Shown: positions 1 to 64,000 of the stretch, one piece after another | Numbering within the stretch: the stretch's first letter is position 1 | Layout of the letters: each line of letters opens with the position of its first letter | DNA from: a virus | Direction: 5' to 3' (one strand) | DNA: 64,000 nucleotides | IMG/VR virus record: IMGVR_UViG_3300040751_001853 | Notes under the pieces: generated by a model | What the model was told of the DNA's origin: nothing | Seen by the model: only the letters and a program-made list of their open reading frames with translations | Database searches by the model: none | Position numbers and translations under genes: made by a program

Positions 1-336
1 CCATTGGCCATATGTAACTAACTCGTTTTCTTTCACTGGATAATTAAGTAAATCATCTATATTATTAACAATAACTTGATCTATATCCATAATAATAATA
101 TCATCGCCTGGATTTTGATATGCAAATTGAGGGCTGAAAAATTTTAGTTTATGCCAATGTTTTACTATATTACTATTGTGATTGTAAGGTAAAACTAAAT
201 CTGCTTTGACATCTGTATCACTTAAACATACAAATTGAAAATCTACCGTTGAGTTTTTTCTTAAGCTATCGTGCAATCTAGTAATGTAATCTGGTGAATA
301 GAAACCGTCAAAATATACTGTACATATTTTAAGCAT
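1..336 (-). CDS. Glycosyltransferase-like protein (GT-A fold), N-terminal part; runs off the window edge
   Basis: Not in the ORF track. Manual translation from ATG at 336 gives MLKICTVYFDGFYSPDYITRLHDSLRKNSTVDFQFVCLSD...KHWHKLKFFSP...IIIMDIDQVIVNNIDDLL, with a DxD motif. It overlaps the stop of the upstream gene. Confidence 0.7.
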   Translation of the reverse strand, partial: MLKICTVYFDGFYSPDYITRLHDSLRKNSTVDFQFVCLSDTDVKADLVLPYNHNSNIVKHWHKLKFFSPQFAYQNPGDDIIIMDIDQVIVNNIDDLLNYPVKENELVTYGQW

Positions 337-1192
337 TTAATTTTTTCCAAACAATATCAAATCTTTTATTAATTGTATGACACATTATAACTTCATCTGG
401 TACCCAAAGTTGTTTAGAGAAAAAGAAATGCCATTTAGAATCTAACCATAATACAGGTATATTATTCTCCTTTAATTTAACTGAAAATAATGTTTCATTA
501 TCCCATCCAAAGTAGTGTGTTATTTTTTTCGGCCACATATCGTGTCCATTTTTTAAACTACTCATTAAAGATAGATTGTTATCGAAATCATCAAAGTATT
601 TTAATTTAACAATATGTTCTTTATTTGCCCCAATTATGCCTGTGTTTATGACATTATTACGAGGACTTAAACCTTTTTCAAATAACATAGCTTGAGCGTT
701 ATAATATTTTGCTGTTGGACTTCTTATTGTTGTTGATGTTTCTGTAACCGATTCAATTTTTGATACCGCATCCGAATTATCTAATACTGCTATACCTTTT
801 GTTAAATCCCAATGTTCAAAGAAATTTACAAATTTCATAGGAACAACGTCAAAATCTAAATAGAGTATTTCGTCATAGTTTTTTGCTAACTCATACATCA
901 AATGTATTTTATAAAAATTAATTACATTATAGGTTGTTAAGTATGGATACTTTGTTTGTAATTTTTTTTGATAATTAATATAGTTTGAATCAAACTCAAA
1001 CATTTTAAATTCAATATTATTAGCGAAAGCGTAAGCTTGTTTGCACGCCACTAAATCATCATAATTATCTTTAAATTGACTTTTTGTTACATAGTTTATA
1101 GGAGGATCACCTTCTTTTAAAACATTTTTATCAAATATATCAAGCTCTTCTTTTGGAATGTCAATATACAAACTATAAATTACTCTTTTCAT
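329..1192 (-). CDS. Nucleotide-diphospho-sugar transferase / glycosyltransferase-like protein
   Basis: KIHLMYEL...ILYLDFDVV (DxD motif), INTGII and WDNETL motifs typical of GT-A enzymes. Confidence 0.65.
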   Translation of the reverse strand: MKRVIYSLYIDIPKEELDIFDKNVLKEGDPPINYVTKSQFKDNYDDLVACKQAYAFANNIEFKMFEFDSNYINYQKKLQTKYPYLTTYNVINFYKIHLMYELAKNYDEILYLDFDVVPMKFVNFFEHWDLTKGIAVLDNSDAVSKIESVTETSTTIRSPTAKYYNAQAMLFEKGLSPRNNVINTGIIGANKEHIVKLKYFDDFDNNLSLMSSLKNGHDMWPKKITHYFGWDNETLFSVKLKENNIPVLWLDSKWHFFFSKQLWVPDEVIMCHTINKRFDIVWKKLNA

Positions 1193-1794
1193 TTAAACTT
1201 TCCTATCAGTAAAAATCTAATACCACGCTCATCTTTAATTTGATCTTCTATCATAACTTCAGCATTATCAGGTAATTGTTTTTTAAATTCTTCTATATTC
1301 TTAGCGCAATTAATATGACCTTCTATATCAAACATATTATTTGAGGTAAATGCAAAGTATGGTTTGTTCTTTCTACATATCCATTCCCACATAGGCCATT
1401 CTTTCATAGGTGCCATATGCTCGCAAGATGTGTTTATAAAAAGATTAGCACTTCTATATTCATTTAGTTTTAAATCATCAAATATATCCTGACATCTAAA
1501 TTGCACATTTTTATAATCATAGAACAATCTATTTGTAGCAATATTAATAACTTCTTTATCTTTATCAATAAGTGTAATTTTCTTTATATGTTTATAAGCA
1601 GGTACAAATATACTGCCATACCAACTACCCATAATTACAATTTCATCTATTTTAGCATTTAGCATTTCAACATATTCTATTATTGCTCCTTTTGCTCTAA
1701 ATTGATTTACACTATATGAGTCTAGTATATCAGGATTATGCCTGCCTTCTTGTATTATTCTTTTAAATAAATCTAAATCTATTTTATCAATCAT
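1189..1794 (-). CDS. Class I SAM-dependent methyltransferase-like protein
   Basis: IVIMGSWYG motif I, IDKD motif II and INTSCEHM. Confidence 0.65.
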   Translation of the reverse strand: MIDKIDLDLFKRIIQEGRHNPDILDSYSVNQFRAKGAIIEYVEMLNAKIDEIVIMGSWYGSIFVPAYKHIKKITLIDKDKEVINIATNRLFYDYKNVQFRCQDIFDDLKLNEYRSANLFINTSCEHMAPMKEWPMWEWICRKNKPYFAFTSNNMFDIEGHINCAKNIEEFKKQLPDNAEVMIEDQIKDERGIRFLLIGKFK

Positions 1795-4664
1795 TTTCTT
1801 ATTATATAATCATTAATAACTAACAAATCTAATGCTGTTTTTTTAAATGTTCTTATTGCTTGTTCAGGTGTTTCTACTATAGGTTCTTGGCAATTAAAAC
1901 TTGTATTTAATAACATAGGTATACCTGTTATTTTGTAAAATTCATTTATGATATTGTAAAACTTTTCATTAAATTTTTTATTAACTGTTTGTATTCTGGC
2001 TGTACCATCAACGTGTGTAATACCTGGCACTTTATCTGATTTAACTTTACATATTCTACTCATATATGGGCTAGGAAATTTTGTATCAAAATATTGTTTG
2101 TAATGTTCTTCTAATACAGCTGGTGCAAATGGTCTAAAGTCTTCTCTCATTTTAATTGTACTATTAATAATATCTTTAATATCTGGATTACGTGGATCTG
2201 CAAGTATTGATCTATTACCTAATGCACGATTGCCACTTTCTGATTTGCCTTGAAACCATCCTACTATTTTACCATCAGCGATGGCCTGTGCTACTTCTTT
2301 GTAATCAACTTTTTCATTACCAATATAGTCATATTCTTTACCAGCAAATGTTTTTGATTTATGTATATTATTGTTTAGTGTATAGTTAGCGTGTTGATAT
2401 GTGCCTATTGACTGTCCTTCATCACCTACAGCTGGTGGTACAAATACGTTTTCATAATGTTTAGTAAATTCTTCATTCATATATCCGTTATAAGCAACAC
2501 CACCTGCAATACAAAGATTATTGCAAGATTTTAATGGATAAACGTGTTCTTTTATTTTATCTATAGTAAATTTTTGTAGGGTATATGCAAGGTCTTCGAT
2601 ACTATTTAATCTAATTTCTTTAAAGTGTTCTTGTTTTTTTTCGGTTATCTCACCTGCAAGTATTGTTTCAAATACATTATAATAATACTCACTATATTTT
2701 CCATATCCTACTTTACCCATAAGTTTACTTGCACCAAGTGTACCAAAGCCTGTTAAGTTTGACATATGATTCCATAGCCAACCAATAGGCAATTTATCAG
2801 ATAAATCAATTAAGTTTTTATTTTTATCAAAAAACACACATCTATATTTTGATCCTATACCATCAATTGCTAGTATATCTGATTGTTCAAAACCTGAATT
2901 AAGAAAGGCATATGCGGCGTGTGATTGATGGTGATCTATAAAGTAAAGATCATCTTTTAAATAATAGTCCCATAGTTTCTTCGGGTCATAATCAAATATA
3001 TCTTGTGGTAACTTATCTTTGCATTTTCTTATGCCGCCAAACGTATATGTAAATGCTAGAATGCCATTTGTACCATCTCTTTTATTTGTATCCCAATATT
3101 CTTCAATAAACTCATCATTTAATCTGTAATCGCTAGAATTTAATATATCTGATTGATGAGCATATGCTTCAGCGTGATAAGGTAAATTATGTTTAAATCT
3201 AGTAAATCTTTCTCTTTGATTATGAAACACACCATCATAGGTATTGTGGTCGTGTAAATTAAGTGCTACGGAATATATTTTTTTCACTCTTTTTTCTCCA
3301 TTATATTTTTTCAGTTCAGGATAGACATCAAATAAGCTTGCTTCCCATTTAGTGCCTTCATAATATTTATCTATTTTTAAAAGATAGTCAATTGTATCCA
3401 AATAAGACAGGCCACCATTATCTTCTTTTAAAATATTTTGAATATCAGGAAAGTTTTCGTACTTGTCTATAAGTACTTTCTTTAAATCATCTGGCAATAC
3501 ATTTGCACATAACTTTGCTGGTCCTCTTATATTAGACCAGTTAATTTGTTTAAATAGTTTTTTGTTTTCATCAAACCAGTTTATAAGTTCATAAAATCTT
3601 AATACACTTAAAAAAGATATTGTGCCATTTACATTTATTTGAACATTAGGATATTGCTTTACCGTTTTTATATTTTTAACTATATCTTCCCAATTTGATC
3701 TACGCCTAATATATTCATCTGTTTTACCTATACCATCAAGTGATACCGTAAATTCAAATAACTGAAAGTGTCTTATATAATCTGTAATCCTATATTTACC
3801 TTGTCCTAAAACAGACATATTAGTTTGAAATTTTAGTTTCATATGAGGAGCATGGCCTGTCTTTATAATTGCGTCAAGTAATTGATAAAATTGTTTCATA
3901 ACTAGTGGTTCACCACCAATCAATTTAAGATTATAAATGTATGGTGCAAATTCAACTATCTGACCTATAATATCTTTTATCTGGCCTTTAAAAGGATTAA
4001 GTTTAACATCATTACCGTGTTTAAGAGTCCATACATTCATAACCGTTTGACCTTCTAATTCTTTTGAGTTCAATGTTGTAGTTCTTGTAGAAGAGTCGTA
4101 AGTGTGGCACATATAACAATCTAAATTACATTGATTACCAAATGCTTTTATTTGCACTTCAAAAATTCTATCTTTTATGTGACCTGTTTTTGTTTCTTTA
4201 TAACGATTAACTGCCTTTCTTATACCTGCCCATATACCATCATCATTAGATTGTATCTTTAATGAGGCCTGTCGTCTGGATCTGCCATATTGTTTTTCTT
4301 GTTTAATACACGATACACACGATTTTTTTGTTAACTTTAAATCAGAGCCTGGTGTTGTCATTTCTTTTCGTAATTGATTTAGTTTAGGATCATTTTCAAA
4401 CCAATCTCTTATAGATGTATCTCTTATATTAGGACCAAATTCAGATGATCTAGCCCACGAGCATGGTGCATAATTACCTTGTATATCTGTAAATAATAAT
4501 TGAAAGGGTGCACCACAGAAAAATATATCTTGGTCTTTAATACTTTTATCTAATTCATCTAATATACAATTTTTAAACCATTCAGATGTATCTAATTTTC
4601 CATTGCCCAAATACTGATCACCTGGTCCTCCTTTAGTCAGATGTTTAGGTAACTTTTTACTCAT
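1791..4664 (-). CDS. Fusion of a radical SAM protein (N-terminal SPASM/twitch-like Cys domain) and a NodU/CmcH-family O-carbamoyltransferase
   Basis: CNLDCYMC (CxxxCxxC) and LKLIGGEPL in the N-half. HHQSHAAYAF, LAIDGIG, AGGVAYN, PPAVGDEG, RALGNRSILADP, RPFAP, HVDGTARIQTV and LLNTSFN in the C-half. Confidence 0.85.
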   Translation of the reverse strand: MSKKLPKHLTKGGPGDQYLGNGKLDTSEWFKNCILDELDKSIKDQDIFFCGAPFQLLFTDIQGNYAPCSWARSSEFGPNIRDTSIRDWFENDPKLNQLRKEMTTPGSDLKLTKKSCVSCIKQEKQYGRSRRQASLKIQSNDDGIWAGIRKAVNRYKETKTGHIKDRIFEVQIKAFGNQCNLDCYMCHTYDSSTRTTTLNSKELEGQTVMNVWTLKHGNDVKLNPFKGQIKDIIGQIVEFAPYIYNLKLIGGEPLVMKQFYQLLDAIIKTGHAPHMKLKFQTNMSVLGQGKYRITDYIRHFQLFEFTVSLDGIGKTDEYIRRRSNWEDIVKNIKTVKQYPNVQINVNGTISFLSVLRFYELINWFDENKKLFKQINWSNIRGPAKLCANVLPDDLKKVLIDKYENFPDIQNILKEDNGGLSYLDTIDYLLKIDKYYEGTKWEASLFDVYPELKKYNGEKRVKKIYSVALNLHDHNTYDGVFHNQRERFTRFKHNLPYHAEAYAHQSDILNSSDYRLNDEFIEEYWDTNKRDGTNGILAFTYTFGGIRKCKDKLPQDIFDYDPKKLWDYYLKDDLYFIDHHQSHAAYAFLNSGFEQSDILAIDGIGSKYRCVFFDKNKNLIDLSDKLPIGWLWNHMSNLTGFGTLGASKLMGKVGYGKYSEYYYNVFETILAGEITEKKQEHFKEIRLNSIEDLAYTLQKFTIDKIKEHVYPLKSCNNLCIAGGVAYNGYMNEEFTKHYENVFVPPAVGDEGQSIGTYQHANYTLNNNIHKSKTFAGKEYDYIGNEKVDYKEVAQAIADGKIVGWFQGKSESGNRALGNRSILADPRNPDIKDIINSTIKMREDFRPFAPAVLEEHYKQYFDTKFPSPYMSRICKVKSDKVPGITHVDGTARIQTVNKKFNEKFYNIINEFYKITGIPMLLNTSFNCQEPIVETPEQAIRTFKKTALDLLVINDYIIRK

Positions 4665-4670
4665 AAGTTT

Positions 4671-5357
4671 TTACTCGTCATCCTCAAATGAAAAGATGTC
4701 CTCAAAAGGTGGACAAGTATCTTTTTTTAAACTTTCTGGTTTCATATTTTGCCACTTATACAATTCTGCTTTACCTATTGTTTGTATTAGATATGGTGTG
4801 TACTTAATAAACTTAAAATGATTTTCTTTTGTTCTCCATTTTTGTAAGTTTTTTGGAAAACAAATATTATATGAAGTATCCCAACCTTTATCTAAAACAG
4901 CTCCTGTGATCGTTTTGGCAATCATTCCAACTTCTATAGCCCAACTTTCTCTTCCATGTGGTATAAACCATTCTTCACCCATTTCCCATCTAGTGCCTGT
5001 TTTTGCACATTGCTCTCTAGCAAACTGATTACCTGGAGCAACTCTTGGTGTGAATATTAACGTCCAAGGTGCTGTTGCTATATGAAATAGATTAGGGTTT
5101 GCTTGATATGTAAATCCTTTTTTCTGTACATCACCATCAAAACTTATTTTATTGCCTTCACATAGGTCATATAAAATTTTACTTCTTTCTGCATTTGGTC
5201 CTAACACATACGCTTTGTAAGGAAAGGCTTTTTGTTTTGATGTTGCTAATGGATATCCTATTCTCAATATCTCCTCTATTTGTAATCTAGTAGGAATAAT
5301 ATCTTTTTTATAATGAACAACGTGGGCTCTTTTTTTTAATGAATCAGTTATACTCAT
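4671..5357 (-). CDS. Nitroreductase-like (FMN-binding) protein
   Basis: LKKRAHVVHY N-terminal motif, SKQKAFPYKAYVLGP, and IEVGMIAKTITGAVLDKGWDTSYNICF matching the nitroreductase fold. Confidence 0.6.
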   Translation of the reverse strand: MSITDSLKKRAHVVHYKKDIIPTRLQIEEILRIGYPLATSKQKAFPYKAYVLGPNAERSKILYDLCEGNKISFDGDVQKKGFTYQANPNLFHIATAPWTLIFTPRVAPGNQFAREQCAKTGTRWEMGEEWFIPHGRESWAIEVGMIAKTITGAVLDKGWDTSYNICFPKNLQKWRTKENHFKFIKYTPYLIQTIGKAELYKWQNMKPESLKKDTCPPFEDIFSFEDDE

Positions 5358-6202
5358 AATACCCTCGCATATTTTGATACTGGAAAATGACCTTTAGGTT
5401 CAACCCATTCCATACAATTTTTACAATAATTTTCATACTTAAATAATCTAAAATTCATCATCTTGTCTATATTCTCCTGTGTTATGTCAAATGTTTTTGA
5501 ATGTATAATATTATTAGCAAATTTCTTACTACAATGTACAATCTTTCTTGTTTCAAAGTTGATAACAGGCACCATAGGAAAAGCTGCACACATCTTACGA
5601 TCTATTTCTGCAGCCTGAGTATGTACTGCCAATACATCATCTTTATTAGGTGTTCTACCATTAAATGATTTCCACATTGTATTTTTGTGATCTAACTGTT
5701 TCATTTCTTCTGGAAAGTTATCTTTGTATTTAAAATAATTAGGTGTCTTTACGCATAGATTGTAATTATTGTATTCATTTGGTTGTATGAAACCGTAAGG
5801 TGGTAGTAAATCTAAACTACCAAGTTTTTTAATTTCGTTTTCATAAAAATCTAATATATTATGTTCAATATAAAGTATATCAGAATCTTTTAGTATATGT
5901 GGATATCTTTTACGTACAAAGGAGTTTGATAGTACTGAACATACGTGATTAGGTCTACTTTTAACTTCAGCAATAACATCATCTAAATTTTTAATTAGGC
6001 CTGGCTCACCACCTAGAAGACAAACACGTATCTTATAATTTTTTAAATAGTCTAGTGTTTGTTTTAGGAAATCCATATCAACTGTCAAGTTTCTCATTTC
6101 TAAAGTATAGCTTGTACAGTAATGGCAATCTTTATTACAAGACATAGACATAAAAAAATCTATGGCTAAATAGTTTTCTTGTATTTCTTTTAATGTTTTC
6201 AT
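5354..6202 (-). CDS. Radical SAM protein with C-terminal Cys cluster
   Basis: CNKDCHYC, LLGGEPGL, and C-terminal CAAF...HCSK...CKNC. Confidence 0.85.
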   Translation of the reverse strand: MKTLKEIQENYLAIDFFMSMSCNKDCHYCTSYTLEMRNLTVDMDFLKQTLDYLKNYKIRVCLLGGEPGLIKNLDDVIAEVKSRPNHVCSVLSNSFVRKRYPHILKDSDILYIEHNILDFYENEIKKLGSLDLLPPYGFIQPNEYNNYNLCVKTPNYFKYKDNFPEEMKQLDHKNTMWKSFNGRTPNKDDVLAVHTQAAEIDRKMCAAFPMVPVINFETRKIVHCSKKFANNIIHSKTFDITQENIDKMMNFRLFKYENYCKNCMEWVEPKGHFPVSKYARVL

Positions 6203-6516
6203 ATTGTAAACTTATCAAAAAAGAATTTATTTAATGCTACTAATAGTTTTTGTTTGGCTTGATCTTTGAAATTTAATTCTTCAAATATATAATCTGGCCT
6301 TTCGTAGGCCTTTTCTATTATATAATGATAGATGTCCTCAATGTCATCTGCTATCAAAGACTTATCAAGCACTATATCATTACCAAAAATATATTTCATT
6401 TTTTTAATTAACTCTAAAAGTCTAAAAGGTATTTTATCTGTTATGTCAATCATATTATTGTTACTATCAAAATAACAGAAAGTTTTAAAAGATGGACTAA
6501 TTATTATTTCATTCAT
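6199..6516 (-). CDS. Hypothetical protein
   Basis: ATGA-coupled to both neighbours; no recognisable motif. Confidence 0.6.
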   Translation of the reverse strand: MNEIIISPSFKTFCYFDSNNNMIDITDKIPFRLLELIKKMKYIFGNDIVLDKSLIADDIEDIYHYIIEKAYERPDYIFEELNFKDQAKQKLLVALNKFFFDKFTI

Positions 6517-7565
6517 ACTGTTGCCATAATTATATTACAAGTATTATCTATTTCATCATTTGTTAAATATGGATGAATAGGTAATGTTAGTATTGTATCA
6601 CATATTTGTTGACTATTCAAGCAGCTATCTTTTCTATGTATAATAGAATTATACATTACATTTTCCGATATAGGATTAGGATAGTGTACAGCTGCACCTA
6701 GTCTTTTCTTTAAGGTTTCTCTTATTTCTTTATTTTTAACTCTAATAACATATTTGTGATAACAATGATTAACACCTTCATCAATTTTTTGAAGGGTAAC
6801 TATATCTTTTAAATTATTATCATATCTTTTAGCTATTCTAAATCTCTTATCTTGCCATTCGTGCATTTTGTCTATTCTAAAATTAATAAATTCAGCATTG
6901 ATTGCTAACATTTTAGAGTTAAATCCTAATACTTCATTATTACCGTGTCTTCTTAATTTTCTAATAAAGTCTGCTTGAGTTTTGTTGTCTAATAAAACAG
7001 CACCACCACCTGCAATCCCAGCAACAGGCTTATTTGCGTTAAAACTTAATGTTGCAATGTCACCATATGTTCCTGCATATTGACCATTTCTGTTTGCACC
7101 AAATGATTGACAAGCATCCTCTATTAGTTTTATATTTTTTTCTTCACAAAAGTTTTGTATTTCTGTCATATCAGATATGTTGCCAAACAGGTGTGGGTAC
7201 ACTATTGCCTTTACTTTATCAGAATACATACGTTTAATACTATCAATTGACATATGATAAGTTTCTAAATCAACATCACAAAATACAGGTGTTGCACCTA
7301 CCATCGTTATACAAGAGGCTGTAGATATCCAAGAAAAGTTTGTAGTCATTATCTCATCGCCAGGTCCTAGATTAAGTGCCATTAGAGCAAAACGTAGAGC
7401 GTCTGTGCCACTAGCACACGTTACAGCATATTTTCTATTAATAATTTTTAAAATATGTTTTTCTAAAAATTCAACGTTTCTTTCGTTTTCTTTTTGCATA
7501 ACATTATCAAAAAGCTTTAAGTATTCATCTTTGTTTGCTATATAATCTTTATACCAACTATCCAT
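6513..7565 (-). CDS. DegT/DnrJ/EryC1/StrS PLP-dependent sugar aminotransferase
   Basis: SGTDAL, GATPVFCDVD, IEDACQSFGA and SFNANKP (PLP lysine). Confidence 0.92.
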   Translation of the reverse strand: MDSWYKDYIANKDEYLKLFDNVMQKENERNVEFLEKHILKIINRKYAVTCASGTDALRFALMALNLGPGDEIMTTNFSWISTASCITMVGATPVFCDVDLETYHMSIDSIKRMYSDKVKAIVYPHLFGNISDMTEIQNFCEEKNIKLIEDACQSFGANRNGQYAGTYGDIATLSFNANKPVAGIAGGGAVLLDNKTQADFIRKLRRHGNNEVLGFNSKMLAINAEFINFRIDKMHEWQDKRFRIAKRYDNNLKDIVTLQKIDEGVNHCYHKYVIRVKNKEIRETLKKRLGAAVHYPNPISENVMYNSIIHRKDSCLNSQQICDTILTLPIHPYLTNDEIDNTCNIIMATV

Positions 7566-8355
7566 TATCTTTACCTATTATGTTATAATCTTTTAATAAC
7601 TTATTTATTTTATTACTAATAGCTATATGTCCTAGTTTATTTGGGTGATTGTCAATTACGGATACTCTTTGTGGTGATTTTTTATTTTCCCATAGATCAA
7701 GTTTATCTTTAAATCTCCATCCTCCAAGTTTTTGTACAGGAGGCCATCCCATAAATTTAGATGTATCTAATTTGTTTTCATAGTCCATTATAGATTTTAA
7801 TATAATTGATTCGTCTTTTGTTTTATTTCCTGGATATTTACTTTGAGTATTAGGATCCGCTCCAAAATGAACATCATTTTGACTTGGCTTAATACCTTCT
7901 AAATAATGTTCAAAAAGTTCTATCATTTGAAATTGAACATAAGGTATATTATATCTCTCACATAGTATTTGAAAATCTAAATAATGTCCTAAAGACTTTT
8001 CAACCCACCACGGTAGGTTACCATGTGTATCAATTCTCAAATTTTTCCAATTTGACCTCATAATAGTATCTTCTTTATAATCCTTTCTTGGAGCTTGTGA
8101 CCAAGCAGCAATAACTAAACCAATTTGACTTTTATCGTCTATCTTAACTATTTCATCTCGTAAAGTCGTATAGATAAATTCATTGCCTTGTCCCGACCTA
8201 GCCATGTTGATAACTTTCATACCTAATTTTTCTGATAATAATTCAGGCCATTTTTTGTAACTAAAATCCATATCTGGATGAGATATAGAATCAAAGTCAT
8301 CTGTTGTATTACTATCGCCACTAACTATCAGATACTTCATTGAATGCTCTTTCAT
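7558..8355 (-). CDS. SGNH/GDSL hydrolase-like protein (probable start at 8340)
   Basis: IVSGDSNT block I, NMARSGQGN block II and DNHPN block V. Confidence 0.7.
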   Translation of the reverse strand: MKEHSMKYLIVSGDSNTTDDFDSISHPDMDFSYKKWPELLSEKLGMKVINMARSGQGNEFIYTTLRDEIVKIDDKSQIGLVIAAWSQAPRKDYKEDTIMRSNWKNLRIDTHGNLPWWVEKSLGHYLDFQILCERYNIPYVQFQMIELFEHYLEGIKPSQNDVHFGADPNTQSKYPGNKTKDESIILKSIMDYENKLDTSKFMGWPPVQKLGGWRFKDKLDLWENKKSPQRVSVIDNHPNKLGHIAISNKINKLLKDYNIIGKDNG

Positions 8356-9067
8356 ATATGAATTCAGCTATTTTTTGTTGTCCAGCTGCATTAGGATGCC
8401 TATCTAATTCTGATATTTTATGTTCTTCTTTTAACACACTAAACTCTAAACTAAATCCTCCTAATTCTTCATCAGTTGGCCAATTAAGGTGTTTATCATT
8501 AAATTTGTATTTTGTGCTTTTTAGGGTTTCAAGTGTTTCATTTTTTAATTTTTTATATAAAGGACCTAAAACTATATTATTAGTATTTAATTTTAAATCT
8601 TTACTGTTGTTTTTTTCATATTGTTGTTTGTTTATTTCCCACAAATGTCCTCTATATAAACTTATCATTTGAAAATGTATGTAAGGAAGTTTTTCTTGTT
8701 TTAAAAGATTTTGAAAGGCATATTGATACCTAATGCTTCTATTTATCCAATAAATTAAATCACCTTTCACATCTTGTCTGTCATTTGTCCACTTATTCTT
8801 TACTTGAAAACAACGTCTAGGTGCTGTAGACCAAGCAGCTATAACTATACCAATTTCATCTTTAGGTGTGCTTTGTATATAATCTGATATAGATGAATAA
8901 ATATACTCTTGTCCTGCACCACATTTACAAAGATTAACACACTCCATGTTTAGTTTTTCTGCCAACAGTTCTGGCCATTTAGGCCAATCACAATCCATTT
9001 CAGGATGAAATGATGAAATAAAGTTTTTATCTCCCCAACTACATCCACTAACTATTAATTTTTTCAT
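8321..9067 (-). CDS. SGNH/GDSL hydrolase-like protein, paralogue of 7558-8355
   Basis: IVSGCSWGD, NLCKCGAGQ and DRHPN; shares KWPELLxEKLxM and IAAWSxAPR with its neighbour. Confidence 0.7.
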   Translation of the reverse strand: MKKLIVSGCSWGDKNFISSFHPEMDCDWPKWPELLAEKLNMECVNLCKCGAGQEYIYSSISDYIQSTPKDEIGIVIAAWSTAPRRCFQVKNKWTNDRQDVKGDLIYWINRSIRYQYAFQNLLKQEKLPYIHFQMISLYRGHLWEINKQQYEKNNSKDLKLNTNNIVLGPLYKKLKNETLETLKSTKYKFNDKHLNWPTDEELGGFSLEFSVLKEEHKISELDRHPNAAGQQKIAEFIYERAFNEVSDS

Positions 9068-9438
9068 ACTTTGTTTTTTACTATTGATTTACCTTTTTCG
9101 TCTAAATGATGTTCTATTTTTATATTATCGTTTGGTCTAACTAGACAATGATATAAACAGTTTCTAGGCACTCTACTATGGTCACCTGCCTCACCTTCTT
9201 TCATTATTTTTTCAAATTCTCTCCATTCATCTGATAATACTATTTCATCTATGTTTTCTACATCACTTACTTTACTAACCTTTAACATTTTTTGAAATAA
9301 AGGTGTATTTAATGTCCATTCTTGGTCGCACCAACAACAAGGTAATAAATGACCTCTATTACTCATAGCCATTTGCATTTTACCATTCATACATTGAGCA
9401 ACAAATTTACCTTCTAATTTATCTTTTTTATCTTTCAT
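9064..9438 (-). CDS. Stand-alone SPASM/twitch-like Fe-S domain protein
   Basis: C...MSNRGHLLPCCWCD...NCLYHC cysteine pattern. Confidence 0.7.
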   Translation of the reverse strand: MKDKKDKLEGKFVAQCMNGKMQMAMSNRGHLLPCCWCDQEWTLNTPLFQKMLKVSKVSDVENIDEIVLSDEWREFEKIMKEGEAGDHSRVPRNCLYHCLVRPNDNIKIEHHLDEKGKSIVKNKV

Positions 9439-10084
9439 AAGGTCTAATATATCCTTTATATCCTAAATTATATTCTTTTTCCTTTGGTCTTAATGGATCA
9501 TCTTCTCCCATCCAACGTGATGAATGTAAAATAATAAACATTAAACCATTATCTTTAGCCATTTGTTTTGCCTTTTCTAAATTGTGTTCGTTATAACTAA
9601 ACACTATAAACTGCCATGATGGCGTTTGTTGTAAATGTTTCTTTGCCTCTAACATAACCTCATATAACTTTTGACCATCTTGGTTGATACGATACATATT
9701 ACTTTCTTCGGGTAAACCATCTATTGCAAATATCCATTTTGCTTTAGTATGGGCTTTAAATGCTTTTATATACCAGTCTTTAGGCTTTTGTGATGAGGCA
9801 TTATGTACTGTAACTTGTGTTCCTTTTTTATAAAGATATTCTAATATTTCAACAAATTTAGGATGATGTACAGGATCAGATAATTGACCACAGAAATTAA
9901 ATGATGAAAAATAATCAGATAACTTTTTAATTTCATCCATCGTAGCATCCCGACCATAAACTTTTCTGCCTTCAAGTGTAAAGTTGGTCTGTCTTTGACA
10001 TCTCATACACTCTAGTGGACACCTATTACTTATGTCAATGTTTATACCTTTTTTTGATCTTCTATAAAATGATATATCGCTCAT
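9428..10084 (-). CDS. Radical SAM core protein (no C-terminal SPASM)
   Basis: CPLECMRC, FCGQLSDP and FAIDGL. Confidence 0.85.
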   Translation of the reverse strand: MSDISFYRRSKKGINIDISNRCPLECMRCQRQTNFTLEGRKVYGRDATMDEIKKLSDYFSSFNFCGQLSDPVHHPKFVEILEYLYKKGTQVTVHNASSQKPKDWYIKAFKAHTKAKWIFAIDGLPEESNMYRINQDGQKLYEVMLEAKKHLQQTPSWQFIVFSYNEHNLEKAKQMAKDNGLMFIILHSSRWMGEDDPLRPKEKEYNLGYKGYIRPYER

Positions 10085-10422
10085 TTACCTTTTCTTTCAA
10101 ACATATTACCAGATGGATCAAACCATTCTTCTATTTTTAGTTTATCTTCACCATCATCTAAACAATGATGTTTACATACTGCAGGTATTTTGTCTAAATC
10201 ACCTTCTTTTAAAGTATTATAAAACTCTTTCCATTCATCTGAAGTTATTATATCTTTTAAACTTTTATTTTTACTTATGTCACTAACATTTAATAACTTT
10301 TTAATTTCAGGATATTCAATCCATTTAGGTGTATCAATATAACAACAAGGTAATAATCTACCTCTATTATCTATAGCCATTTGTGTAGTTGATGATAAAC
10401 ATTTAGGCCTAAACTTTGTCAT
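10081..10422 (-). CDS. Stand-alone SPASM/twitch-like Fe-S domain protein
   Basis: KCL...IDNRGRLLPCCYID...VCKHHC; paralogue of 9064-9438. Confidence 0.7.
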   Translation of the reverse strand: MTKFRPKCLSSTTQMAIDNRGRLLPCCYIDTPKWIEYPEIKKLLNVSDISKNKSLKDIITSDEWKEFYNTLKEGDLDKIPAVCKHHCLDDGEDKLKIEEWFDPSGNMFERKGK

Positions 10423-11128
10423 AACCTTTATCCTTATATTGCTCTGACCATATACTGTAATCTTTGTTTCTAGGTCTTAGCAGATCATCTTCAGAAAACC
10501 ATTTTGATGAATAGGTTAAATTAAAATTTAGACCATTTTTTTTTGCTAATTCTCTTGCCTCATCTATATCATTTTCATTGTATCTGAATATAATGTATTG
10601 CCAACAAGGCGTAGTATTTAAATGTTTTTTTGACTCAATCATTATATTAAAAAGTTTTTCACCATCTTGGTTAATTCTATATAAACAACTGTCTTCAGGC
10701 AGACCATCTATACCAAATATCCATCTCATATCAGGATGTGATTTGAAAGCTTCTATGTACCATTCTTTAGATTTTAACGAAGACGCATTGTGAATTGTGC
10801 CACCTACGTTTTTCATTTTACATAATTTTAATATATCAATAAAATATTCGTTGTGAACAGGATCAGATAATTGGCCACAAAAATTAATTGTTTTAAACAT
10901 ATCAGTTATTTTAATGAAGTCATCTACTGTTAAATCGTGGCCAGGTATATCTTTGTTATTTGCATAGTAAGTTTGTCTTTGACATCTAGGACATTCTAAT
11001 CCACATCTAGCTGATAAATCAACATTAACACCAGGATTTTCTCCGACATCTCTTGTAAAGAATTGTTGGTGGAAGAATGATGATAATTGTGGTTTTATTT
11101 TGTTTATGAATTTTTCATTGTTATACAT
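10409..11128 (-). CDS. Radical SAM core protein, paralogue of 9428-10084
   Basis: CGLECPRC, FCGQLSDP and FGIDGL. Confidence 0.85.
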   Translation of the reverse strand: MYNNEKFINKIKPQLSSFFHQQFFTRDVGENPGVNVDLSARCGLECPRCQRQTYYANNKDIPGHDLTVDDFIKITDMFKTINFCGQLSDPVHNEYFIDILKLCKMKNVGGTIHNASSLKSKEWYIEAFKSHPDMRWIFGIDGLPEDSCLYRINQDGEKLFNIMIESKKHLNTTPCWQYIIFRYNENDIDEARELAKKNGLNFNLTYSSKWFSEDDLLRPRNKDYSIWSEQYKDKGYDKV

Positions 11129-11979
11129 TTTATTAAATTATCAATTTTATTTTGTTGTTTTGTCAAACAGATTGCAGGCCTATTCCAATAAACACTACCT
11201 CCATCTTTTTTATATTTATCCCTTAAATAAATGACCTCTTTTTTGAGCCATCTAAACTCCATGAATAGTCTAGGTGCAGGATCAAAGTTAGGTTTTGTAT
11301 AGACATATGTTTCAAACTTACCTAATACATTTGTGATTGGCACCATTAGATTGTTTAGTTTAGGGTTTATAAATTTGTCATTGTATGTTATAATACCGTG
11401 ATCAGGATAATTGTGTATGTGTTTTTCTACTTCTCTATAATATATTTCATTTGTGCCTAAAAACAAATACTTAAATTGTATATCTTCTTTTACAGGTTTG
11501 TATATACTAAAGTTTATTATCTTTTCAAATTGTTCTCCCATACCATTAACATATACATCATGGTCGCATAAGTCATAAACTTTTTTAGGTTTGAAATATT
11601 GTAACGCAATAGGATATTCTTTAACATGATTTTCAGAATATACAGATATAAGATTGCCACTAAACAATAAATGTAAAGTTAGAAGTTGATCATTATTGTA
11701 AGTATGTTTATTTAAGTATGCTAAAGTCAGCTGACTTCTTCCCATAATCAATGTTATATCGTTTGATGTGGGTGTGTAAAAATCAAATATTACATTTTCA
11801 TATTTGACATAACATTCATTTAGAGCATTGATGTAAGATTGTTCAGAAAATCTATGGTCTCTTATAATTATTAGTTTTGCTTTTATACCTAAATCATTCA
11901 GAAAACAACAATGTTCATAACTATAATGTAGAAGACCATCACCAGGTTTAGTTGTACATACTATATTTACATTTTTCAT
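11104..11979 (-). CDS. Hypothetical protein, possibly GT-B glycosyltransferase-like; first gene of the leftward operon
   Basis: Long ORF directly after a consensus promoter. C-terminal YVYTKPNFDPAPRLFMEF loosely resembles a GT-B nucleotide-binding segment. Confidence 0.45.
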   Translation of the reverse strand: MKNVNIVCTTKPGDGLLHYSYEHCCFLNDLGIKAKLIIIRDHRFSEQSYINALNECYVKYENVIFDFYTPTSNDITLIMGRSQLTLAYLNKHTYNNDQLLTLHLLFSGNLISVYSENHVKEYPIALQYFKPKKVYDLCDHDVYVNGMGEQFEKIINFSIYKPVKEDIQFKYLFLGTNEIYYREVEKHIHNYPDHGIITYNDKFINPKLNNLMVPITNVLGKFETYVYTKPNFDPAPRLFMEFRWLKKEVIYLRDKYKKDGGSVYWNRPAICLTKQQNKIDNLIKCITMKNS

Positions 11980-11984
11980 ACTAT

Positions 11985-12013
11985 ATTATAACACATTTTA
12001 TAAAAACCGTCAA
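11985..12013 (-). promoter_or_regulatory. Sigma70-type promoter for the leftward operon
   Basis: Minus strand TTGACG-N17-TATAAT, with the ATG (11979) following after 5 nt. A late-type GATAAATA lies just upstream at 12015-12022 (minus). Confidence 0.8.
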
Positions 12014-12024
12014 GTATTTATCGT

Positions 12025-12031
12025 CTAAATA
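12025..12031 (+). promoter_or_regulatory. T4 late-promoter-like element (CTAAATA)
   Basis: Variant of TATAAATA located 5 nt before the ATG at 12037. Confidence 0.5.
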
Positions 12032-12036
12032 ACTAT

Positions 12037-12654
12037 ATGAGTTACAGTAGATTATTGACATATGGTGATGTTATACCTTTAAGATTCAAGTGTAATCCAG
12101 ATAAGTTATTTGAAGAGGTTAAAGACTTTAAATTCCATCAATATAATCCTAGAAAAGACATACCGAGAAACGGTTTAAGTATTACAAGTTTAAACGGTGA
12201 ATTAGATGGTATTGATTTAGACTCAATACCTGAATATAATAAAGAAAACAATGTACATTATACTGAGGCTGATTTTAATACTGTAACAGACGTATATCAT
12301 AAAAGTGAAGAAGTACAAAAAATAGTTGATCCTTGGAAGAGATATATTTGCAGATCACACATATTACATTTACCAGAAGGTGGTTATTTTCCACCTCATA
12401 GAGATTTGCCTGTTTTTAGTGATCAACAAAAAAGTATGAGAATATTGATTCCTCTGAAAGAGTGTAATCCACCATTTATGTATTTTATACATGATGGTAA
12501 GACATTAAATTTTGAACATGGTAGAGCATATTTTGTTAATACTAATAAAATGCATAGTCTATTTTCATTTAGAGATAGTTATATGATAGTGTTAAATGTA
12601 CAAAGTAATGACATTACATATAAAATCATAGGTGACAACTTTTTACATTCATAA
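12037..12654 (+). CDS. AspH/LpxO-like 2OG-Fe(II) oxygenase
   Basis: PPHRD (HxD), RILIPL and distal KMHSLF. Confidence 0.8.
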   Translation: MSYSRLLTYGDVIPLRFKCNPDKLFEEVKDFKFHQYNPRKDIPRNGLSITSLNGELDGIDLDSIPEYNKENNVHYTEADFNTVTDVYHKSEEVQKIVDPWKRYICRSHILHLPEGGYFPPHRDLPVFSDQQKSMRILIPLKECNPPFMYFIHDGKTLNFEHGRAYFVNTNKMHSLFSFRDSYMIVLNVQSNDITYKIIGDNFLHS

Positions 12655-12658
12655 ATAT

Positions 12659-12666
12659 TATAAATA
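12659..12666 (+). promoter_or_regulatory. T4 late promoter TATAAATA
   Basis: Exact consensus upstream of 12743. Confidence 0.75.
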
Positions 12667-12742
12667 GTAAATATTATAATGCCTCAAAAGGTGAAAATGC
12701 ACTTGACGGCAATTATATAAATTAATAATAAAGGAAAATAAC

Positions 12743-13045
12743 ATGAGTACAACTTTTAAATTAGTACAGACAAGACCTACAACTGATGTTCAGTTTTGGG
12801 AAATAACTGACTCTGCCGTTTTAGCTAAATTTGAAGAATATAAAACTAGTGGAGATATAATTAGTTATGATTTTACAGGAACAACTACTGCTGATGGATT
12901 AACAAATACAAAACATGTTGTAGTTAAAGATGGTATTTCGATCTCAAGTTTAATAGCAAACGATCCAGTACTATCTCCATTTACAGCAAAACGTGAGCAA
13001 CATTGTATTAACAATAATATATCATATAGTTTAGAATCAGAGTAA
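12743..13045 (+). CDS. Hypothetical protein (100 aa)
   Basis: AAGGA RBS and own late promoter; no recognised motif. Confidence 0.75.
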   Translation: MSTTFKLVQTRPTTDVQFWEITDSAVLAKFEEYKTSGDIISYDFTGTTTADGLTNTKHVVVKDGISISSLIANDPVLSPFTAKREQHCINNNISYSLESE

Positions 13046-13051
13046 TATATT

Positions 13052-13681
13052 ATGGAATATTTTATTATGTTATTGGTGGGTTTTATATGGTATCAGTTTA
13101 TTGCTATGTTTGGTCTGTCAATAGGCCTACATAGAAAATTTGCCCACAAACAATTTGAAACACCTAAATGGTTTGAGGCAGCTGTTTTATATCTTGCTAT
13201 GTTAGCAGGTAGTAGATCACCACTAGGTTGGGTAGGCGCTCACAGAATACACCACAGACATTCAGATACGGAAGAAGATCCACATAGTCCATTACATAAA
13301 GGTTTTTGGAATGTGTTGGTAAATAACTGGAGAGTAAAACAAATACCTAGGCATTATGTAAGGGATCTATATAAGAATCCTCGTATAATGTTTTTTCATA
13401 AACATTGGTTAAAACTGCATATTGCAACAGCAGTTATAACGCTATTAATAAGTGTACCATTGTTTATTATGTTTGTTCTATCACCTTTAGTGTTAGGTTT
13501 CGTAAGTTACGGAATCTTTAATGCGTTAGGACATAATGATGGTAAACCAGTATATAACTGGTTGATAGGAATTTTATCTGCAGGTGAAGGACACCATGAT
13601 GTTCATCACGCAAATCCTGGGCAGGTACAATTAAGTAAATACGATTTTGCAGGATTAGTTGCTAAAAAACTTTTTATATAA
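13052..13681 (+). CDS. Membrane fatty acid desaturase (delta-9/OLE1-like)
   Basis: Three His boxes HRKFAH, HRIHHRH and HHDVHH, plus DPHSP and hydrophobic helices. Confidence 0.88.
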   Translation: MEYFIMLLVGFIWYQFIAMFGLSIGLHRKFAHKQFETPKWFEAAVLYLAMLAGSRSPLGWVGAHRIHHRHSDTEEDPHSPLHKGFWNVLVNNWRVKQIPRHYVRDLYKNPRIMFFHKHWLKLHIATAVITLLISVPLFIMFVLSPLVLGFVSYGIFNALGHNDGKPVYNWLIGILSAGEGHHDVHHANPGQVQLSKYDFAGLVAKKLFI

Positions 13682-14262
13682 TGACCTTTGATAGAAATAG
13701 TAGTACAGAATGGGTGTCCATGGACTTTAATGTTCCTTGTGATACCATATTAGAAGAATACAATTCAATAAAAGATAATTTAATAATTCATAGACCAGAA
13801 GATGGTCACAAAGATTGGTTCGCTGTAACTCTTTATGGTTTTGGCTCTGATAAGACAAATAGTCATTGGGAGTATAGACAAAAAGGATTAAAACCTTTTA
13901 CTACAGATATAGGTGAAAAATGCACTAATACTATGAATTGGGTAAAAAGTTTACCATACTCACGTATAGATGATGTAAGATTTTTGGTAATAAAACCTAA
14001 AGGTTATATTGCAAAACATATTGATATACCTGAACAAAATTGGCTTGAACCTTTAAATATAAGTATTACCTATCCAGAAGGTAACAAGTTTATTTTAAAT
14101 AACAAAGAATTGAAATATGAGCCTGGTATGAGTGTAGTTTTAAATATACATTATGAGCATTATGTTGAAAATAATTCGGATGAAGAACGAATACACTTAT
14201 TAGTGCATGGCAAAAAAACGAAAGAATTTTATAATTATGTTAAAACCTTTGCACAGCCATAA
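13681..14262 (+). CDS. AspH-like 2OG-Fe(II) oxygenase
   Basis: KHID, EHYVEN and ERIHLLVHG. Confidence 0.8.
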   Translation: MTFDRNSSTEWVSMDFNVPCDTILEEYNSIKDNLIIHRPEDGHKDWFAVTLYGFGSDKTNSHWEYRQKGLKPFTTDIGEKCTNTMNWVKSLPYSRIDDVRFLVIKPKGYIAKHIDIPEQNWLEPLNISITYPEGNKFILNNKELKYEPGMSVVLNIHYEHYVENNSDEERIHLLVHGKKTKEFYNYVKTFAQP

Positions 14263-14752
14263 ACCAGCTACAAGTATTACTTTTATACCTAAAGACAGAC
14301 CTGATATAATTCAACAGTTAAGTAAAATAACTTTTGATAGTAAGGATAAGCTTTATAAAAATTATGTGGATATGAATTGGTTATCTTTTGAAGCAATTAG
14401 TATATACACAATGAAAGATGAGATTGTAGGATTTTCAACTATATTAAAGAGAGATAAATACTTTGATAAAAATGAAGTGAGAATATTAAATAGATACTAT
14501 GAAATGCCTAAAATGAGAAGAACATCAAAAATTATAGCAGACGACCACGTTTGCGAAATGGTTTTACAACAAATAGATATAGCAAAAAAACTAGGCTATT
14601 CCAAAATCTTTATTAGTAGAGAGAAGTCTTTACGATACTTTAAAAAGTTTATATATAACTTAGGACAAAAAACAAATACTATTTGGAATGTATCTGATAT
14701 AAAGATACAAGTTTCACATGGTAGTGAGCAATACAAGGCAAGATTATGTTAA
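14237..14752 (+). CDS. GNAT / acyltransferase-like protein (start likely 14237 rather than 14207)
   Basis: EIVGFSTI...EVRILNRYY...IDIAKKLGYSKIFISRE pattern resembling the GNAT/LuxI-type fold. Confidence 0.5.
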   Translation: MLKPLHSHKPATSITFIPKDRPDIIQQLSKITFDSKDKLYKNYVDMNWLSFEAISIYTMKDEIVGFSTILKRDKYFDKNEVRILNRYYEMPKMRRTSKIIADDHVCEMVLQQIDIAKKLGYSKIFISREKSLRYFKKFIYNLGQKTNTIWNVSDIKIQVSHGSEQYKARLC

Positions 14753-15573
14753 AAAGAGAACAATTACCAGCATTTAAAAAACTATCATATACATTTGATT
14801 ATGAACGTATCAATGAAGTTGTTAGAAATATGCCAGTTGAACAAGAAGATGATTTGAAAGTTAAAGAAGGATACGGTGACCTTGTGGGTGGCAAAACAGC
14901 AAAACTACAAAAAGCATTTGGTTTAAAATTTACTTCAATAGAAGACGCATATCAATTTTTAGTTAATAATGATGTGGCTGAATCTGAATTATATAAAAAC
15001 GAAAGTCAAATAACTAAAGCATTAGGTGGTAAGAGAATGGCTTGGGATTATAGAAGTTATGTTAAGCCTTATGAAAATTATATTGTAAAAGACAAAGATG
15101 GAAAGTATGAAGTTAATGGTTCTCCATATAAACAAATAGCACTTACAGAATATAATCCTGAAATGGAAGATCGTGTTTATGATAAAAAAATACCTAAAAC
15201 ACGATTAGATGAACGACACTATAATAAAGTAAAAGATTGGGTAAGAGGAACATACCTTGAAGAAGTATTAAAAAGTTTTAAAGCTGAACATACAAGAGCA
15301 AGAATTGCTGTTATGGATCCAGGTGCATTTATTGGTGATCATATTGATTATAATACTGACTATTCTGTACGTTATCATATACCTTTAACAACAAATGAAG
15401 ATTGTGGCTTTCACGTTATTGATAGAAATGGTGTAAAACACGAACAAAAAATGTTACCAGGAGAGTGTTGGTTTTTAAATCAAGGTCTTAAACATAGTGC
15501 TTGGAATAAAGGAACAACTACAAGAGCTCATATTATTATTTCGTTTTTGACACAAGAGGATTTAGATGTCTAA
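14746..15573 (+). CDS. AspH-like 2OG-Fe(II) oxygenase
   Basis: RARIAVMDPGAFIGDHID, RYHIPL, KHSAWN and RAHIII. Confidence 0.85.
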   Translation: MLKREQLPAFKKLSYTFDYERINEVVRNMPVEQEDDLKVKEGYGDLVGGKTAKLQKAFGLKFTSIEDAYQFLVNNDVAESELYKNESQITKALGGKRMAWDYRSYVKPYENYIVKDKDGKYEVNGSPYKQIALTEYNPEMEDRVYDKKIPKTRLDERHYNKVKDWVRGTYLEEVLKSFKAEHTRARIAVMDPGAFIGDHIDYNTDYSVRYHIPLTTNEDCGFHVIDRNGVKHEQKMLPGECWFLNQGLKHSAWNKGTTTRAHIIISFLTQEDLDV

Positions 15574-16042
15574 TTATATTGAAACTAATTACAATACTGA
15601 CAAAAAGTTTTTTAAATCATATATTAATAATAAGTGGGAAGATAGTAATGTTTTATATAAAGAGTATATGTCCTGGGAGAATAATAAATTTTTTGTACAA
15701 GAAATAAAAGATTTTGATAGGCCTTTATTAAGAGAAATAAAAAAAATATGGAATTATTTAGGAATAAGACCTAAAGAATGGAGATGTAATTTTTTTAGAG
15801 TTCTTCCTGGTGGTGAATTACCTTTACACGTTGATGTATTGAGTAAAAGTTCAGTTGTTATTCCAGTAACGGAAATGACGGGACCTTTATATTTTGGCGA
15901 CGGCACGGAAGTGTTATATCAAAATATGACAGTAATTAATACAAAAGTAGCTCACGGTGTAAAAGCACCTACAGTTGAAAGAATAGTCTTTCATATGGGA
16001 TTGCATGACATACCTTTTGAAGATATAAAAACAAATGATTAA
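15566..16042 (+). CDS. AspH-like 2OG-Fe(II) oxygenase
   Basis: PGGELPLHVD, AHGV and ERIVF. Confidence 0.78.
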   Translation: MSNYIETNYNTDKKFFKSYINNKWEDSNVLYKEYMSWENNKFFVQEIKDFDRPLLREIKKIWNYLGIRPKEWRCNFFRVLPGGELPLHVDVLSKSSVVIPVTEMTGPLYFGDGTEVLYQNMTVINTKVAHGVKAPTVERIVFHMGLHDIPFEDIKTND

Positions 16043-16703
16043 TGACTTAGCATTTTTATATTTGGATTTACCTAAATTTAATACTACCGTTTCTCTTATT
16101 GAAAGATTAGAAAGAATAGTAGATGAAAATAGTTTTGATGATAAATTTAGAAACTGTCGCCACATACCAATCTATGTAAGTGGTGGCAATACTTTAGAAA
16201 ATAAAACTACAAAACAATGGTCGTCAGAAAGTGATCAATTACCTGAAATTAGATCATACATAGAAAAGTATGTACAACCATGGGCAGGTGATTTAGGGCG
16301 TATCGTAGTTATTTGTACATTACCTAAGGAAGCTAATCCAACACATATAGATTGTAGCCGTAAAAACTTTGCGAACAATACACTAGAACATAAATTTAGA
16401 GTAGTTATAAGAGGTCAAACAGACAATCTATATTTTAATGGGCAAGAAGAAAACTATCATATAAATGAAAATCTATTACAACACCCTTTTATGATGTCAG
16501 GTTATTGGCCTCACACTATGGTTAATAATGATAATACTATGAAATTTACACTAGCAATGGGATCTCCTTGGGATGCTGATGACTCAAATAAAGAGTATAA
16601 AGATTTAATATCTGATTCATATATAAAGTATAAAAATTCATATATATCAAAAAAGGATATGAAAATGCCTAAATATATTGATGATTATTTTTCAAAAAAA
16701 TAA
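16035..16703 (+). CDS. AspH-like 2OG-Fe(II) oxygenase
   Basis: PTHID, KFRVVI and WPHTMVN. Confidence 0.75.
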   Translation: MINDLAFLYLDLPKFNTTVSLIERLERIVDENSFDDKFRNCRHIPIYVSGGNTLENKTTKQWSSESDQLPEIRSYIEKYVQPWAGDLGRIVVICTLPKEANPTHIDCSRKNFANNTLEHKFRVVIRGQTDNLYFNGQEENYHINENLLQHPFMMSGYWPHTMVNNDNTMKFTLAMGSPWDADDSNKEYKDLISDSYIKYKNSYISKKDMKMPKYIDDYFSKK

Positions 16704-16716
16704 AGTAAAAAACAAG

Positions 16717-16724
16717 TATAAATA
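16717..16724 (+). promoter_or_regulatory. T4 late promoter TATAAATA
   Basis: Exact consensus 5 nt before the ATG at 16730. Confidence 0.75.
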
Positions 16725-16729
16725 GTATT

Positions 16730-17065
16730 ATGGCAGCAGTAGCAAATTATGTAATACATCAAGGAACTACGTTCAGTTCAGCAGTAACCGTAAGGGACGC
16801 TTCAGGAAACCCACTAAACTTAGATGGATATACTGCAAGTGCAAAGATGGCCTTAGGTTATGCTTCAACAAGAACAAGAACCACTATTACAACAACTTTT
16901 GATGCCGATAGAACAACAGGTGTTATAACACTTTCTTTAACTGCAGCTCAAACTGCAGCTTTAGACGCACCAGCACGTTATGTTTACGATTTAGATATAA
17001 CGGCAAGTGACAGTACTGTAACAAAAATAATTGAAGGTTTAATCACCGTTAAACCAAACGTTTAA
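16730..17065 (+). CDS. Conserved virion/baseplate-associated Ig-like protein (BppU N-terminal-like)
   Basis: QGTTFS...GVITLSLTAAQTAAL...RYVYDLDI...KIIEGLITV pattern common in marine myoviruses. Confidence 0.6.
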   Translation: MAAVANYVIHQGTTFSSAVTVRDASGNPLNLDGYTASAKMALGYASTRTRTTITTTFDADRTTGVITLSLTAAQTAALDAPARYVYDLDITASDSTVTKIIEGLITVKPNV

Positions 17066-17080
17066 TAATAGGAGAATAAA

Positions 17081-17332
17081 ATGAGTAGTGAATTGAATAC
17101 ACAAACAGATGTGAATAAAGAACAAACTTTTACAATTGATGGTAAAGACTATAAAAGAAGTGAGTTAAATACAAAAACTTTAAATAGTATTATCATTAGA
17201 CAAGACCTACAAGCAACTAGAGTTAAGTTGTCTTTAGAGTTAGAAAAAGTTGCTATTTTACAAAAACACTATGATGATATTATTGCCACTGAATTGGGCA
17301 TTGATACATCAAAAGAAGCTGAAAAAAAGTAG
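17081..17332 (+). CDS. Small coiled-coil hypothetical protein
   Basis: GGAG RBS; FTIDGKDY followed by a heptad-like segment. Confidence 0.65.
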   Translation: MSSELNTQTDVNKEQTFTIDGKDYKRSELNTKTLNSIIIRQDLQATRVKLSLELEKVAILQKHYDDIIATELGIDTSKEAEKK

Positions 17333-17349
17333 TTATTAACTAGTTTTAC

Positions 17350-17397
17350 ATTACCTTATTATTATAAATATTATAAACTTACTAGTAATAAGGTAAT
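17350..17397 (+). promoter_or_regulatory. 12-bp RBS-sequestering hairpin enclosing a late promoter (TATAAATA at 17363-17370)
   Basis: ATTACCTTATTA (17350-17361) is the exact reverse complement of TAATAAGGTAAT (17386-17397), which ends immediately before the ATG at 17398. Confidence 0.7.
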
Positions 17398-17628
17398 ATG
17401 TCAGACAGAATAACAGCTACAATTAATAATAATACTTCGGGACCGAGAAACGTTTCCGTTACTGTTCCATCAGCTTCAACTAGACTTAATGCTCTAGGTG
17501 ATGTTAATGTATCAACATTAAATGATGGTGCAATGCTTCAATATGATAATACTTCTAAAAAATGGACAAGTCGAAATGATATAAAAACTGAAAGTGGAAA
17601 TTTAATATTAAACGGTGGCACATTTTAA
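17398..17628 (+). CDS. Small tail-associated structural protein
   Basis: LGDVNV...DGAMLQYDNTSKKW motif typical of fibre-associated repeats. Confidence 0.6.
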   Translation: MSDRITATINNNTSGPRNVSVTVPSASTRLNALGDVNVSTLNDGAMLQYDNTSKKWTSRNDIKTESGNLILNGGTF

Positions 17629-17648
17629 AAAATAGGGAGAGATTTTAA

Positions 17649-20045
17649 ATGGCAACAATAATCAAAATTAAACGAACCACTGGTGCTAATGCACCCAGCG
17701 GCCTTAACCAAGGGGAACTAGCTTATGTCTATGATACTTCAGCAACCGATAATGGTGCTGGTGGTAATGGTTATAGGTTATTCATTGGTGATCCAACATC
17801 TTCATCTAATTCAGCAATAGAAATTGGTGGTAGATATTACACACAACTTTTAGACCACACACCAGGAACGCTAACTGCGTCTTCTGGTTTAGTAGTAGAT
17901 TCTAATAAAGCAATTGATGAATTGCTTATTGGTAATAATGCTACCACAGGTGGTACAATAAAATTAAACGAAGGTACTAATAACGGCGCACATTTTGTAG
18001 CTCTTAAATCTCCCAACTCATTAGCTTCAGACGTTACTTATACTCTTCCAGGTACTTACTCAAATGGTCAATTCTTAACAGTTGACGGTTCTGGTAATTT
18101 AAGTTTTGCTGCTATTCCATCAGGTTCATTTACAATTGCTGGTGATAGTGGTACTGACACATTTACTACTGGTCAAACTTTAACGTTTACTGGTGATACA
18201 GGAATTACTACATCTATTACAGATAACGAAGTTACAATAGACTTAGATGACACTGCTGTAACTCCAGGTAGTTATGGTTCTTCAACTGCAATTCCAACAT
18301 TTACTGTTGACCAACAAGGTCGTTTAACAGCGGCTGGTACGGCTACAATATCAACAACTTTAGATATTGCTGCTGATAGTGGTACAGACGATGGTGTTGC
18401 ATTAGGTTCAGACACATTAACATTTACTGGTGGTACAAATATTGATACTTCAGTTTCAGGTGATACAATTACAATCAGCACACACGCTGACGTACTAACA
18501 GCTTCATCAACACACACTTTAACAAATAAAACATTTGACGCAAATGGAACTGGTAACTCAATTTCAAATATTGAAGTTGCTGACTTAGCGTCTGGTGTTG
18601 TTGAAACTGATTTATCCGTATCTTTAACTACAGATGACAGCACTCTTGCTTCTGCTAAAGCAATTAAAACTTATGTTGATAATCAAGTTACAGCACAAGA
18701 TTTAGATATAAGTGCTGATACAGGTAGTGCTTCAATTGATTTAGATAGTGAGTCATTATCATTTGTTGGTGGAACTGGTATTAATACAACAACTGATAAC
18801 TTAACTAAAGAATTAACAATAGATATAGACAGTACTGTTGCTACGTTAACAGGAAATCAAACTTTACAAAACAAAGTAATTGATAGTGCAAACAACACTT
18901 TAACATTAGATTTATCTGAAGGTACTTTAACAGGTACTATTGCTGAATTTAATAGTGCATTGTCTGATGGTTCTTTTGCTACATTAGCAGGAACAGAAAC
19001 ACTATCAAATAAAACACTTACAGCACCTAAATTTGCTGACGCTGGTTATCTTGCTGACGCAAATGGTAACGAGTTAATTCTATTAAGAACAACTGCAAGT
19101 GCTGTTAATGAATTACAAGTTAGTAACGCAGCTACTGGTGATGGTGTAGAGATTGCTACAACAGGTAGTGATACTAACATTGACCTGGTATTAAATCCAA
19201 AAGGTTCTGGTTCAGTTGATGTTAACAACAGTAGAATTACAAACGTTAGTGATCCATCTTCAGACCAAGACGCTGCTACAAAAGCATACGTTGATAGTGT
19301 TGCAAATGGTTTAGATGTAAAAGATAGTGTTAGAGTTGCTACAACTTCTACAGTTTCTGGTACTTATGATAACGGTGCAGGAACAATTACTGCTGGTTCA
19401 AATGGTGCTATTGCAATTGACGGTGTTACTTTAAGTCAAGGTGATAGAGTATTATTAAAAGATCAAACTGACAACACACAAAACGGTATCTATACAGTTA
19501 CTACAACAGGTGATGGTTCAAGTGCATACGTATTAACAAGAAGTCCAGATGCTGATACAGCTTCAGAATTAACTGGTGGTACTTTCTTCTTTGCTGAACA
19601 AGGTTCTACAAATGCTGACAATGGTTATGTTGCTACACATAACGGCACACCAACATTTGGTACTACAAATATTACATTTTCTCAATTCTCTGGTGCTGGT
19701 CAAATTAGTGCTGGTGATGGTTTAACAAAAACTGGTAATCAAATAGATGTTGCTGTTGACGACAGTACGATTGAAATATCATCTGACGCATTACAGATTA
19801 AATCAACTTATGCTGGTCAAACATCAATTACAACATTAGGAACTATTAGTCAAGGTACTTGGAATGCTGATGTTATTGGTGAAGTATATGGTGGTACTGG
19901 ACAGAGTTCATATACTACTGGTGATATTTTATACGCTAGTGGTTCAAACACACTTGATAAGTTAACACTTGGTGCAAGTGGTAAAATTTTACAATCAGAC
20001 GGTAGTAATATTACGTACGGCGATTTAGACGGCGGAACTTACTAA
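17649..20045 (+). CDS. Tail fibre protein (798 aa)
   Basis: Mtd-N-like start MATIIKIKRT; Thr/Gly/Asp-rich repeats; DAATKAYVD...VKDSVRVATT and GDRVLLKDQT...NGIY fibre modules. Confidence 0.8.
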   Translation: MATIIKIKRTTGANAPSGLNQGELAYVYDTSATDNGAGGNGYRLFIGDPTSSSNSAIEIGGRYYTQLLDHTPGTLTASSGLVVDSNKAIDELLIGNNATTGGTIKLNEGTNNGAHFVALKSPNSLASDVTYTLPGTYSNGQFLTVDGSGNLSFAAIPSGSFTIAGDSGTDTFTTGQTLTFTGDTGITTSITDNEVTIDLDDTAVTPGSYGSSTAIPTFTVDQQGRLTAAGTATISTTLDIAADSGTDDGVALGSDTLTFTGGTNIDTSVSGDTITISTHADVLTASSTHTLTNKTFDANGTGNSISNIEVADLASGVVETDLSVSLTTDDSTLASAKAIKTYVDNQVTAQDLDISADTGSASIDLDSESLSFVGGTGINTTTDNLTKELTIDIDSTVATLTGNQTLQNKVIDSANNTLTLDLSEGTLTGTIAEFNSALSDGSFATLAGTETLSNKTLTAPKFADAGYLADANGNELILLRTTASAVNELQVSNAATGDGVEIATTGSDTNIDLVLNPKGSGSVDVNNSRITNVSDPSSDQDAATKAYVDSVANGLDVKDSVRVATTSTVSGTYDNGAGTITAGSNGAIAIDGVTLSQGDRVLLKDQTDNTQNGIYTVTTTGDGSSAYVLTRSPDADTASELTGGTFFFAEQGSTNADNGYVATHNGTPTFGTTNITFSQFSGAGQISAGDGLTKTGNQIDVAVDDSTIEISSDALQIKSTYAGQTSITTLGTISQGTWNADVIGEVYGGTGQSSYTTGDILYASGSNTLDKLTLGASGKILQSDGSNITYGDLDGGTY

Positions 20046-23000
20046 TCGTCATTAAGTAGGAAATATATTAATGGCGACAGTTATTAAACTTAAAAGAGGT
20101 ACGGGCACTCCAACTATAAGTGATCTTGTAAGTGGAGAGGTTGCGATTGATACTTCAAATCAAAAGTTTTTTATCAATGACGCTGGTGTTATAAAAGAAA
20201 TAGGTGGTGCGGCTGCTGCTGGTAATGGTGCATTAGTTGATTTAACTGATACAAATTTCACAACTCAACTACCTAGTCAAATTTTAAATTATAATGGTAG
20301 TGAATGGAAAAATGATTTTCAACATAATGTTGGCAAAAGAGTGCCATTTACAAAAACAGATGGAACTGAAACTACTCTTGCTCTTGTAAATAATAAAGAT
20401 ATGACTACAGTTAATGGATTTTTGGACCACGTTGTTGTACAATCATATTATTTACCATTCACAACTGCAAATGGAACATCAATACAAACAATTAGACCAG
20501 GCCATATGCCAACAATGGAAGGAATATAAAGTAAATGAGTGCTAAAACTCCAATACGAGCAACGTTTAATGGATCTGAAGTATCAGGTCTTGCCGAATAT
20601 CAATCAGGTGAATTTATTGATCTATCGCACGGAGGTCTTGGTGCCTCTTTATCTATTGGTACTACAGGTCAGGTTATAAAAGTCAACTCTGCTGGTACAG
20701 CTTTAGAATTTGGTAACGTTGAGGCTATTGTAAATATTGATAATGCTACTGATCTAACAAGTTCAACACTTGCGGCTAGTGATCAAATTTTATTATCAGA
20801 TGGTGGAACTGAAGGTAGAGTTACATTATCACAATTAGATACTTTATTTTCTGGCACTACACAAACTTTAACAAACAAAACTTTAACTGATCCTATTATT
20901 TCAAATACAATTATATTTGAAGGTTCTACAGATGATGACTATGAAACAACTTTAGAAGTTACAGATCCAACTGCCGATAGAACAATTACTTTTCAAAATG
21001 CTAGTGGTACAGTTGCTTTCTTATCAGATGTATCTGGTGGTGGTTCACCTGGTGCATTTACAACATTAACAATTGATAACAACATTGTTTTTGAAGGTGC
21101 AACAGCTGACGCAAACGAATTAACTTTATCTGTTACTGATCCAACAGCAGATAGAACAGTTAATATACCTGACGCTTCAGGCACAATTGTATTAAAAGAT
21201 ACAACAGATACATTAACTAATAAATCAATTAGTTTAACAAATAACACATTAACAGGTACATTGGCAGAATTTAATTCTGCTTTATCAGATGGTTCTTTTG
21301 CTTCATTAGCAGGAACAGAAACACTTACAAATAAAACTATTGATAGTGCTAATAATACAATTACTTTAGATTTATCTGAAGGCACTTTAACTGGTACTTT
21401 ATCAGAATTTAACTCTGCTTTATCAGATGGCTCATTTGCTTCTTTAGCAGGAACAGAAACGTTAACTAATAAAACGTTAACATCACCAGTTATTTCTACA
21501 ATCAGTAACACAGGTACATTGACGCTACCTACATCAACTGATACATTAGTTGGTAGAGCTACAACAGACACGTTAACAAATAAAACAATTGACGCTTCTA
21601 GTAATACTTTAAGTAACATTGCTAATACGTCTTTAACTAATTCTACAATTACACTTGTTGGTGACTCAGGTTCACAAGCAATAGATTTAGGTGACACTTT
21701 AACAATTGAAGGTACATCAAACGAAATAGAAACATCACAATCAGGTGATACATTAACTATTGGTTTGCCAGATGATGTAACAATAGGACAAGATTTAAGC
21801 GTAAGTAGAAATTTAACAGTTACAGGTAACTTAACTGTAAATGGAACTACTACAACAGTTAATACTACAAACACAACTGTTTCAGACTCAATATTAGAGT
21901 TAGCAACTGGTACAACAGGAACACCTGCTAATGACGCTGGTATCGTAATTGAAAGAGGAGATAGTAATAACGCATTTATCGGATTTGATGAAAGTACAGA
22001 TAAATTTACAGTTGGTACTGGTACATTTACTGGTGCAACATCTGGTGATTTAACAATTACAACAGGAACGTTAGTTGCAAATTTAGAAGCTACAACTGCT
22101 ACATTAGGTGGCAGTGATGTTATATCAACTGATAACACTAAAACTTTAACTAATAAAACTATTAATCTTTCAGGTAATACTTTAACAGGTACAACTGCTG
22201 AATTTAATAGTGCTTTAAGTGATGGAACATTTGTTGAGATTGATGCTTCACAAACACTTACAAATAAAACTTTAACTACTCCTGTTATTTCATCTATTTC
22301 AAATACAGGAACATTAACACTTCCTACAAGTTCAGATACATTAGTTGGAAGAGCTACATCGGATACTTTAACTAATAAAACAATTAGTGGTTCAAGTAAT
22401 ACTTTATCTAATATTGATAACTCATCTTTAAGTAATTCTACAATTACTATTCAAGGAAGTGATTCAAGTTCAGACGCTGTTGCTCTTGGAGAAACATTAA
22501 TAATTGCAAACGGTGAAGGTATTACTACAGAAATTGCTTCAAATACTTTAACAATTACTGGAGAAGACGCTACAGATACAAACAAAGGTTTGGCTTCATT
22601 TAATGCTACAGACTTTTCAGTATCTTCAGGAAATGTTACTTTACAAACAGAAAGAATACAAGATATTGCTGGTGCAATGTTCAGTTCAAATACTGAAACA
22701 TTAATTACAGCAACTTACCAAGATGCTGACGGTACAATAGATTTAGTTGTAGATAGTAATTTAGCAAACTATGATAACTCATCTTCTGGTTTCATAACAG
22801 CTTCATCTACATCAACACTTACTAATAAAACTTTTGACGCAAATGGTACAGGTAACTCAATTTCAAATATTGAAGTTGCTGACTTAGCGTCTGGTGTATT
22901 AGATACAACTTTTTCAAGTGTATCTGTAAGTGATAACACACTTGCTTCAGCAAAAGCAATTAAGGCTTATGTTGACGCTCAAGTAACTGCTAGTGGATTA

Positions 23001-25697
23001 GCAATTGCTGGTGATAGTGGTACTGGTTCAATAGATTTAGACACAGAAACTTTTTCAGTTTTAGGTGGGACAGGATTAACAAGTGCAAGTAGTGGAAATG
23101 CTATTACACTTAACATAGACAATGGTGGAGTTGATACTTTACAATTAGCAGACTCTGCTGTTGAAACAAATAAAATAAATAATCTTGCTGTAACTACTGC
23201 TAAAATAAATAATTTGGCTGTAACTAATGCTAAATTAGGTGCTGACTCAGTTGATGGAACAAAAATTGCTGATGACAGTATAAATTCAGAGCATTACGTA
23301 GATGGTTCAATTGATACTCAACACATTGGCAATGACCAAGTTACAACAGCTAAAATTGCTAACTTAAATGTAACTGAAGGTAAAATTGCAAACAACGCTG
23401 TTACTGTTGCTAAATTAGCAACTACTTTAGATTTATCATCTAATACAGTAACGTTACCAAGTTCATTTGTAACTACAACAGGCACACAAACACTTACAAA
23501 TAAAACAATAAGTGGTGCTTCAAATACTTTAACAAGTATCGGTAATGCTTCATTAACAAATTCTACAATTACACTTTCGGGTGATAGTGGTACAAATGCT
23601 ATAGATTTAGGCGATACAATTACAGTTTCAGGAACTACAAACGAAATAGAAACAAGTGTATCTGGTGATACTTTAACAATTGGTTTACCAGATGATGTTA
23701 CAATTGGAAACAATTTATCTGTAACAGGTGACACTACAATTACAGGAAATTTAACAGTTAATGGTACTACAACTACAGTTAACTCAACAGCAGTTAATAT
23801 TCAAAACGCATTTGTATTTGAAGGTGCAAGTGCTGACGCATACGAAACAACTTTAACAACTGTTGATCCTACTGCTGATAATACAATTAATTTACCAAAC
23901 GCTTCTGGTACAATTGTATTAAGAGATACAACTGAAACATTAACTAACAAAACAATAAGTGGTGCTTCAAATACTTTAACAAATATTGGAAACAGCTCGT
24001 TAACAAATAGTAAGATCACAATTTCTGATGGTTCAAATACACAAGATTTAGATTTAGGTAACACATTAACTATTACTTCAGGTGAAGGAATTGACGCTGT
24101 TGTATCTGCAACAGACACTTTAACAATTTCTGCTGAAGAAGCTACTTCATCTAATAAAGGTGTTGCTTCATTTAATTCTACAGACTTTACAGTAACATCT
24201 GGTGCTGTAACTCTAAACGCTGAAAGAGTACAAGACATTGCTGGTGCAATGTTTAGTAGTAACACAGAAACACTTATTACTGCTACATACCAAGACGCTG
24301 ATGGAACAATTGATTTAGTTGTTGATAATGATTTAGCAAATTACGATAATACTAATTCTGCTTTCATTACTGCTTCATCTACAGATACTTTAACAAATAA
24401 AACATTTGACGCAAATGGAACTGGTAACTCAATTACAAATATTGAAGTGGCAGATTTTGCTGCTGGTGTTTTAGATACTGATTTAGCTTCGGTATCTGCT
24501 AGTGATAATACCGTGGCTTCTGCTAAAGCAATTAAAGCTTATGTTGACGCTCAAGTTACTGCTAGTGGCCTAGACTTTCAAGCAGATACAGGTGGTTCAT
24601 TAGCAATAGATTTAGATACTGAAACGTTATCATTTATTGGTGGAACTGGTATTGATACAGTTGGTTCAGGAAACAATGTAACGTTTAATATTGATTCAAC
24701 TGTTGCGACATTAACAGGATCACAAACGTTAACAAACAAAACTTTAACAAATCCAGTAATTGCTACAATTTCAAATACAGGAACTATTACTTTACCAACA
24801 TCTACGGACACATTGGTTGGTAGAAACACTACAGATACATTAACTAATAAAACTATTGATACTGCTAACAACACAATTACTGTTGTTGAGGCAGATATAT
24901 CTGATTTACAATCTTACATACTTACTGACAGTACTGATACATTACAAAACAAAACAATTAACTTATCAGATAATACTTTAACAGGTACAACAGCACAATT
25001 TAATAGTGCTTTATCAGATGGTTCATTTGCTACATTGGCTGGTACTGAAACATTAACAGGTAAAACAATCAATACTGCAAGTAACACAATTACTGTTGTT
25101 GAAGCTGATATTTCAGATTTACAATCGTACATTTTAGCGGACTCTGCTAATACTTTAGAAAACAAAACTATTGCTTTAGGAAGTAATACAATTTCTGGTT
25201 CACTTGCTGAGTTTAATAGTGCATTGTCTGACGGTTCATTTGCTTCATTAGCAGGAACAGAAACATTAACAAACAAAACTTTAACAAGTCCAGTAATTGA
25301 CACAATTACAAACGTAGGAACATTAACATTACCTACTTCAACTGATACATTAGTTGGTAGAGCTACAACAGACACGTTAACAAACAAAACTTTTGACGCT
25401 AATGGAACAGGTAACTCTATATCTAATATAGAAGTTGCTGATTTTGCTTCTAGTGTTGTTGAAACTGATTTATCTGTATCTTTAACTACAGATGATAGTA
25501 CTCTTGCTTCTGCGAAAGCTATTAAAACATATGTAGATGACCAAGTCACAGCACAAGATTTTGACTTAACAGCTGATACAGGTTCAGCTTCTATTGATTT
25601 AGATAGTGAGTCATTACAAGTTACTGGCGGAACTGGTATTGACACAACAGTTGATAACTTAACTAAACAATTAACAATAGATATTGATAGTACAGTT
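18534..25697 (+). repeat. Dispersed fibre module '[17 protein letters not shown]...' with copies starting at about 18534, 22833, 24405 and 25392
   Basis: Near-identical protein and DNA in two different genes; the longest pair is about 18534-18839 vs 25392-25697. Confidence 0.8.
20071..20529 (+). CDS. Tail-fibre-associated protein with Mtd-N-like N-terminus
   Basis: MATVIKLKRG...GEVAIDT. Confidence 0.65.
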   Translation: MATVIKLKRGTGTPTISDLVSGEVAIDTSNQKFFINDAGVIKEIGGAAAAGNGALVDLTDTNFTTQLPSQILNYNGSEWKNDFQHNVGKRVPFTKTDGTETTLALVNNKDMTTVNGFLDHVVVQSYYLPFTTANGTSIQTIRPGHMPTMEGI

Positions 25698-28241
25698 ACA
25701 ACAAACTCTGGAACTCAAACATTAACAAACAAAACTATAGATAGTGCTAATAACACAATTACAATTACCGAGTCTGATATTTCTGACTTAGGTGCTTATA
25801 TCACTGCTTCAAGTACAGATACATTAACCAATAAATCAGGTAACATATCACAATGGACTAACGATAGTAGTTATTTAACTACTGAAACTAATGATTTAAC
25901 TGCTTCTGTTACTTGGGCAAACGTACCCGATGCTAACATTACAGAATCAAGTGTAACACAACACGAGGCTGCATTAAGTATTACTGAATCACAAATTTCT
26001 GATTTAGGTTCTTACATAACAGCTTCAAGTACAGATACTTTAACAAATAAAACACTTACTAGTCCAAACATAAACGAAGCAGTTGCGTTGACTGCTACTG
26101 CTACGGAACTTAACTATTTGGATGGTGTTACTGGTATTACACTAGGTTCTGCTAACGAATTACTTGTTGTTGGTGGAGATGGTTCTAGTATTGTAAGCGA
26201 CAGCACTTTAGCAGTTGATGCTAGTAATAATAGATTAGGTATCAATCAATCCTCACCTGAAGTAACATTACATATGACAGGCGAAGGTGCTCAAACAGCA
26301 CAAATTCGTATGGAGCAGTACAATGATAGTGCTGACGCTCCAGATGTAAGAACAAGAAGATACAGAGGTACAATTGCCTCACCAAGTGCTATACAATCAG
26401 GTGATTATCTATTTAGAAGTAACCACGAATACTATAATGGTTCAGCACTTATTGTTGGTGGACAGTTTGCTTTTGACAACAGCAATGATGCTGAGAGAAC
26501 ACAGTTTACGGTTGCGGTTACCACAGACGGTACATCAGTTGATGCCAGTAATTTGAGTGATGTGCAATTTAAGATTGATGGTAACGATAGTGGTGCTATT
26601 ACATTTAACAACGCATACAAGTTTCCAACCAGCGATGGTAGTGCCAACCAAGTATTACAAACAGATGGCTCTGGTGCTTTAAGTTTTGCCACTATTACAG
26701 ATCAATCACTATCAACTACAGATAATGTAACGTTTAATAATATGACTGTTTCTGGTAATTTGACAGTAAGTGGTACAACAACAACAGTAAATACAGAAAC
26801 TATAAATCTTGCTGATAACACTATTACTTTAAATAGTAATGCTACAGGTTCTGCAACAGAAAATGGTGGTATTGAAATAGAACGTGGTGATGATACAAAT
26901 AAAACATTATTATGGAACGAAACATCAGATAAATGGACTGTTGGTTCTGAAACATTTGTTGCTGGTACATTTGAAGGTGCTTTAACAGGTGATGTTACAG
27001 GTAATGCTGATACAGCAACTGCATTAGAAACTGCTAGAACAATTGGTGGTGTATCATTTGACGGAAGCGCTAATATTAATTTACCAGGCGTTAATACTTC
27101 TGGTAACCAAGATACTTCAGGAAATGCTGCTACAGCTACTGCATTAGAAACAGCTAGAACAATTGCTGGTCAATCATTTGATGGTAGTGCTAATATAACA
27201 ATTGCAAGTACAGATTTATCTAATACATCAAATATAACTTTAAATGACGCAACACAAACGTTAACTAATAAAACTTTAACTAGTCCAGTAATTGCTACAA
27301 TTTCAAATACAGGTACTTTGACATTACCAACAAGTACAGGTACAGTAGCACTTACAAGTGATATTCCTACAAATAATAATCAGTTAACAAATGGTGCAAG
27401 TTATATTACTGCTTCAAGTACAGATACATTAACAAATAAATCTGGTAATATATCACAATGGACAAATGATGCTGGTTACTTAACTTCGTTTACAGAAACA
27501 AACGACTTGACATCTTCAGTAACTTGGGCTAATGTTCCTGACGCAAATATAACTGAAAGTTCAGTAACACAACACCAGGCAGCATTAAGTGTAACAGAAT
27601 CTCAAATTAGTGATCTACAGTCTTATATTACTGCCTCATCAACTGATACTTTAACAAACAAAACACTTACAACACCAGATGTTAATACATCATTGAAAAT
27701 GGTTAGTAGTGGACAATTACAATTCAGAGATAATCAATCGTATATTTCAGAAAATGGTGGAATTATGTTATTTAACGCCGCGGCAGGACGTGGAGTTAGA
27801 ATGTTCTCTGCCGGTGCTGAAAGAGTTGCTGTATCATATGCTGGTGACTTAGAATTAAAAGCAGGTACAGATATAATCTTTGAAGGATCAACAGCAAACG
27901 ATTTTGAAACAACACTAACGGTTACTGACCCAACAGCAGACAGAAATATAACATTACCTGACTCAACTGGTACAGTTGCGTTGACAAGTGATTTAACAAG
28001 TTATATAACAGCAAGTTCTACTGATACATTAACTAATAAAACAATTGACGCTTCTAGTAATACAATATCAAATATTGGAGACAGTCAATTAACAACAGGT
28101 ATTGATGCTGCTAAGATTTCATCTGGATCAGTAAGTAATACTGAATTTGATTATTTAGATGGTGTTACATCAAGTATTCAAACACAAATAGACAACAGAG
28201 CAACAAAAGGTTTTGCTATTGCTATGGCAATTGCATTATAA
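20535..28241 (+). CDS. Giant modular tail fibre (2568 aa)
   Basis: About 25 TLTNK(T/S)-type repeats, repeated FEGxTxDxxETTL modules, VTTAKI decamer repeats and a C-terminal AIAMAIAL. Confidence 0.82.
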
Positions 28242-28252
28242 ATATATAAATA
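28237..28252 (+). promoter_or_regulatory. Tandem T4 late promoters TATAAATA-TATAAATA
   Basis: Two exact copies overlapping the fibre stop codon. Confidence 0.7.
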
Positions 28253-28267
28253 TAAGAGAGAGAAAAT

Positions 28268-28600
28268 ATGGCACAGAATTTTAGAAGATACACAGCAAGA
28301 AACGTTGGAACCTCAGCTACAACAGTATTTACGGCTGATAGTTATGACACAATAATCGGTATAGGATGCGCTAATATTACAGCGGCTGAAATAAAAGTTG
28401 ATGTAATATTAAATGATGCTGACTCTTCAAATGATGTGTACCTTGTTAAAGGTGCACCAATTCAAAGTGGTGGTGCTTTACAAGTAATAGATGGTGGGGC
28501 TAAATACGTAGTAAAAAGTGGAGACGTTTTAAAAGTCGTTTCTAATACTGCTAGTTCACTTGATGTTATTGTAAGTACAGTAGATGATATTTCAACATAA
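28268..28600 (+). CDS. Conserved virion structural protein (MAQNFRRY-type)
   Basis: Follows the AIAMAIAL-ending fibre, a gene pair common in marine phages. Confidence 0.65.
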   Translation: MAQNFRRYTARNVGTSATTVFTADSYDTIIGIGCANITAAEIKVDVILNDADSSNDVYLVKGAPIQSGGALQVIDGGAKYVVKSGDVLKVVSNTASSLDVIVSTVDDIST

Positions 28601-28609
28601 GGAAATTAA

Positions 28610-28864
28610 ATGGCTTATATAGGAAACAACATAGATAGTAGTAAAGTCAGATTTGCTGAAATGAAGGCTACTTCTTTAGACAAATCAGCAGTACAAACAA
28701 TTTATTTGAGTGGTGGTGAAGCTGGGGTTAATAATTCACCAGTAGATGCTTTTGGGATTTCTTTAGAACAAGTAATAACGGATTGTGAAAATCCAGGTTT
28801 CGATATTATTGATATGGGAACAATTGTTGCGGCAGTTGGAATAGTTGATTTTGGTTATATTTAA
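28610..28864 (+). CDS. Small structural protein (MAYIGN-type)
   Basis: AAGGA RBS and MAYIGN start motif. Confidence 0.6.
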   Translation: MAYIGNNIDSSKVRFAEMKATSLDKSAVQTIYLSGGEAGVNNSPVDAFGISLEQVITDCENPGFDIIDMGTIVAAVGIVDFGYI

Positions 28865-28899
28865 AAATTAAAAACAAAGGGAGTTAAACAACTCATTAT

Positions 28900-28907
28900 T
28901 ATAAATA
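28900..28907 (+). promoter_or_regulatory. T4 late promoter TATAAATA
   Basis: Exact consensus upstream of 28946. Confidence 0.75.
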
Positions 28908-28945
28908 ATACAAGTTAGTTTGTTAAAAAAAGGGAGAGAACAACA

Positions 28946-31213
28946 ATGCCAACAATTTTACAATTAAGAAGAGGTACTACTGCTGAAAACGATGCCTATA
29001 CAGGTTCAGTCGGTGAATTAACGGTAGATACAGATTTAAATAAACTTCGTTTACACGATGGATCTACTGCAGGTGGTGAAACCATTGGAGATGGATCAGG
29101 AAACATTCAAATCGGTGTAACAGGAAATAACGAAATAGATACATCATCAGGAAATCTTACTATAGATTCAGCTGGTGGTACAGTTACAGTTGATGATAAC
29201 TTAACAGTATCAGGTAACTTAACAGTATCAGGAACTACTACTACTGTAGACTCAACTACTATTGAAGTACAAAATCAATTAGTATTTGAAGGTAGTACAA
29301 GTGACGATTACGAATTAACTTTAACAGCAGGTGACCCTACTGCTGATAGAACAATTACTCTTCCAGACGCTACTGACACATTAGTTGGTAAAGCGACAAC
29401 AGATACTTTAACAAACAAAACTTTAACAAGTGCTGTATTAAACACAGGCGTTTCAGGTACTGCTATATTAGATGAAGACAATATGGCATCTGACTCTGCT
29501 ACACAACTTGCAACTCAACAATCTATTAAGGCATATGTTGACGCTCAAGTTACAGCTTCTGATTTAGACTTCCAAGGTGACTCTGGTGGTGCATTATCAA
29601 TTGATTTAGATAGTGAAACATTTACAGTTGCTGGTGGAACTGCTATTAGCACATCTGGTTCATCAAACACATTAACAGTAACACTAGACGACACAGCTGT
29701 AACTGCTGGTTCTTATGGTTCTTCAACTGCAATTCCAACATTTACAGTTGACGCTCAAGGACGATTAACTGCTGCTGGTACAGCTTCTATATCTTCAAAT
29801 ATGGGAATTGCTGGTGATAGTGGTACAGACACAATCACAGTTGGTACAGATACTTTCACAATTGCTGGTGGTAATGGATTAACATCAACTGCTACAACAG
29901 ATACAATTACTTTAGATATTGATAGTACTGTTGCAACATTAACTGGTTCTCAAACATTAACTAATAAAACTATTAGTTTAACAAACAATACAGTAAGTGG
30001 TACAACTGCTGAATTTAATAGTGCATTAAGTGATGGTTCGTTTGTTACATTGGCTGGTAGCGAAACATTAACTAATAAAACAATTAGTGGTTCTTCAAAC
30101 ACATTATCAAATATTGGTAATTCATCTTTAACAAATGATAGTGTAACTATTGGTTCTACTACAGTTGCTTTAGGTGCTAGTGATACAGATTTATCTGGTT
30201 TAACATCATTAGACGTAGATAACATTACAATTGATGGTAACACAATTTCATCAACAAATACTAACGGAAATATCGTTTTAGATCCAAATGGTAATGGTAT
30301 TACTCAAGTTATAGGTAACCTTACATCTGATAATATTATAAGAGGTTATGAAATTTACGCAACGTCATCTAATGCTAGAATTACATTAGGTGATACAACT
30401 AACAATTCTGAAGGGTTTATGGATCTATACTTCAACTACTATAATGGTGGTTTAAGTCAAGTGATTTCATCATATCCAACAGCAAACGGTGGATGGCACT
30501 TCAAAAACCAAGTTCACGGACAAAGTACTACGTGGTCTGGTACAGATAGTGGTGGAACTTTAAACACTATTTTAACATTGGCTCCAGATGGTGACCTTAC
30601 AGTTGCTAGAGATTTAACAGTTAGTAGAAATGCAACAATCACAGGTAACTTAACTGTAAATGGTGATACTACAACTGTTTCATCTACAAATACAACTATT
30701 ACAGATAACTTAATAGAATTAAACTCTGGTGCAGCTTCAAACGCTAACGATACTGGTATCTTAATCGAAAGAGGAAGTACTGGTGACAATGCGATTATGG
30801 CTTGGGATGAAAGTGCTGATAAGTTTATATTTGGTACTACAACTGCAACTGCAAGTGACACTGGTGATTTAACAATTGCAAGTGGTACAATTGTTGCTTC
30901 AACTTTTGAAGGTAACCTAACTGGTGACGCAACTGGTAATGCTGGTACAGCAACTACACTTGAAACTGCTAGAACAATTGCTGGCCAATCATTTGACGGT
31001 AGTGCAAACATCACAATCGCTTCAACTGATTTATCTGATACAGCTGATATTACGTACTTAACTGGTACTCAAACGTTGACAAACAAAACGATTGCTGCTG
31101 GTTCAAACACAATCTCTGGTTTGACTTCATCAAACTTGAATAGTGCTGTTCAGTTACAGATTTTAGACTCTGCTGGATCTGTAGTTAAATCGTTATACGG
31201 TTCTGCAACGTAA
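28946..31213 (+). CDS. Tail fibre protein with Mtd-N domain (755 aa)
   Basis: MPTILQLRRGTTAENDAYTGSVGELTVDTD...LHDG; shares modules with the two upstream fibres. Confidence 0.8.
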   Translation: MPTILQLRRGTTAENDAYTGSVGELTVDTDLNKLRLHDGSTAGGETIGDGSGNIQIGVTGNNEIDTSSGNLTIDSAGGTVTVDDNLTVSGNLTVSGTTTTVDSTTIEVQNQLVFEGSTSDDYELTLTAGDPTADRTITLPDATDTLVGKATTDTLTNKTLTSAVLNTGVSGTAILDEDNMASDSATQLATQQSIKAYVDAQVTASDLDFQGDSGGALSIDLDSETFTVAGGTAISTSGSSNTLTVTLDDTAVTAGSYGSSTAIPTFTVDAQGRLTAAGTASISSNMGIAGDSGTDTITVGTDTFTIAGGNGLTSTATTDTITLDIDSTVATLTGSQTLTNKTISLTNNTVSGTTAEFNSALSDGSFVTLAGSETLTNKTISGSSNTLSNIGNSSLTNDSVTIGSTTVALGASDTDLSGLTSLDVDNITIDGNTISSTNTNGNIVLDPNGNGITQVIGNLTSDNIIRGYEIYATSSNARITLGDTTNNSEGFMDLYFNYYNGGLSQVISSYPTANGGWHFKNQVHGQSTTWSGTDSGGTLNTILTLAPDGDLTVARDLTVSRNATITGNLTVNGDTTTVSSTNTTITDNLIELNSGAASNANDTGILIERGSTGDNAIMAWDESADKFIFGTTTATASDTGDLTIASGTIVASTFEGNLTGDATGNAGTATTLETARTIAGQSFDGSANITIASTDLSDTADITYLTGTQTLTNKTIAAGSNTISGLTSSNLNSAVQLQILDSAGSVVKSLYGSAT

Positions 31214-31287
31214 AAATTATTAATCTACATCATAAAACGTTATTTTGTGATTACTATAGGTACGTGTAATTGCTAGATGGAAAATCA

Positions 31288-31295
31288 TATAAATA
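31288..31295 (+). promoter_or_regulatory. T4 late promoter TATAAATA
   Basis: Exact consensus upstream of gp13. Confidence 0.75.
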
Positions 31296-31311
31296 GTAAT
31301 AAAGGATTAAT

Positions 31312-32127
31312 ATGGCCAACCCAGCAAGTAGAGAACAATTAAAACAGTACGCTTTAAGAACATTAGGTAAGCCTGTTATTGAAATTAATGCGGATGACGA
31401 TCAATTAGAAGATAGATTAGATGAAGCGTTACAATACTTTGCTCAATATCATTATGATGGTGTTGAAAGAACATATCTAAAATATCAAGTAACTCAAGCA
31501 GACGTAGATAGAATTAAATCTCCTGATGGAGATACGTCTTCAAGTATAACTAAAAATTCTGTAACCACTGCATGGACTGAACAAAATAATTTCATAGTAG
31601 TACCAGAAGCTGTATTAGCAGTTACAAGAATATTTCCTCTATCAAATAGAGGTAATCAAAATATGTTTGATATACGATATCAAATGAGATTAAATGATCT
31701 ATATGATTTTTCATCTACTTCAATTATTCATTACGAAATGGTAATGAAACATTTAGATTTTTTAGATCATATATTAGTTGGTGAAAAACCTATCAGATTT
31801 AATCAATATAACAATAAGTTGTTTATAGACATGGATTGGAAGACTGATATTACAGTTGGTGAGTATCTTGTAATTGAATGTTTTAGAAAACTAGACCCTA
31901 CAGTTATGACAGATGTTTATAACGATATATACTTAAAAAGATATGTCACAGCCTTATTTAAAAGACAATGGGGTGCAAACCTTTCAAAATTTAATGGTGT
32001 GACTATGATTGGTGGAGTATCACTAAATGGTCAACAGTTATTTTCAGAGGCACAAGAAGACATAAGAAAATTAGAAGAAGAAATAAGAGGCACATACGAA
32101 ACGCCTGTAACATATATGATAGGATAA
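31312..32127 (+). CDS. gp13: Neck protein
   Basis: LRTLGKPVIEINADDDQL...EALQYF...YHYDG, ALFKRQWGANLSKF and gene position. Confidence 0.92.
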   Translation: MANPASREQLKQYALRTLGKPVIEINADDDQLEDRLDEALQYFAQYHYDGVERTYLKYQVTQADVDRIKSPDGDTSSSITKNSVTTAWTEQNNFIVVPEAVLAVTRIFPLSNRGNQNMFDIRYQMRLNDLYDFSSTSIIHYEMVMKHLDFLDHILVGEKPIRFNQYNNKLFIDMDWKTDITVGEYLVIECFRKLDPTVMTDVYNDIYLKRYVTALFKRQWGANLSKFNGVTMIGGVSLNGQQLFSEAQEDIRKLEEEIRGTYETPVTYMIG

Positions 32128-32131
32128 TGAC

Positions 32132-32902
32132 ATGCCAGTCAATCATTACTTTCAAGGCGGTAACGGTATCGGAAACGATGCTGAAAAAAGATTACACGAA
32201 GATTTAATCATAGAAGGCCTAAAAATTTACGGCCACGATTGTTACTATTTACCAAGAACACTTGTTAACCACGATTTAGTTTTAGGAGAGGATACTCTTT
32301 CTAAATTTGATCAATCATATATGCTAGAAATGTATGTTGAAACAACTGAAGGATTTGCAGGTGAACAAGAATTGGTATCTAAATTTGGTTTAGAAATAAG
32401 AGAAGACACAACGTTTGTAATTTCAAAAAGACGTTGGCAAAATCAAGTTGATAATATGGCAACACTTATAAAAACAGGAAGACCTAATGAAGGTGATGTT
32501 ATTTACGTTCCTTTGATGAATAGTTTTTTTGAAATACAGTTTGTTGAAGATCAAGAGCCATTCTTTCAATTAGGTAACTTGCCAGTTTACAAATTAAAAA
32601 CAACTAGATTTGAATATAGTTCAGAAAAACTTAATACTGGTATGCCAGAAATTGATCAAGCTGATGACAAGTTATCGCTAGATAAATTACAAAATCAACT
32701 AGTTTTAGAAGATGGTGGTGGATTATTACTTGAGTCAAGTGACTCAATATTAGGTAACTATAACTATGCAATATTAGAAAATGATGATTTTAATTTAGCC
32801 ACTCAAACAAGAGATTATGCTGACAATGATACATATGATTCGCAAGATGATGATATATTAGATTTTACGGAACGTAATCCATTTGGTGAGGTAGACGAAT
32901 AA
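32132..32902 (+). CDS. gp14: Neck protein / head completion
   Basis: EGLKIYGHDCYYLPR, SKFGLEIR, RPNEGD and PFFQLG. Confidence 0.92.
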   Translation: MPVNHYFQGGNGIGNDAEKRLHEDLIIEGLKIYGHDCYYLPRTLVNHDLVLGEDTLSKFDQSYMLEMYVETTEGFAGEQELVSKFGLEIREDTTFVISKRRWQNQVDNMATLIKTGRPNEGDVIYVPLMNSFFEIQFVEDQEPFFQLGNLPVYKLKTTRFEYSSEKLNTGMPEIDQADDKLSLDKLQNQLVLEDGGGLLLESSDSILGNYNYAILENDDFNLATQTRDYADNDTYDSQDDDILDFTERNPFGEVDE

Positions 32903-33702
32903 TGTTTGGAAAACAATTTTACCACGAGTCATTAAGAAAAGTAGTTGTAGCATTTGGTACAATTTTTAATAACATTGTTATTCATAGAACAAATAGTGAT
33001 GGAGATGTTGTTCAAAAGATAAAGGTACCATTAGCATATTCACCAAAAGAAAAGTTTTTAGTAAGATTAGAGCAACAACCTAATTTAGATCAAAGAGAAA
33101 TGGCTATAACTTTACCACGTATGGGTTTTGAAATATCAGGCATAGGATATGATTCATCTCGTAAGTTACAAAGAATTGGTAAATTTAAAAATGTTAATAC
33201 ATCAGACGCAAGTAAAATGTATTATCAATATAATCCTGTACCTTACAACATATCATTCAATTTATACTCATTTACTGCTACAGCTGAAGATGGACTACAA
33301 ATAATAGAACAACTGCTACCATATTTTCAACCTGACTATACAGTAACTATAAATGCAATTCCTGAAATGGGTATTAAAAGAGATGTACCTATAACTTTAA
33401 ATAGTGTCAATTATGAAGACACATATGATGGTGCATTTACAACAAGAAGAGCTGTAAACTATACTTTAGGTTTTACCGCTAAAACATATTTGTATGGTCC
33501 TGTTTATTCTAAAAGTGTTATTAAAGAAACACAAACTGATTTATATACAGATACATCAGGAGATCCTAAAAGAGAAGAAAGAATTGTTGTTGTACCAGAT
33601 CCCACATCAGCTGACGCAAATGATGACTTCGGGTTTACAACAACTATAAGTACCTATACGGACTCTAAAAATTACGATCCGAGTACAGATGGTGACGCAT
33701 AA
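32902..33702 (+). CDS. gp15: Tail sheath stabiliser / completion protein
   Basis: VVVAFGTIFNNI, KVPLAYSPKEKF, LPRMGFE and QIIEQLLPYFQP. Confidence 0.92.
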   Translation: MFGKQFYHESLRKVVVAFGTIFNNIVIHRTNSDGDVVQKIKVPLAYSPKEKFLVRLEQQPNLDQREMAITLPRMGFEISGIGYDSSRKLQRIGKFKNVNTSDASKMYYQYNPVPYNISFNLYSFTATAEDGLQIIEQLLPYFQPDYTVTINAIPEMGIKRDVPITLNSVNYEDTYDGAFTTRRAVNYTLGFTAKTYLYGPVYSKSVIKETQTDLYTDTSGDPKREERIVVVPDPTSADANDDFGFTTTISTYTDSKNYDPSTDGDA

Positions 33703-33704
33703 TT

Positions 33705-34178
33705 ATGAGCATAGACGAAAAAATAAACGAAGCCCTTGGTATCTCTAACGACAAGCCTGTTACAAAGGCTGTAGTCAAAAAAGAATATACTCCACCTGTT
33801 CCTAGAATAGAAGACAAAGAAAAAGAAGATGTGGATAATGATTACAAATACAGTAGAGAAAACTATTATAATCTAATCGAAAGAGGCCAAGACGCAATTC
33901 AAGGCATACTTGATATTGCAAATGAAAGTCAACATCCTCGTGCTTACGAAGTTGCAGGCAATCTTATTAAACAAGTTGCTGATACAGTTGATAAGTTACA
34001 AGACTTACAAGGCAAACTTAAAACATTAAAAGACGTTCCTAATAAAACAAATAATACAAATATTAAACAGGCCTTGTTTGTGGGTTCATCAGCAGAATTA
34101 CATAAAATGTTAAAGAACAAAAACACACAAGTTCAAAGTGAAGAAGATAAAGATTTTAAAAAGGTAAATGATGAGTGA
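33705..34178 (+). CDS. gp16: Terminase small subunit
   Basis: DYKYSRENYY, HPRAYEVAG and NxxxFVGSSAEL. Confidence 0.92.
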   Translation: MSIDEKINEALGISNDKPVTKAVVKKEYTPPVPRIEDKEKEDVDNDYKYSRENYYNLIERGQDAIQGILDIANESQHPRAYEVAGNLIKQVADTVDKLQDLQGKLKTLKDVPNKTNNTNIKQALFVGSSAELHKMLKNKNTQVQSEEDKDFKKVNDE

Positions 34179-35802
34179 AGCATACTTAGGTAATCCTAAT
34201 CTTTACAAAGCAAATCTCAAACAAGAATACACCGAAGAACAAATAAGAGAGATTGCTAAATGTATGGAAAATCCTATACATTTTGTAAAGACATATACTA
34301 AAATTGTAAACATTGATGAAGGTCTAGTGCCTTTTAATATGTACGGTTTTCAGGAAAAAATGGTTAAGACATTCCATGATAATCGTTTTTCTATCTGTAA
34401 ATTACCTAGACAGTCAGGTAAATCAACTACCATTATTGCATATCTATTACATCAAGTTATATTTAACGATAATATAAATGTGGCCATACTTGCCAACAAA
34501 AGTTCTACTGCTAGAGATTTATTAGGTCGTCTTCAACTTGCGTATGAAAACTTACCTAAATGGTTACAACAAGGTGTATTAAACTGGAACAAAGGTTCAC
34601 TTGAATTAGAAAATGGTTCAAAAATACTTGCGGCCGCAACATCAAGTTCTGCTATTCGAGGTGGTTCATTTAATATCATATTCCTTGATGAGTTTGCTTT
34701 CATACCTAACAATATATCTGAGCAATTTTTTAGTTCAGTTTATCCTACAATTTCTTCTGGTAAAAAATCTAAAGTAATGATTGTATCTACGCCACATGGA
34801 ATGAATATGTTTTATAAACTATGGAATGACGCAATACATGGAAGAAATGATTATAAACCTATTGAAGTACATTGGTCTGAAGTGCCAGGTAGAGATGATA
34901 AGTGGAAAGAAGAAACAATAAGAAACACTAGTGAGGCACAATTTGCTACCGAGTTTGAGTGTGAATTTGTAGGATCAGTTGATACCTTAATTAATCCATC
35001 AAAATTAAGAACGTTATCTCACAACACACCATTAGTTTCAAACGCAGGTTTAGATATGTATGAAAGAGCAGAAAAAGGTAAAGATTATGTTATGACAGTT
35101 GACGTTGCTCGTGGTACTGTAAGAGATTATTCAGCCTTTACGGTATTTGATGTTTCAAAAATGCCATATAAAATGGTTGCAAAATTTAGAGATAATGAAA
35201 TTAAACCTATATTATTTCCACACACAATAGAAAAAGTTGCAAAAGAATATAACAATGCTCATGTTTGTGTTGAAGTAAATGATTTAGGTCATCAAATAGC
35301 AGACGCTTTACAGTTTGAATTAGAATATACAAATCTATTAATGTGTATGATGAAAGGTAGAGCAGGACAAGTATTAGGTGGTGGTTTTTCTAAACGAGGA
35401 ACACAACTAGGTGTTCGTATGACCAAACAAGTAAAACGTATAGGTTGTTCAAACTTAAAGTCTTTACTTGAAGGTGACAAAATGCTTATACCAGATTTTC
35501 ATACTATACAAGAATTGTCAACATTTGTAAGACGAGGTAGTGGTTGGCAAGCTGAAGAAGGTTCTAATGATGATTTAGTTATGTGTTGTGTCATATTTGC
35601 ATGGATAACAAATCAAAGATATTTTAAAGAAATGACAGACCAAGATGTACGTGCTAGAATGTATGAAGAACAACAAAATGCAATAGAACAAGATATGGCA
35701 CCATTCGGGTTTATGGATGATGGTTTAGATGATGATAGTTTTCAGGACGACTCAGGAGAACGATGGACTCCAGTGACAATTAGAAAAGGAGAAATGTTAT
35801 AA
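34168..35802 (+). CDS. gp17: Terminase large subunit
   Basis: PRQSGKST, FLDEFAF, VSTPHG and DDLVM. Confidence 0.97.
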   Translation: MMSEAYLGNPNLYKANLKQEYTEEQIREIAKCMENPIHFVKTYTKIVNIDEGLVPFNMYGFQEKMVKTFHDNRFSICKLPRQSGKSTTIIAYLLHQVIFNDNINVAILANKSSTARDLLGRLQLAYENLPKWLQQGVLNWNKGSLELENGSKILAAATSSSAIRGGSFNIIFLDEFAFIPNNISEQFFSSVYPTISSGKKSKVMIVSTPHGMNMFYKLWNDAIHGRNDYKPIEVHWSEVPGRDDKWKEETIRNTSEAQFATEFECEFVGSVDTLINPSKLRTLSHNTPLVSNAGLDMYERAEKGKDYVMTVDVARGTVRDYSAFTVFDVSKMPYKMVAKFRDNEIKPILFPHTIEKVAKEYNNAHVCVEVNDLGHQIADALQFELEYTNLLMCMMKGRAGQVLGGGFSKRGTQLGVRMTKQVKRIGCSNLKSLLEGDKMLIPDFHTIQELSTFVRRGSGWQAEEGSNDDLVMCCVIFAWITNQRYFKEMTDQDVRARMYEEQQNAIEQDMAPFGFMDDGLDDDSFQDDSGERWTPVTIRKGEML

Positions 35803-36680
35803 TGAACACTATAATACATAATAATGGTTGGACAATTACAATAAAGGAAGATATAAAAAATTTAACATTGGAACAATTATATGAGGTTGCTAAGTTATGT
35901 AACAAACATTATGTTGTTGTTTTTAAAAATCAAAATTTAACAATAGAAGATCAACAAAAAATCACATCTAGTATTGGTGAGGTAAAATGGCATCATGGTG
36001 ATAATGAAGCTGAAACCGAAAGAATATTGATAGCACCAGGTATTGTAAGAGTTACTGGAGAGCTAAACGAAAAAGGAGAACAAGGTTTATTTGGACATGA
36101 AGAAGAACTTAAATGGCACACACACCATGTACATGATAAAAATATACATAGATTTCCTTACGTTTGGTTGTATTCAGTAAAGGGAAGTAAAGGTTCAAAA
36201 ACTAGTTGGATAAACCAAGAGATGGCATATAATGATCTCACATTAGAAATGAAAGAAAAACTAGATAAGATAGTTTATGCTACGGGTGGAAGTACAGATC
36301 AATTTAGTAAAATGTTGTTAGACAGTACAAAAGTTCCAGTAGATTTTGATAGGCCTACAAAATTGGTACATACTAATATAGAGGGTAAAAAAGGATTATT
36401 TTTTCCATTTAATCAAGTACATAGTGTGTTTGAAGGAGTTACACAGAAAGAATGGGAAGAGTTAAAAACTTTTTTAATAGATCATTGCACACAAGAAAAA
36501 TATATTTATCATCATAATTGGGAAGATAATGATTTAGTAATTTCTGAACAATGGTTAAGTATTCACAAAAGATGGTCTTTTGATGGTATGAAAGAACGAT
36601 TATTACATAGAATAGCATTTGATTACAATAATGTTTATAATTTAAAACCTTATTATAGTATAGCCAGTAAAGATTTTTAA
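35802..36680 (+). CDS. TauD/TfdA-like 2OG-Fe(II) dioxygenase with atypical metal motif
   Basis: VVVFKNQNL, KWHTHH, LYSVKG...TSWIN, YIYHHNWEDNDLVI...IHKR...RLLHRI. Confidence 0.75.
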   Translation: MNTIIHNNGWTITIKEDIKNLTLEQLYEVAKLCNKHYVVVFKNQNLTIEDQQKITSSIGEVKWHHGDNEAETERILIAPGIVRVTGELNEKGEQGLFGHEEELKWHTHHVHDKNIHRFPYVWLYSVKGSKGSKTSWINQEMAYNDLTLEMKEKLDKIVYATGGSTDQFSKMLLDSTKVPVDFDRPTKLVHTNIEGKKGLFFPFNQVHSVFEGVTQKEWEELKTFLIDHCTQEKYIYHHNWEDNDLVISEQWLSIHKRWSFDGMKERLLHRIAFDYNNVYNLKPYYSIASKDF

Positions 36681-36683
36681 TAT

Positions 36684-36691
36684 CATAAATA
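36684..36691 (+). promoter_or_regulatory. Late promoter variant CATAAATA upstream of gp18
   Basis: One mismatch to consensus in the expected position. Confidence 0.6.
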
Positions 36692-36740
36692 TACACGAGA
36701 TTAATGATACCTATTAGCTAATAAGAGGAGAACAACATAT

Positions 36741-38648
36741 ATGGCATTTCAAGTTTCACCAGGTGTTGTCGTACAAGAAAAAGACTTAACAAACGTAATA
36801 CCAGCAGTAGCTACAACGATCGGTGCTATTGCAGGACAATTCTCACAAGGACCAATGGATGAAGTAGTATCTATTGCTTCTGAAAAAGAATTAGTTGAAA
36901 CATTTGGTAAGCCTGACTCTAACACTTTTGAATACTTTTTTAGTGCTGCAAGTTTCTTGCAATACTCATCAAGTTTAAGAGTTGTACGAGCAACAAATAC
37001 AGGTGCATTTAACGCTACTGCTAGTGGCGGTGGTGCAACACTAATTAAAAATAATTCAGATTATGATGACGGTTTTACGCCAGACGGTTTATGGGCAGCT
37101 AGAACTGCAGGTGCGTGGGGAAATAATATTAAAGTTTCAATATGTCCTAACACAGCATCAGCTTACGAAAATACTTCAGCAACTACAGTAGATGATGCTT
37201 CAACAGCAGTTGGAGATACAACAATTACAGTAGATGATGGTTCAGCATTAAACGTAGGTGATATTATAAACTTTGGAGAAGCAGGTGGATACGAATACAG
37301 AATTACTGCAATTGCAACAAATGATTTAACATTCGTAAGACATCCTTCAGGTACAGGTGGTTTACATACTGCTGTAGCTGATGCTTCAACAATAAGAAGA
37401 AGATGGAGATACTATGATTTAGTATCAGGTGCTCCAGGAACATCAGCATACACTTCAGCAAGAGGTGGATCAAATGATGAAATACACGTAGTAGTGGTTG
37501 ATGAAGATGGTGGTATTACAGGTACTGCTGGGGAAGTATTAGAAGTATATGACTCAGTATCAGTAGCAGGTGATGCTAAAACACCACAAGGTGATTCAAA
37601 CTATTACAAAGATGTAATCTACAATAAATCACAATACATTTATTGGACTGCTCACGAGTCAACAGGTGCAGCTGGTAATTGGGGTGATCCTGCTTTAGGA
37701 TTAACATTTACTGCTGTTTCAACTCTTAATGACGCAAGTTTAAGTGGTGGTGCTGACGGATCAGCAGCTTCAGTTGCAGAATTAAAAACTGCATATGAAA
37801 GATACCAAGACGCTGATACTGTAGATATAAACTTAATCATTGCTGGAAAAGGTGACGCTACTCACATAGATAACCTTATTACAGTTGCTGAAAATAGAAA
37901 AGACGCAATCGTTTTTGCTTCACCAGAAAGAACAGACGTAGTTGGTGTTACAAGTTCAACAACACAAACAACAAACGTTAAAGCTTTCTTTGATGGTATT
38001 AGATCATCTTCATACGTTGTATTTGATAGTGGTTACAAATATACTTACGACAAATACAATGACGTGTTTAGATATGTACCATTAAATGGTGATATTGCTG
38101 GTTTGGCTGCAAGAACAGACTTAATCGCAGACTCATGGTTCTCACCTGCTGGTTTCAACAGAGGAGTAATTAGAGGTGCTGTTAAGTTAGCATACAACCC
38201 ATCAAAAACACAAAGAGATGAGTTATACAGAGCTAGAATAAATCCAGTAGTTACTTTACCAGGACAAGGTACAATCTTGTTTGGTGATAAAACTGGTTTA
38301 TCTACTCCAAGTGCGTTTGATAGAATAAACGTTAGAAGATTGTTTATCACTTTAGAAAAAGCAATCTCTACGGCTTCTAAATTTCAATTGTTTGAGTTCA
38401 ATGATGAGTTCACAAGAGCACAATTTAGAAATATCGTAGAACCATTCCTAAGAGATGTACAAGGTAGAAGAGGTGTTACAGACTTTTTAGTAGTTTGTGA
38501 TACATCAAATAATACTGGTGATGTCATTGATAGAAATGAGTTTAGAGCGGATATATTTGTTAAACCTAACAGATCAATTAACTTTATACAACTACAATTC
38601 GTTGCGACAAGAACAGGTGTTGCATTTGAAGAAGTAGTAGGAGCGTAG
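36741..38648 (+). CDS. gp18: Tail sheath protein
   Basis: MAFQVSPGV, WFSPAGFNRG, FDRINVRRLF and FVATRTGVAFEE. Confidence 0.97.
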   Translation: MAFQVSPGVVVQEKDLTNVIPAVATTIGAIAGQFSQGPMDEVVSIASEKELVETFGKPDSNTFEYFFSAASFLQYSSSLRVVRATNTGAFNATASGGGATLIKNNSDYDDGFTPDGLWAARTAGAWGNNIKVSICPNTASAYENTSATTVDDASTAVGDTTITVDDGSALNVGDIINFGEAGGYEYRITAIATNDLTFVRHPSGTGGLHTAVADASTIRRRWRYYDLVSGAPGTSAYTSARGGSNDEIHVVVVDEDGGITGTAGEVLEVYDSVSVAGDAKTPQGDSNYYKDVIYNKSQYIYWTAHESTGAAGNWGDPALGLTFTAVSTLNDASLSGGADGSAASVAELKTAYERYQDADTVDINLIIAGKGDATHIDNLITVAENRKDAIVFASPERTDVVGVTSSTTQTTNVKAFFDGIRSSSYVVFDSGYKYTYDKYNDVFRYVPLNGDIAGLAARTDLIADSWFSPAGFNRGVIRGAVKLAYNPSKTQRDELYRARINPVVTLPGQGTILFGDKTGLSTPSAFDRINVRRLFITLEKAISTASKFQLFEFNDEFTRAQFRNIVEPFLRDVQGRRGVTDFLVVCDTSNNTGDVIDRNEFRADIFVKPNRSINFIQLQFVATRTGVAFEEVVGA

Positions 38649-38656
38649 GAGGAATC

Positions 38657-39184
38657 ATGCCAAATATAAATGACTTTAAAGCTAAGTTAAGAGGCGGCGG
38701 CGCTCGTGCTAACCAATTCAGAGTGACAATGCCTTTCCCTGGATATGCAGCTGTAGGTGGGGAGACTGAAAGTATGTCTTTCTTAACTACATCTACATCT
38801 TTACCAGGTATGACAGTAACCGAAGTTGCTATTCCATTTAGAGGAAGAGAGTTATATGTTGCAGGTGATAGAACATTTGCTACATGGACAACTACAATTC
38901 TAAATGATACTAACTTCTTAATTCGTAATGCATACGAAAGATGGTTAAACGGTATCAACAATATGTCAGATAACGAAGGATTAACAAATCCAGTAGATTA
39001 TCAAGTTGACGCCTTTGTTGATCAGTTAGACCGAAATGGTAATGTGATTAAATCATACACATTTAGAGGAATGTTTCCAACAACTCTGGATGATATTGCA
39101 CTATCGTATGGCGATAACAACTCTGTAGAGAGTTTTACTGCTACACATAGATACCAATACTTTGAAACAAATACTACTACTTAA
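38657..39184 (+). CDS. gp19: Tail tube protein
   Basis: GGARANQF, IPFRGR...AGDRTF and QLDRNG. Confidence 0.95.
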   Translation: MPNINDFKAKLRGGGARANQFRVTMPFPGYAAVGGETESMSFLTTSTSLPGMTVTEVAIPFRGRELYVAGDRTFATWTTTILNDTNFLIRNAYERWLNGINNMSDNEGLTNPVDYQVDAFVDQLDRNGNVIKSYTFRGMFPTTLDDIALSYGDNNSVESFTATHRYQYFETNTTT

Positions 39185-39190
39185 TACTCT

Positions 39191-39198
39191 TATAAGTA
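39191..39198 (+). promoter_or_regulatory. Late promoter variant TATAAGTA upstream of portal, inside an 8-bp inverted repeat
   Basis: TTAATACT-cttata-AGTATTAA at 39181-39202. Confidence 0.55.
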
Positions 39199-39224
39199 TT
39201 AATAGTAATAGGAGAAACTAAATT

Positions 39225-40784
39225 ATGGCTGAACTGTTTGGGTTTAAGATAGAGCGTTTAAAAGAACCCTCTACCGATCCAAGACAAAATATAGTTCCAC
39301 CTCAAGCGGAAGACGGTACACAAACCGTCCCCGCTGGTGGGTTTTTTGCGTCTTATGGAGGTTTCGATGCTACGGCACGAAACGAATTAGATTTAATAAG
39401 AAGATATAGAGAAGTTGCATTGCATCCAGAGTGTGATCTTGCAATAGAAGATATAGTATCAGAAGCAATCGTATCAAACGAAAATCAACAATCTGTACAA
39501 TTAGATTTAAGTAAAATTGATTATTCAGATTCGATTAAGAAAAGAATTAGAGAGTCTTTTGCTGAGGTGTTGAAATTACTAAATTTCGATATTAAAGGCC
39601 ACGACATCTTTAGAAGATGGTATGTGGATGGTAGATTATACTATCATAAAATTATTGATAAAGACTCACCAAGACTAGGAATTACTGAAGTAAGATATAT
39701 TGATCCTAGAAAAATCAAAAAAATAAGAGAAGTTAGAAAACAAAGAACAGATGGAATGCCATCATCTTTTGCATTTGAAAATAAGTTTTCAGAATATTAT
39801 ATTTTCAATGAAAGAGGAATACATCCAACTGCTACATCTAACGCAGGTGGATTAAGAATAGCAACAGATGCTATTTCTTATTGTCCATCAGGTCTGATAG
39901 ATCAAACACAAAATCAAGTACTATCATATTTACACAAAGCAATTAAACCAGTAAATCAATTAAGAATGATTGAAGACGCTGTTGTTATTTACAGAATTGC
40001 TCGTGCACCTGAAAGAAGAATATTCTACATTGATGTAGGTAATTTACCTAAGATCAAAGCTGAACAATATTTAAGAGATGTTATGGCTAGATATAGAAAC
40101 AAACTTGTGTATGACGCAAGTACAGGTGAAATTAAAGATGATAGAAATCAAATGAGTATGTTAGAAGACTTTTGGTTACCTCGTAGAGAAGGTGGGAGAG
40201 GAACTGAAATTACTACATTACCTGGTGGTCAAAACTTAGGTGAGATACAGGATATAGAATACTTCCAAAAGAAACTATATCGTTCTCTTAATATACCTAT
40301 TAGTAGATTAGAAGGTGGTCAAGGTTTTAATCTTGGTCGAGCTGCAGAAATTAGTAGAGATGAAGTTAAGTTTACTAAATTTGTAGGTCGTTTAAGAAAG
40401 AAATTCTGTATGTTATTCCATGATCTTTTAAAAACTCAATTAATTTTAAAAGGTATCATTGCGCCTGAAGAATGGGATATGATGATGGGAGATATTACAT
40501 ATACTTTCTTACAAGATGGATACTTTGCTGAGTTAAAACACAGCGAAATGATGAGAGAAAGAGTACAATTGGCTCAACAACTAGAAGGGTATGTTGGTAA
40601 ATATTTCTCTAACGAATATATAAGAACCAAAATATTAAAACAAAATGAACAAGAACAAGAAGAAATCGACAAACAAATTGAAGAAGAAGGTGCTGAAGCT
40701 CAGCCCGAAGAAACACCAACCATTACGCCTAACCAAGAAACGAATGGTAGTGAAAAAGAAAAATCAACATTAGGAGATAAATAA
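39225..40784 (+). CDS. gp20: Portal protein
   Basis: RRWYVDGR, YRIARAPERRIFYIDVG and EDFWLPRREGGRGTEI. Confidence 0.97.
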   Translation: MAELFGFKIERLKEPSTDPRQNIVPPQAEDGTQTVPAGGFFASYGGFDATARNELDLIRRYREVALHPECDLAIEDIVSEAIVSNENQQSVQLDLSKIDYSDSIKKRIRESFAEVLKLLNFDIKGHDIFRRWYVDGRLYYHKIIDKDSPRLGITEVRYIDPRKIKKIREVRKQRTDGMPSSFAFENKFSEYYIFNERGIHPTATSNAGGLRIATDAISYCPSGLIDQTQNQVLSYLHKAIKPVNQLRMIEDAVVIYRIARAPERRIFYIDVGNLPKIKAEQYLRDVMARYRNKLVYDASTGEIKDDRNQMSMLEDFWLPRREGGRGTEITTLPGGQNLGEIQDIEYFQKKLYRSLNIPISRLEGGQGFNLGRAAEISRDEVKFTKFVGRLRKKFCMLFHDLLKTQLILKGIIAPEEWDMMMGDITYTFLQDGYFAELKHSEMMRERVQLAQQLEGYVGKYFSNEYIRTKILKQNEQEQEEIDKQIEEEGAEAQPEETPTITPNQETNGSEKEKSTLGDK

Positions 40785-41038
40785 TGAGTAAAGAAAATAT
40801 TAATAAATTTGTTAATTCATTACAGACAGGTGACAATGCTCAAGCAGGAGAAGATTTAAAAAATGCTCTTGCTGATAAAGTTAGTTCTGCCTTAGATGAT
40901 GCTAAAACTGATGTGGCGAGATCAATGTTTACTGGACAAGTTGGTGCTGATGCACCAGAAGCTAATCCTTTTACTGGTAATGACGTTGAAGCTGAAACTC
41001 CTGCACCAGAGGTAGCAAGTGATGAAGTGGCTCAGTAA
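40784..41038 (+). CDS. Prohead core protein (gp67-like position)
   Basis: Small acidic helical protein right after gp20. Confidence 0.55.
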   Translation: MSKENINKFVNSLQTGDNAQAGEDLKNALADKVSSALDDAKTDVARSMFTGQVGADAPEANPFTGNDVEAETPAPEVASDEVAQ

Positions 41039-41276
41039 ATTTATATCAGATAATATTACTGAAGCAAACGATTACAAACGTACTCGACAATACAATAAAC
41101 TTACACCTAAAATGAAGCGTGCTGTAGATATGGTTTTTAGAGCTGCAGACAAAGACGCTGATGTCATTGCAAACTTTGAAAAAAATGTAGATACAGCTGC
41201 AAAACAACATGGTGTAAGCAAACAAGATTTAATGAACTACTTTGATAAAGAAACATTAACAATTTTAAGGAAGTAA
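41019..41276 (+). CDS. Hypothetical head-cluster protein (gp68-like position)
   Basis: Position and composition only. Confidence 0.5.
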   Translation: MMKWLSKFISDNITEANDYKRTRQYNKLTPKMKRAVDMVFRAADKDADVIANFEKNVDTAAKQHGVSKQDLMNYFDKETLTILRK

Positions 41277-41277
41277 T

Positions 41278-42084
41278 ATGGCGTTTACAAATGTTGTAGG
41301 TTCTACAAATTTACTAACAAAAACAGTAGATTTTTCTACTAACTGGCCTATTAGAAGAACCACAAAAACAACTAACGCCGGCACAGCTCCTGACGGAACC
41401 AATACAGCTTTATCTCTTATAGCAGATACTAATAATAATACTCATAGATTGGATAAAAATCCAGCAGGCTTAAGTGTTAATACACAATATACTTTTAGCG
41501 CACACTTAAAGGCGTTTGGTTTAAATCATGCTTCATTAACCATAGGACAAGGTAGTAATGATTTAGTAACTGATGCTACCTGTGTTTATAATTTATCAAC
41601 AGGCGTTGTAGAATCTGAAGGTTCAGATTGTGATGGTTCATCTATTGAAACATTAGAAAATGGATGGTATAGATGTTCTATAACATTAACTATAGGAGGT
41701 TCAATATCAGTTAATGCTGTTTTAATAGGAATAATGTCAGACGCAACTACAACATCTTTTGTAGGTAATGATACAGACGGCATTTTAGTATGGGGACCTC
41801 AATTAGAAGAAGGTGCAAATGAATCGCAATACTTAGCAAATGATACATCTTCAACAGTTTCAAATGCAGGTTCAGACGGTATCTGGGAATTTGATGACGC
41901 AGCTACAATTAGTGATACTTATCCAGATTCAACCGATGGCGCTAATTCAACAATTGCTGGTGGCGTTAGAAGTTATAAAACACCAAGTGGTAGAATACAA
42001 AAAGTTTATATTAGAACTAGAAAAGCTGGTGAAACTAAAGAAAGCGGAGAACTATCTAAAGACTATTACGATTTACAAAATTAG
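41278..42084 (+). CDS. Putative head decoration protein with a carbohydrate-binding-like domain
   Basis: APDGTNTA...YTFSAHLK...ENGWYRCSIT...VWGPQLEEG beta-sandwich motif set. Confidence 0.55.
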   Translation: MAFTNVVGSTNLLTKTVDFSTNWPIRRTTKTTNAGTAPDGTNTALSLIADTNNNTHRLDKNPAGLSVNTQYTFSAHLKAFGLNHASLTIGQGSNDLVTDATCVYNLSTGVVESEGSDCDGSSIETLENGWYRCSITLTIGGSISVNAVLIGIMSDATTTSFVGNDTDGILVWGPQLEEGANESQYLANDTSSTVSNAGSDGIWEFDDAATISDTYPDSTDGANSTIAGGVRSYKTPSGRIQKVYIRTRKAGETKESGELSKDYYDLQN

Positions 42085-42092
42085 GAGATAAT

Positions 42093-42485
42093 ATGGCAGA
42101 CACAGTATCAACACAAGTATTAACAGACACAACAGGCGTAAAATACGCTGTTAAAATGACTAACTATTCTGATGGTACAGGAGAGAATTTAGTTAAAAAA
42201 ATAGACGCTTCAAATACAACCTTTATGACTACTGATGGAAATAGAAAAATATCTAAAATATTTTGGTCAGTAAATACAGCAAACGCAAAATCAGCTGTAG
42301 AGATAGTTTGGGAGGGTGCAACAAATGCTACCGCAGTTTCTTTATCAGGTCAAGGTTTTTGGGACCTAAGGGCAGATGGAAACGAGATTCTAAACAATGC
42401 AACAACACCTACAGGTGATGTTTTATTATCTACAAAGAATTTTGCAAATGGTGATAATTATACAATTTTAGTGGTTTTCAGATAA
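42093..42485 (+). CDS. Conserved hypothetical structural protein of marine T4-like phages
   Basis: GGAG RBS; MADTVSTQ...DGTGE...PTGDVLLST; usual position before gp21. Confidence 0.6.
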   Translation: MADTVSTQVLTDTTGVKYAVKMTNYSDGTGENLVKKIDASNTTFMTTDGNRKISKIFWSVNTANAKSAVEIVWEGATNATAVSLSGQGFWDLRADGNEILNNATTPTGDVLLSTKNFANGDNYTILVVFR

Positions 42486-42492
42486 CAATTTG

Positions 42493-42500
42493 TATAAATA
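42493..42500 (+). promoter_or_regulatory. T4 late promoter TATAAATA
   Basis: Exact consensus upstream of gp21. Confidence 0.75.
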
Positions 42501-42527
42501 TTAGAGAGAAATTAGAGATAGATACAA

Positions 42528-43175
42528 ATGAAGTTAATTACCGAAGAAATATCAAACGCAGAATATATTGTTGAAGAAGCTGGCAATGGAAAGAAAAACT
42601 ATTCCATTAAAGGTGTATTCATGCAATCTGATGTGAAAAATAGAAATGGAAGAATCTATCCTAAAGAAATACTACAAAAAGAAGTATTACGATATAATAG
42701 AGAGTTCATAGAAAAGAAAAGAGCATTTGGTGAACTAGGTCATCCAGACGGACCAACCGTTAACCTAGAAAGAGTTTCGCATATGATTAATGCTCTATAT
42801 CCAGAAGGCAGTAATTTTATAGGTGAAGCACGAGTACTCGATACCCCATATGGAAAAATAGTGAAAAGTTTAATTGATGAGGGTGCAAGACTTGGAGTTT
42901 CAAGTAGAGGAATGGGTACACTTGCAAATGTAGGTGGTGCCAATGTAGTCAAAGACGATTTTTACCTTGCAACCGCAGCTGATATAGTTGCAGACCCTAG
43001 CGCTCCAGACGCTTTCGTAGAAGGCATTATGGAAGGCAAAGAGTGGGTTTGGGATAATGGGATTTTGAAAGAAGCAGAGGTTAGAGAATTAAAGTTACAA
43101 GCAGAGAGTAAAGAGAGAATTGCTAGAGCAGAGAAAAATGCTAAAGTGTTTGAATCTTTTCTTAAAAGACTGTAA
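42528..43175 (+). CDS. gp21: Prohead protease
   Basis: KNRNGRIYP, GELGHP, GVSSRGMG and DIVADPSAPDAFV. Confidence 0.97.
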   Translation: MKLITEEISNAEYIVEEAGNGKKNYSIKGVFMQSDVKNRNGRIYPKEILQKEVLRYNREFIEKKRAFGELGHPDGPTVNLERVSHMINALYPEGSNFIGEARVLDTPYGKIVKSLIDEGARLGVSSRGMGTLANVGGANVVKDDFYLATAADIVADPSAPDAFVEGIMEGKEWVWDNGILKEAEVRELKLQAESKERIARAEKNAKVFESFLKRL

Positions 43176-43178
43176 TTT

Positions 43179-43186
43179 TATAAATA
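43179..43186 (+). promoter_or_regulatory. T4 late promoter TATAAATA
   Basis: Exact consensus upstream of gp22/gp23. Confidence 0.75.
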
Positions 43187-43264
43187 GTAATTGACACTTT
43201 CCTAATGGGTTGGTGTATTTATTGCAATAATTAACAACTAAAAAACTATTGAGGAGATAGAACA

Positions 43265-44593
43265 ATGGCTGACAATACTGTGGCAAATTTGCCAACTAAA
43301 AACGCCGCTCCAGCTGAACCAGCAAAGTCGTTACAGGCAACTGTACAACAAGTGATGACTAAAGCAATCACTTCACCGACTGACGCAAAAGTAGATTTCG
43401 CACAAGGGGTTAATCACATTACTGGTGACCCACAACAAAAAAGTGCAGGTCCAGCTGACGCAATGCCTACTCTCTCTGCTGAGAAAGAGCCTAAAAAAGA
43501 TATTCAGGCTGCTTACGAAGCTGATGAGAAAAAAGACGAAAAAGAAAAAGAAGACATGAAAGAAGCAGAATACGCTGACAAAAAAGATGATGAGAAAAAA
43601 GATGTGAAAGAAGGCGAAATGCCTGCTGGTCTTAAAAAGTACTTAGACAAAAAGAATGATAAAGAAGATGAAAAGTCTGAAGAAAAAGAAGACGATAAGA
43701 AAAAAGATATGAAAGAAGCTGAAGACAAAGAAGACAAGAAAAAAGACGAAAAAGAAATGTCTGAAGCGGAAGACAAGGAAGACAAGAAAGAAAAAGAAGT
43801 TTCTGAATCTGAAGATAAAGAAAAAGAAATGAAAAAAGAAACAGCTAAAGATAAAGTTAAAGACATGGACATGAAAGAAGATGTAAATGCTCTAACTGAC
43901 GGTGAAGACCTTTCTGAGGAATTCAAAGCAAAAGCTGCTACAATTTTCGAGTCTGCTGTTAAAGCAAAACTTGTCGAAGAAATTGAGAAATTAGAAAGCG
44001 AATACGAAACTAAAGTTGACGAAAAAGTTTCTGAAGTTAAAGAAGAAATCGTTGACAAAGTTGACGCTTATCTAAACTATGTTGTCGAGGAGTGGATGAA
44101 AGAAAACGAATTGGCAATAGAAAAAGGCTTAAGAAATGAGATTACTGAAGATTTTATCGGTGGTCTTAAATCTTTATTTGAGTCTCACTACATTAATGTT
44201 CCACAAGAGAAGTATGATGTAATTGAGAATCAAGCTGCTGAGATAGAAAAGTTAAAAGAAGAAGTTAACAAAACTATCGAAAAGAACGTTGAGTTAAATT
44301 CAAAACTTGCAGAATCTACAAGAGAAGAAGTTATAAATGATGTATCATCTGATCTTGTTGCAACTGAAGTTGAGAAACTTAAAGGTTTAGCAGAGAGTAT
44401 TGAATATAAAGACGCTGACAGTTTTAGAAAAAGTGTAGAAACTTTAAAAAATTCTTACTTCCCTAAAGCAAAAGCGAGTGATAACGAATCTAATGAAGTA
44501 GCAGAAAACAATGCTGGTTTAGACTTGTCTGAATCAATGGCTGCATATACTGCTGCAATTAGTAAAACAAAGAAAAATCCTTACTTAAAGTAA
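43265..44593 (+). CDS. gp22: Prohead core scaffold protein
   Basis: LSEEFKAKAATIFESAV, VDAYLNYVVEEWMKENELAIE and LKNSYF; contains a long K/E/D repeat tract. Confidence 0.92.
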   Translation: MADNTVANLPTKNAAPAEPAKSLQATVQQVMTKAITSPTDAKVDFAQGVNHITGDPQQKSAGPADAMPTLSAEKEPKKDIQAAYEADEKKDEKEKEDMKEAEYADKKDDEKKDVKEGEMPAGLKKYLDKKNDKEDEKSEEKEDDKKKDMKEAEDKEDKKKDEKEMSEAEDKEDKKEKEVSESEDKEKEMKKETAKDKVKDMDMKEDVNALTDGEDLSEEFKAKAATIFESAVKAKLVEEIEKLESEYETKVDEKVSEVKEEIVDKVDAYLNYVVEEWMKENELAIEKGLRNEITEDFIGGLKSLFESHYINVPQEKYDVIENQAAEIEKLKEEVNKTIEKNVELNSKLAESTREEVINDVSSDLVATEVEKLKGLAESIEYKDADSFRKSVETLKNSYFPKAKASDNESNEVAENNAGLDLSESMAAYTAAISKTKKNPYLK

Positions 44594-44630
44594 GGGTTAG
44601 TTAACTAACTAAAGAAGGAGAGATAGAAAA

Positions 44631-45962
44631 ATGTTTTTATCTGAATCAATACAACAAAAGTGGCAGCCCGTTTTAGAACATCCTGATCTTCCAAAGATCG
44701 AGGGTGCTTATAAAAGAGCCGTTACTTCAATGGTATTGGAGAACCAAGAAAAAGCGTTAAGAGAAGATGCTGCTTTCTTATCAGAAGCTGCGCCTACTAA
44801 CGCAACTGGTGCTTCAATCCAAAACTGGAATCCTATTTTAATTAGCTTAGTAAGAAGATCAATGCCTAACCTTATCGCTTACGATATTGCAGGCGTTCAA
44901 CCAATGTCAGGCCCTACAGGTTTGATATTTGCTATGAGAAGCAGATATGCATCTCAAACTGGTGGTGAAGCTCTTTTTGACGAAGCTGATACAGACTTCA
45001 GTGGTAGAAATGCTGCTGGTTCATCTGTTGCAAATAAAACAGGAGTAGCACAAGACGGAACTAACCCAGCTGTACTTAACGACACACCTGCTGGTGCATA
45101 CACAAGTGGATCAGGAATGACTACTGACTATGCAGAAGCAATGGGTGATACCGCTGCTAATGCGTTTGCTGAAATGGCATTCTCAATTGAGAAATCAACT
45201 GTGACTGCTAAATCAAGAGCGCTAAAAGCCGAGTACACTATGGAGTTAGCACAAGACCTTAAAGCAATCCACGGCCTAGATGCTGAAACTGAATTATCAA
45301 ACATCTTATCTGCTGAAATCCTTGCGGAAATCAATAGAGAAGTTGTAAGATCAGTTTACATTGGTGCTGAAAAAGGTGCTCAAACTAATACAACAACTAC
45401 AGGTATTTTTGACCTAGATACAGACTCAAACGGAAGATGGTCTGTTGAAAGATTTAAAGGCCTAATGTTCCAATTAGAGAGAGATGCTAACGTTATCGCA
45501 CAAAGAACAAGAAGAGGAAAAGGTAACATGATTATCTGTTCATCTGATGTTGCTAGTGCTTTACAAATGGCTGGTGTATTAGACTATACTCCTGCGTTAA
45601 ACAACAACTTAAATGTTGATGACACAGGAAACACTTTTGCTGGTGTATTAAATGGTAAATATAAAGTTTATATTGATCCATATAGTGCAAACTCAAGTGC
45701 TAGTCAATACTTTGTAGTAGGTTACAAAGGTACTTCACCATATGATGCTGGTATATTCTACTGCCCATATGTACCTCTACAAATGGTAAGAGCAGTTGGC
45801 CAAGACACATTCCAACCAAAAATTGGATTCAAAACTAGATATGGTCTAGTAGCGAACCCATTTGCTGGTGCTGGTGCGTCTGACGCTATTACTGCTGACG
45901 GTTTAACAACTGCTAATGCAAACAGATATTACAGAAAAGTTAAAATTTCTAACTTAATGTAA
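44631..45962 (+). CDS. gp23: Major capsid protein
   Basis: LVRRSMPNLIAYDIAGVQPMSGPTGLIFAMR, SRALKAEYT and FQPKIGFKTRYG. Confidence 0.98.
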   Translation: MFLSESIQQKWQPVLEHPDLPKIEGAYKRAVTSMVLENQEKALREDAAFLSEAAPTNATGASIQNWNPILISLVRRSMPNLIAYDIAGVQPMSGPTGLIFAMRSRYASQTGGEALFDEADTDFSGRNAAGSSVANKTGVAQDGTNPAVLNDTPAGAYTSGSGMTTDYAEAMGDTAANAFAEMAFSIEKSTVTAKSRALKAEYTMELAQDLKAIHGLDAETELSNILSAEILAEINREVVRSVYIGAEKGAQTNTTTTGIFDLDTDSNGRWSVERFKGLMFQLERDANVIAQRTRRGKGNMIICSSDVASALQMAGVLDYTPALNNNLNVDDTGNTFAGVLNGKYKVYIDPYSANSSASQYFVVGYKGTSPYDAGIFYCPYVPLQMVRAVGQDTFQPKIGFKTRYGLVANPFAGAGASDAITADGLTTANANRYYRKVKISNLM

Positions 45963-45982
45963 TACTTGTTACAAACAAATTT

Positions 45983-46016
45983 AAAAGGGCGGCCCTAAAA
46001 AGTCGCCCTTTTTTTT
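45983..46016 (+). terminator. Rho-independent terminator after gp23
   Basis: AAAAGGGCGGC-loop-GTCGCCC followed by a long T run. Confidence 0.85.
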
Positions 46017-46036
46017 AGCATAAATAAAAGTAGATT

Positions 46037-46318
46037 ATGTTTTATAGTGAAAGAATAACAATTTATAAAGAAATACCTATGTGGAAAAGAACACCATTTA
46101 AAGAAATTTTAGGAGTACTAGCTGTAATTTTGCTTATGACACTTGTTGCACAAGGGTTAAAGTATCTTAATCCTAAACCAAATGTATTAGAGGAATTAGA
46201 AGAAAAGATTAAAAAAGTAGAACAAAAAGAGATTGTTTTAACTGAACCTGAAAAACAACTAGAAAAACAAGCTACTGAAAAAGAGTGGCAAGAAGTAGAT
46301 AAACAAACAGATAAATAG
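46037..46318 (+). CDS. Hypothetical single-pass membrane / coiled-coil protein
   Basis: ILGVLAVILLMTLVA hydrophobic segment; CATAAATA at 46019-46026. Confidence 0.6.
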   Translation: MFYSERITIYKEIPMWKRTPFKEILGVLAVILLMTLVAQGLKYLNPKPNVLEELEEKIKKVEQKEIVLTEPEKQLEKQATEKEWQEVDKQTDK

Positions 46319-46322
46319 TAGT

Positions 46323-46949
46323 ATGACTACTACAAACTCATACAATAGACAACCTACTAAATTGGACTATGCAAGTCCTACACAGTTTAAGTTTAGTTTG
46401 ATTAAGTTGCCAAAAGTTGAATACTTTTGTACAGCTGCAAATATTCCTGGTATCACTTTAGGTACTTCAAATTTAGCTACACCCTTTAAAGATGTACCAA
46501 TGCCTGGTGACAAACTAGACTATGATACATTAAATATTTCTTTTTTAGTAGATGAAAATTTAGAAAACTATAGAGAAATACATGGATGGATGACAGGTCT
46601 TGGATTTCCAAAAGACTATTCACAATTTAGAACATTACAATCTGCTGGAACAGATAGATATCCAACAACAACAAATGAAACTTATTCAAGTGAAATAGGA
46701 GTGACTTCTAAAAATACTCCTGATGATGGTGGTCTATATTCTGATGCTACACTATTTGTATTAACAAGTAAAAATAACTCAAACATAGAAATAAGATTTA
46801 GAGATGTTTATCCAATATCACTATCTGGATTAGATTATAATCAACAAGCTACAGATGTAGATTACTTAACAGCTAGTGTTACATTTCAATATAAAATATA
46901 TGAGTTTGCAAATATTAGTGCTACAGGTACTTTAGAAACTACAACATAA
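46323..46949 (+). CDS. gp3: Tail completion and sheath stabiliser protein
   Basis: PTQFKF...YFCTAANIPGI...PGDKLDYDTLNISFLVDENLENY; GATAAATA 5 nt before the ATG. Confidence 0.88.
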   Translation: MTTTNSYNRQPTKLDYASPTQFKFSLIKLPKVEYFCTAANIPGITLGTSNLATPFKDVPMPGDKLDYDTLNISFLVDENLENYREIHGWMTGLGFPKDYSQFRTLQSAGTDRYPTTTNETYSSEIGVTSKNTPDDGGLYSDATLFVLTSKNNSNIEIRFRDVYPISLSGLDYNQQATDVDYLTASVTFQYKIYEFANISATGTLETTT

Positions 46950-46953
46950 ACCA

Positions 46954-46982
46954 TTGACTAAATAGTCAATAACTGATATAAT
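46954..46982 (+). promoter_or_regulatory. Sigma70-type promoter for uvsY-uvsW
   Basis: TTGACT-N17-TATAAT with an extended -10 TG. Confidence 0.8.
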
Positions 46983-46991
46983 GGAGATATT

Positions 46992-47420
46992 ATGACCTTT
47001 GATGAATTGCAGGCATTAGCCGAAAAAGACCTAAAATTAAATGATACTGAACTCGATTTAGAATCATTAAAAACACCACAACTACACAACAAATATTGTA
47101 AATTTCATAATCAATATGTCAATATACTAAAAAAGGCTGAACAAGATAGAGATAAATTGTTACGGGATAAATGGGAGTACTATACTGGTAAAGCAGACCC
47201 ATCGGTCTACCAAGAAAAACCTTTCAACATAAAGTTACTTAAACCAGATGTTGAAAAGTATATCAAGTCAGATGACGATTTAATTAAGTTGGAACAAAAA
47301 GTAACTTACGTACAAAGTGTGGTTGATTATCTGGATAAAACTATTCGTATTATTACAAATCGTACATTTCAAATCAAAAACGCTATAGATTGGAAGAAAT
47401 TTACTTCTGGTATTATTTAA
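46992..47420 (+). CDS. uvsY: Recombination mediator UvsY
   Basis: ESLKTPQLHNKY, WEYYTGKA and RTFQIKNAIDW. Confidence 0.92.
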   Translation: MTFDELQALAEKDLKLNDTELDLESLKTPQLHNKYCKFHNQYVNILKKAEQDRDKLLRDKWEYYTGKADPSVYQEKPFNIKLLKPDVEKYIKSDDDLIKLEQKVTYVQSVVDYLDKTIRIITNRTFQIKNAIDWKKFTSGII

Positions 47421-47421
47421 A

Positions 47422-47973
47422 ATGTTTACTACTGAACCATACAAGGTTTATCAGTCCGTTATTTCAAAGAGTGATTGTAATAAAATAATTACAATAGGAG
47501 AACAACAAAAATTAGATAATGCCAAAATACAAGAAGGAAATCAAAATAATCGAAAGTCAATTATATCTTGGATAAAAGATAAGAGTATTGAAGATATAGT
47601 ATCAAATACGATTGAAGGTTGTAATAAAGTTTGGAACTACAAACTAACAGAATATGAGCCATTTCAATATACGGTTTATAAAGAAGATGACTTTTACGAT
47701 TGGCATATTGATACACATAATAAACCATACTCAAATGGTCTTATACGAAAATTAAGTTTTACGTTGTTACTAAATGATGAATATACAGGTGGAGAGTTTG
47801 AAATATGTACGCCTAATCCTAAACAAGGACAAAACAAACACATAAAATTAAACAATAATCAAATAGGAACTATGATAGTTTTTCCAAGTTTCATTTGGCA
47901 CAAAGTCAACCCTATTATCAAAGGAATAAGAAAGTCTTTGGTTGGTTGGATTGTAGGTAAGCCTTTTAGTTAA
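47422..47973 (+). CDS. PKHD/prolyl-hydroxylase-like 2OG-Fe(II) oxygenase
   Basis: FYDWHID, RKLSFTLLL, YTGGEF, FPSFIWHKV and RKSLVGW. Confidence 0.88.
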   Translation: MFTTEPYKVYQSVISKSDCNKIITIGEQQKLDNAKIQEGNQNNRKSIISWIKDKSIEDIVSNTIEGCNKVWNYKLTEYEPFQYTVYKEDDFYDWHIDTHNKPYSNGLIRKLSFTLLLNDEYTGGEFEICTPNPKQGQNKHIKLNNNQIGTMIVFPSFIWHKVNPIIKGIRKSLVGWIVGKPFS

Positions 47974-47974
47974 T

Positions 47975-49438
47975 ATGCAAAATATAATAGTAGATAAAAT
48001 AAATGACGTATATATTCGTATAGATGCTGACGCCTCTATTCGTAGAGAACTTTCTGATTACTTCTCGTTTGAAGTTCCTGGTTATAAGTTTACACCACAG
48101 TTTCGTAATAGAGTCTGGGATGGTAAAATAAGATTATATTCATATGCTACAGGTCAAATGTATGTAGGACTGTACCCATATTTAAAAGATTGGTGTAAAA
48201 AGAAAGATGTTCATATAGTTGAATCTAGTGATATTTTAACACGTAGCAACGTCTCAGCCGCCGATATAGAGGGTATGATTGAGGAGTATGATCTGTCTAT
48301 CAAACCTAGAGATTATCAAATAGAAGCATATAAATTTGCTTTAGAGTGTGAACGAGGGTTGATTTTATCACCCACTGCCTCTGGTAAATCACTTATTATA
48401 TACATGCTGGTTAGACACTATATGAATATGATAAACAACAAGATATTAATTATTGTTCCTACAACATCACTAGTAGAGCAATTATATAAAGATTTTAAAG
48501 ATTATGGTTTTGATTCAGAAACAAATGTTAGTAGAAAATATCACGGTTATGATATTGATGATGATAAACGTATAGTTATATCTACGTGGCAATCATTATA
48601 CAAAATGCCTAAAAAGTTTTTTGAAGACTATGGTGCAGTTATAGGTGATGAAGCTCACCTGTTCAAGGCCGTATCATTAACAAAGATAATGACTAAACTA
48701 ACAGATTGTAAATATCGAATAGGTCTTACAGGAACACTGGATGATAGTAAAACTAATAAGTTAGTATTGACAGGACTATTTGGTATAGTTAATAGAGTGG
48801 TATCAACAAAACAATTAATAGATAAAAAACAACTAGCAAATTTAAAAGTAGTTTGTTTGAATTTAAAATATCCAGAAGAAGAATCTAAAAAGGTTTACGG
48901 TGTAAAGTACTTTGAAGAATTGGAATATCTCACTCAAAATAAAGCTCGTAATAAATACATACGAAATCTAACCCTGGCACTAAACGGCAATACTTTGTGT
49001 TTGTTTCAATTAGTAGAAAAACATGGTGAAATTTTATATAATATAATTAAAGAAAAATCAGACCCTAAACGAAAAGTGTTTTTTGTTTATGGTGGAACAG
49101 AAACAGATGATAGAGAAAAAATTAGAGCCATTACAGAAAAGTCGGACAACGCAATTATTGTCGCTTCTTTCGGGACGTTCAGCACTGGTATCAATATTCG
49201 TAATTTACACAACATTATTTTTAGTAGCCCTAGTAAAAGCCCTATAAGAGTATTACAAAGTATTGGCCGTGGCCTAAGAGTTGGTGATAAAAAACAGTCT
49301 GCTACAGTCTATGATATTTCAGACGACCTAACATATAAAGATAAAAAAAACTTTACCTTAACTCATTTTCAGGAAAGAGTGAATATCTATAATAGAGAAA
49401 ACTTTAACTATGAAATACATACGGTAGATTTAAAATGA
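47975..49438 (+). CDS. uvsW: DNA helicase UvsW
   Basis: WDGKIRL, PTASGKS, GDEAH, GLTGT and QSIGRGLR. Confidence 0.96.
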   Translation: MQNIIVDKINDVYIRIDADASIRRELSDYFSFEVPGYKFTPQFRNRVWDGKIRLYSYATGQMYVGLYPYLKDWCKKKDVHIVESSDILTRSNVSAADIEGMIEEYDLSIKPRDYQIEAYKFALECERGLILSPTASGKSLIIYMLVRHYMNMINNKILIIVPTTSLVEQLYKDFKDYGFDSETNVSRKYHGYDIDDDKRIVISTWQSLYKMPKKFFEDYGAVIGDEAHLFKAVSLTKIMTKLTDCKYRIGLTGTLDDSKTNKLVLTGLFGIVNRVVSTKQLIDKKQLANLKVVCLNLKYPEEESKKVYGVKYFEELEYLTQNKARNKYIRNLTLALNGNTLCLFQLVEKHGEILYNIIKEKSDPKRKVFFVYGGTETDDREKIRAITEKSDNAIIVASFGTFSTGINIRNLHNIIFSSPSKSPIRVLQSIGRGLRVGDKKQSATVYDISDDLTYKDKKNFTLTHFQERVNIYNRENFNYEIHTVDLK

Positions 49439-49914
49439 TTTCAGACGAAGATTTTATGTTTTTGGTTTACGAAAGTAGAAATGCTAGAAGTATTTTGGAG
49501 ATAGGTACAGGTACAGGAAAAAGCACAGCGGCTCTTTCAACAAACGGTTCTCTTATAATGACCATAGATCGAAATGATATATTTAAATATAAAGGCCTAA
49601 AGTATGCAAAAAGACACATAATGGAAAGTAAAGACTTTTGGTTTAATCCACATATGCAATATAACTTGTTGTATGATTTTGTTTTTATTGATGCTTCTAT
49701 TGGCTTAGGTGATTGTGAAGAAATATTAAAAAGAACAACAGATAACTTTAGTGTCGCTTTCCACGATTATCTTCCAGGTAATAAAAATAAAAATGAAAAT
49801 AAAGGTGAATATAATATGAAGTGTTTTAAAGAAGCTGCTTTAGAAAACTATAACATAACGCAACGCACTGGTGGTTCTCATTGTGCTATACTAGACTTAA
49901 ATAAAGATAAATAG
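49435..49914 (+). CDS. Class I SAM-dependent methyltransferase
   Basis: ILEIGTGTGKST, FVFIDAS and AFHDY. Confidence 0.8.
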   Translation: MISDEDFMFLVYESRNARSILEIGTGTGKSTAALSTNGSLIMTIDRNDIFKYKGLKYAKRHIMESKDFWFNPHMQYNLLYDFVFIDASIGLGDCEEILKRTTDNFSVAFHDYLPGNKNKNENKGEYNMKCFKEAALENYNITQRTGGSHCAILDLNKDK

Positions 49915-49918
49915 TTAT

Positions 49919-50392
49919 ATGATTAATCGTATTGATACAAAGTCAGTTAAGATAATCAGATTGGTTTCTGGAGAAGAAATCTGTTGTAGATTTCCTTTAC
50001 ATAAAAATCAACTGCCTGAAAACTCAAAGCTATTAAGATTGCAGGAACCCATGTTAATTAAATATGTTCCTAGAATTACCGAACAAGGCATATCGGACTA
50101 TATAGCTTTGGTTCGCTGGGTTGGTTTTACAGATGAAAAAATAATAACAATTCCTATTGATAAAATTATAACCATAGCAAATGCCACTCCATCATTTACT
50201 AAAAGATATAGTGATCTTACAGTTGCATTGAAAAATGCTAAACAACAGTTGCCTGGTTTTATAGAAAGAAATATGACAGATGACGAAATGGATGAATTAT
50301 CCAATTCCGATCCTTATGAGAAAGATATAGATAAGAATGATGTTAAAGAAGTTAGCGAACTACTAAATATGCCAAGTAAAAAGATTCACTAG
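49919..50392 (+). CDS. Conserved Sm-like-fold protein of T4-like phages
   Basis: KIIRLVSGEEI...LQEPMLI; usual position between uvsW and gp55; GATAAATA 5 nt before the ATG. Confidence 0.6.
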   Translation: MINRIDTKSVKIIRLVSGEEICCRFPLHKNQLPENSKLLRLQEPMLIKYVPRITEQGISDYIALVRWVGFTDEKIITIPIDKIITIANATPSFTKRYSDLTVALKNAKQQLPGFIERNMTDDEMDELSNSDPYEKDIDKNDVKEVSELLNMPSKKIH

Positions 50393-50431
50393 TGAGGTAG
50401 CTAGGTCTTCTCGGTAACAACCCACATGGGT

Positions 50432-50460
50432 ATTATAACAATGAAATTAAATTATGTCAA
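50432..50460 (-). promoter_or_regulatory. Perfect sigma70 consensus promoter oriented antisense
   Basis: Minus strand TTGACA-N17-TATAAT. Confidence 0.65.
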
Positions 50461-50466
50461 GCGACT

Positions 50467-50712
50467 ATGAAAATTAGATTTTACAAAAGATTAGATGGAA
50501 TGAGATGGGTAGGGTTTATACTCGCTATGATAGGCGCCTACATACTTTCAAATGCAAATCCTGTTACACAATGGATGGGATGGGCAATTGCAACAGTATC
50601 TTGTAGTATCTGGATATACATGGGTATAAAAGATAAAGACACACCTAGAGCACTCATGGAACTTATGTATCTATTACTTGCATTAAGAGCTATTTACAAT
50701 TGGTTAATATGA
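50467..50712 (+). CDS. Small multi-pass membrane protein
   Basis: Two to three hydrophobic helices. Confidence 0.6.
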   Translation: MKIRFYKRLDGMRWVGFILAMIGAYILSNANPVTQWMGWAIATVSCSIWIYMGIKDKDTPRALMELMYLLLALRAIYNWLI

Positions 50713-51389
50713 GGTTAGAACTATCAACACACGGGAAAAAACTAATCAAACTATATGAACATATGGCTAAAAAAGGTTATAATAAAACCGACGGAAATAG
50801 AGTTGAGAATGCCTTTGATAATTTTGAAATAAGAAAGTTTAGAAAAATAATAAAAAAGAAGATAAACAATATAGAAATTAACAGTTTATTAGACTATGGT
50901 GGAGGTGGATCAAATTGGAATAAACTTAATTTTGAACCTACAACTGGAGAGTCTGCAAAACAATTTTTTAATATAGATAAAGTAGCTGTATTTGAACCAG
51001 CAAGAAATTTAAACAATAAAGTGAAATCTGATTGTGTTGTTTGTATAGATGTGTTAGAACATATCTTTTTAGCAGATGTAACAAATGTTGTAGATGAACT
51101 TTTTTCACTTGCAAATAAAATATTAATCATAAATGTTGCGTGTTATAAAGCAGCTGCATTACTACCAAATGGTGAGAATGCTCATATAACAGTTAGATCA
51201 CCTGATTGGTGGAAAGGTTTAATTGATAGTATTGCAACAAAACACGAAAATATTGAGGTTGTTTTGATATGCTCAAACACATTTAACTCTGGAGTTATTT
51301 ACGAAACATTTAAAACAAAAGATTGGCACTCCTCTAAAACTTATACAATAGGGTTCAAATATAGAACTTTTGGTACCGTGGACCATTGA
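50700..51389 (+). CDS. SAM-dependent methyltransferase-like protein
   Basis: LLDYGGGG, VCIDVLEHI and AHITVRSPDWW. Confidence 0.75.
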   Translation: MVNMRLELSTHGKKLIKLYEHMAKKGYNKTDGNRVENAFDNFEIRKFRKIIKKKINNIEINSLLDYGGGGSNWNKLNFEPTTGESAKQFFNIDKVAVFEPARNLNNKVKSDCVVCIDVLEHIFLADVTNVVDELFSLANKILIINVACYKAAALLPNGENAHITVRSPDWWKGLIDSIATKHENIEVVLICSNTFNSGVIYETFKTKDWHSSKTYTIGFKYRTFGTVDH

Positions 51390-51414
51390 CAAAAACAACA
51401 AAATATAGTATTAT
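51386..51414 (+). promoter_or_regulatory. Sigma70-type promoter for gp55
   Basis: TTGACA-N17-TATTAT, with the ATG following after 6 nt. Confidence 0.7.
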
Positions 51415-51420
51415 ATAATT

Positions 51421-51972
51421 ATGACTAAAACTAGAAAAAGATCAGCACATTATGTAGATAACAAAAAGTTTCTACAGGCGATGATAGAGTATAAGGATAA
51501 GTGTGATAAGGCAGAAAAAAGAAATAGAAAAACACCACCAGTTACAAATTATATTGGTGAATGTTTTTTAAAGATTGCAAATCACTTATCTTATAGACCT
51601 AATTTTATTAACTATACCTTTAGAGATGATATGATTTCTGATGGTATAGAAAACTGTTTACAATATCTTAAAAACTTTAATCCTAAAAAGTCAAATAATC
51701 CATTTGCTTATTTTACACAAATCATTTACTATGCCTTTATTAGAAGAATACAAAAAGAAAAGAAACAAACAAACATTAAGTATAGAATGATTGAACAAGG
51801 CAACATAGATGAATTTTCTGTACTACCTGGTGATACACAAAATGATTATAAGAATCAGTTTTTAGAATTTTTAAGAAAAAATAAACCATCAACTGAGGAA
51901 CAACCAACAGCTAGTGAGATAAGAATTAAGAAAAGAAAAAAAAGAACCTATACTAGCGTATTAGATATATAA
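51421..51972 (+). CDS. gp55: Late-transcription sigma factor
   Basis: HYVDNKKF, YIGECFLKIA, DMISDGIENC and NPFAYFTQI. Confidence 0.96.
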   Translation: MTKTRKRSAHYVDNKKFLQAMIEYKDKCDKAEKRNRKTPPVTNYIGECFLKIANHLSYRPNFINYTFRDDMISDGIENCLQYLKNFNPKKSNNPFAYFTQIIYYAFIRRIQKEKKQTNIKYRMIEQGNIDEFSVLPGDTQNDYKNQFLEFLRKNKPSTEEQPTASEIRIKKRKKRTYTSVLDI

Positions 51973-53039
51973 TGAAGATTGCCCTATTGAATGATACCCA
52001 TTTTGGCGTGAGAAATGACTCTCAAGCATTTAGAGAATATCAATTAAGATTTTATAATGAAATCTTTTTTCCCTACTTACAAGAACACAATGTAAAAACA
52101 TTGGTTCACCTGGGCGATGTTGTTGATAGAAGGAAGTTTATTAACTTTCAAACCGCTTCTGTTTTTAGAAAACAATTTTGGGATAGACTATATGAAGAAC
52201 AAATTGATACACATATTATTATAGGGAACCACGATACATACTTTAAAAATACAAATGACGTAAATGCTATAGAAAATTTATATTCATCATTTGATAAAAG
52301 ACATGAGCCATGGATATATACAAAGTCAACTGTTGTAGATTTTGATGGTACATCTATTTTATTTGTGCCTTGGATTTGTGATGACAACTATGAACACTCT
52401 ATGGAAATGTTAAAAACAGCCAAAGCAGATTTATGTTTTGGTCATTTAGAAATCAAAGGTATTGAAATGCAAAATGGTGTAATTAATGAACACGGTTTAG
52501 CAAAATCAGATTTTAATAGATTTGATAGAGTTATATCAGGCCACTTTCATAAACATACAGATGATGGCCAAATACACTACAACGGTGCTCAATATGAGAT
52601 GACATGGTCTGACTACCAAGACCCTAAAGGATTTCATATCTTTGATACAGAAACTAGAGAAATAACTAGAGTACGTAATCCACTTACCATACACAAAAAA
52701 ATAATTTATGATGATAAAAAGAAAGACTATAAAAATTATGATATAAAAGAATATCACAACCACTTTGTTAAATTAATTGTATTAAACAAGACCGATAACG
52801 AGGTATTTGACAAATTCGTAGAAAGATTGTATAATGAGATAACAGTACATGACTTAAATATTGTAGAAGATTATTCAGATATTAAAGCTAGTGTAAGAGA
52901 AGATATATTAGAAATGGGCGAAGATACAGTTACATTCCTAAATAACTATGTTGATCAATTAGAAACAGATGTGAGTAAAACTAAACTAAAAGAATATTTA
53001 AAATCAATTTACATTGAGGCTAGTGATAATAAGGTATGA
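51972..53039 (+). CDS. gp47: Recombination endonuclease subunit (Mre11/SbcD-like)
   Basis: DTHFG, HLGDVVDRR, GNHD and SGHFH. Confidence 0.95.
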   Translation: MKIALLNDTHFGVRNDSQAFREYQLRFYNEIFFPYLQEHNVKTLVHLGDVVDRRKFINFQTASVFRKQFWDRLYEEQIDTHIIIGNHDTYFKNTNDVNAIENLYSSFDKRHEPWIYTKSTVVDFDGTSILFVPWICDDNYEHSMEMLKTAKADLCFGHLEIKGIEMQNGVINEHGLAKSDFNRFDRVISGHFHKHTDDGQIHYNGAQYEMTWSDYQDPKGFHIFDTETREITRVRNPLTIHKKIIYDDKKKDYKNYDIKEYHNHFVKLIVLNKTDNEVFDKFVERLYNEITVHDLNIVEDYSDIKASVREDILEMGEDTVTFLNNYVDQLETDVSKTKLKEYLKSIYIEASDNKV

Positions 53040-54748
53040 TATATTTTAAAAAATTAAGATGGCGTAATTTTCTATCTACAGGTAATCAGTTTTTAGAAGT
53101 TGACCTAGCAAAATCACCATCAACACTTATCATAGGAACAAACGGTGCAGGTAAATCAACAATGCTTGACGCATTGTGTTTTGCTTTATTTAATCGTGCT
53201 TTTAGAGATATTAAAAAAGAACAATTGGTTAATACAATTAATTCAAATGATTGTGAAGTAGAATGTGAGTTTGAAACTGCTAACAAAAAATACAGAATTG
53301 TAAGAGGTATTAAACCAAACAAATTTGAAATTTATTGTAATGACGTAATGTTAAACCAGGATGCTTCTAACGTAGATTATCAAAACACATTAGAACAAAA
53401 TATTTTAAAATGTAATTATCGTGCCTTTTGTCAAGTTGTTATACTAGGCTCTACTTCATATGAGCCATTTATGCATTTACGTGCCAGATACAGACGAGAA
53501 GTTGTAGAGGAAATATTAGACATACGAGTTTTTAGTCACATGGACCTACTGTTAAGACAAAAACAAGGCGAATTGAACAAATCGGTTATTGACGTAAAAC
53601 ATAGATATGATTTAATGACTGAAAAATATGAGTTACAAAAGAAACATTTTGATGAAATAAAAAATAGAGATACCACAGACATAGAAAATAGAAAACAACA
53701 ACTAAAAGAAAATGAACAAAGCAACTATGAGTATAATCAAAAGCTACAATTATTAAATGAAAAAATTATATCCACAAAAGCGGAAGTATGGGGTGCTGAA
53801 AAATATACAAGAAAATCAAATGAACTTAATAAACTAGAATCAAAGATAGAAACCAATTTATCATCACATAAAAAAACATTATCATTTTTTCAAAACAATG
53901 ACAACTGTCCTACTTGTACACAACCAATTGATGAACAATTTAAACTAAACAAAATCAATAGTGAAGCAAACAAAATATTGGAATTAGAACAAGGACTAAC
54001 TCAACTGACAGCTGAGATGGGTAAAACAAACGAAAAAATTAACGAATACAAAGCAGTAGAAAAAAAACTTAATGAGTTAGATATATCTGTTGCAAAAATT
54101 AATACCTCTATTTCAGAAATCAATAGACACTCAAATAGACTAGATAACGAAATTGCTAAACTAGAAAATGACGATACTAATACAAATGTTATTCAAAAAG
54201 AATTAGAAAAAATACAGGAAGACCTAAAAGATGTTAATGTAGAAAAACAAAAGGCTGTAGAAGAAAAGAAATATATTGATATTGCTAGAGAAATATTAAA
54301 TGACACAGGTGTTAAGGCTAATATTATCAAAAAGTATCTACCTATAATGAATAATTTAATTAATAAGTATTTACAATCTATGGACTTCTTCGTTAACTTT
54401 CATTTAGATGAAGAATTTAACGAAACAATAAAAAGTAGATTTAGAGATACTTTTAACTATAATAGTTTTAGTGAAGGTGAAAAGTTAAGAATAGACTTAG
54501 CACTACTGTTTACATGGAGAACTATTGCTAAAATGAAAAATAGTACAAATACAAATCTATTAATACTAGACGAAATATTTGATAGTAGTTTAGATGGTCA
54601 AGGAACAGACGACTTTTTTAAAATACTTAAAACATTAACAAACGAAAATACTTTTATTATATCTCACAAAGGTGATATACTATTTGATAGATTTACGAAT
54701 ATAATTAAATTTGAAAAGTATAAAAATTTTACGAGGTTAGCACAATGA
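53036..54748 (+). CDS. gp46: Recombination endonuclease ATPase subunit (Rad50/SbcC-like)
   Basis: GTNGAGKST, CPTC hook, SFSEGEK and LDEIFD. Confidence 0.96.
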   Translation: MIYFKKLRWRNFLSTGNQFLEVDLAKSPSTLIIGTNGAGKSTMLDALCFALFNRAFRDIKKEQLVNTINSNDCEVECEFETANKKYRIVRGIKPNKFEIYCNDVMLNQDASNVDYQNTLEQNILKCNYRAFCQVVILGSTSYEPFMHLRARYRREVVEEILDIRVFSHMDLLLRQKQGELNKSVIDVKHRYDLMTEKYELQKKHFDEIKNRDTTDIENRKQQLKENEQSNYEYNQKLQLLNEKIISTKAEVWGAEKYTRKSNELNKLESKIETNLSSHKKTLSFFQNNDNCPTCTQPIDEQFKLNKINSEANKILELEQGLTQLTAEMGKTNEKINEYKAVEKKLNELDISVAKINTSISEINRHSNRLDNEIAKLENDDTNTNVIQKELEKIQEDLKDVNVEKQKAVEEKKYIDIAREILNDTGVKANIIKKYLPIMNNLINKYLQSMDFFVNFHLDEEFNETIKSRFRDTFNYNSFSEGEKLRIDLALLFTWRTIAKMKNSTNTNLLILDEIFDSSLDGQGTDDFFKILKTLTNENTFIISHKGDILFDRFTNIIKFEKYKNFTRLAQ

Positions 54749-55302
54749 TATATGAGTTATTACCACCATCTGATCCAAGAGTACTATCAAGCATAGCACC
54801 TTTTGATATTGAAACATTTAAGAAACAAGAAAAAATAGAACTAAAAGAATTTGTAGATAATATGTTTGAAACTATGAAAAAATATGGAGGTATTGGATTA
54901 TCAGCTAATCAAGTAGGCAAACCATATAGAATGTTTATAATGGGAGCTCATCCTGAAATACATAAAAGTAAAAGGTGGACTTGTATAAATCCTACAATAG
55001 TTGAGGAAAGTAAACAAACAACCAGACTCAAAGAAGGATGCTTAACTTTCCCTTTTCTATTTTTAGATATAGAAAGACCAAGTGCTGTAAAAGTTAAATA
55101 CCTTGATGAGGATTTAAAAGAACAAGAAGAAGATATGATTGGCATTGTTAGTAGATGTTATCAACATGAGCTAGATCATATGAACGGTACAGTTTTTACA
55201 GAAAAGGTTAGTAAGTTTAAATTAGACTATGCTCTTAAAAAAAGAGATAAAGAAATAAGAAAGGCACAAGAATTATGGAAACAACAATCTGCAAAGAAAT
55301 AG
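54745..55302 (+). CDS. def: Peptide deformylase
   Basis: GIGLSANQVG, EGCLTF and QHELDH. Confidence 0.95.
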   Translation: MIYELLPPSDPRVLSSIAPFDIETFKKQEKIELKEFVDNMFETMKKYGGIGLSANQVGKPYRMFIMGAHPEIHKSKRWTCINPTIVEESKQTTRLKEGCLTFPFLFLDIERPSAVKVKYLDEDLKEQEEDMIGIVSRCYQHELDHMNGTVFTEKVSKFKLDYALKKRDKEIRKAQELWKQQSAKK

Positions 55303-55919
55303 ATTTACCTCACTATAAAAATAGTTTAGCTAACTGTTGCGATTTCATAGATAACATAGAATTTTCAGCTGTAAAAACGAAATATAACGAAAAATTAAAA
55401 TGGGATGAATCCCAACCAGATAAAACTTGGTATGGATGGGAAGCTATATCTATAAAAGGATATAGTGATGATGTGTTGAATATATTAAAACCAGGTGTTC
55501 TAAAAAGTGGCGTAGAGGTACAACCTTTAAGATGGACATATCTATACGAGCAATCTGAAATGTTACCTATAAAAGAAATTCTATCTCATATACCTGCTGA
55601 ATTTGATAGAGTTAGAATAATGAGATTAAGAGCAGGAACATCTATTTCAAAACACACAGACAAAGTTGATAAAGAAATAAAAGACGGCAAATTAGTAAGA
55701 TTACATGTCCCATTAAGAACTGATAAGAACGTACATTTTTATCTATGGGAAGATAAGAAAGAACACCATTTTAATTTAGAAATAGGTAAATACTATTACG
55801 TTGATGTATCTAAACCTCATGCTGTACATAACAAATCTTTATATGATAGATTACATTTAGTTATAGATTGTTATATGAACCCTAAATTAGAAAACTTATT
55901 AAAACAAAGTGAAGAATAA
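55275..55919 (+). CDS. AspH-like 2OG-Fe(II) oxygenase
   Basis: RVRIMRL, KHTD, RLHVPL, PHAVHN and DRLHLVID. Confidence 0.85.
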   Translation: METTICKEIDLPHYKNSLANCCDFIDNIEFSAVKTKYNEKLKWDESQPDKTWYGWEAISIKGYSDDVLNILKPGVLKSGVEVQPLRWTYLYEQSEMLPIKEILSHIPAEFDRVRIMRLRAGTSISKHTDKVDKEIKDGKLVRLHVPLRTDKNVHFYLWEDKKEHHFNLEIGKYYYVDVSKPHAVHNKSLYDRLHLVIDCYMNPKLENLLKQSEE

Positions 55920-56145
55920 AAAGACATACATACACGTTAATCAACACGTTATACGAGCAAATAAAAAACACGATAAAAACGATCCTGTAATTACAATTAA
56001 ATCAGGCAAAACTAATACTTATTGCCATGAGGTAGAAATATTAGGCCCTAGTAAAATTGTCTATGGTGGTAATGATAAACCCTTACTAAATTGTGGTGCT
56101 CGAGTAGTAATAGAAACTGAAAGTCCTGTAGAGGTAGTTAAATGA
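55909..56145 (+). CDS. Conserved small phage protein
   Basis: IHVNQHVIRAN...CGARVVIET, a widespread T4-like family. Confidence 0.7.
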   Translation: MKNKKTYIHVNQHVIRANKKHDKNDPVITIKSGKTNTYCHEVEILGPSKIVYGGNDKPLLNCGARVVIETESPVEVVK

Positions 56146-56576
56146 TATTTGCTGAAAAAAAAGATTTTAATAAAGTAAAAGAAATATTTTATAGCCACAA
56201 GAAGTGGTTTCCTCATGTAAGAACAGATTATATGATGAGAATGATTAATAAAAAACAACTTATTTTAGAAGATGGTATATTGATTACGTTTCATCACGCA
56301 AAAAGAAGACAAAAAATAGGTGATGTACAAGTAGAAAAAGGTGATACTGTATTACACCAGATTGCAAGTGATTCGCCAGGTTCTGGTACTGCTCAATCAA
56401 TTCTTAATAATTTCTTTGAGTATTGCCCAAAAGACGTATTTTTATCAGTAAGAGCTGACAACTTGACAGCAAACAAGTTTTATGTTAAAATGAATATGAA
56501 TTTAATCGGGACAACAAGTTGGTCAAAAGGCACAATCCCTGGTAATGTATATGTCAAACGCAAAAGAAGTAGTTAG
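56142..56576 (+). CDS. GNAT-family acetyltransferase
   Basis: LHQIAS..PGSGTA and LSVRADNLTANKFY. Confidence 0.75.
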   Translation: MIFAEKKDFNKVKEIFYSHKKWFPHVRTDYMMRMINKKQLILEDGILITFHHAKRRQKIGDVQVEKGDTVLHQIASDSPGSGTAQSILNNFFEYCPKDVFLSVRADNLTANKFYVKMNMNLIGTTSWSKGTIPGNVYVKRKRSS

Positions 56577-57630
56577 AGATTGGAAAGATAATAAAGGATT
56601 CCCATACTATCCTGAAGATAGAAAATGGCGTAATGATGAATTTCAAAAATTATTATCATTTAATAGAGATACCATATTAGATACACAGAATAAAATTATA
56701 GGTCAATCAACACATGGGTTAACACTTGCATGGTCTTATATGCACCACGCATGGGGTATTAAATGTGGTAAAATGAAAACACCTATGGATATATGGGAAG
56801 ACGAAGAACATTTAGAAAAAGGCATTAGTAAAATACTTACAGGAACTTTCTTTACTAAACGAGAAGCACATAAAATTACAGAGTCAGATATGAGAGCTAT
56901 GTTGCGAAGATATAGTGGTACTCAAATGGTATCTAATTTTAGACCTACAGCAGCCGCAACTTTATATGATATATTTGTAGAAAAAGATAGTCCATTAGAA
57001 GGAACAGAAGCAGGTACAGTATGGGATCCTAGTATGGGTTACGGTGGTCGTTTAATGGGTGCAATTGCAGCTGGCGTTAATTACATAGGCACAGACCCTT
57101 GTGTTCCTACATATGCAGGTTTAGAAAAGATTAGAGATGAGTATGGCCACTCTCATAAAAAATATGTGCTATTAAAACAAGGTAGTGAAACTTATATACC
57201 TACTGAAAATAGTTTGGACTTTGTATTTACAAGTCCACCTTATTTAGGACACGAACAATATGGTGATGAACCAGAACAATCATTTAATAAATTCAAACAA
57301 CAAGATGAATGGCGTAATGGTTTCCTATTACAAACTATTAAAAATGCACACACAGGTCTAAAACCTGGCAAAAGAGCTGCGTTTAATGTTGCAAATGTTA
57401 AATCATATAAAACATTTGAGGAAGATACATATGATTGTATGGTTGAGGCAGGATTTAAAGATATAGAAATATGGTGGTTGTCATTATCAACACAACAAGG
57501 TACACAAACACAATCTACACTAGATGGTGATTCTGTAGAGTCCAAACAAAAGAATAATTATATAGGTCGATTCGCAAGACCTGACATTCCAGGACGTAAA
57601 TATGAGCCAATATTCATAGGAATTAAATAA
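56545..57630 (+). CDS. Amino-DNA methyltransferase (SPPY type, N4-C or N6-A)
   Basis: Motif I WDPSMGYGGR followed by motif IV FTSPPY; start probably 56551. Confidence 0.8.
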   Translation: MYMSNAKEVVRDWKDNKGFPYYPEDRKWRNDEFQKLLSFNRDTILDTQNKIIGQSTHGLTLAWSYMHHAWGIKCGKMKTPMDIWEDEEHLEKGISKILTGTFFTKREAHKITESDMRAMLRRYSGTQMVSNFRPTAAATLYDIFVEKDSPLEGTEAGTVWDPSMGYGGRLMGAIAAGVNYIGTDPCVPTYAGLEKIRDEYGHSHKKYVLLKQGSETYIPTENSLDFVFTSPPYLGHEQYGDEPEQSFNKFKQQDEWRNGFLLQTIKNAHTGLKPGKRAAFNVANVKSYKTFEEDTYDCMVEAGFKDIEIWWLSLSTQQGTQTQSTLDGDSVESKQKNNYIGRFARPDIPGRKYEPIFIGIK

Positions 57631-57700
57631 AAAAACATATGTTCTTGTTTTGTTCTCAAAATTATTCCTAAAAACCTAGTAAATACGTTACCTTTAGTGC

Positions 57701-57729
57701 TTGACTTTTAGAGTGTTTTAATATAGCAT
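57701..57729 (+). promoter_or_regulatory. Sigma70-type early promoter
   Basis: TTGACT-N17-TAGCAT. Confidence 0.7.
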
Positions 57730-57731
57730 AA

Positions 57732-59876
57732 GTGTATATTATGAATAAAAACACTATGACAAATAAATCACAACTTGCAAAACTACTTGCTACAGAAAAT
57801 ATTGAAGTACAAGAAAACAAAGTACAAACTGCTTCGTTTGATGTAGTCAATAGAATATTAACAATCCCTATCTTTAAAGAAGAACAAAAATCTAAACATG
57901 TTTATGACATGTTGGTTGGCCATGAGGTATCTCATGCTTTACATACTCCTGCTGAGTCATGGAAAGATATGGCAAATAGAACTAAAGAATTTAAATCATT
58001 TGTAAACGTTATTGAAGACGCTAGAATTGATAAACTTATACAGAAAAAATATCCTGGTCTTACTGATGACTACATCAAAGGTTTTGATAAAATGTATAAA
58101 GATAATTTCTTTGGCACTAAAGGTAAAAACATACAAACTGATTATACACTAATCGACAAGATCAATTTATACTACAAATCATCTAAAAAACTTAACTTTA
58201 AATTTTCTAATAAAGAAAAAATGTTAGTTGACGCTGTTGATAAATGTAAAACGTTTGATGATGTTTTAAAACTATCTGAGGAAATACTTGGGTATTGTAA
58301 AGATGAATTGAAAAAACAACCGCAATTACAAAAAATTTATACACCATCTAATGAAAAAAATGAAGATACTGATTCTAATACAGAATCAAATGATAGTAAA
58401 TCTATAGATGAAAAATTAGAAGAATGGTTAGAAAAAAAATCAGAGTCAGATAAATCAGATGATGAGGCAAACAAAAAAGACTCTAAACAAACTGGCAGTA
58501 ATGGTGCAGGTACAACTGATAATACACCAAGTGAGTTAACACCTCTTACTGCTGAGATGTATGAAACATCGGTTAAAGGCATTACTGATGATACTGCTCA
58601 TAATAGATGTTATGCTGAACTACCAAAAGTTAATCTTAAAAAATTGATTATTCCTTATAAAAAATTTATTAGAGATATTGCGATTTATGATAAATCATAT
58701 AACAATACAGAACATGATAAACAACAAATCAACAAGGCAAAGATTAGAACTCAAAAATTTATGAAAGAGTCTTCTAATGTTGTTAACTTTTTAGTTAAAG
58801 AATTTGAGATGAAAAAAAATGCTAAGTTATATGCTCGGGCTTCACAAGATAAAACAGGTATTGTTGATCCACTTAAATTACACACTTATAAATTTGCTGA
58901 AGATATATTTAAAAAGATGACTACTGTACCTAATCAAAAAAATCACGGTATGATTTTACTACTTGATTGGTCTGGTTCAATGCAAAAACACATTTTACCT
59001 ACAGTTGAACAACTATTAAATTTATCTTTATTTTGTAAAAAAATTAATATACCTTTTTCAGTTTATGCGTTTATGAATAACTGTAGAGATTCAAAAAGTG
59101 ATTATTTAGAGTCTGGTTTTACTGTTAATAGTAAAACAATATTACCTGACGCTTCAACTAAATTGGTTCAACTGTTTTCACATAAACAATCTAAAGTTGA
59201 TTATATGAGATGTGCTACTATATTGCATAGGGCTGCAATGTACTTTGGTGATTATTATACTTCCAGACGTTACGATCCATCGGCTGAAGATCAAACTGTT
59301 CCTGCAATTTCAGGTGACTATTATTTATCCTCAACACCACTTAATGAGTCATTGATTGGTATGGATCATATTATCAAAAAATTCAAAAAAGACTATAATG
59401 TTGAAAAGTTGTCACTTGTTACTTTAACTGACGGTGCTGCTAATAGTATTAATAGACATGGTAATGGTGAGTTATATATTAAACTGAATGGTAAATATCA
59501 AATGGCAGGTAGTTACTATATGGAACGTAGAGATTTCACTAGTGTTATGTTAAAATATTTAAAAAAGAAATATGATTTACAAACTATTGGTTTCTATCTA
59601 GTTTCAAAATATAGAGAATTACAATATCAGTTAAGAGTACCTTACAATAAAGAGATGTTGGCTAAAAAAATGTTTACTAAAGACAAATTTATCGCTGATT
59701 ATAATACTGCTTATGATGTTTACTTTTATGTTAACTCTGGCACTAGAGTTGCTAATCAAGTATTCGAATCAGATTCAACTGATAAGAGAACTTTAAAAAA
59801 GATGTTTATGTCGGGAATGAAAAAACGAATCAATTCCAGAGTATTACTACAAAACTTTATCAAAAGGATCGCATAA
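57732..59876 (+). CDS. HExxH peptidase-like / vWA (CobT-like) protein
   Basis: VGHEVSHAL, VNVIEDARID and LLDWSGSM (MIDAS); start probably 57741 or 57756. Confidence 0.82.
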   Translation: MYIMNKNTMTNKSQLAKLLATENIEVQENKVQTASFDVVNRILTIPIFKEEQKSKHVYDMLVGHEVSHALHTPAESWKDMANRTKEFKSFVNVIEDARIDKLIQKKYPGLTDDYIKGFDKMYKDNFFGTKGKNIQTDYTLIDKINLYYKSSKKLNFKFSNKEKMLVDAVDKCKTFDDVLKLSEEILGYCKDELKKQPQLQKIYTPSNEKNEDTDSNTESNDSKSIDEKLEEWLEKKSESDKSDDEANKKDSKQTGSNGAGTTDNTPSELTPLTAEMYETSVKGITDDTAHNRCYAELPKVNLKKLIIPYKKFIRDIAIYDKSYNNTEHDKQQINKAKIRTQKFMKESSNVVNFLVKEFEMKKNAKLYARASQDKTGIVDPLKLHTYKFAEDIFKKMTTVPNQKNHGMILLLDWSGSMQKHILPTVEQLLNLSLFCKKINIPFSVYAFMNNCRDSKSDYLESGFTVNSKTILPDASTKLVQLFSHKQSKVDYMRCATILHRAAMYFGDYYTSRRYDPSAEDQTVPAISGDYYLSSTPLNESLIGMDHIIKKFKKDYNVEKLSLVTLTDGAANSINRHGNGELYIKLNGKYQMAGSYYMERRDFTSVMLKYLKKKYDLQTIGFYLVSKYRELQYQLRVPYNKEMLAKKMFTKDKFIADYNTAYDVYFYVNSGTRVANQVFESDSTDKRTLKKMFMSGMKKRINSRVLLQNFIKRIA

Positions 59877-59894
59877 ATGAAGGGTTTTTTTCGC

Positions 59895-59923
59895 TTGACT
59901 TTTACCCCAAAAAATGATAGCAT
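59895..59923 (+). promoter_or_regulatory. Sigma70-type early promoter
   Basis: TTGACT-N17-TAGCAT with an extended TG. Confidence 0.72.
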
Positions 59924-59957
59924 ATATGTATAACTTAAATATGAAAGGACTTATATT

Positions 59958-61160
59958 ATGATTGAGTTAAATAAAACACAAAAAACTGTATTGAAAGTAT
60001 TAAAAGATACTTACAAAAAAGATACAGTAACCAGAGCAGAGATTAATGCTCTTGTTAAAAAGAAGGCTATCAAAAATCCTTCTTGGTTAAAATCAGACAA
60101 ATATAAAGTCGGCAGAGGAATCTATACTCTTAATGTTGACTCTGTTGAATCTGATACAACCACAGTTGATACAACTGATACTAAAATATCAAATGATACA
60201 AAGGCTGCTTATATCGTGTCTTCATTGACCGACAATGTAGTTCCTCAAAAGGATACTGACTTTGTTAAGTTTGGTAATTATACAGATATTAGTAGTATTG
60301 TAAAATCTAAAAAATTCTATCCTGTTTTTATCACAGGTCTTTCTGGTAACGGTAAGACACTTGCTGTGACTCAGGCATGTGCCGAGGCAAAACGTGAGAT
60401 GATTAGATGTAACATTACGATTGAAACCGATGAGGATGATTTACTTGGTGGTTACAGACTTAAAGATGGTCAAACCGTATGGCAAAATGGTCCTGTTATT
60501 GAGGCAATGGAAAGAGGTGCTGTTCTTTTACTTGACGAGATTGACCTTGCAAGTAATAAGATTATGTGTTTACAACCTATCCTTGAGGGTTCGGGTGTCT
60601 ATGTTAAAAAGATAAACAAGTTTGTTAAACCTAAACTTGGCTTCAATGTGATTGCAACTGCTAACACTAAAGGTCAAGGTAGTGATGACGGTAAGTTTAT
60701 CGGTACTAATGTTCTTAACGAGGCATTCCTTGAGAGATTTCCTGTTACATTTGAACAAGAATATCCAAGTGCTAAAATTGAAGAAAAAATTGTTAGTACA
60801 AAATTAAAGTCTGCTGGCAAGTCTGATGACAAGTTTGCTCATAATCTAGTGACATGGGCAGATGTGATTAGAAAAACCTACAAAGATGGCGGTGTTGATG
60901 AGATTATAAGTACCAGAAGACTTGTACATATCGCTGAGGCATACGGTATCTTTAAAAATAAGATGAAGGCAATATCCGTATGTACTAATAGATTTGATGA
61001 TGATACGAAAACATCATTTGTTGATCTGTATGGTAAAGTAGATAGTGGTGCTTCAGTAGAAGAAATCCTTGATGCTAAGAAACAGGCTGATGAGGCAGAA
61101 ATTCTACAAGAGAATTCCAATGATAGTGAGGATGACAAAGATGAGGATTTCCAAGTCTAG
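59958..61160 (+). CDS. cobS: MoxR/CobS-like AAA+ ATPase
   Basis: GLSGNGKT, LLLDEID, ATANTKG, FLERF and ISTRRL. Confidence 0.9.
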   Translation: MIELNKTQKTVLKVLKDTYKKDTVTRAEINALVKKKAIKNPSWLKSDKYKVGRGIYTLNVDSVESDTTTVDTTDTKISNDTKAAYIVSSLTDNVVPQKDTDFVKFGNYTDISSIVKSKKFYPVFITGLSGNGKTLAVTQACAEAKREMIRCNITIETDEDDLLGGYRLKDGQTVWQNGPVIEAMERGAVLLLDEIDLASNKIMCLQPILEGSGVYVKKINKFVKPKLGFNVIATANTKGQGSDDGKFIGTNVLNEAFLERFPVTFEQEYPSAKIEEKIVSTKLKSAGKSDDKFAHNLVTWADVIRKTYKDGGVDEIISTRRLVHIAEAYGIFKNKMKAISVCTNRFDDDTKTSFVDLYGKVDSGASVEEILDAKKQADEAEILQENSNDSEDDKDEDFQV

Positions 61161-61188
61161 TCAAAAATCTATCCATAGTGTAAGTCCG

Positions 61189-61220
61189 CTTGTGGGGGTT
61201 GTGCCCCACAAGTTAACTTT
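61189..61220 (+). terminator. GC-rich hairpin, probable terminator
   Basis: CTTGTGGGG (61189-97) / CCCCACAAG (61204-12) followed by TTAACTTT. Confidence 0.6.
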
Positions 61221-61234
61221 AAATAAGGAAAATA

Positions 61235-61564
61235 ATGACAAATTTTAAAGATAATAGTGGTTTAGAAAAATACAAACCAAAAATGTCACAAGAAGAACGT
61301 GATGAAAAAATGAAAAAGTTTTTAGCGAAGGGTGGAAAGATTGAAAAATTAAAACCAGGATACCCTATTAGTGTAGGTAGCTTAGATAAAAGTAAAAAAC
61401 CAAGATATACAAAAGAAGATGTTTCTAAAGGACTTGCTGTTGGCAAAACAGCCAGACCTAATTATGATACATATAAAAAAGGATCATACCACGACTTTGA
61501 TGTTGGTGGTGATAACCCACCTAGGTGGGAAAAACAACCTAAAAATGAGATGGGAGGTAAATAA
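61235..61564 (+). CDS. Hypothetical protein with a SutA-like RNAP-binding motif
   Basis: EERDEKMKKFLAKGGKIEKLKP resembles the SutA core (ERDALAKAMEEFLSRGGKVQEIEP, recalled). Confidence 0.55.
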   Translation: MTNFKDNSGLEKYKPKMSQEERDEKMKKFLAKGGKIEKLKPGYPISVGSLDKSKKPRYTKEDVSKGLAVGKTARPNYDTYKKGSYHDFDVGGDNPPRWEKQPKNEMGGK

Positions 61565-61567
61565 TAG

Positions 61568-61810
61568 ATGTCAATTACAGTTGAAGTAAGAGGTGGCAAT
61601 TTAGAGAAGGCTATGCGTGTACTAAAGAAAAAAGTACAAAGGTCAGGAATTATGCAAAGTATAAAAGATAAAAAATACTTTTCTAAACCATCAGAAATAA
61701 AACGTGAAAAAGCAAAAGAACGTTCTAAAATAATCAGAAAAGCACAAAAGGCTAATGATGAATTGTTAGGATATACTTGGATAAAAGGTGTAAAAATAAA
61801 GAAAATATAA
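61568..61810 (+). CDS. rpsU: Ribosomal protein bS21
   Basis: VEVRGGNLEKAMRVLKKKV...YFSKPSEIKREK. Confidence 0.9.
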   Translation: MSITVEVRGGNLEKAMRVLKKKVQRSGIMQSIKDKKYFSKPSEIKREKAKERSKIIRKAQKANDELLGYTWIKGVKIKKI

Positions 61811-61852
61811 AAATTCTATGCCGTCTGTGTCTGATAAGTATATATATTATTA

Positions 61853-62042
61853 CTACAAGGCGGTTCATAAGACCTTGTAGAGGTATAGATACGTTGGGGT
61901 TGTACGTTGATTAAAAATCTAAAACAACCCATATAAATCGGTGATGTTTGGTAGTTTAACTCCGTGACAAAATGAAACTACCACTTATAGATATTCACTA
62001 GGGAACTGGTAGGGATCCTCAGCCTAGTGAATTTCTATAAGT
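61853..62042 (+). ncRNA. Candidate structured ncRNA with four consecutive hairpins
   Basis: Stems 61853-60/61873-80, 61897-903/61924-30, 61949-57/61975-83, and 61983-62002/62023-42; the strand is assumed. Confidence 0.5.
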
Positions 62043-62045
62043 AGG

Positions 62046-62078
62046 GTTGACAAATAAAATATCGTACTTATATAAATA
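62046..62078 (+). promoter_or_regulatory. Composite promoter for hsp20: RpoH-like or sigma70 plus T4 late
   Basis: GTTG-N17-CTTATAT, TTGACA at 62047 and TATAAATA at 62071-78. Confidence 0.55.
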
Positions 62079-62080
62079 AT

Positions 62081-62145
62081 ATTGAATATGCCAAATGGGT
62101 ATTCGATATAAAGATAACTTTGCTTAAACAAGGAGGTTAATTATG
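62081..62145 (+). promoter_or_regulatory. ROSE-like RNA thermometer in the hsp20 5' UTR
   Basis: UUGCU (62120-24) pairs with SD AGGA (62131-34) with a bulged G inside a 10-bp stem; a second hairpin lies at 62081-62107. Confidence 0.7.
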
Positions 62146-62586
62146 ACTAATAAAGCATTATCTATTTTCAATCAATTAAGACCACTAACCGTAGGATTTG
62201 ATGACACGTTCAGACATTTTGAATCAATGTTTGATCATCAGTTAGATCATATCCAAACTACAGCTTTTCCTTATTACAATATAGTAAAACAGGATAAGAA
62301 TAAGTACGATATTGAAATCGCACTTGCTGGTTATAATAAAAAAGATATAAACATCGACCTTGAGGAGGGTGTTTTATCTATTGAGTCTAAAAAAGACGAA
62401 AAGGAAGATACTAAAGATGGAGAAGTAATCCATAAAGGTATCGCTAAAAGATACTTTAAAAAATCTTTTACAATCGCTGAAGACGTTGAAGTTAAAGGCG
62501 CTGAACTAAAAGACGGCTTGTTAAGGGTGTCTTTAGAGAGAATAGTTCCAGAACATAAAAAGCCTAGAACTATCTCAATCAAATAA
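62143..62586 (+). CDS. hsp20: Small heat shock protein Hsp20 (IbpA-like)
   Basis: FPYYNIVK, IEIALAGY, HKGIAKRYFKKSF and GAELKDGLL. Confidence 0.95.
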   Translation: MTNKALSIFNQLRPLTVGFDDTFRHFESMFDHQLDHIQTTAFPYYNIVKQDKNKYDIEIALAGYNKKDINIDLEEGVLSIESKKDEKEDTKDGEVIHKGIAKRYFKKSFTIAEDVEVKGAELKDGLLRVSLERIVPEHKKPRTISIK

Positions 62587-62594
62587 TAAAACCA

Positions 62595-62627
62595 ATATCT
62601 GGTATGTTTCAAACGCATACCAGATAT
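62595..62627 (+). terminator. 12-bp perfect hairpin after hsp20, overlapping the next late promoter
   Basis: ATATCTGGTATG / CATACCAGATAT; weak U-tract. Confidence 0.55.
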
Positions 62628-62632
62628 AAATA
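62625..62632 (+). promoter_or_regulatory. T4 late promoter TATAAATA driving the riboswitch transcript
   Basis: Exact consensus 6 nt before the aptamer start. Confidence 0.75.
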
Positions 62633-62638
62633 CTTTAT

Positions 62639-62686
62639 ATCGTTCAACTCTTATGAGTCGGAAGTAAGCAAATGCTGAAGGAACGC
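62639..62686 (+). ncRNA. Glutamine riboswitch (glnA RNA motif, glutamine-I class)
   Basis: ATCGTTCA-ACTC ttat GAGT-CGGAAGTA-AGC aaat GCT-GAAGGAACGC. P1 CGTTC/GAACG, P2 and P3 hairpins, and conserved GGAAGUA / GAAG junction match the glnA-motif consensus. Confidence 0.85.
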
Positions 62687-62709
62687 ACCTAACTATAAAC
62701 GGAGGGTGT

Positions 62710-62865
62710 ATGAATTTTAAATGGGATTTAAAAAAAATCTTTACTGAAAGAAGTAGAGAAAATTCTGCTAAAGCTCAATTGAGAAAAAGATCAAAAGACT
62801 CAATCGCAAGACCAAAAGCAGAAAAAAATATCACATCAAAAGATCCAAGATTGCAAAGCATATAG
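62710..62865 (+). CDS. Riboswitch-controlled 51-aa basic peptide (not in ORF track)
   Basis: GGAGG RBS at 62701-05. MNFKWDLKKIFTERSRENSAKAQLRKRSKDSIARPKAEKNITSKDPRLQSI, with 15 K/R vs 6 D/E. Confidence 0.75.
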   Translation: MNFKWDLKKIFTERSRENSAKAQLRKRSKDSIARPKAEKNITSKDPRLQSI

Positions 62866-62869
62866 AGTA

Positions 62870-62898
62870 TTGACAATTTTGACAATATAGTGTAAACT
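62870..62898 (+). promoter_or_regulatory. Sigma70-type promoter for peroxiredoxin
   Basis: TTGACA-N17-TAAACT. Confidence 0.7.
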
Positions 62899-62929
62899 AT
62901 ATGTAAATTATATTATAAGGAGAAATATT

Positions 62930-63454
62930 ATGAAACAAGGTGATAAATTACCAGAAGTAAATTTTAGAGTAAGATCACTTGGTCAATGGACAGAAACAAC
63001 TACTGATACTTACTTTAAAGATAAAAGAGTTATACTGTTTGCTTTACCAGGTGCTTTTACTCCTACATGTTCAACTCAACAATTGCCAGGCTTTGAAAAA
63101 TTAGCTGACGTGTTTAAAGAACACGGCATAGACGACATTTATTGTTTATCAGTAAATGATTCGTTTGTTATGAATGCTTGGGCAGCTGATCAAAAACTTG
63201 AAAATGTAAAAGTTATACCAGATGGAAATGGTGACTTTACGGATCAAGTTGATATGCTTGTAGAAAAAACAATTGCAGGTTTTGGAATGAGATCGTGGAG
63301 ATATGCTGCTATTGTAAACAATGGTACAGTAGAAGCCTTATTTGAAGAACCAGGTAAAGGTGATAATACAACAGGTGATCCTTATAGCGTAAGTGCACCA
63401 GAGAATGTGTTAAAATATTTACAATCATCATCTATTGACTCAAATTCAATTTAG
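62930..63454 (+). CDS. Peroxiredoxin (Prx5-like)
   Basis: LFALPGAFTPTCS, SVNDSFVMNAW and RSWRYA. Confidence 0.92.
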   Translation: MKQGDKLPEVNFRVRSLGQWTETTTDTYFKDKRVILFALPGAFTPTCSTQQLPGFEKLADVFKEHGIDDIYCLSVNDSFVMNAWAADQKLENVKVIPDGNGDFTDQVDMLVEKTIAGFGMRSWRYAAIVNNGTVEALFEEPGKGDNTTGDPYSVSAPENVLKYLQSSSIDSNSI

Positions 63455-63469
63455 TGATATAATAATATT

Positions 63470-63733
63470 ATGAAATACAATGAAGACAAAATATGTAAAG
63501 AGATTGAAAATTATATTAAATCTACATATGGTCAACATTACTCATCTGGTAAAGATGGTATTCAAACTTTAGATTTATTAAAGTCTATTGGTATTAAAAG
63601 TGATTTTTGCCAAGCCAACGCAATTAAATATTTGTCTAGGTATGGTAGAAAAAATGGTTATAATCGTAAAGACTTGTTAAAAGCAATTCATTATGTTATA
63701 CTATTATTAAATAATGATAAGGAGAAGAAATGA
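63470..63733 (+). CDS. DUF3310-like phage protein
   Basis: HYSSG...FCQANAIKYLSRYGRK...DLLKAIHY. Confidence 0.75.
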   Translation: MKYNEDKICKEIENYIKSTYGQHYSSGKDGIQTLDLLKSIGIKSDFCQANAIKYLSRYGRKNGYNRKDLLKAIHYVILLLNNDKEKK

Positions 63734-64000
63734 AAATAAGTGATAATACAATTAGTATTTTGAGAAATTTCTCGGATATTAATGCTAACATTTTGTTTAC
63801 ACCTGGTAAGACATTAAGTACAATGTCAACTATGAAAAACATTATGGCAAAGGCAGACGTTGAGGAACAGTTTGAAACAGAATTTGGTATATATGATTTG
63901 CCAGAATTTTTAAGAGCTGTAGATTCTTTTCAACAACCAGTTTTAAAGTTTAATGGTGCTGCTAATTTAAAAATACAAGATGAGAAATCTACTCTATCAG
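63730..64000 (+). CDS. gp45: Sliding clamp, N-terminal part (truncated by window end; not in ORF track)
   Basis: MKISDNTISILRNFSDINANILF...NIMAKA...FGIYDLPEFL. Confidence 0.9.
   Translation, partial: MKISDNTISILRNFSDINANILFTPGKTLSTMSTMKNIMAKADVEEQFETEFGIYDLPEFLRAVDSFQQPVLKFNGAANLKIQDEKSTLS

Follow-up and report, generated by a model that had tools for sequence, protein, structure and literature searches.

A conserved fifteen-gene block of radical SAM and sugar-modifying enzymes in a pelagimyophage, most likely for a decorated sugar of the host envelope or virion

SAR11 is an abundant ocean bacterium. In pelagimyophages the region considered here has been described as a 'host recognition cluster', in which glycosyltransferases and 'radical SAM cassettes' were recorded without analysis (PMC7029224); the region was already on record. 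Two other phage systems have related enzymes. An adjacent pair of DegT-family and radical SAM genes in a cyanomyophage was read as 'antibiotic synthesis genes' (PMC12801897), and a phage enzyme of the NodU family carbamoylates 5hmC in DNA and is accompanied by a thymidylate-synthase-type hydroxymethylase; the carbamoyltransferases of unmodified contigs lie beside glycosyltransferases (PMC8670742).

The window, by which we mean the whole 64,000-nucleotide stretch of DNA analysed, belongs to a T4-like pelagimyophage with a SAR11 host. Fifteen consecutive minus-strand genes run in tandem from position 11979 to position 1 (ORF listing), overlapping at 13 of 14 junctions (seven of the 4-nt ATGA type) and separated by one gap only (6 nt, 4665-4670), in agreement with the earlier description of at least 15 coupled genes. 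Apart from GTG shadow frames, no other long minus-strand ORFs were found in the 64-kb window. The last gene (1-336) is truncated at the window edge and the block continues past it on the left, so that 12 kb is a lower bound; full-length orthologues of this gene have 239-276 aa and are followed in relatives by an ORF of 188-192 aa and then by convergent genes including a 243-aa SDR epimerase/dehydratase. The features are as follows.

11985..12013, minus strand: sigma-70-type promoter TTGACG-17-TGtTATAAT, near-consensus with an extended -10 (11/12 matches plus the TG extension)
11104..11979, minus strand: g1, 291 aa, candidate compact GT-B (GT4/GT1-like) glycosyltransferase, first gene (Atlas leads)
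10409..11128, minus strand: g2, 239 aa, radical SAM core, CGLECPRC (PHROG 21308, 6e-13)
10081..10422, minus strand: g3, 113 aa, stand-alone twitch/SPASM-type Cys domain, partner of g2 (Pfam SPASM, 1.3e-6)
9428..10084, minus strand: g4, 218 aa, radical SAM core, CPLECMRC (PHROG 21308, 1.3e-13)
9064..9438, minus strand: g5, 124 aa, stand-alone twitch-type Cys domain, partner of g4 (paralogue of g3)
8321..9067, minus strand: g6, 248 aa, putative GDSL/SGNH-like (DUF6071-like) hydrolase or acyl-modifying enzyme (family alignment)
7558..8355, minus strand: g7, 265 aa, putative second GDSL/SGNH-like paralogue (Lipase_GDSL E 0.034 alone)
6513..7565, minus strand: g8, 350 aa, DegT/DnrJ/EryC1 PLP aminotransferase for a sugar or cyclitol (Pfam, 3e-80)
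6199..6516, minus strand: g9, 105 aa, small conserved protein (present in 23/23 relatives)
5354..6202, minus strand: g10, 282 aa, compact radical SAM enzyme with a C-terminal 4-Cys twitch-type motif (CNKDCHYC plus C205, C224, C260, C263)
4671..5357, minus strand: g11, 228 aa, nitroreductase-fold flavoprotein (profile A1 against PDB 3gfa, 1.7e-7)
3303..4523, minus strand: g12 residues 48-454, radical SAM enzyme with N-terminal twitch, N_Twi_rSAM (NF033640, 3.9e-87)
1794..3266, minus strand: g12 residues 467-957, NodU/TobZ-type O-carbamoyltransferase (Carbam_trans_C, 2e-67; Carbam_trans_N, 7e-18)
1189..1794, minus strand: g13, 201 aa, class I SAM-dependent methyltransferase (profile A7 against PDB 1dus, 1.4e-5)
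329..1192, minus strand: g14, 287 aa, GT8-like GT-A glycosyltransferase, DxD motif LDFD (orthologue matches)
1..336, minus strand: g15, first 112 of about 239 aa, GT-A glycosyltransferase, DID motif (PHROG 1962, 1.7e-10)

The promoter is the top-scoring minus-strand sigma-70-like site within positions 1-13000 and lies in a divergent intergenic gap of 57 bp. Promoter-like sites overall occur at chance level (95 observed, 90 expected), but the hexamers and position of this one are kept in 8 related loci with diverged spacer sequence. The initial annotation had placed all genes behind one consensus promoter; a near-consensus, conserved site is indeed present, as one promoter of the block and perhaps not its only one. 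Because the -10 hexamer ends 5 nt from the g1 ATG, the first mRNA is predicted to be leaderless or nearly so. In Mosig and L037 a late-type TATAAATA motif replaces this promoter before the cassette. The coding strand is opposite to that of all late structural genes, and the block adjoins tail-fibre genes, with VrlC on its other side in relatives. Divergent neighbours encode Asp_Arg_Hydrox (LpxO family) oxygenases and a membrane fatty-acid desaturase. Hydrophobic segments are absent from all 15 block products, which are accordingly predicted to be soluble. Contigs of four metatranscriptome runs cover the cassette with very uneven depth along the window, unlike flat DNA carry-over; these contig-based data carry neither strand nor level and give a weak hint of expression.

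Conservation was counted over 23 related loci spanning g1 to g15, the cultured phage Mosig included. All of them carry g1, at least one radical SAM core with its twitch, the DegT gene, g9, g10, the carbamoyltransferase, the methyltransferase, g14 and g15, and this recurrence of ten gene families in 23/23 loci indicates a functional unit and not a chance neighbourhood. The remaining genes are found less regularly: SGNH genes in 21 of the 23 (0-2 copies per relative), the nitroreductase in 19, the N-twitch radical SAM gene in 7 (missing from 16) and a second core/twitch pair in 4. Radical SAM, nitroreductase and SGNH genes thus vary as cassettes, with 2-4 radical SAM enzymes per phage. The 243-aa SDR epimerase/dehydratase lies beside the cassette in every case (33 loci) and three related genomes have no PF01370 gene besides it. 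Nucleotidyltransferase, NeuB and CMP-sugar synthetase were absent from the three related phage genomes searched, as were PF00303 and TGT/DpdA from Mosig, G003 (100% complete) and G002, all cassette carriers. A Tet_JBP search gave no matches, and its control was likewise silent.

As had been noticed from the letters, four radical SAM domains are encoded, with CxxxCxxC cores in g2, g4, g10 and the N-terminal part of g12. Each is accompanied by a twitch-type auxiliary-cluster motif, two of these being separate small genes, and none of the four has an equivalog-level match. Gene g2 is a paralogue of g4 that lacks an auxiliary domain of its own; its NCBIfam matches are weak and of SPASM-maturase type, and g4 matches NCBIfam SPASM/twitch enzyme families at 2.5e-8 to 3e-3. 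The cysteines of g3 (C8, C26/27, C83, C87) belong to a domain that aligns with the twitch part of NF033640 (5e-4). Core and twitch are fused, core first, in a 378-aa protein of one relative (L043:5189-6325), and the twitch gene stands ahead of the core gene in four loci. Both Cys motifs of g10, CNKDCHYC and the set C205, C224, C260 and C263, are kept across the phage family and, among 18 distant representatives, in 17-18. Its PDB matches are weak (viperin-like, 3e-4; BtrN, 0.04), and Foldseek on a low-confidence AF2 model (pLDDT ~60) gave AbmM, viperin and BtrN, small-molecule radical SAM enzymes that are hence its best weak neighbours in structure and sequence. The N-terminal part of g12 reaches 293 bits against NF033640 (cut-off 170), has cysteines C50, C68, C116 and C119 ahead of CNLDCYMC, and stands as a gene of its own (476 aa) in L020 and L023. 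For a phage this is a high radical SAM load, without a counterpart among characterised pathways, consistent with the remark of the initial annotation that such a density of Fe-S radical enzymes is unusual.

The DegT assignment of g8 is firm, and its PLP lysine K179 is invariant. It matches NCBIfam PseC at 8e-56, under the equivalog cut-off, and its top PDB match is 7b0d, a Gln--scyllo-inositol transaminase (5e-59), followed by QdtB and WbpE. The nearest solved relatives (scyllo-inositol transaminase, WbpE, QdtB, NtdA, KdnA and BtrR) are all sugar/cyclitol aminotransferases, and each acts after a dedicated dehydrogenase. The small protein g9 had zero matches in a Pfam search and lies outside any family, and in Mosig and L011 it forms the C-terminal extension of the DegT protein (419 and 424 aa, respectively). 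Among eight distant g10 homologues inspected (about 24-28% identity), two form a single protein with DegT (641 and 443 aa) and another four have DegT as a neighbour; a NodU-type carbamoyltransferase accompanies four of the eight, DUF6071 two and GT1/GT4 two. An NDP-sugar epimerase/dehydratase occurs in one of these contexts, and in one a CMP-sugar synthetase adjoins a tail-fibre S74 domain. One Bdellovibrionales genome has ~7 related radical SAM genes together with a carbamoyltransferase, NeuB and CMP-sugar synthetase.

The NodU-type carbamoyltransferase is equally clear: the C-terminal part of g12 covers the full profile of PHROG 1601 (2e-108), its nearest PDB entries are GdmN, NovN and TobZ (~1e-47), and its fusion to the radical SAM enzyme recurs in at least six independent contigs. 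The nitroreductase and the methyltransferase, both previously proposed, were found by profile. Profile A1 of g11 also matches iodotyrosine deiodinase (4e-3), and this type of nitroreductase co-varies with the g12 N-terminal radical SAM part across relatives; g13 matches Methyltransf_31 at 1.4e-3, under the cut-off, and its profile A7 also matches spermidine synthase and KsgA folds. Two SGNH proteins had been claimed, and here the family stands (4/19 members match Lipase_GDSL, best 2.5e-5, with Ser/Asp/His invariant), but both window copies fall below the Pfam thresholds. The invariant residues of g6 in family alignment A3 (G13, S15, D235, H237, P238) and the SGNH/DUF6071 Atlas lead of g7 suggest, by transitive evidence, that both are SGNH enzymes.

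The three candidate glycosyltransferases, where two to three had been counted before, are less firmly assigned than the radical SAM, DegT, carbamoyltransferase, nitroreductase and methyltransferase enzymes. Direct comparison of g14 with Pfam gave no match, but 6 of 11 orthologues (56-69% identical) match Glyco_transf_8 (best 3.3e-8), the Atlas lead is GT8, and D113 and D115 are invariant. No match was found for g1 in Pfam, NCBIfam or PDB sequences, and Foldseek against PDB gave nothing significant. An ESM Atlas feature search led to Glycos_transf_1 clusters, and the nearest Atlas folds to its AF2 model (pLDDT 61) beyond its own clusters are all GT4 enzymes (TM 0.40-0.46); these weak language-model and structural leads hint at a GT4-like glycosyltransferase.

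The gene content fits sugar tailoring and transfer, as the decorated-glycan pathway proposed earlier would predict, and from the observed genes, conservation, fusions and neighbourhoods we infer each chemical step and the acceptor. A sugar-activating enzyme is missing from relatives, so the pathway probably starts from an activated sugar made by the host. The invariant trio g8, g9 and g10 would place or move an amino group on the ring of a sugar or cyclitol, with g10 as proposed partner of the DegT enzyme, either by transamination of a ketone that BtrN-like radical oxidation has made from a hydroxyl, or in the DesI/DesII order of transamination and then radical deamination. Further redox or epimerase-type tailoring may be carried out by g2+g3, g4+g5 and the N-terminal part of g12, possibly with the flavoprotein g11 as redox helper for the twitch enzymes. 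O-carbamoylation of the sugar would fall to the C-terminal part of g12, methylation to g13, and addition or removal of acyl groups to g6 and g7, before g1, g14 and g15 attach the product to its acceptor on the cytoplasmic side. We consider it reasonably probable that this cytoplasmic pathway tailors and transfers a host-derived sugar with host lipid A-core/LPS as the favoured acceptor, so that the infected cell would have its surface remodelled; virion proteins are our second choice. LPS-core clusters typically combine GT4, GT8 and NodU-type carbamoyltransferase. The lean towards the host envelope is circumstantial and comes from the glycosyltransferase make-up, the LpxO-family and desaturase neighbours, the sigma-70-type promoter and the Bdellovibrionales cluster. 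No flippase, polymerase or lipid-carrier transferase was found in the block, which is hence not a self-contained surface-polysaccharide system. Tail-fibre adjacency suits virion glycosylation equally well.

That the three soluble glycosyltransferases instead decorate tail fibres or structural proteins before assembly, altering adsorption, stability or recognition, seems to us a less probable but serious reading. The cassette is always placed between VrlC and tail-fibre genes, inside the structural 'host recognition cluster', and in one distant context the radical SAM-DegT pair directly follows a Peptidase_S74 tail-fibre gene. All enzymes are soluble with no lipid-carrier or export step encoded, the late-type motif stands upstream in Mosig and L037, cassette-like gain and loss of tailoring genes (2-4 radical SAM) suits recognition-driven selection, and DegT-type enzymes are known in phage and giant-virus virion glycosylation. 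Against this, most relatives keep a sigma-70-type promoter on the strand opposite the late structural genes, LPS-core assembly is the more typical setting of GT8 and GT4 families, and we know of no acceptor motif or glycoprotein in pelagimyophages. A free pseudo-oligosaccharide, similar to an aminoglycoside or nucleoside antibiotic and acting on host or competitors, is improbable: the toolkit does look aminoglycoside-like (BtrN-like twitch radical SAM, BtrS/scyllo-inositol-type DegT, TobZ-like carbamoyltransferase, GT4-like transferase) and the cyanomyophage pair was named for antibiotic synthesis (PMC12801897), but these likenesses hold at superfamily level only, a cyclitol synthase or other scaffold-forming enzyme was not seen in the cassette, export and self-resistance genes are missing, and a lytic phage would have no evident benefit.

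Two further readings are very improbable, since all 15 products are soluble and complete relatives are without thymidylate synthase/hydroxymethylase, TGT, NeuB and nucleotidyltransferases. One is hypermodification of phage DNA, with bases carbamoylated or glycosylated (for example 5-carbamoyloxymethylcytosine or glycosylated hmC), which the initial annotation had listed among the possible targets. T-even phages glycosylate hmC, and an early-type promoter would suit a DNA-modifying function. The 5hmC-carbamoylating phage enzyme is a further precedent, but the carbamoyltransferase here stands beside glycosyltransferases as in the unmodified contigs (PMC8670742), the three cassette-carrying genomes Mosig, G003 and G002 have neither PF00303 nor TGT/DpdA, and restriction-modification is rare in SAR11 (PMC7029224); DNA as a target is therefore disfavoured. 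The other, hardly more credible, is a RiPP-like maturation in which SPASM/twitch enzymes cross-link or oxidise a ribosomal peptide or phage protein. It is in line with the weak NCBIfam matches of g2, g4 and g12 (N-terminal part), which fall on SPASM peptide maturases and anSME-type enzymes. However, a precursor gene would not fit between overlapping junctions (13/14, the only gap being 6 nt), and the small Cys-rich ORFs encode twitch domains, joined to the core in L043. In some phages g9 extends DegT, domain searches of the block gave no RRE/PqqD match, and the invariant partners are sugar enzymes.

The genes of this cassette are real and widespread and form a conserved 15-gene block, which most likely uses oxygen-sensitive radical enzymes to build an unusual sugar with amino, carbamoyl and methyl decorations, for the host envelope or the virion.

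The ORF listing for the first 11,979 bases of the window contains 15 consecutive minus-strand ORFs. Thirteen of the 14 junctions overlap, seven junctions are of the four-nucleotide ATGA type, and the sole gap is 6 nt, confirming the tightly coupled gene block described in the initial annotation. All other real genes of the 64-kb window are on the plus strand and include tail fibres, terminase, tail sheath, portal, scaffold and major capsid, as well as a UvsW-type helicase and a gp46-type nuclease; this structural and replication gene set indicates a T4-like myovirus. The closest GenBank phage is the cultured Pelagibacter phage Mosig EXVC030M (MT647606; Kyanoviridae; host HTCC1062), which has a syntenic, shorter and minimal form of the cassette. 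The position of the cassette is that of the published 'host recognition cluster' (HRC) of pelagimyophages.

Cassette genes g1 to g15 (all minus strand) and neighbouring features of the window
11979-11104, minus strand: g1, probable compact GT-B enzyme resembling GT4 (from a language-model lead plus weak structural neighbours)
g2 and g4: paralogous radical SAM (rSAM) cores
g3 and g5: twitch-type (auxiliary-cluster) Cys domains in small genes of their own
g6 and g7: GDSL/SGNH-like, with invariant Ser/Asp/His
g8: DegT aminotransferase (Pfam PF01041, 3e-80; 270.6 bits against a cut-off of 19.8)
g9: no family; joined to the DegT C-terminus in Mosig and in the related locus L011
g10: compact rSAM, with CNKDCHYC and four further conserved C-terminal cysteines
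g11: nitroreductase fold, by profile against solved proteins
1791-4664, minus strand: g12, residues 48-454 NCBIfam NF033640 N_Twi_rSAM (3.9e-87), C-terminal half a NodU/TobZ-type O-carbamoyltransferase
g13: class I methyltransferase
g14: GT8-like (PF01501 in 6 of 11 orthologues)
336-1, minus strand, cut by the window edge: g15, GT-A glycosyltransferase (PHROG 1962)
12013-11985, minus strand: sigma-70-like promoter TTGACG-17-TGtTATAAT, the top minus-strand site in 1-13000
13052-13681, plus strand: FA_desaturase-like membrane protein
13681-14262 and 14746-15573, plus strand: Asp_Arg_Hydrox (LpxO/AspH family) oxygenases, at least two

The sigma-70-like promoter falls within a 57-bp divergent gap, and its hexamers, TG extension and distance to the g1 ATG are kept in eight related loci (the window, L006, L013, L022, L034, L039, L042 and L048), while the spacer diverges. 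In all eight the -10 element ends 3-6 nt ahead of the g1 ATG and there is no space upstream of g1 for a Shine-Dalgarno sequence; hence the first mRNA is predicted to be leaderless or nearly so. Promoter-like sites occur at chance frequency overall in the AT-rich DNA of the window, and support for the 'one consensus promoter' proposed earlier extends to a conserved element but stops short of a sole promoter. Mosig and the related locus L037 have a late-type motif, TATAAATA, in place of the sigma-70-type promoter. Terminator-like sites are at chance level (5 found, 3.3 expected). On the plus strand, a divergent operon (12037-16703) lies directly upstream of the tail-fibre genes. Further along, 20535-28241 encodes a giant tail-fibre/baseplate-wedge-like protein of 2,568 aa; several long shadow ORFs with GTG starts lie opposite it, the largest of 381 aa, and are probably not genes.

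The relatives comprise 48 loci from a g12 scan of IMG/VR and one locus from Mosig; in the nearest record, G001 (26 kb), the cassette is outside the span. Comparing synteny, as the initial annotation had suggested, gives a ten-gene core whose order is unchanged in all 23 loci that span g1 to g15: g1, at least one rSAM core with a twitch, DegT, g9 and g10, together with the carbamoyltransferase, methyltransferase, g14 and g15. The remaining genes vary among the 23 loci: SGNH proteins occur in 0-2 copies and nitroreductases in 0-3, the N-twitch rSAM, whether fused, on its own or moved elsewhere, is found in seven, and four have a second core/twitch pair. The number of rSAM enzymes ranges from two to four per phage, with two in 15 loci and the window richest with four. 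Several of the 23 loci are near-duplicates, so the independent variants are nearer a dozen. One metatranscriptome contig (run X16) joins position 8347 to 11183 with 1,660 unrelated letters between, and so represents a co-occurring strain whose g2-g6 segment has given way to a shorter cassette, presumably of the single-pair type seen in L006.

After g15 the relatives have an ORF of 188-192 aa followed by convergent genes; for instance, ORFs of 170, 243, 313 and 276 aa lie ahead of VrlC in L006:15167-18800 and its equivalents. The 243-aa ORF is an SDR epimerase/dehydratase that adjoins the cassette in 33 loci; three related genomes have no other PF01370 gene. These conserved genes indicate that the functional unit extends past the left edge of the window. 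The g10 protein forms more than 1,000 clusters at 90% identity in public metagenomes, one of them on 196 contigs; this listing covers close relatives only and gives abundance without gene context. The exact window sequence was matched in at least 14 DNA runs from estuaries and seawater, and partially in six metatranscriptome runs. Four RNA runs have contigs over the cassette; their depth along the window is very uneven, with 12.7-14 kb and 16.7-20 kb much deeper than the cassette. Since these contigs carry neither strand nor level, the unevenness is a weak hint at RNA origin; they also lack transcript ends and give no gene ranking, and low cassette depth or uncovered bins count as no evidence.

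The CxxxCxxC motif was read directly in g2, g4, g10 and the N-terminal half of g12, placing all four in the radical SAM superfamily. Pfam Radical_SAM is above its cut-off in g10 (39.6 bits) and g12 (42.9 bits), and PHROG 21308 matches g2 and g4 (~1e-13). In the related locus L043 a homologue of 378 aa has core and twitch fused, core first and twitch second, indicating that the pairs in the window are g2+g3 and g4+g5. Cores and twitches are separate genes in the window (9064-11128), and both gene orders occur among the relatives (L043:5189-6325, fused; L046:4758-5841; L011:6998-8057; L018:333-1392). The N-terminal half of g12 matches NF033640 over model positions 3-397 of 398 (292.9 bits; cut-off 170) and is thus a member of this family, with the N-terminal Cys ligands C50, C68, C116 and C119 present. 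Its fusion to the carbamoyltransferase recurs in at least five other contigs; the N-twitch rSAM is a separate overlapping gene in L020 (1070-4010) and L023 (5428-8368), has moved behind g15 in L037 (13750-15036) and L039, and is missing from most relatives. The resemblance of g10 to BtrN is slight: the profile match (E 0.04) covers the N-terminal 70 residues only, and in Foldseek BtrN is at rank 4 (TM 0.43-0.48) with a poor AF2 model (pLDDT 59.8 for g10; that of g1 is likewise poor at 60.9). A complex prediction for g8 and g10 returned no answer (score 0.00), which counts neither for nor against binding.

The best solved relative of g8 is scyllo-inositol transaminase (5e-59), followed by QdtB and WbpE. 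Members of the dehydratase subgroup of the DegT/DnrJ/EryC1/StrS family have His where aminotransferases carry the Schiff-base lysine; in g8 this position is K179 (within SFNANK), which does not vary across 10 homologues and lines up with the 7b0d lysine. In the C-terminal half of g12 both the Kae1-like Carbam_trans_N (65.7 bits; cut-off 24) and the YrdC-like Carbam_trans_C (226 bits; cut-off 27) domains are above their Pfam cut-offs, which places it in the NodU/CmcH/TobZ family. It covers positions 7-527 of 528 in PHROG 1601 and matches GdmN, NovN and TobZ at about 1e-47, and from its sequence is predicted to O-carbamoylate a hydroxyl using carbamoyl phosphate and ATP. The profile of g11 (3gfa 1.7e-7; 3ge6 6.5e-4; iodotyrosine deiodinase 3.6e-3) points to a putative flavoprotein of the nitroreductase/FMN oxidoreductase fold. 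G13, S15, D235 and H237 are invariant in the g6/g7 family, spaced as DxH rather than DxxH; the window copies are below the Lipase_GDSL cut-off (E 0.034), four of 19 homologues match (best 2.5e-5), and an ESM Atlas lead points to SGNH/DUF6071. The window copy of g14 has no PF01501 match, its best orthologue reaches 3.3e-8, and the DxD motif LDFD is invariant. For g1, Foldseek against the PDB gave nothing at E <=0.001 and a mix of GT-B and UbiX-type Rossmann folds, and profile searches against PDB sequences gave nothing usable for g1, g6/g7, g14 and g15.

The coupling of DegT with a g10-type rSAM extends beyond this clade. A profile search with the g10 family against 1.84 billion representatives gave about 270 clusters, and eight distant members (24-28% identity) were inspected. 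Two of these are natural rSAM-DegT fusions (P0217, 641 aa; P0203, 443 aa) and four more are adjoined by DegT genes; the two functions are therefore genetically coupled by both adjacency and fusion. Further partners among the eight are NodU-type carbamoyltransferases (four), DUF6071 proteins (SGNH-like; two) and GT1/GT4 enzymes (two). One 316-kb contig holds three more rSAM genes with an rSAM-DegT fusion, DUF6071, a carbamoyltransferase, GT1 and an NDP-sugar epimerase/dehydratase, and on another distant contig a tail-fibre S74 domain is closely followed by a CMP-sugar synthetase. All seven g10 cysteines are kept in 17-18 of 18 distant proteins. Searches of the literature gave nothing relevant on twitch rSAM enzymes with sugar aminotransferases, nor on rSAM enzymes with nonulosonic acids or carbamoyltransferases, and the libraries and literature searched held no characterised example of the rSAM-DegT-carbamoyltransferase core module.

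We tentatively propose, at odds clearly short of even, that the phage-borne g10-type compact twitch rSAM family is an obligate, at times fused, DegT partner in a radical route to amino or deoxy sugars, and that with the extra rSAM enzymes, the carbamoyltransferase and the methyltransferase it makes a hypervariable, hitherto undescribed carbamoylated amino sugar on SAR11 cells or pelagimyophage virions, variants of which tune recognition. As the most likely mode of action, the g8/g9/g10 trio would turn a hydroxyl on an activated sugar (or cyclitol) supplied by the host into an amine, either by radical oxidation followed by transamination, in the logic of BtrN/BtrS and WbpB/WbpE, or in the deoxygenating order of DesI/DesII. 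The extra twitch rSAM enzymes may add redox or epimerase-type tailoring, with the nitroreductase-fold g11 as a possible electron partner; the closest type of g11 co-varies with the N-twitch rSAM. The product would then be O-carbamoylated, methylated and (de)acylated, and the three soluble glycosyltransferases would transfer the tailored sugar. Such a radical route would differ from those that use an NAD-dependent dehydrogenase or a 4,6-dehydratase.

A nonulosonic-acid pathway was considered and rejected. It had been suggested by PseC/LegC-like best NCBIfam matches of g8, by a Bdellovibrionales MAG in which NeuB and a CMP-sugar synthetase accompany related rSAM genes, and by a CMP-sugar synthetase on one phage-like contig. 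However, NeuB, CTP_transf_3 and NTP_transferase are all absent from Mosig and the related phage genomes G002 and G003 (100% complete), and g8 fails the equivalog test (PseC 189.6 against 423.5 bits; LegC-like 164.7 against 420). By the same survey, the phage appears to encode no sugar-activating enzyme. The Bdellovibrionales locus (L059, JANOYW010000080.1, 1-20885) has about seven paralogous rSAM genes, g12N-like and g4-like, with a NodU-type carbamoyltransferase, NeuB, a CMP-sugar synthetase and a 742-aa LPG_synthase_TM membrane protein; this locus may be the counterpart of the cassette in a cellular genome.

The glycan-pathway interpretation put forward earlier stands, with its DNA option disfavoured. 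As to the acceptor, the host envelope ranks first on circumstantial evidence, with a likelihood that we put somewhat under even. LPS-core clusters are composed of GT4, GT8 and NodU-type enzymes; LpxO-family oxygenases and a membrane desaturase are encoded divergently beside the cassette, which itself lies behind a sigma-70-type promoter and is read against the direction of the late genes. A Wzx/Wzy or ABC-type O-antigen or capsule locus needs a membrane flippase/polymerase and an initiating lipid-carrier transferase, none of which is among the 15 proteins; all 15 products are without a membrane-type segment (no hydrophobic 19-residue window >=1.4), so the cassette does not qualify as such a locus. 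Glycosylation of the virion ranks second and is more doubtful; it agrees with the embedding of the cassette in the tail-fibre region, the solubility of all its products and the late-type motif upstream in some relatives. A free aminoglycoside-like product, in line with a cyanophage paper that reads a DegT-rSAM pair as antibiotic genes (PMC12801897), ranks third and seems very improbable.

Modification of DNA is unlikely as well. The 5hmC carbamoyltransferase (Yang et al. 2021, PMC8670742) is likewise a phage-encoded NodU/TobZ-family enzyme, but it needs a hydroxymethylase partner and travels with a thymidylate-synthase-type hydroxymethylase and a dCMP deaminase, both absent from the relatives of the window phage. 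Neither PF00303 (whose control rang in 10 of 14 genomes) nor a TGT gene was found in Mosig, G002 and G003, and a Tet_JBP search without a match shows nothing, its control being silent too. The neighbours of the window carbamoyltransferase are glycosyltransferases, a context that the same study ties to unmodified contigs (PMC8670742). A RiPP cluster with rSAM/SPASM maturases is equally hard to reconcile with the gene block: no unoccupied stretch could code for a precursor, the small ORFs are Cys-bearing twitch domains or the DegT extension, and no RRE/PqqD match was obtained, making such a role unlikely.

Among characterised systems, butirosin and tobramycin biosynthesis offer the closest logic: BtrN is a twitch rSAM dehydrogenase, BtrS/BtrR a DegT-family aminotransferase and TobZ an O-carbamoyltransferase. 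The cassette resembles it in that the compact 4-Cys rSAM g10 adjoins the DegT g8, with its scyllo-inositol transaminase affinity, and in the TobZ match of g12 (6e-47). It differs in the weak g10-BtrN match, the lack of a 2-deoxy-scyllo-inosose synthase, the phage setting and the three glycosyltransferases. DesI/DesII of desosamine biosynthesis, an adjacent DegT aminotransferase and rSAM deaminase acting in that order on one nucleotide sugar, provide the alternative g8/g10 order; DesII, to our knowledge, is without an auxiliary cluster, whereas g10 has a conserved 4-Cys motif and no DesII-type NCBIfam match. NF033640 is a family without assigned function; the bacterial relatives recovered here lie among additional rSAM genes, together with NeuB and a CMP-sugar synthetase; the g12 member is here fused to a carbamoyltransferase. 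LPS-type gene clusters of T4-like cyanophages are likewise auxiliary sugar-modifying genes in marine myoviruses; in one such phage, S-SCSM2R, the AHBA_syn/DegT-family ORF305 adjoins the rSAM ORF306, a pair read as an antibiotic pathway without tests (PMC12801897); neither a carbamoyltransferase nor a multi-rSAM arrangement is reported there. The HRC paper (Zaragoza-Solas et al. 2020, PMC7029224) treats the same genomic region as the window cassette and proposes host O-chain modification. It notes GT8 glycosyltransferases, LPS-type genes and variable 'radical SAM cassettes' without dissecting them, so the region had been recorded earlier. Unlike the present work it gives no gene-by-gene analysis (PMC7029224); new here are the core of ten invariant genes, the fusions that couple rSAM to DegT, the joining of the N-twitch rSAM to the carbamoyltransferase, the twitch domains split off as genes of their own and the SDR beside the cassette. 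The cassette belongs among phage auxiliary glycan-modification clusters, and is distinguished by its modular twitch-rSAM chemistry and the rSAM-DegT-carbamoyltransferase core module.

Few biological entities in the sea are as abundant as SAR11 and its myophages, and we know of nothing on SAR11 surface-glycan chemistry or its alteration by these phages. It is notable that up to four oxygen-labile Fe-S enzymes are maintained by a phage whose host is aerobic and streamlined, and the presence of the cassette in the cultured pair Mosig/HTCC1062 makes the proposal testable. If confirmed, it would establish that twitch rSAM and DegT enzymes pair to aminate or deoxygenate sugars, a new combination, and give a function to the N_Twi_rSAM family. 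The sugar variants, with two to four rSAM enzymes per phage, would tune phage-host or phage-phage recognition in SAR11, the most abundant bacterium of the ocean, and the pathway would offer a concrete molecular way into the study of superinfection exclusion or virion decoration in open waters.

Follow-up and report, generated by a model that had tools for sequence, protein, structure and literature searches.

The window, by which we mean the whole 64-kb stretch of DNA analyzed here, belongs to a T4-like phage of the SAR11 group, and its hsp20 region matches the Pelagibacter phages Mosig EXVC030M and HTVC008M with 68 to 70% identity. All three share a gene order in which a cobS-like ATPase gene and S21 are followed by hsp20 and gp45. 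The S21 (bS21) gene encodes an 80-amino-acid phage ribosomal protein on the + strand (61568-61810), as judged from its open reading frame, from homologs annotated as S21 in Mosig and HTVC008M, and from an S21 alignment. The open reading frame of hsp20 follows on the same strand at 62143-62586. The gap between S21 and hsp20 spans 332 nt, and the RNA element described here sits inside it. An earlier note had placed here a 190-nt string of four independent hairpins starting at 61830, read either as a novel phage noncoding RNA or as an origin or processing element, and had suggested a covariance search of Rfam and a survey of covariation among homologs, both of which we carried out. All four stems are present where they had been placed, and the minimum-free-energy fold of 61811-62045 reproduces them. 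Their arrangement is different from the one proposed, however: the element starts at about 61812, the closing helix (P1) begins 4 nt beyond the S21 stop codon, a variable insert accounts for stem 2, stem 3 forms one half of a pseudoknot, and stem 4 (hp4) is a separate, optional module. Stems 1, 2, and 3 correspond to the helices that we call P2, P3, and S2, while P1 and S1 had been missed.

The element matches no known RNA family that we searched. Rfam 15 gave no match in 61811-62060 at the gathering threshold, and with the limit relaxed to an E value of ≤10, the best match over the element was noise (≤20 bits), with no riboswitch family among the results. The families tested without a match include tRNA, tmRNA, RNase P, SRP, 6S, SAM-II/V, preQ1, ROSE, and IMES. 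ARAGORN called 0 tRNA or tmRNA genes at the element, so that the earlier reading of an RNA unlike tRNA, tmRNA, RNase P, or SRP is borne out. Rfam searches of 12 diverse homologous loci likewise returned no match overlapping the element, and a blastn search against 50,697 phage records returned nothing for it, with only the hsp20 part matching Mosig and HTVC008M. A literature search found no paper describing an RNA family that trails S21. The family is thus new, in that it appears in no catalogue searched and in no describing paper found, and the newness is that of an RNA family, not of a demonstrated new mechanism.

The element had also been described as GC-rich and free of open reading frames. 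Its GC content is raised, but only modestly (0.35, compared with 0.317 across the window and 0.26 in the intergenic stretch that follows). Mechanical open reading frames of 35 to 45 amino acids do overlap it in the window; across homologs, stops occur in every frame and no open reading frame is conserved. We rejected a coding reading because no frame stays open in the homologs. Two annotated "hypothetical proteins" of Mosig, Mosig_00014 and Mosig_00015, lie on the RNA and are probably not genes.

Architecture of the core RNA

We derived the architecture of the core RNA (61812-61983, + strand) from a comparison of about 60 distinct sequences. The segment from 61811 to 61980 is conserved at 70 to 97% in about 60 loci collected via hsp20, and the fold of 250 nt on the + strand has a z score of -3.85, with 0 of 200 shuffles as good. 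The 5' arm of P1, TCTATGCC (61815-61822), lies 4 nt after the S21 stop and pairs with the 3' arm, GGTATAGA (61882-61889), through base pairs that include one G.U and are found both in the minimum-free-energy fold and by covariation. P1 starts 1 to 6 nt after the S21 stop across homologs, and its helix is 92.4% paired, with compensatory changes at 7 of 8 pairs. It encloses J1/2, a 30-nt A/U-rich bulge (61823-61852; 17 to 32 nt in homologs) that carries a conserved UGAU block and a box, TATATATA (61839-61846), resembling the late promoter TATAAATA. Next comes P2 (61853-61880), an 8-bp hairpin whose strands CTACAAGG (61853-61860) and CCTTGTAG (61873-61880) covary. Its 12-nt loop (61861-61872) is near-invariant, with the consensus C-NN-YYC-R-UAAG-W; in HTVC008M, position 1 changes from C to U together with a G-to-A change at position 11. 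We considered a T-loop, an anticodon loop (UUCAUAA/UUCGUAA), and a GNRA loop, none of which fits all variants, and we recognized no kink-turn.

P3 (61896-61930) is a variable hairpin in which GGGTTGT (61897-61903) pairs with ACAACCC (61924-61930), and all 4 pairs scored are compensatory. Its length ranges from 16 to about 70 nt in relatives, and it is missing in one locus, L063. Downstream, helix S1 (61939-61964) joins CGGTG (61939-61943) to CTCCG (61960-61964), with 5 of 6 pairs compensatory, and helix S2 (61949-61983) joins TGGTAGTTT (61949-61957) to AAACTACCA (61975-61983), with 98.2% of cells paired and 4 of 9 pairs compensatory, or 7 of 7 in the nested-helix alignment. The two helices cross (S1, alignment columns 4-9 with 62-67; S2, columns 15-23 with 79-87) and both covary, as an H-type pseudoknot does. 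Loop L1 (61944-61948) is U-rich and loop L3 (61965-61974) is A-rich. Two G-C pairs of S1 are near-invariant, each in 38 of 39 sequences, and the lineage of the window also conserves a U.U in this helix.

The nested helices are paired in 91.9% of cells, compared with 34 to 48% when the 3' partners are slid, and the pseudoknot, in an S1-anchored alignment, in 92.5% compared with 35 to 49%, although fitting of the alignments to the structure inflates such percentages. Compensatory changes occur at 22 of 24 nested pairs and, in the pseudoknot, at 9 of 15 pairs; in neither case was any of 500 shuffles as good. Variants of S1 that were not fitted also show covariation (ACGCAG/CTGCGT, ACGCTG/CAGCGT, AAGGTG/CTCCTT, and TAGTAG/CTACTA). 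Alignments made with MAFFT only (A1, A2, A4, and A5) mis-register the helices, and RNAalifold recovered only 5 pairs from A2; we therefore used covariance-model alignments with a custom parser. The frequent G.U and U.G pairs in P1 and S2 place the RNA on the + strand. The core RNA is real, strongly conserved, and pseudoknotted, and its abundant compensatory changes, lack of an Rfam match, and lack of a conserved open reading frame support the novel phage noncoding RNA that the earlier note had proposed.

Within the lineage of the window, L1 (AUNUU, 61944-61948) and the 3' end of L3 (AAAN'G, 61970-61974) covary through C-G, G-C, and G.U pairs, with U-A in locus L075. This pairing is incompatible with a full S2 and is not seen in other lineages; it may represent an alternative conformer. 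Several classes of riboswitch employ an H-type pseudoknot in which L1 is rich in U and L3 is rich in A. A riboswitch-like pseudoknot sensing a ligand or temperature and controlling neighboring expression could account for two mutually exclusive pairings and would be in keeping with the RNA-regulated neighbors, a glutamine riboswitch and a ROSE-like hsp20 leader (see below). We regard it as highly improbable, since the RNA has no expression platform, with the 3' arm of S2 running into the -35 of the next promoter or into hp4 rather than into a ribosome-binding site or terminator; the absence of any Rfam riboswitch match even at E ≤10 and the confinement of the L1-L3 covariation to one lineage also speak against it.

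Linkage to S21 and distribution among phages

To follow the RNA across genomes, we used a covariance model, R1, built from 21 sequences. We fetched 80 IMG/VR loci via hsp20, and in about 85 loci obtained via this gene, R1 matched each locus once, on the + strand and immediately behind the S21 stop. A profile of the S21 protein independently recovered S21 stretches from IMG/VR, at least 491 in all, and we retained 80 of them. In 78 of these 80 loci, collected via S21 alone, an R1 match lies directly after S21 (74 at E ≤0.01). The gene downstream of the RNA varies and is not always hsp20, while S21 is constant, and the 64-kb window contains one copy of the RNA. The RNA is tightly linked to S21, lies on the S21 strand in one copy per locus, and has an architecture of P1, an A/U-rich bulge, P2 with its invariant loop, a variable P3, and an H-type pseudoknot.

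R1 gave no match in 38 bacterial S21 loci, in 151 sampled alphaproteobacterial genomes (the SAR11 share of this sample being unspecified), or in 2 genomes reached through the loci. We rejected a host origin on these grounds, and the RNA is phage-specific as far as searched. Among the genome contigs searched, the only close match to the phage S21, at 65% identity, is in locus L138 (1501-1860; NYSS01000132.1, a "Planctomycetota MAG"), where a weak R1 match of 19.8 bits follows it; the locus looks like a phage contig binned into a bacterial metagenome-assembled genome. In a relative, L100 (IMGVR_UViG_3300027801_001966), a permuted two-piece tmRNA of alphaproteobacterial type lies at 11483-11751 on the + strand (RF04321, 89 bits; RF01849, 83.5 bits), accompanied by a tRNA and about 6.5 kb from the S21 RNA.

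The family varies considerably in its parts. The RNA of HTVC008M (locus L002) is reduced to P2, P3, and the pseudoknot, without P1 and the bulge, and an open reading frame is inserted between it and S21. It lies at 2906-3000 of that locus, preceded by CATAAATA; a tRNA gene (49.5 bits, 2277-2347) is located immediately upstream of S21. Mosig has a long form of about 350 nt (L001, approximately 1512-1870) with several tandem pseudoknot-like modules, and loci L042 to L044 and L066 carry extra modules too. L041 retains P1 to P3, its pseudoknot having been lost. Only P2 is universal, and the HTVC008M and L041 forms together indicate that nothing beyond P2 is indispensable and, given the inserted open reading frame, that adjacency to S21 is not absolute. 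In the Mosig-like and L042-type RNAs, the extra modules do not repeat a single unit. Type III antitoxin RNAs (ToxI-like) consist of near-identical pseudoknots repeated in tandem beside the gene for an endoribonuclease toxin; unlike them, the RNA of the window has a single pseudoknot and neighbors S21 and hsp20.

These observations bear on whether the compact pseudoknot, with hp4 where present, is a generic protection or insulation element, not specifically linked to the S21 protein, that merely stops 3'-to-5' exonucleases and prevents read-through where the S21 operon ends. The 3' boundary of the RNA coincides in every case with the -35 of the promoter that follows, the HTVC008M RNA stays at the end of its transcription unit despite the inserted open reading frame, and the U-rich L1 and A-rich L3 fit a triplex-stabilized pseudoknot, all of which would suit such a device. 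A hairpin followed by a promoter is, moreover, the usual intergenic layout in the window, as at 62595-62627 and the TATAAATA that comes after it. However, the single copy per locus and per 64-kb window means that other operon ends do not use this RNA, the invariant P2 loop and the conserved UGAU block exceed what a roadblock needs, and L041 keeps P1 to P3 with its pseudoknot lost. We consider generic protection unlikely. The single copy, the deep linkage to S21, the position at which P1 begins, which would fall within the footprint of a ribosome terminating on S21, and the invariant P2 loop argue for a role tied to S21 instead.

The hp4 hairpin and neighboring promoters

The optional 3' module, hp4 (61983-62042, + strand), is a 60-nt hairpin of about 26 bp (-26.6 kcal/mol). 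Its stem pairs 20 bp (61983-62002 with 62023-62042) with one T.T mismatch and nested CTG/CAG and AGG/CCT pairs, and it is the strongest spaced inverted repeat in the 64-kb window. Relatives have an hp4 that is about 100% identical or have none. A 40-nt core is found exactly in 50 IMG/VR contigs, to which relaxed searches add only five variants, and hp4 has 6 haplotypes in 33 distinct sequence contexts, compared with 25 to 26 in each flank. All 50 to 55 IMG/VR copies occupy the same locus behind the S21 RNA, always directly 3' of S2. The hairpin is absent from L004, L006, and L007, whose hsp20 is 99 to 100% identical to that of the window, and is present in far more distant backgrounds. The core and hp4 are accordingly two parts with different histories. 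A search of 401 alphaproteobacterial genomes yielded only chance matches to hp4 of 14 to 17 nt.

The sequence of hp4 most likely denotes a terminator or attenuator, or an RNase III-type processing hairpin, that would close the S21 transcription unit and would be exchanged among phages as a stem-loop-plus-promoter cassette. The absence of a U-tract sets it apart from canonical intrinsic terminators, and its sequence is more nearly invariant than termination or RNase III cleavage would need. The processing element suggested by the earlier note is plausible for stem 4 only, and its suggestion of an origin found no support. The wider possibility of a DNA-level element, namely, a replication origin, a recombination site, or a protein-binding palindrome centered mainly on hp4, appears very unlikely. 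A protein-recognized DNA site would be expected to be invariant in sequence as well as in pairing, as this near-perfect inverted repeat is, and its presence/absence polymorphism resembles that of a mobile cassette; PeSL cassettes are known to mediate recombination in T4-type phages (PMC2839356). However, the rare variants of hp4 keep pairing on the + strand (an A-U to U-A flip, a C-to-U change giving G.U, and a swapped outer stem), and the C-to-U variant does so only in + strand RNA. The strand-specific G.U pairs and pseudoknot of the core make no sense for duplex DNA, the 401 alphaproteobacterial genomes searched gave no hp4 match beyond chance, and hp4 is found at one locus, once per genome stretch, unlike the dispersed PeSLs.

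PeSLs are promoter/stem-loop cassettes of T4-type phages with short G/C stems, each joined to an early promoter of sigma-70 type, and number about 50 per genome, dispersed through hyperplastic regions (Arbiol 2010, PMC2839356; Comeau 2014, PMC4122927). Like them, hp4 is a stem-loop that ends one unit and is fused to the next promoter, is highly similar between phages, and shows indels between close relatives. It differs in being a single 26-bp hairpin at one locus, with one copy in 64 kb in place of dispersed copies, in being more conserved than its promoter, and in lacking a clean sigma-70 -10 element. TTGACA (62047-62052) follows hp4 after 4 nt, the -10 region reads TATAAATA/CTTATAT, and a consensus scan called no sigma-70 promoter. 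Together with the late box TATAAATA at 62071-62078, this hexamer makes up the hsp20 promoter block (62047-62078, + strand), which lies outside the RNA and is kept next to hp4 in most hp4-bearing loci. Relatives without hp4 have CTTGAAA as the hsp20 -35, which we take to be sigma-32-like. The hsp20 leader (62082-62148, + strand) gives a subthreshold match to the ROSE_3 thermometer (22.4 bits; cutoff, 43) that covers the Shine-Dalgarno (SD) sequence and start codon, and leader and promoter are conserved in relatives. The hsp20 unit closes with a 13-bp hairpin at 62595-62627 (62585-62640 folds at -17.2 kcal/mol), which shares part of its sequence with the following TATAAATA and makes another stem-loop-plus-promoter junction. 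Beyond this TATAAATA, at 62625, lies a glutamine riboswitch aptamer (RF01739, 62639-62689, + strand; 67.3 bits, cutoff 35), ahead of a 51-amino-acid open reading frame at 62710-62865.

TATAAATA marks the late promoters of this phage: its 11 sites in the window (e.g., 12659, 28237, 42493, 62071, and 62625) are all intergenic and upstream of a + strand gene, the distribution expected of a T4-type late promoter. The late-like GATAAGTA pointed out in the earlier note is present at 61833-61840 but is not conserved in relatives, for which reason we rejected it as a late promoter; the conserved box is TATATATA/TATAAATA at 61839-61846. Each of the 57 distinct sequences has a match of at least 7/8 to TATAAATA located 10 to 15 nt upstream of its P2 loop, as an exact TATAAATA in some lineages and as NATAAATA in Mosig and HTVC008M. 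The variant in the window, TATATATA, has only 2 sites there and never stands before a gene.

A promoter in the bulge could give rise to an independent, trans-acting late small RNA, consisting of P2, P3, and the pseudoknot with or without hp4, that acts on host or phage targets such as the ribosome or mRNAs; its adjacency to S21 would then reflect only shared function or history. The box before the P2 loop in every sequence, the gene starts marked by TATAAATA in each of its window occurrences, and the presence of NATAAATA in Mosig and HTVC008M, with P1 gone in the latter, are what such an RNA would predict. The strong covariation of P1, on the other hand, requires that transcripts extending 5' beyond the box have a role, the variant box of the window never precedes a gene, and a 7/8 match is not rare in an A/U-rich bulge. 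Contig depth over the RNA, moreover, equals rather than exceeds that of S21. An independent small RNA is hence another unlikely reading.

Metatranscriptome contigs from RNA libraries of four studies run unbroken from S21 through the RNA (61200-62079, 61394-62001, 61541-62008, and 61674-61983) and are compatible with cotranscription of the two, although such contigs do not prove that the region is transcribed, from which strand, or with what ends. Over the RNA, their depth, which cannot rank the RNA against its neighbors, is that of S21 and far below that of hsp20, and so gives no sign of an abundant, free, stable small RNA. Several RNA runs break at 62050-62079; we rejected these breaks as RNA ends because their 30-nt overlaps are typical of branch points in an assembly graph. 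Adapter-flanked contig ends at 61823 and 62055 each come from a single contig. The stable RNAs rnaC and rnaD of T4, which are small non-tRNA species near translation-related genes within the tRNA cluster, offer a comparison by description only: the S21-trailing RNA is likewise a small, stable-looking non-tRNA RNA near translation-related genes of a T4-type phage, but it lies behind S21 rather than in a tRNA cluster.

A possible partnership with S21

The sequence evidence is most likely explained by an S21-linked 3' untranslated region or ribonucleoprotein element. The RNA would be made as a 3' extension of the S21 message, and the TATA(A/T)ATA box of the bulge may in addition drive a shorter late RNA beginning at P2. 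We propose that the S21 protein may bind this RNA, which is encoded in cis; candidate sites are the P2 loop and the S1 helix, with its purine/pyrimidine asymmetry. Such binding, for which bS21 on the SD-antiSD-like duplex of OLE RNA is the model, could adjust S21 output by feedback or keep S21 within a ribonucleoprotein. That the RNA works with or for S21, as a partner or in feedback, is a tentative proposal that we would place below an even chance.

The analogy has definite limits. The structured noncoding RNA OLE is bound by bS21 at a duplex that mimics the SD-antiSD pairing, where conserved G-C pairs are critical (Wencker, Lyon and Breaker 2025, PMC12054373). The S21-trailing RNA resembles this site in being a structured noncoding RNA tied to bS21, with an S1 that is SD/antiSD-like in several lineages and contains two near-invariant G-C pairs. 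In these lineages, a GGUGAU/GGAG-type strand and a CUCC(U/G)U strand make up S1 (CGGUG/CUCCG, AAGGUG/CUCCUU, and ACGGAG/CUCCGU). The likeness is not universal, which weighs against S21 binding: the ACGCUG/CAGCGU lineages lack it, and we rejected an SD-like GGUGAU in S1/L1 as a general feature because it is lineage-specific. The two RNAs also show no homology in sequence or structure, with no Rfam match, and differ in length (about 170 versus 600 nt). Unlike OLE, the S21-trailing RNA belongs to a phage, is joined directly to the S21 gene, and is organized around a pseudoknot, and it is only a candidate for S21 binding.

Ribosomal proteins S15 and S4 are autoregulated through pseudoknots on their own mRNAs. 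The S21-trailing RNA is like such elements in being an RNA structure, often a pseudoknot in their case, on the message of the ribosomal protein whose level it may sense. Those elements, however, prevent initiation from a position in the 5' leader or ribosome-binding site, while this RNA lies 3' of the stop codon and starts 4 nt after it. A further difference is that similarity to 16S rRNA was sought here and not found. In local alignments to alphaproteobacterial 16S rRNA and to its last 60 nt, 82 of 300 and 42 of 60 shuffles scored as high as hp4, and 272 of 300 and 47 of 60 scored as high as the core. We rejected mimicry of 16S rRNA by primary sequence on this basis. The dosage of rpsU itself is autoregulated in Flavobacteria through an SD-based mechanism (PMC9976891).

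In its most specific form, the proposal is that the RNA is a dedicated S21 partner. Newly made S21 would bind the pseudoknot and P2 of the mRNA that encodes it, and the resulting ribonucleoprotein would meter S21 output or deliver S21 to, or withhold it from, the host 30S subunit, with hp4 as a second recognition or processing site. This version is doubtful. Our best explanation as a whole is that 61812-61983 on the + strand encodes a member of a previously uncatalogued structured RNA family directly 3' of the phage S21 gene in T4-like myophages of SAR11 type (pelagimyophages), with an S21-partner mechanism and hp4 as a terminal module; taken with all of these parts, it is plausible but falls slightly short of an even chance.

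SAR11-type hosts are the ocean's most abundant bacteria, and phage-encoded S21 is the most common viral ribosomal protein. The RNA is a widespread new family, with 78 of 80 loci sampled from at least 491 S21 stretches in IMG/VR carrying it, and it corrects the annotation of small hypothetical open reading frames in Mosig. An RNA behind nearly every pelagimyophage S21 gives a concrete handle on how phages use S21, through which binding, feedback, and ribosome targeting can be assayed. If the proposed partnership is true, the RNA would represent an RNA-guided way for a virus to retune the ribosomes of its host.

Follow-up and report, generated by a model that had tools for sequence, protein, structure and literature searches.

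The window (the whole 64,000-nucleotide stretch of viral DNA that we analyzed) carries on its plus strand a hairpin, a T4-type late promoter motif, a glutamine riboswitch aptamer, a Shine-Dalgarno (SD) region, and an ORF for a basic protein of 51 aa (Table 1). These features follow genes for a CobS-like AAA protein, a SutA-like ORF, ribosomal protein S21, and Hsp20 (stop at 62586), and they precede genes for a peroxiredoxin (prx), a DUF3310 protein, and an ORF in the sliding-clamp position, which is called a clamp by synteny only. The Hsp20 protein is 67% identical to that of Pelagibacter phage Mosig and 62% identical to that of HTVC008M, which has the same CobS-S21-Hsp20-...-clamp backbone with a 2OG-oxygenase gene in place of the cassette. 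The shared backbone and the Hsp20 identities imply that the window is pelagimyophage-like (T4-like) and that the cassette occupies a variable slot. The virus is related to those of the ocean bacterium SAR11, and the cassette is inserted between the hsp20 and peroxiredoxin genes of a pelagimyophage-like (T4-like, Kyanoviridae-type) genome.

Two further observations concern the upstream genes. A 109-aa ORF with a weak match to the SutA RNAP-binding domain (E 7e-4, below the cut-off) adjoins the phage S21 gene (61235-61810). In three metatranscriptome runs, the summed contig depth over hsp20 (62139-62493) was several-fold to tens-fold above that of the neighboring genes, which fits real uneven transcription, contig depth being a poor measure.

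Table 1. Positions of the features of the cassette in the window.
Feature	Position	Strand	Basis or remark
13-bp hairpin	62595..62627	+	After the hsp20 stop; 3' arm runs up to or into the late promoter motif TATAAATA
T4-type late promoter motif TATAAATA	62625..62632	+	Exact match; transcript start predicted at about the first aptamer base
Type-1 glutamine riboswitch aptamer	62639..62689	+	RF01739, full length
Anti-SD strand GCACCU	62685..62690	+	G62685 common to P1; contains the presumed linchpin C62686
SD GGAGG (62701-05) and sequestered GGGUGU (62704-09)	62701..62709	+	Sequence, fold, and covariation
51-aa basic protein ORF	62710..62865	+	ATG at 62710; 15 K/R, 6 D/E, net charge +9

Glutamine aptamer, late promoter, and expression platform

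An Rfam search matched the aptamer interval to RF01739 over model positions 1-53 of 53 with a score of 67.3 bits (E 9e-13), compared to a gathering threshold of 35 bits, and this was the sole Rfam match at the gathering threshold in the window. The full glnA-type aptamer of the original prediction, which had been made from the sequence without database searches, is confirmed by this covariance-model match. The aptamer comprises P1 (62641-45/62681-85), a P2 hairpin, a GGAAGUA/GAAG E-loop, a P3 hairpin, and a 3' tail with the conserved C62686. For comparison, phage leaders were gathered in two ways, through homologues of the 51-aa peptide and through a scan with an aptamer pattern, of which the matches listed were used, and 73 distinct leaders were aligned (alignment A4) and their pairs counted on a specified structure. 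In these 73 leaders, drawn from the matches listed, P1 and P2 are paired in 100% and P3 in 94%; all three helices show compensatory, double-sided changes, and in P2 and P3 every pair does so. The E-loop strands CGGAAGUA and GAAGGAACG are preserved, with the GGAAGTA and GAAG.AACG columns invariant in the alignment. Judged by its sequence, the element is a genuine type-1 (glnA) glutamine riboswitch and an ordinary, high-scoring member of the known class, and the conservation of all consensus positions suggests that the phage aptamer binds L-glutamine. The record nearest to the window (G001) has no RF01739 match, and a megablast search of the region against phage records returned no match.

An exact TATAAATA motif lies 8 nt upstream of P1. 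The raw count of this motif in the window is 11, which is no excess over shuffled sequences. However, all 11 copies (positions 12659-62632) are on the plus strand and none is on the minus strand. Coding sequence fills ≈80% of the plus strand, yet all 11 are intergenic, and from each of them an ORF start is reached within 6-79 nt; the box at 62071 precedes hsp20. Moreover, [A/C/T]TAAATA occurs upstream in 65 of 115 unique phage glutamine leaders from IMG/VR among the matches listed, and in 58 of these 65 its end is separated from the CGTTC of P1 by 5-9 nt. Because of this strand and intergenic bias and the conserved spacing to P1, the reading of the motif as a T4-type late promoter directly upstream of the aptamer, which had been proposed from the window alone, is well supported. 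On this reading, the transcript would start virtually at the aptamer. As a side product, the 11 boxes give a clean late-promoter map for this phage.

The hairpin that follows hsp20 has a predicted free energy of -17.2 kcal/mol (z -7.2 compared to shuffles), and its stem shows compensatory changes in three related loci (L160, L161, and L192). It probably serves the upstream gene as a 3'-end or insulator hairpin. It could act as a terminator or stability element, or as a modulator of promoter access.

Downstream of the aptamer, a linker of 13 nt leads to the GGAGG, and the sequestered strand GGGUGU ends 1 nt before the AUG. The pairing of GCACCU with GGGUGU, which the original prediction had proposed, is present in both the MFE and centroid folds, and the MFE fold holds the aptamer hairpins and the anti-SD helix simultaneously; the MFE of the whole leader is no better than that of shuffles (z -0.65). 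Conservation of the helix was scored as contiguous pairing between the 9 nt from the last G of P1 and the 20 nt before the AUG. By this measure, 94 of the 115 unique leaders among the matches listed have an anti-SD helix of at least 5 bp, and pairing of each tail with its own SD region averages 5.56 bp compared to 5.00 ± 0.056 bp when tails and SD regions were permuted between loci (500 permutations; leaders among the matches listed). In alignment A4, the helix is paired in 97% of the 73 leaders and in 30-50% when the partner strand is slid by 1-3 columns; the percentage paired is inflated, because A4 was pre-selected for a helix of at least 5 bp, whereas the compensatory types are not. Three of the five aligned anti-SD pairs have changed on both sides (for example, C-G in 45, U-A in 20, and U-G in 5), and the covarying types across leaders include CACC/GGUG, CACU/AGUG, CAUC/GAUG, CGCC/GGUG, and CAAUC/GAUUG. 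Thus, the proposed pairing is both conserved and covarying.

This arrangement corresponds to the model of the gifB riboswitch of Synechocystis, in which the conserved C and the following nucleotides pair with the RBS in a helix that glutamine is postulated to melt (PMC6212724). In the phage leader, pairing of the tail C and the nucleotides after it with the RBS was found in the fold, by covariation, and in the permutation test. The gifB riboswitch is ON in vivo by experiment (PMC6212724), and by homology with it the phage leader (62639-62709) is probably a translational ON switch. Direct competition with the bound aptamer would involve only two of the six anti-SD pairs (G62685 and C62686).

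We lean toward reading the locus as a self-contained late-gene cassette of a pelagimyophage-like genome, composed of a late promoter, an ON riboswitch, and the 51-aa gene. The phage late transcription machinery would start the mRNA at about 62638-40 from TATAAATA, and the first 51 nt of this mRNA would fold as the type-1 glutamine aptamer. Without glutamine, the tail GCACCU would pair with GGGUGU and occlude the spacer before the AUG together with the 3' half of the SD. When L-glutamine is bound, P1 would close and the conserved tail C would enter the long-range linchpin pair, upon which the short anti-SD helix would melt and the 51-aa protein would be translated.

It is unlikely, in our estimate, that the RNA acts in another way, either as an OFF switch in which the bound aptamer and the anti-SD helix coexist and stabilize each other, or through mRNA stability or read-through into prx. 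Such action would agree with the joint presence of aptamer hairpins and anti-SD helix in the MFE fold, with the lack of a terminator after the 51-aa ORF, which may let late transcripts reach prx at 62930, and with the statement of Klahn et al. that the mode of action of the gifB switch "remains unclear" (PMC6212724). However, ON behavior was found for the one type-1 switch that has been studied in vivo (PMC6212724), the helix sits on the SD and AUG in nearly all phage leaders listed, whatever gene follows, and prx has its own SD and promoter-like site. The latter is a sigma-70-like site (TTGACA-17-TAAACT, 62870-62898) between the peptide stop and the peroxiredoxin gene; together with the lack of a terminator, it implies that prx may be read both from an early-type promoter and by late read-through.

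The 51-aa protein family and the mobility of its leader

The ORF behind the switch is a real, conserved gene under purifying selection. Its relatives form 292 protein clusters, almost all of 51 aa, which have no Pfam match and no names, and 548 IMG/VR loci encode a relative. The ORF is 51 codons long in 77 of the 77 viral loci in which it could be delimited. Median pairwise dN/dS is 0.19 among 55 unique coding sequences and is lower over residues 19-51 (0.14) than over residues 1-18 (0.41). The 51-codon basic ORF that had been proposed from the window is thus upheld both by its relatives and by the selection acting on it. The family shares an invariant core, QLRKRSK.S.ARP...N, which includes an invariant RKR cluster, and a C-terminal DPRLQ.I within the tail motif ARPKAEKNI[T/L]S.DPRLQ.I. 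Net charge ranges from +7 to +11 across the family, and hydrophobicity is very low. An AlphaFold2 model based on the family alignment predicts one helix (residues 3-33) and a conserved extended tail (pLDDT 77), and sequence- and model-based analysis suggests that the peptide is partly disordered. The peptide matches no feature in Pfam, PHROG, PDB-profile, or ESM-Atlas searches. An exhaustive profile search returned 55 representatives at 50% identity, which are 31-125 aa long except for one marginal match of 283 aa (E 4e-4), and none of the 55 links the family to a known larger domain.

Among ≈185,000 prokaryote genomes, only four stray MAG or SAG contigs carry the gene, one of which is Mosig-like and has the same riboswitch, which implies that the gene is phage-only. 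The isolates that carry it are Pelagibacter phages only (HTVC104P gp51, HTVC103P, HTVC023P gp47, and Mosig_00116), and all of these proteins are annotated as "hypothetical". By these sequence comparisons, the 51-aa protein appears to be phage-only and strongly conserved and, as judged by the isolates, pelagiphage-specific. In other contigs, 50-aa variants with the same C-terminal motif are encoded behind glutamine leaders, where they adjoin a major head gene. Contigs from the metatranscriptomes of four studies span the leader and the ORF without any difference; as contigs, they indicate only presence in RNA libraries.

Mosig carries the same aptamer and a 51-aa ORF (51% identity) in a different genomic neighborhood. 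The aptamer-bearing peptide loci are T4-like and fall into several settings (window-type, Mosig-type, L061, L022, and L161/L192), and in L061 the cassette is placed between the genes for a baseplate hub and a minor coat protein. We conclude that the unit of late promoter, aptamer, and peptide gene moves as a whole. The linkage of peptide to aptamer suggested by the original prediction therefore holds in T4-like contexts and is not obligate, since the aptamer is upstream in only about 15-17 of the 77 peptide loci and roughly four fifths lack a riboswitch.

The leader also occurs with other genes. At least 10 unrelated families of basic peptides, 16-65 aa in length, are encoded behind phage type-1 leaders whose promoter, tail, and SD are nearly the same, which implies that the leader acts as a portable module that is joined to different genes at their start codon. 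The families behind these leaders (L082-L200) include W-C-[FY]-K peptides of 28-38 aa, NGxGTSGY peptides of 64 aa, MTYRPF peptides of 33 aa, MTKYQ...NPFYP peptides of 49 aa, and YRG/DUF4278-like peptides, among others. Several of these phage leaders are tandem aptamers.

Possible functions of the 51-aa protein

The majority of the peptide loci are podophage-like, lack the aptamer, and lie in pelagipodophage-like contigs. The gene order there is DNA polymerase and phrog_3704, the peptide gene, sometimes small Cys-rich ORFs, and a gene for a transmembrane (TM)/coiled-coil protein (phrog_20984), downstream of which are genes for a 71-73-aa protein with a hydrophobic N terminus and then an M15 endolysin. 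The small ORFs that intervene between the peptide and lysis genes vary among loci. The phrog_20984 protein is 121-130 aa long, with one N-terminal TM segment, a coiled coil, and a weak Rz-like spanin match (E 0.002). Its gene is within 500 nt of the peptide gene and on the same strand in most aptamer-less loci (38 counted), and the peptide stop overlaps or abuts its start (0-9 nt) in at least 10 distinct loci from three phage backbones. This close spacing suggests that the peptide gene in podophage-like loci is often translationally coupled to a spanin-like/M15-endolysin cassette. One contig (L045, 233-1609) contains an operon for peptide A, the TM/coiled-coil protein, a 71-aa protein with a hydrophobic N terminus, peptide B, and an M15 endolysin, all of which overlap or abut, and this order implies that two paralogues of the 51-aa gene lie inside one lysis cassette.

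The synteny with lysis genes is the only positive functional lead for the peptide, and it favors a role in lysis or a late function no less than a role in nitrogen metabolism. There is no homologue of phrog_20984 in Mosig, HTVC008M, Melnitz, or the window, which implies that any partner of the peptide in the myophages would be more general or host-derived. When the peptide was co-folded with the TM/coiled-coil protein, without controls, the score was 0.00, an outcome that counts neither way. The maximal 18-residue hydrophobic moment of the peptide is 0.24, compared to a mean of 0.46 in shuffles, and its mean hydrophobicity is -0.46; this low moment and the lack of Cys imply that the peptide is not membrane-active in character and would be a soluble regulator or partner. 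Disruptin (phiKT gp28-like) is a cationic lytic peptide, whose amphipathic cationic helix disrupts membranes, and a disruptin-like membrane-lytic role was rejected because of the low moment. An identity as an o-spanin or a holin was rejected as well, as the peptide has no TM segment, no Cys, and no lipobox.

Our tentative interpretation is that the peptide may be a cytoplasmic accessory or regulatory factor of a lysis or late module, whose dose in the myophages would be tied to the host glutamine pool. A narrower form of this idea, which we regard as improbable, is that the peptide is a lysis-timing factor resembling an antiholin, a holin regulator, or an endolysin regulator, glutamine-switched in T4-like pelagimyophages and hard-wired in the lysis cassette of the podophages. 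The T4 protein RIII is reportedly a small cytoplasmic antiholin. It offers a functional analogy only, in that the timing of lysis could be tuned by a small cytoplasmic protein that is soluble and helical and whose gene accompanies the lysis genes; the analogy of the 51-aa peptide to it is a lead from synteny. If the narrower form is true, the phage would read the host glutamine pool late in infection to decide lysis, which would amount to metabolite-gated lysis timing by a viral riboswitch.

There is also a small chance that the peptide is a general basic protein associated with nucleic acid, ribosomes, or virions. It might, for example, condense DNA, be an internal protein, or modulate translation beside the neighboring phage S21, and as the peptide is rich in Lys/Arg, it would be made only when nitrogen is plentiful. 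The net charge (+7 to +11) and very low hydrophobicity of the family, the position of the gene under a late promoter, the occurrence of at least 10 unrelated families of basic micro-peptides behind phage glutamine leaders, and the S21 gene 1 kb upstream are consistent with this role. By contrast, the extreme conservation of the C-terminal linear motif (dN/dS 0.14) suggests one defined partner, and the peptide has no similarity to known ribosomal or internal proteins.

The original prediction had suggested a small basic effector, possibly an inhibitor of glutamine synthetase or another nitrogen-status regulator, made as the phage senses host glutamine late in infection. In this reading, the peptide would be a functional analogue of IF7/IF17 that, when glutamine is high, binds and inhibits the glutamine synthetase of SAR11 or another nitrogen-status regulator. 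Such a role is suggested by analogy only, and we consider it very doubtful. The analogy draws on the main target of cyanobacterial type-1 glutamine riboswitches, gifB/IF17, and on the dependence of IF activity on arginines (PMC6212724); in addition, the 51-aa peptide is a small and basic molecule that is disordered in part and has an invariant RKR cluster, and other phage glutamine leaders precede YRG/DUF4278-like peptides. However, 16 family members gave no Pfam match to DUF4278/IF17 (PF14105-type) at E up to 10 and lack the YRG motif, in agreement with the earlier remark that similarity to IF7/IF17 is not obvious, and neither sequence nor profile searches show a resemblance to any Pfam family or PDB chain. 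Moreover, the riboswitch-free copies, about four fifths of the sampled loci, are in DNA-polymerase and lysis settings beside spanin-like and endolysin genes, not by nitrogen genes, and the four stray contigs noted above do not amount to a host homologue. These results count against a glutamine synthetase inhibitor.

Relation to known glutamine riboswitches

The gifB switch (RF01739) and the phage element share an aptamer family, the pairing of the tail C and downstream nucleotides with the RBS, and a small basic product (Klahn et al. 2018, PMC6212724). In contrast to gifB, which is NtcA-regulated, the element studied here is phage-borne in a non-cyanobacterial host lineage and has a T4-type late promoter, and its predicted product is unrelated to DUF4278/IF17. 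The Downstream-peptide motif (RF01704), a type-2 glutamine riboswitch found before ORFs of 17-100 aa in marine picocyanobacteria (Weinberg 2010, PMC2864571), likewise places a glutamine aptamer directly before a short conserved ORF. However, its architecture differs (a pseudoknot type unmatched here), and its ORFs are mostly DUF4278, unlike the 51-aa ORF.

The original prediction also knew of no description of this system in this phage group, a view that is not supported, because Buchholz et al. (2022, PMC9004378) had reported glutamine riboswitches in the Methylophilales phage Melnitz, in Pelagibacter phage Mosig, and in 10 MAVGs of pelagimyophages. T4-like cyanophages also carry glutamine riboswitches (PMC9602691, PMC9964418). 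The elements of Buchholz et al. belong to the same phage group and RNA family, and that of Mosig is an orthologous riboswitch with the 51-aa ORF. The Melnitz switch was read as controlling tmRNA (ssrA), with speculation on lysis timing via a curli pore, and the regulated peptide was not identified in that study (PMC9004378). The switch in the window differs in that it has no tmRNA nearby and precedes a peptide ORF; ARAGORN finds no tRNA or tmRNA in the window, which rules out tmRNA as the regulated target there. In Melnitz itself (MZ577097.1), the aptamer (46398-46446) is followed by a platform of the same anti-SD design (CACUU.../...GAGAGUG) and, on the plus strand, by a basic ORF of 32 aa (MTLYQQWCYLK..., W-C-[FY]-K family). 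The unit spans 46398-46567 of MZ577097.1 (L220 999-1168), and the record annotates just a minus-strand ORF at the position of the 32-aa ORF. These observations re-assign the published pelagimyophage and Melnitz glutamine riboswitches from tmRNA to unannotated micro-protein genes, of which we found no description in the literature.

Thus, the riboswitch class and its presence in this phage group were already known, and the family of the target protein is newly reported here. The new elements are a pelagiphage micro-protein as target, the portable-leader architecture, and the synteny with lysis cassettes. The analysis defines a conserved family of 51-aa proteins that is confined to phages and is represented at 548 viral loci and in four cultured pelagiphages. 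It also describes a portable leader, composed of late promoter, aptamer, and anti-SD helix, which is joined to no fewer than 10 unrelated families of micro-peptides. In the ocean, SAR11 and its phages rank among the most abundant of all biological entities. Mosig and HTCC1062 can be cultured as a pair, which makes the riboswitch and the role of the peptide, in lysis timing or nitrogen metabolism, directly testable.

RF01739 also occurs outside phages. In a small-genome marine bacterial order that includes G002, a MAG labelled Rickettsiales, 20 of 46 species genomes carry chromosomal RF01739 matches, which contradicts the literature statement that the class is limited to cyanobacteria. The copies in this order (L206-L213) are often tandem and have long and differing downstream platforms.
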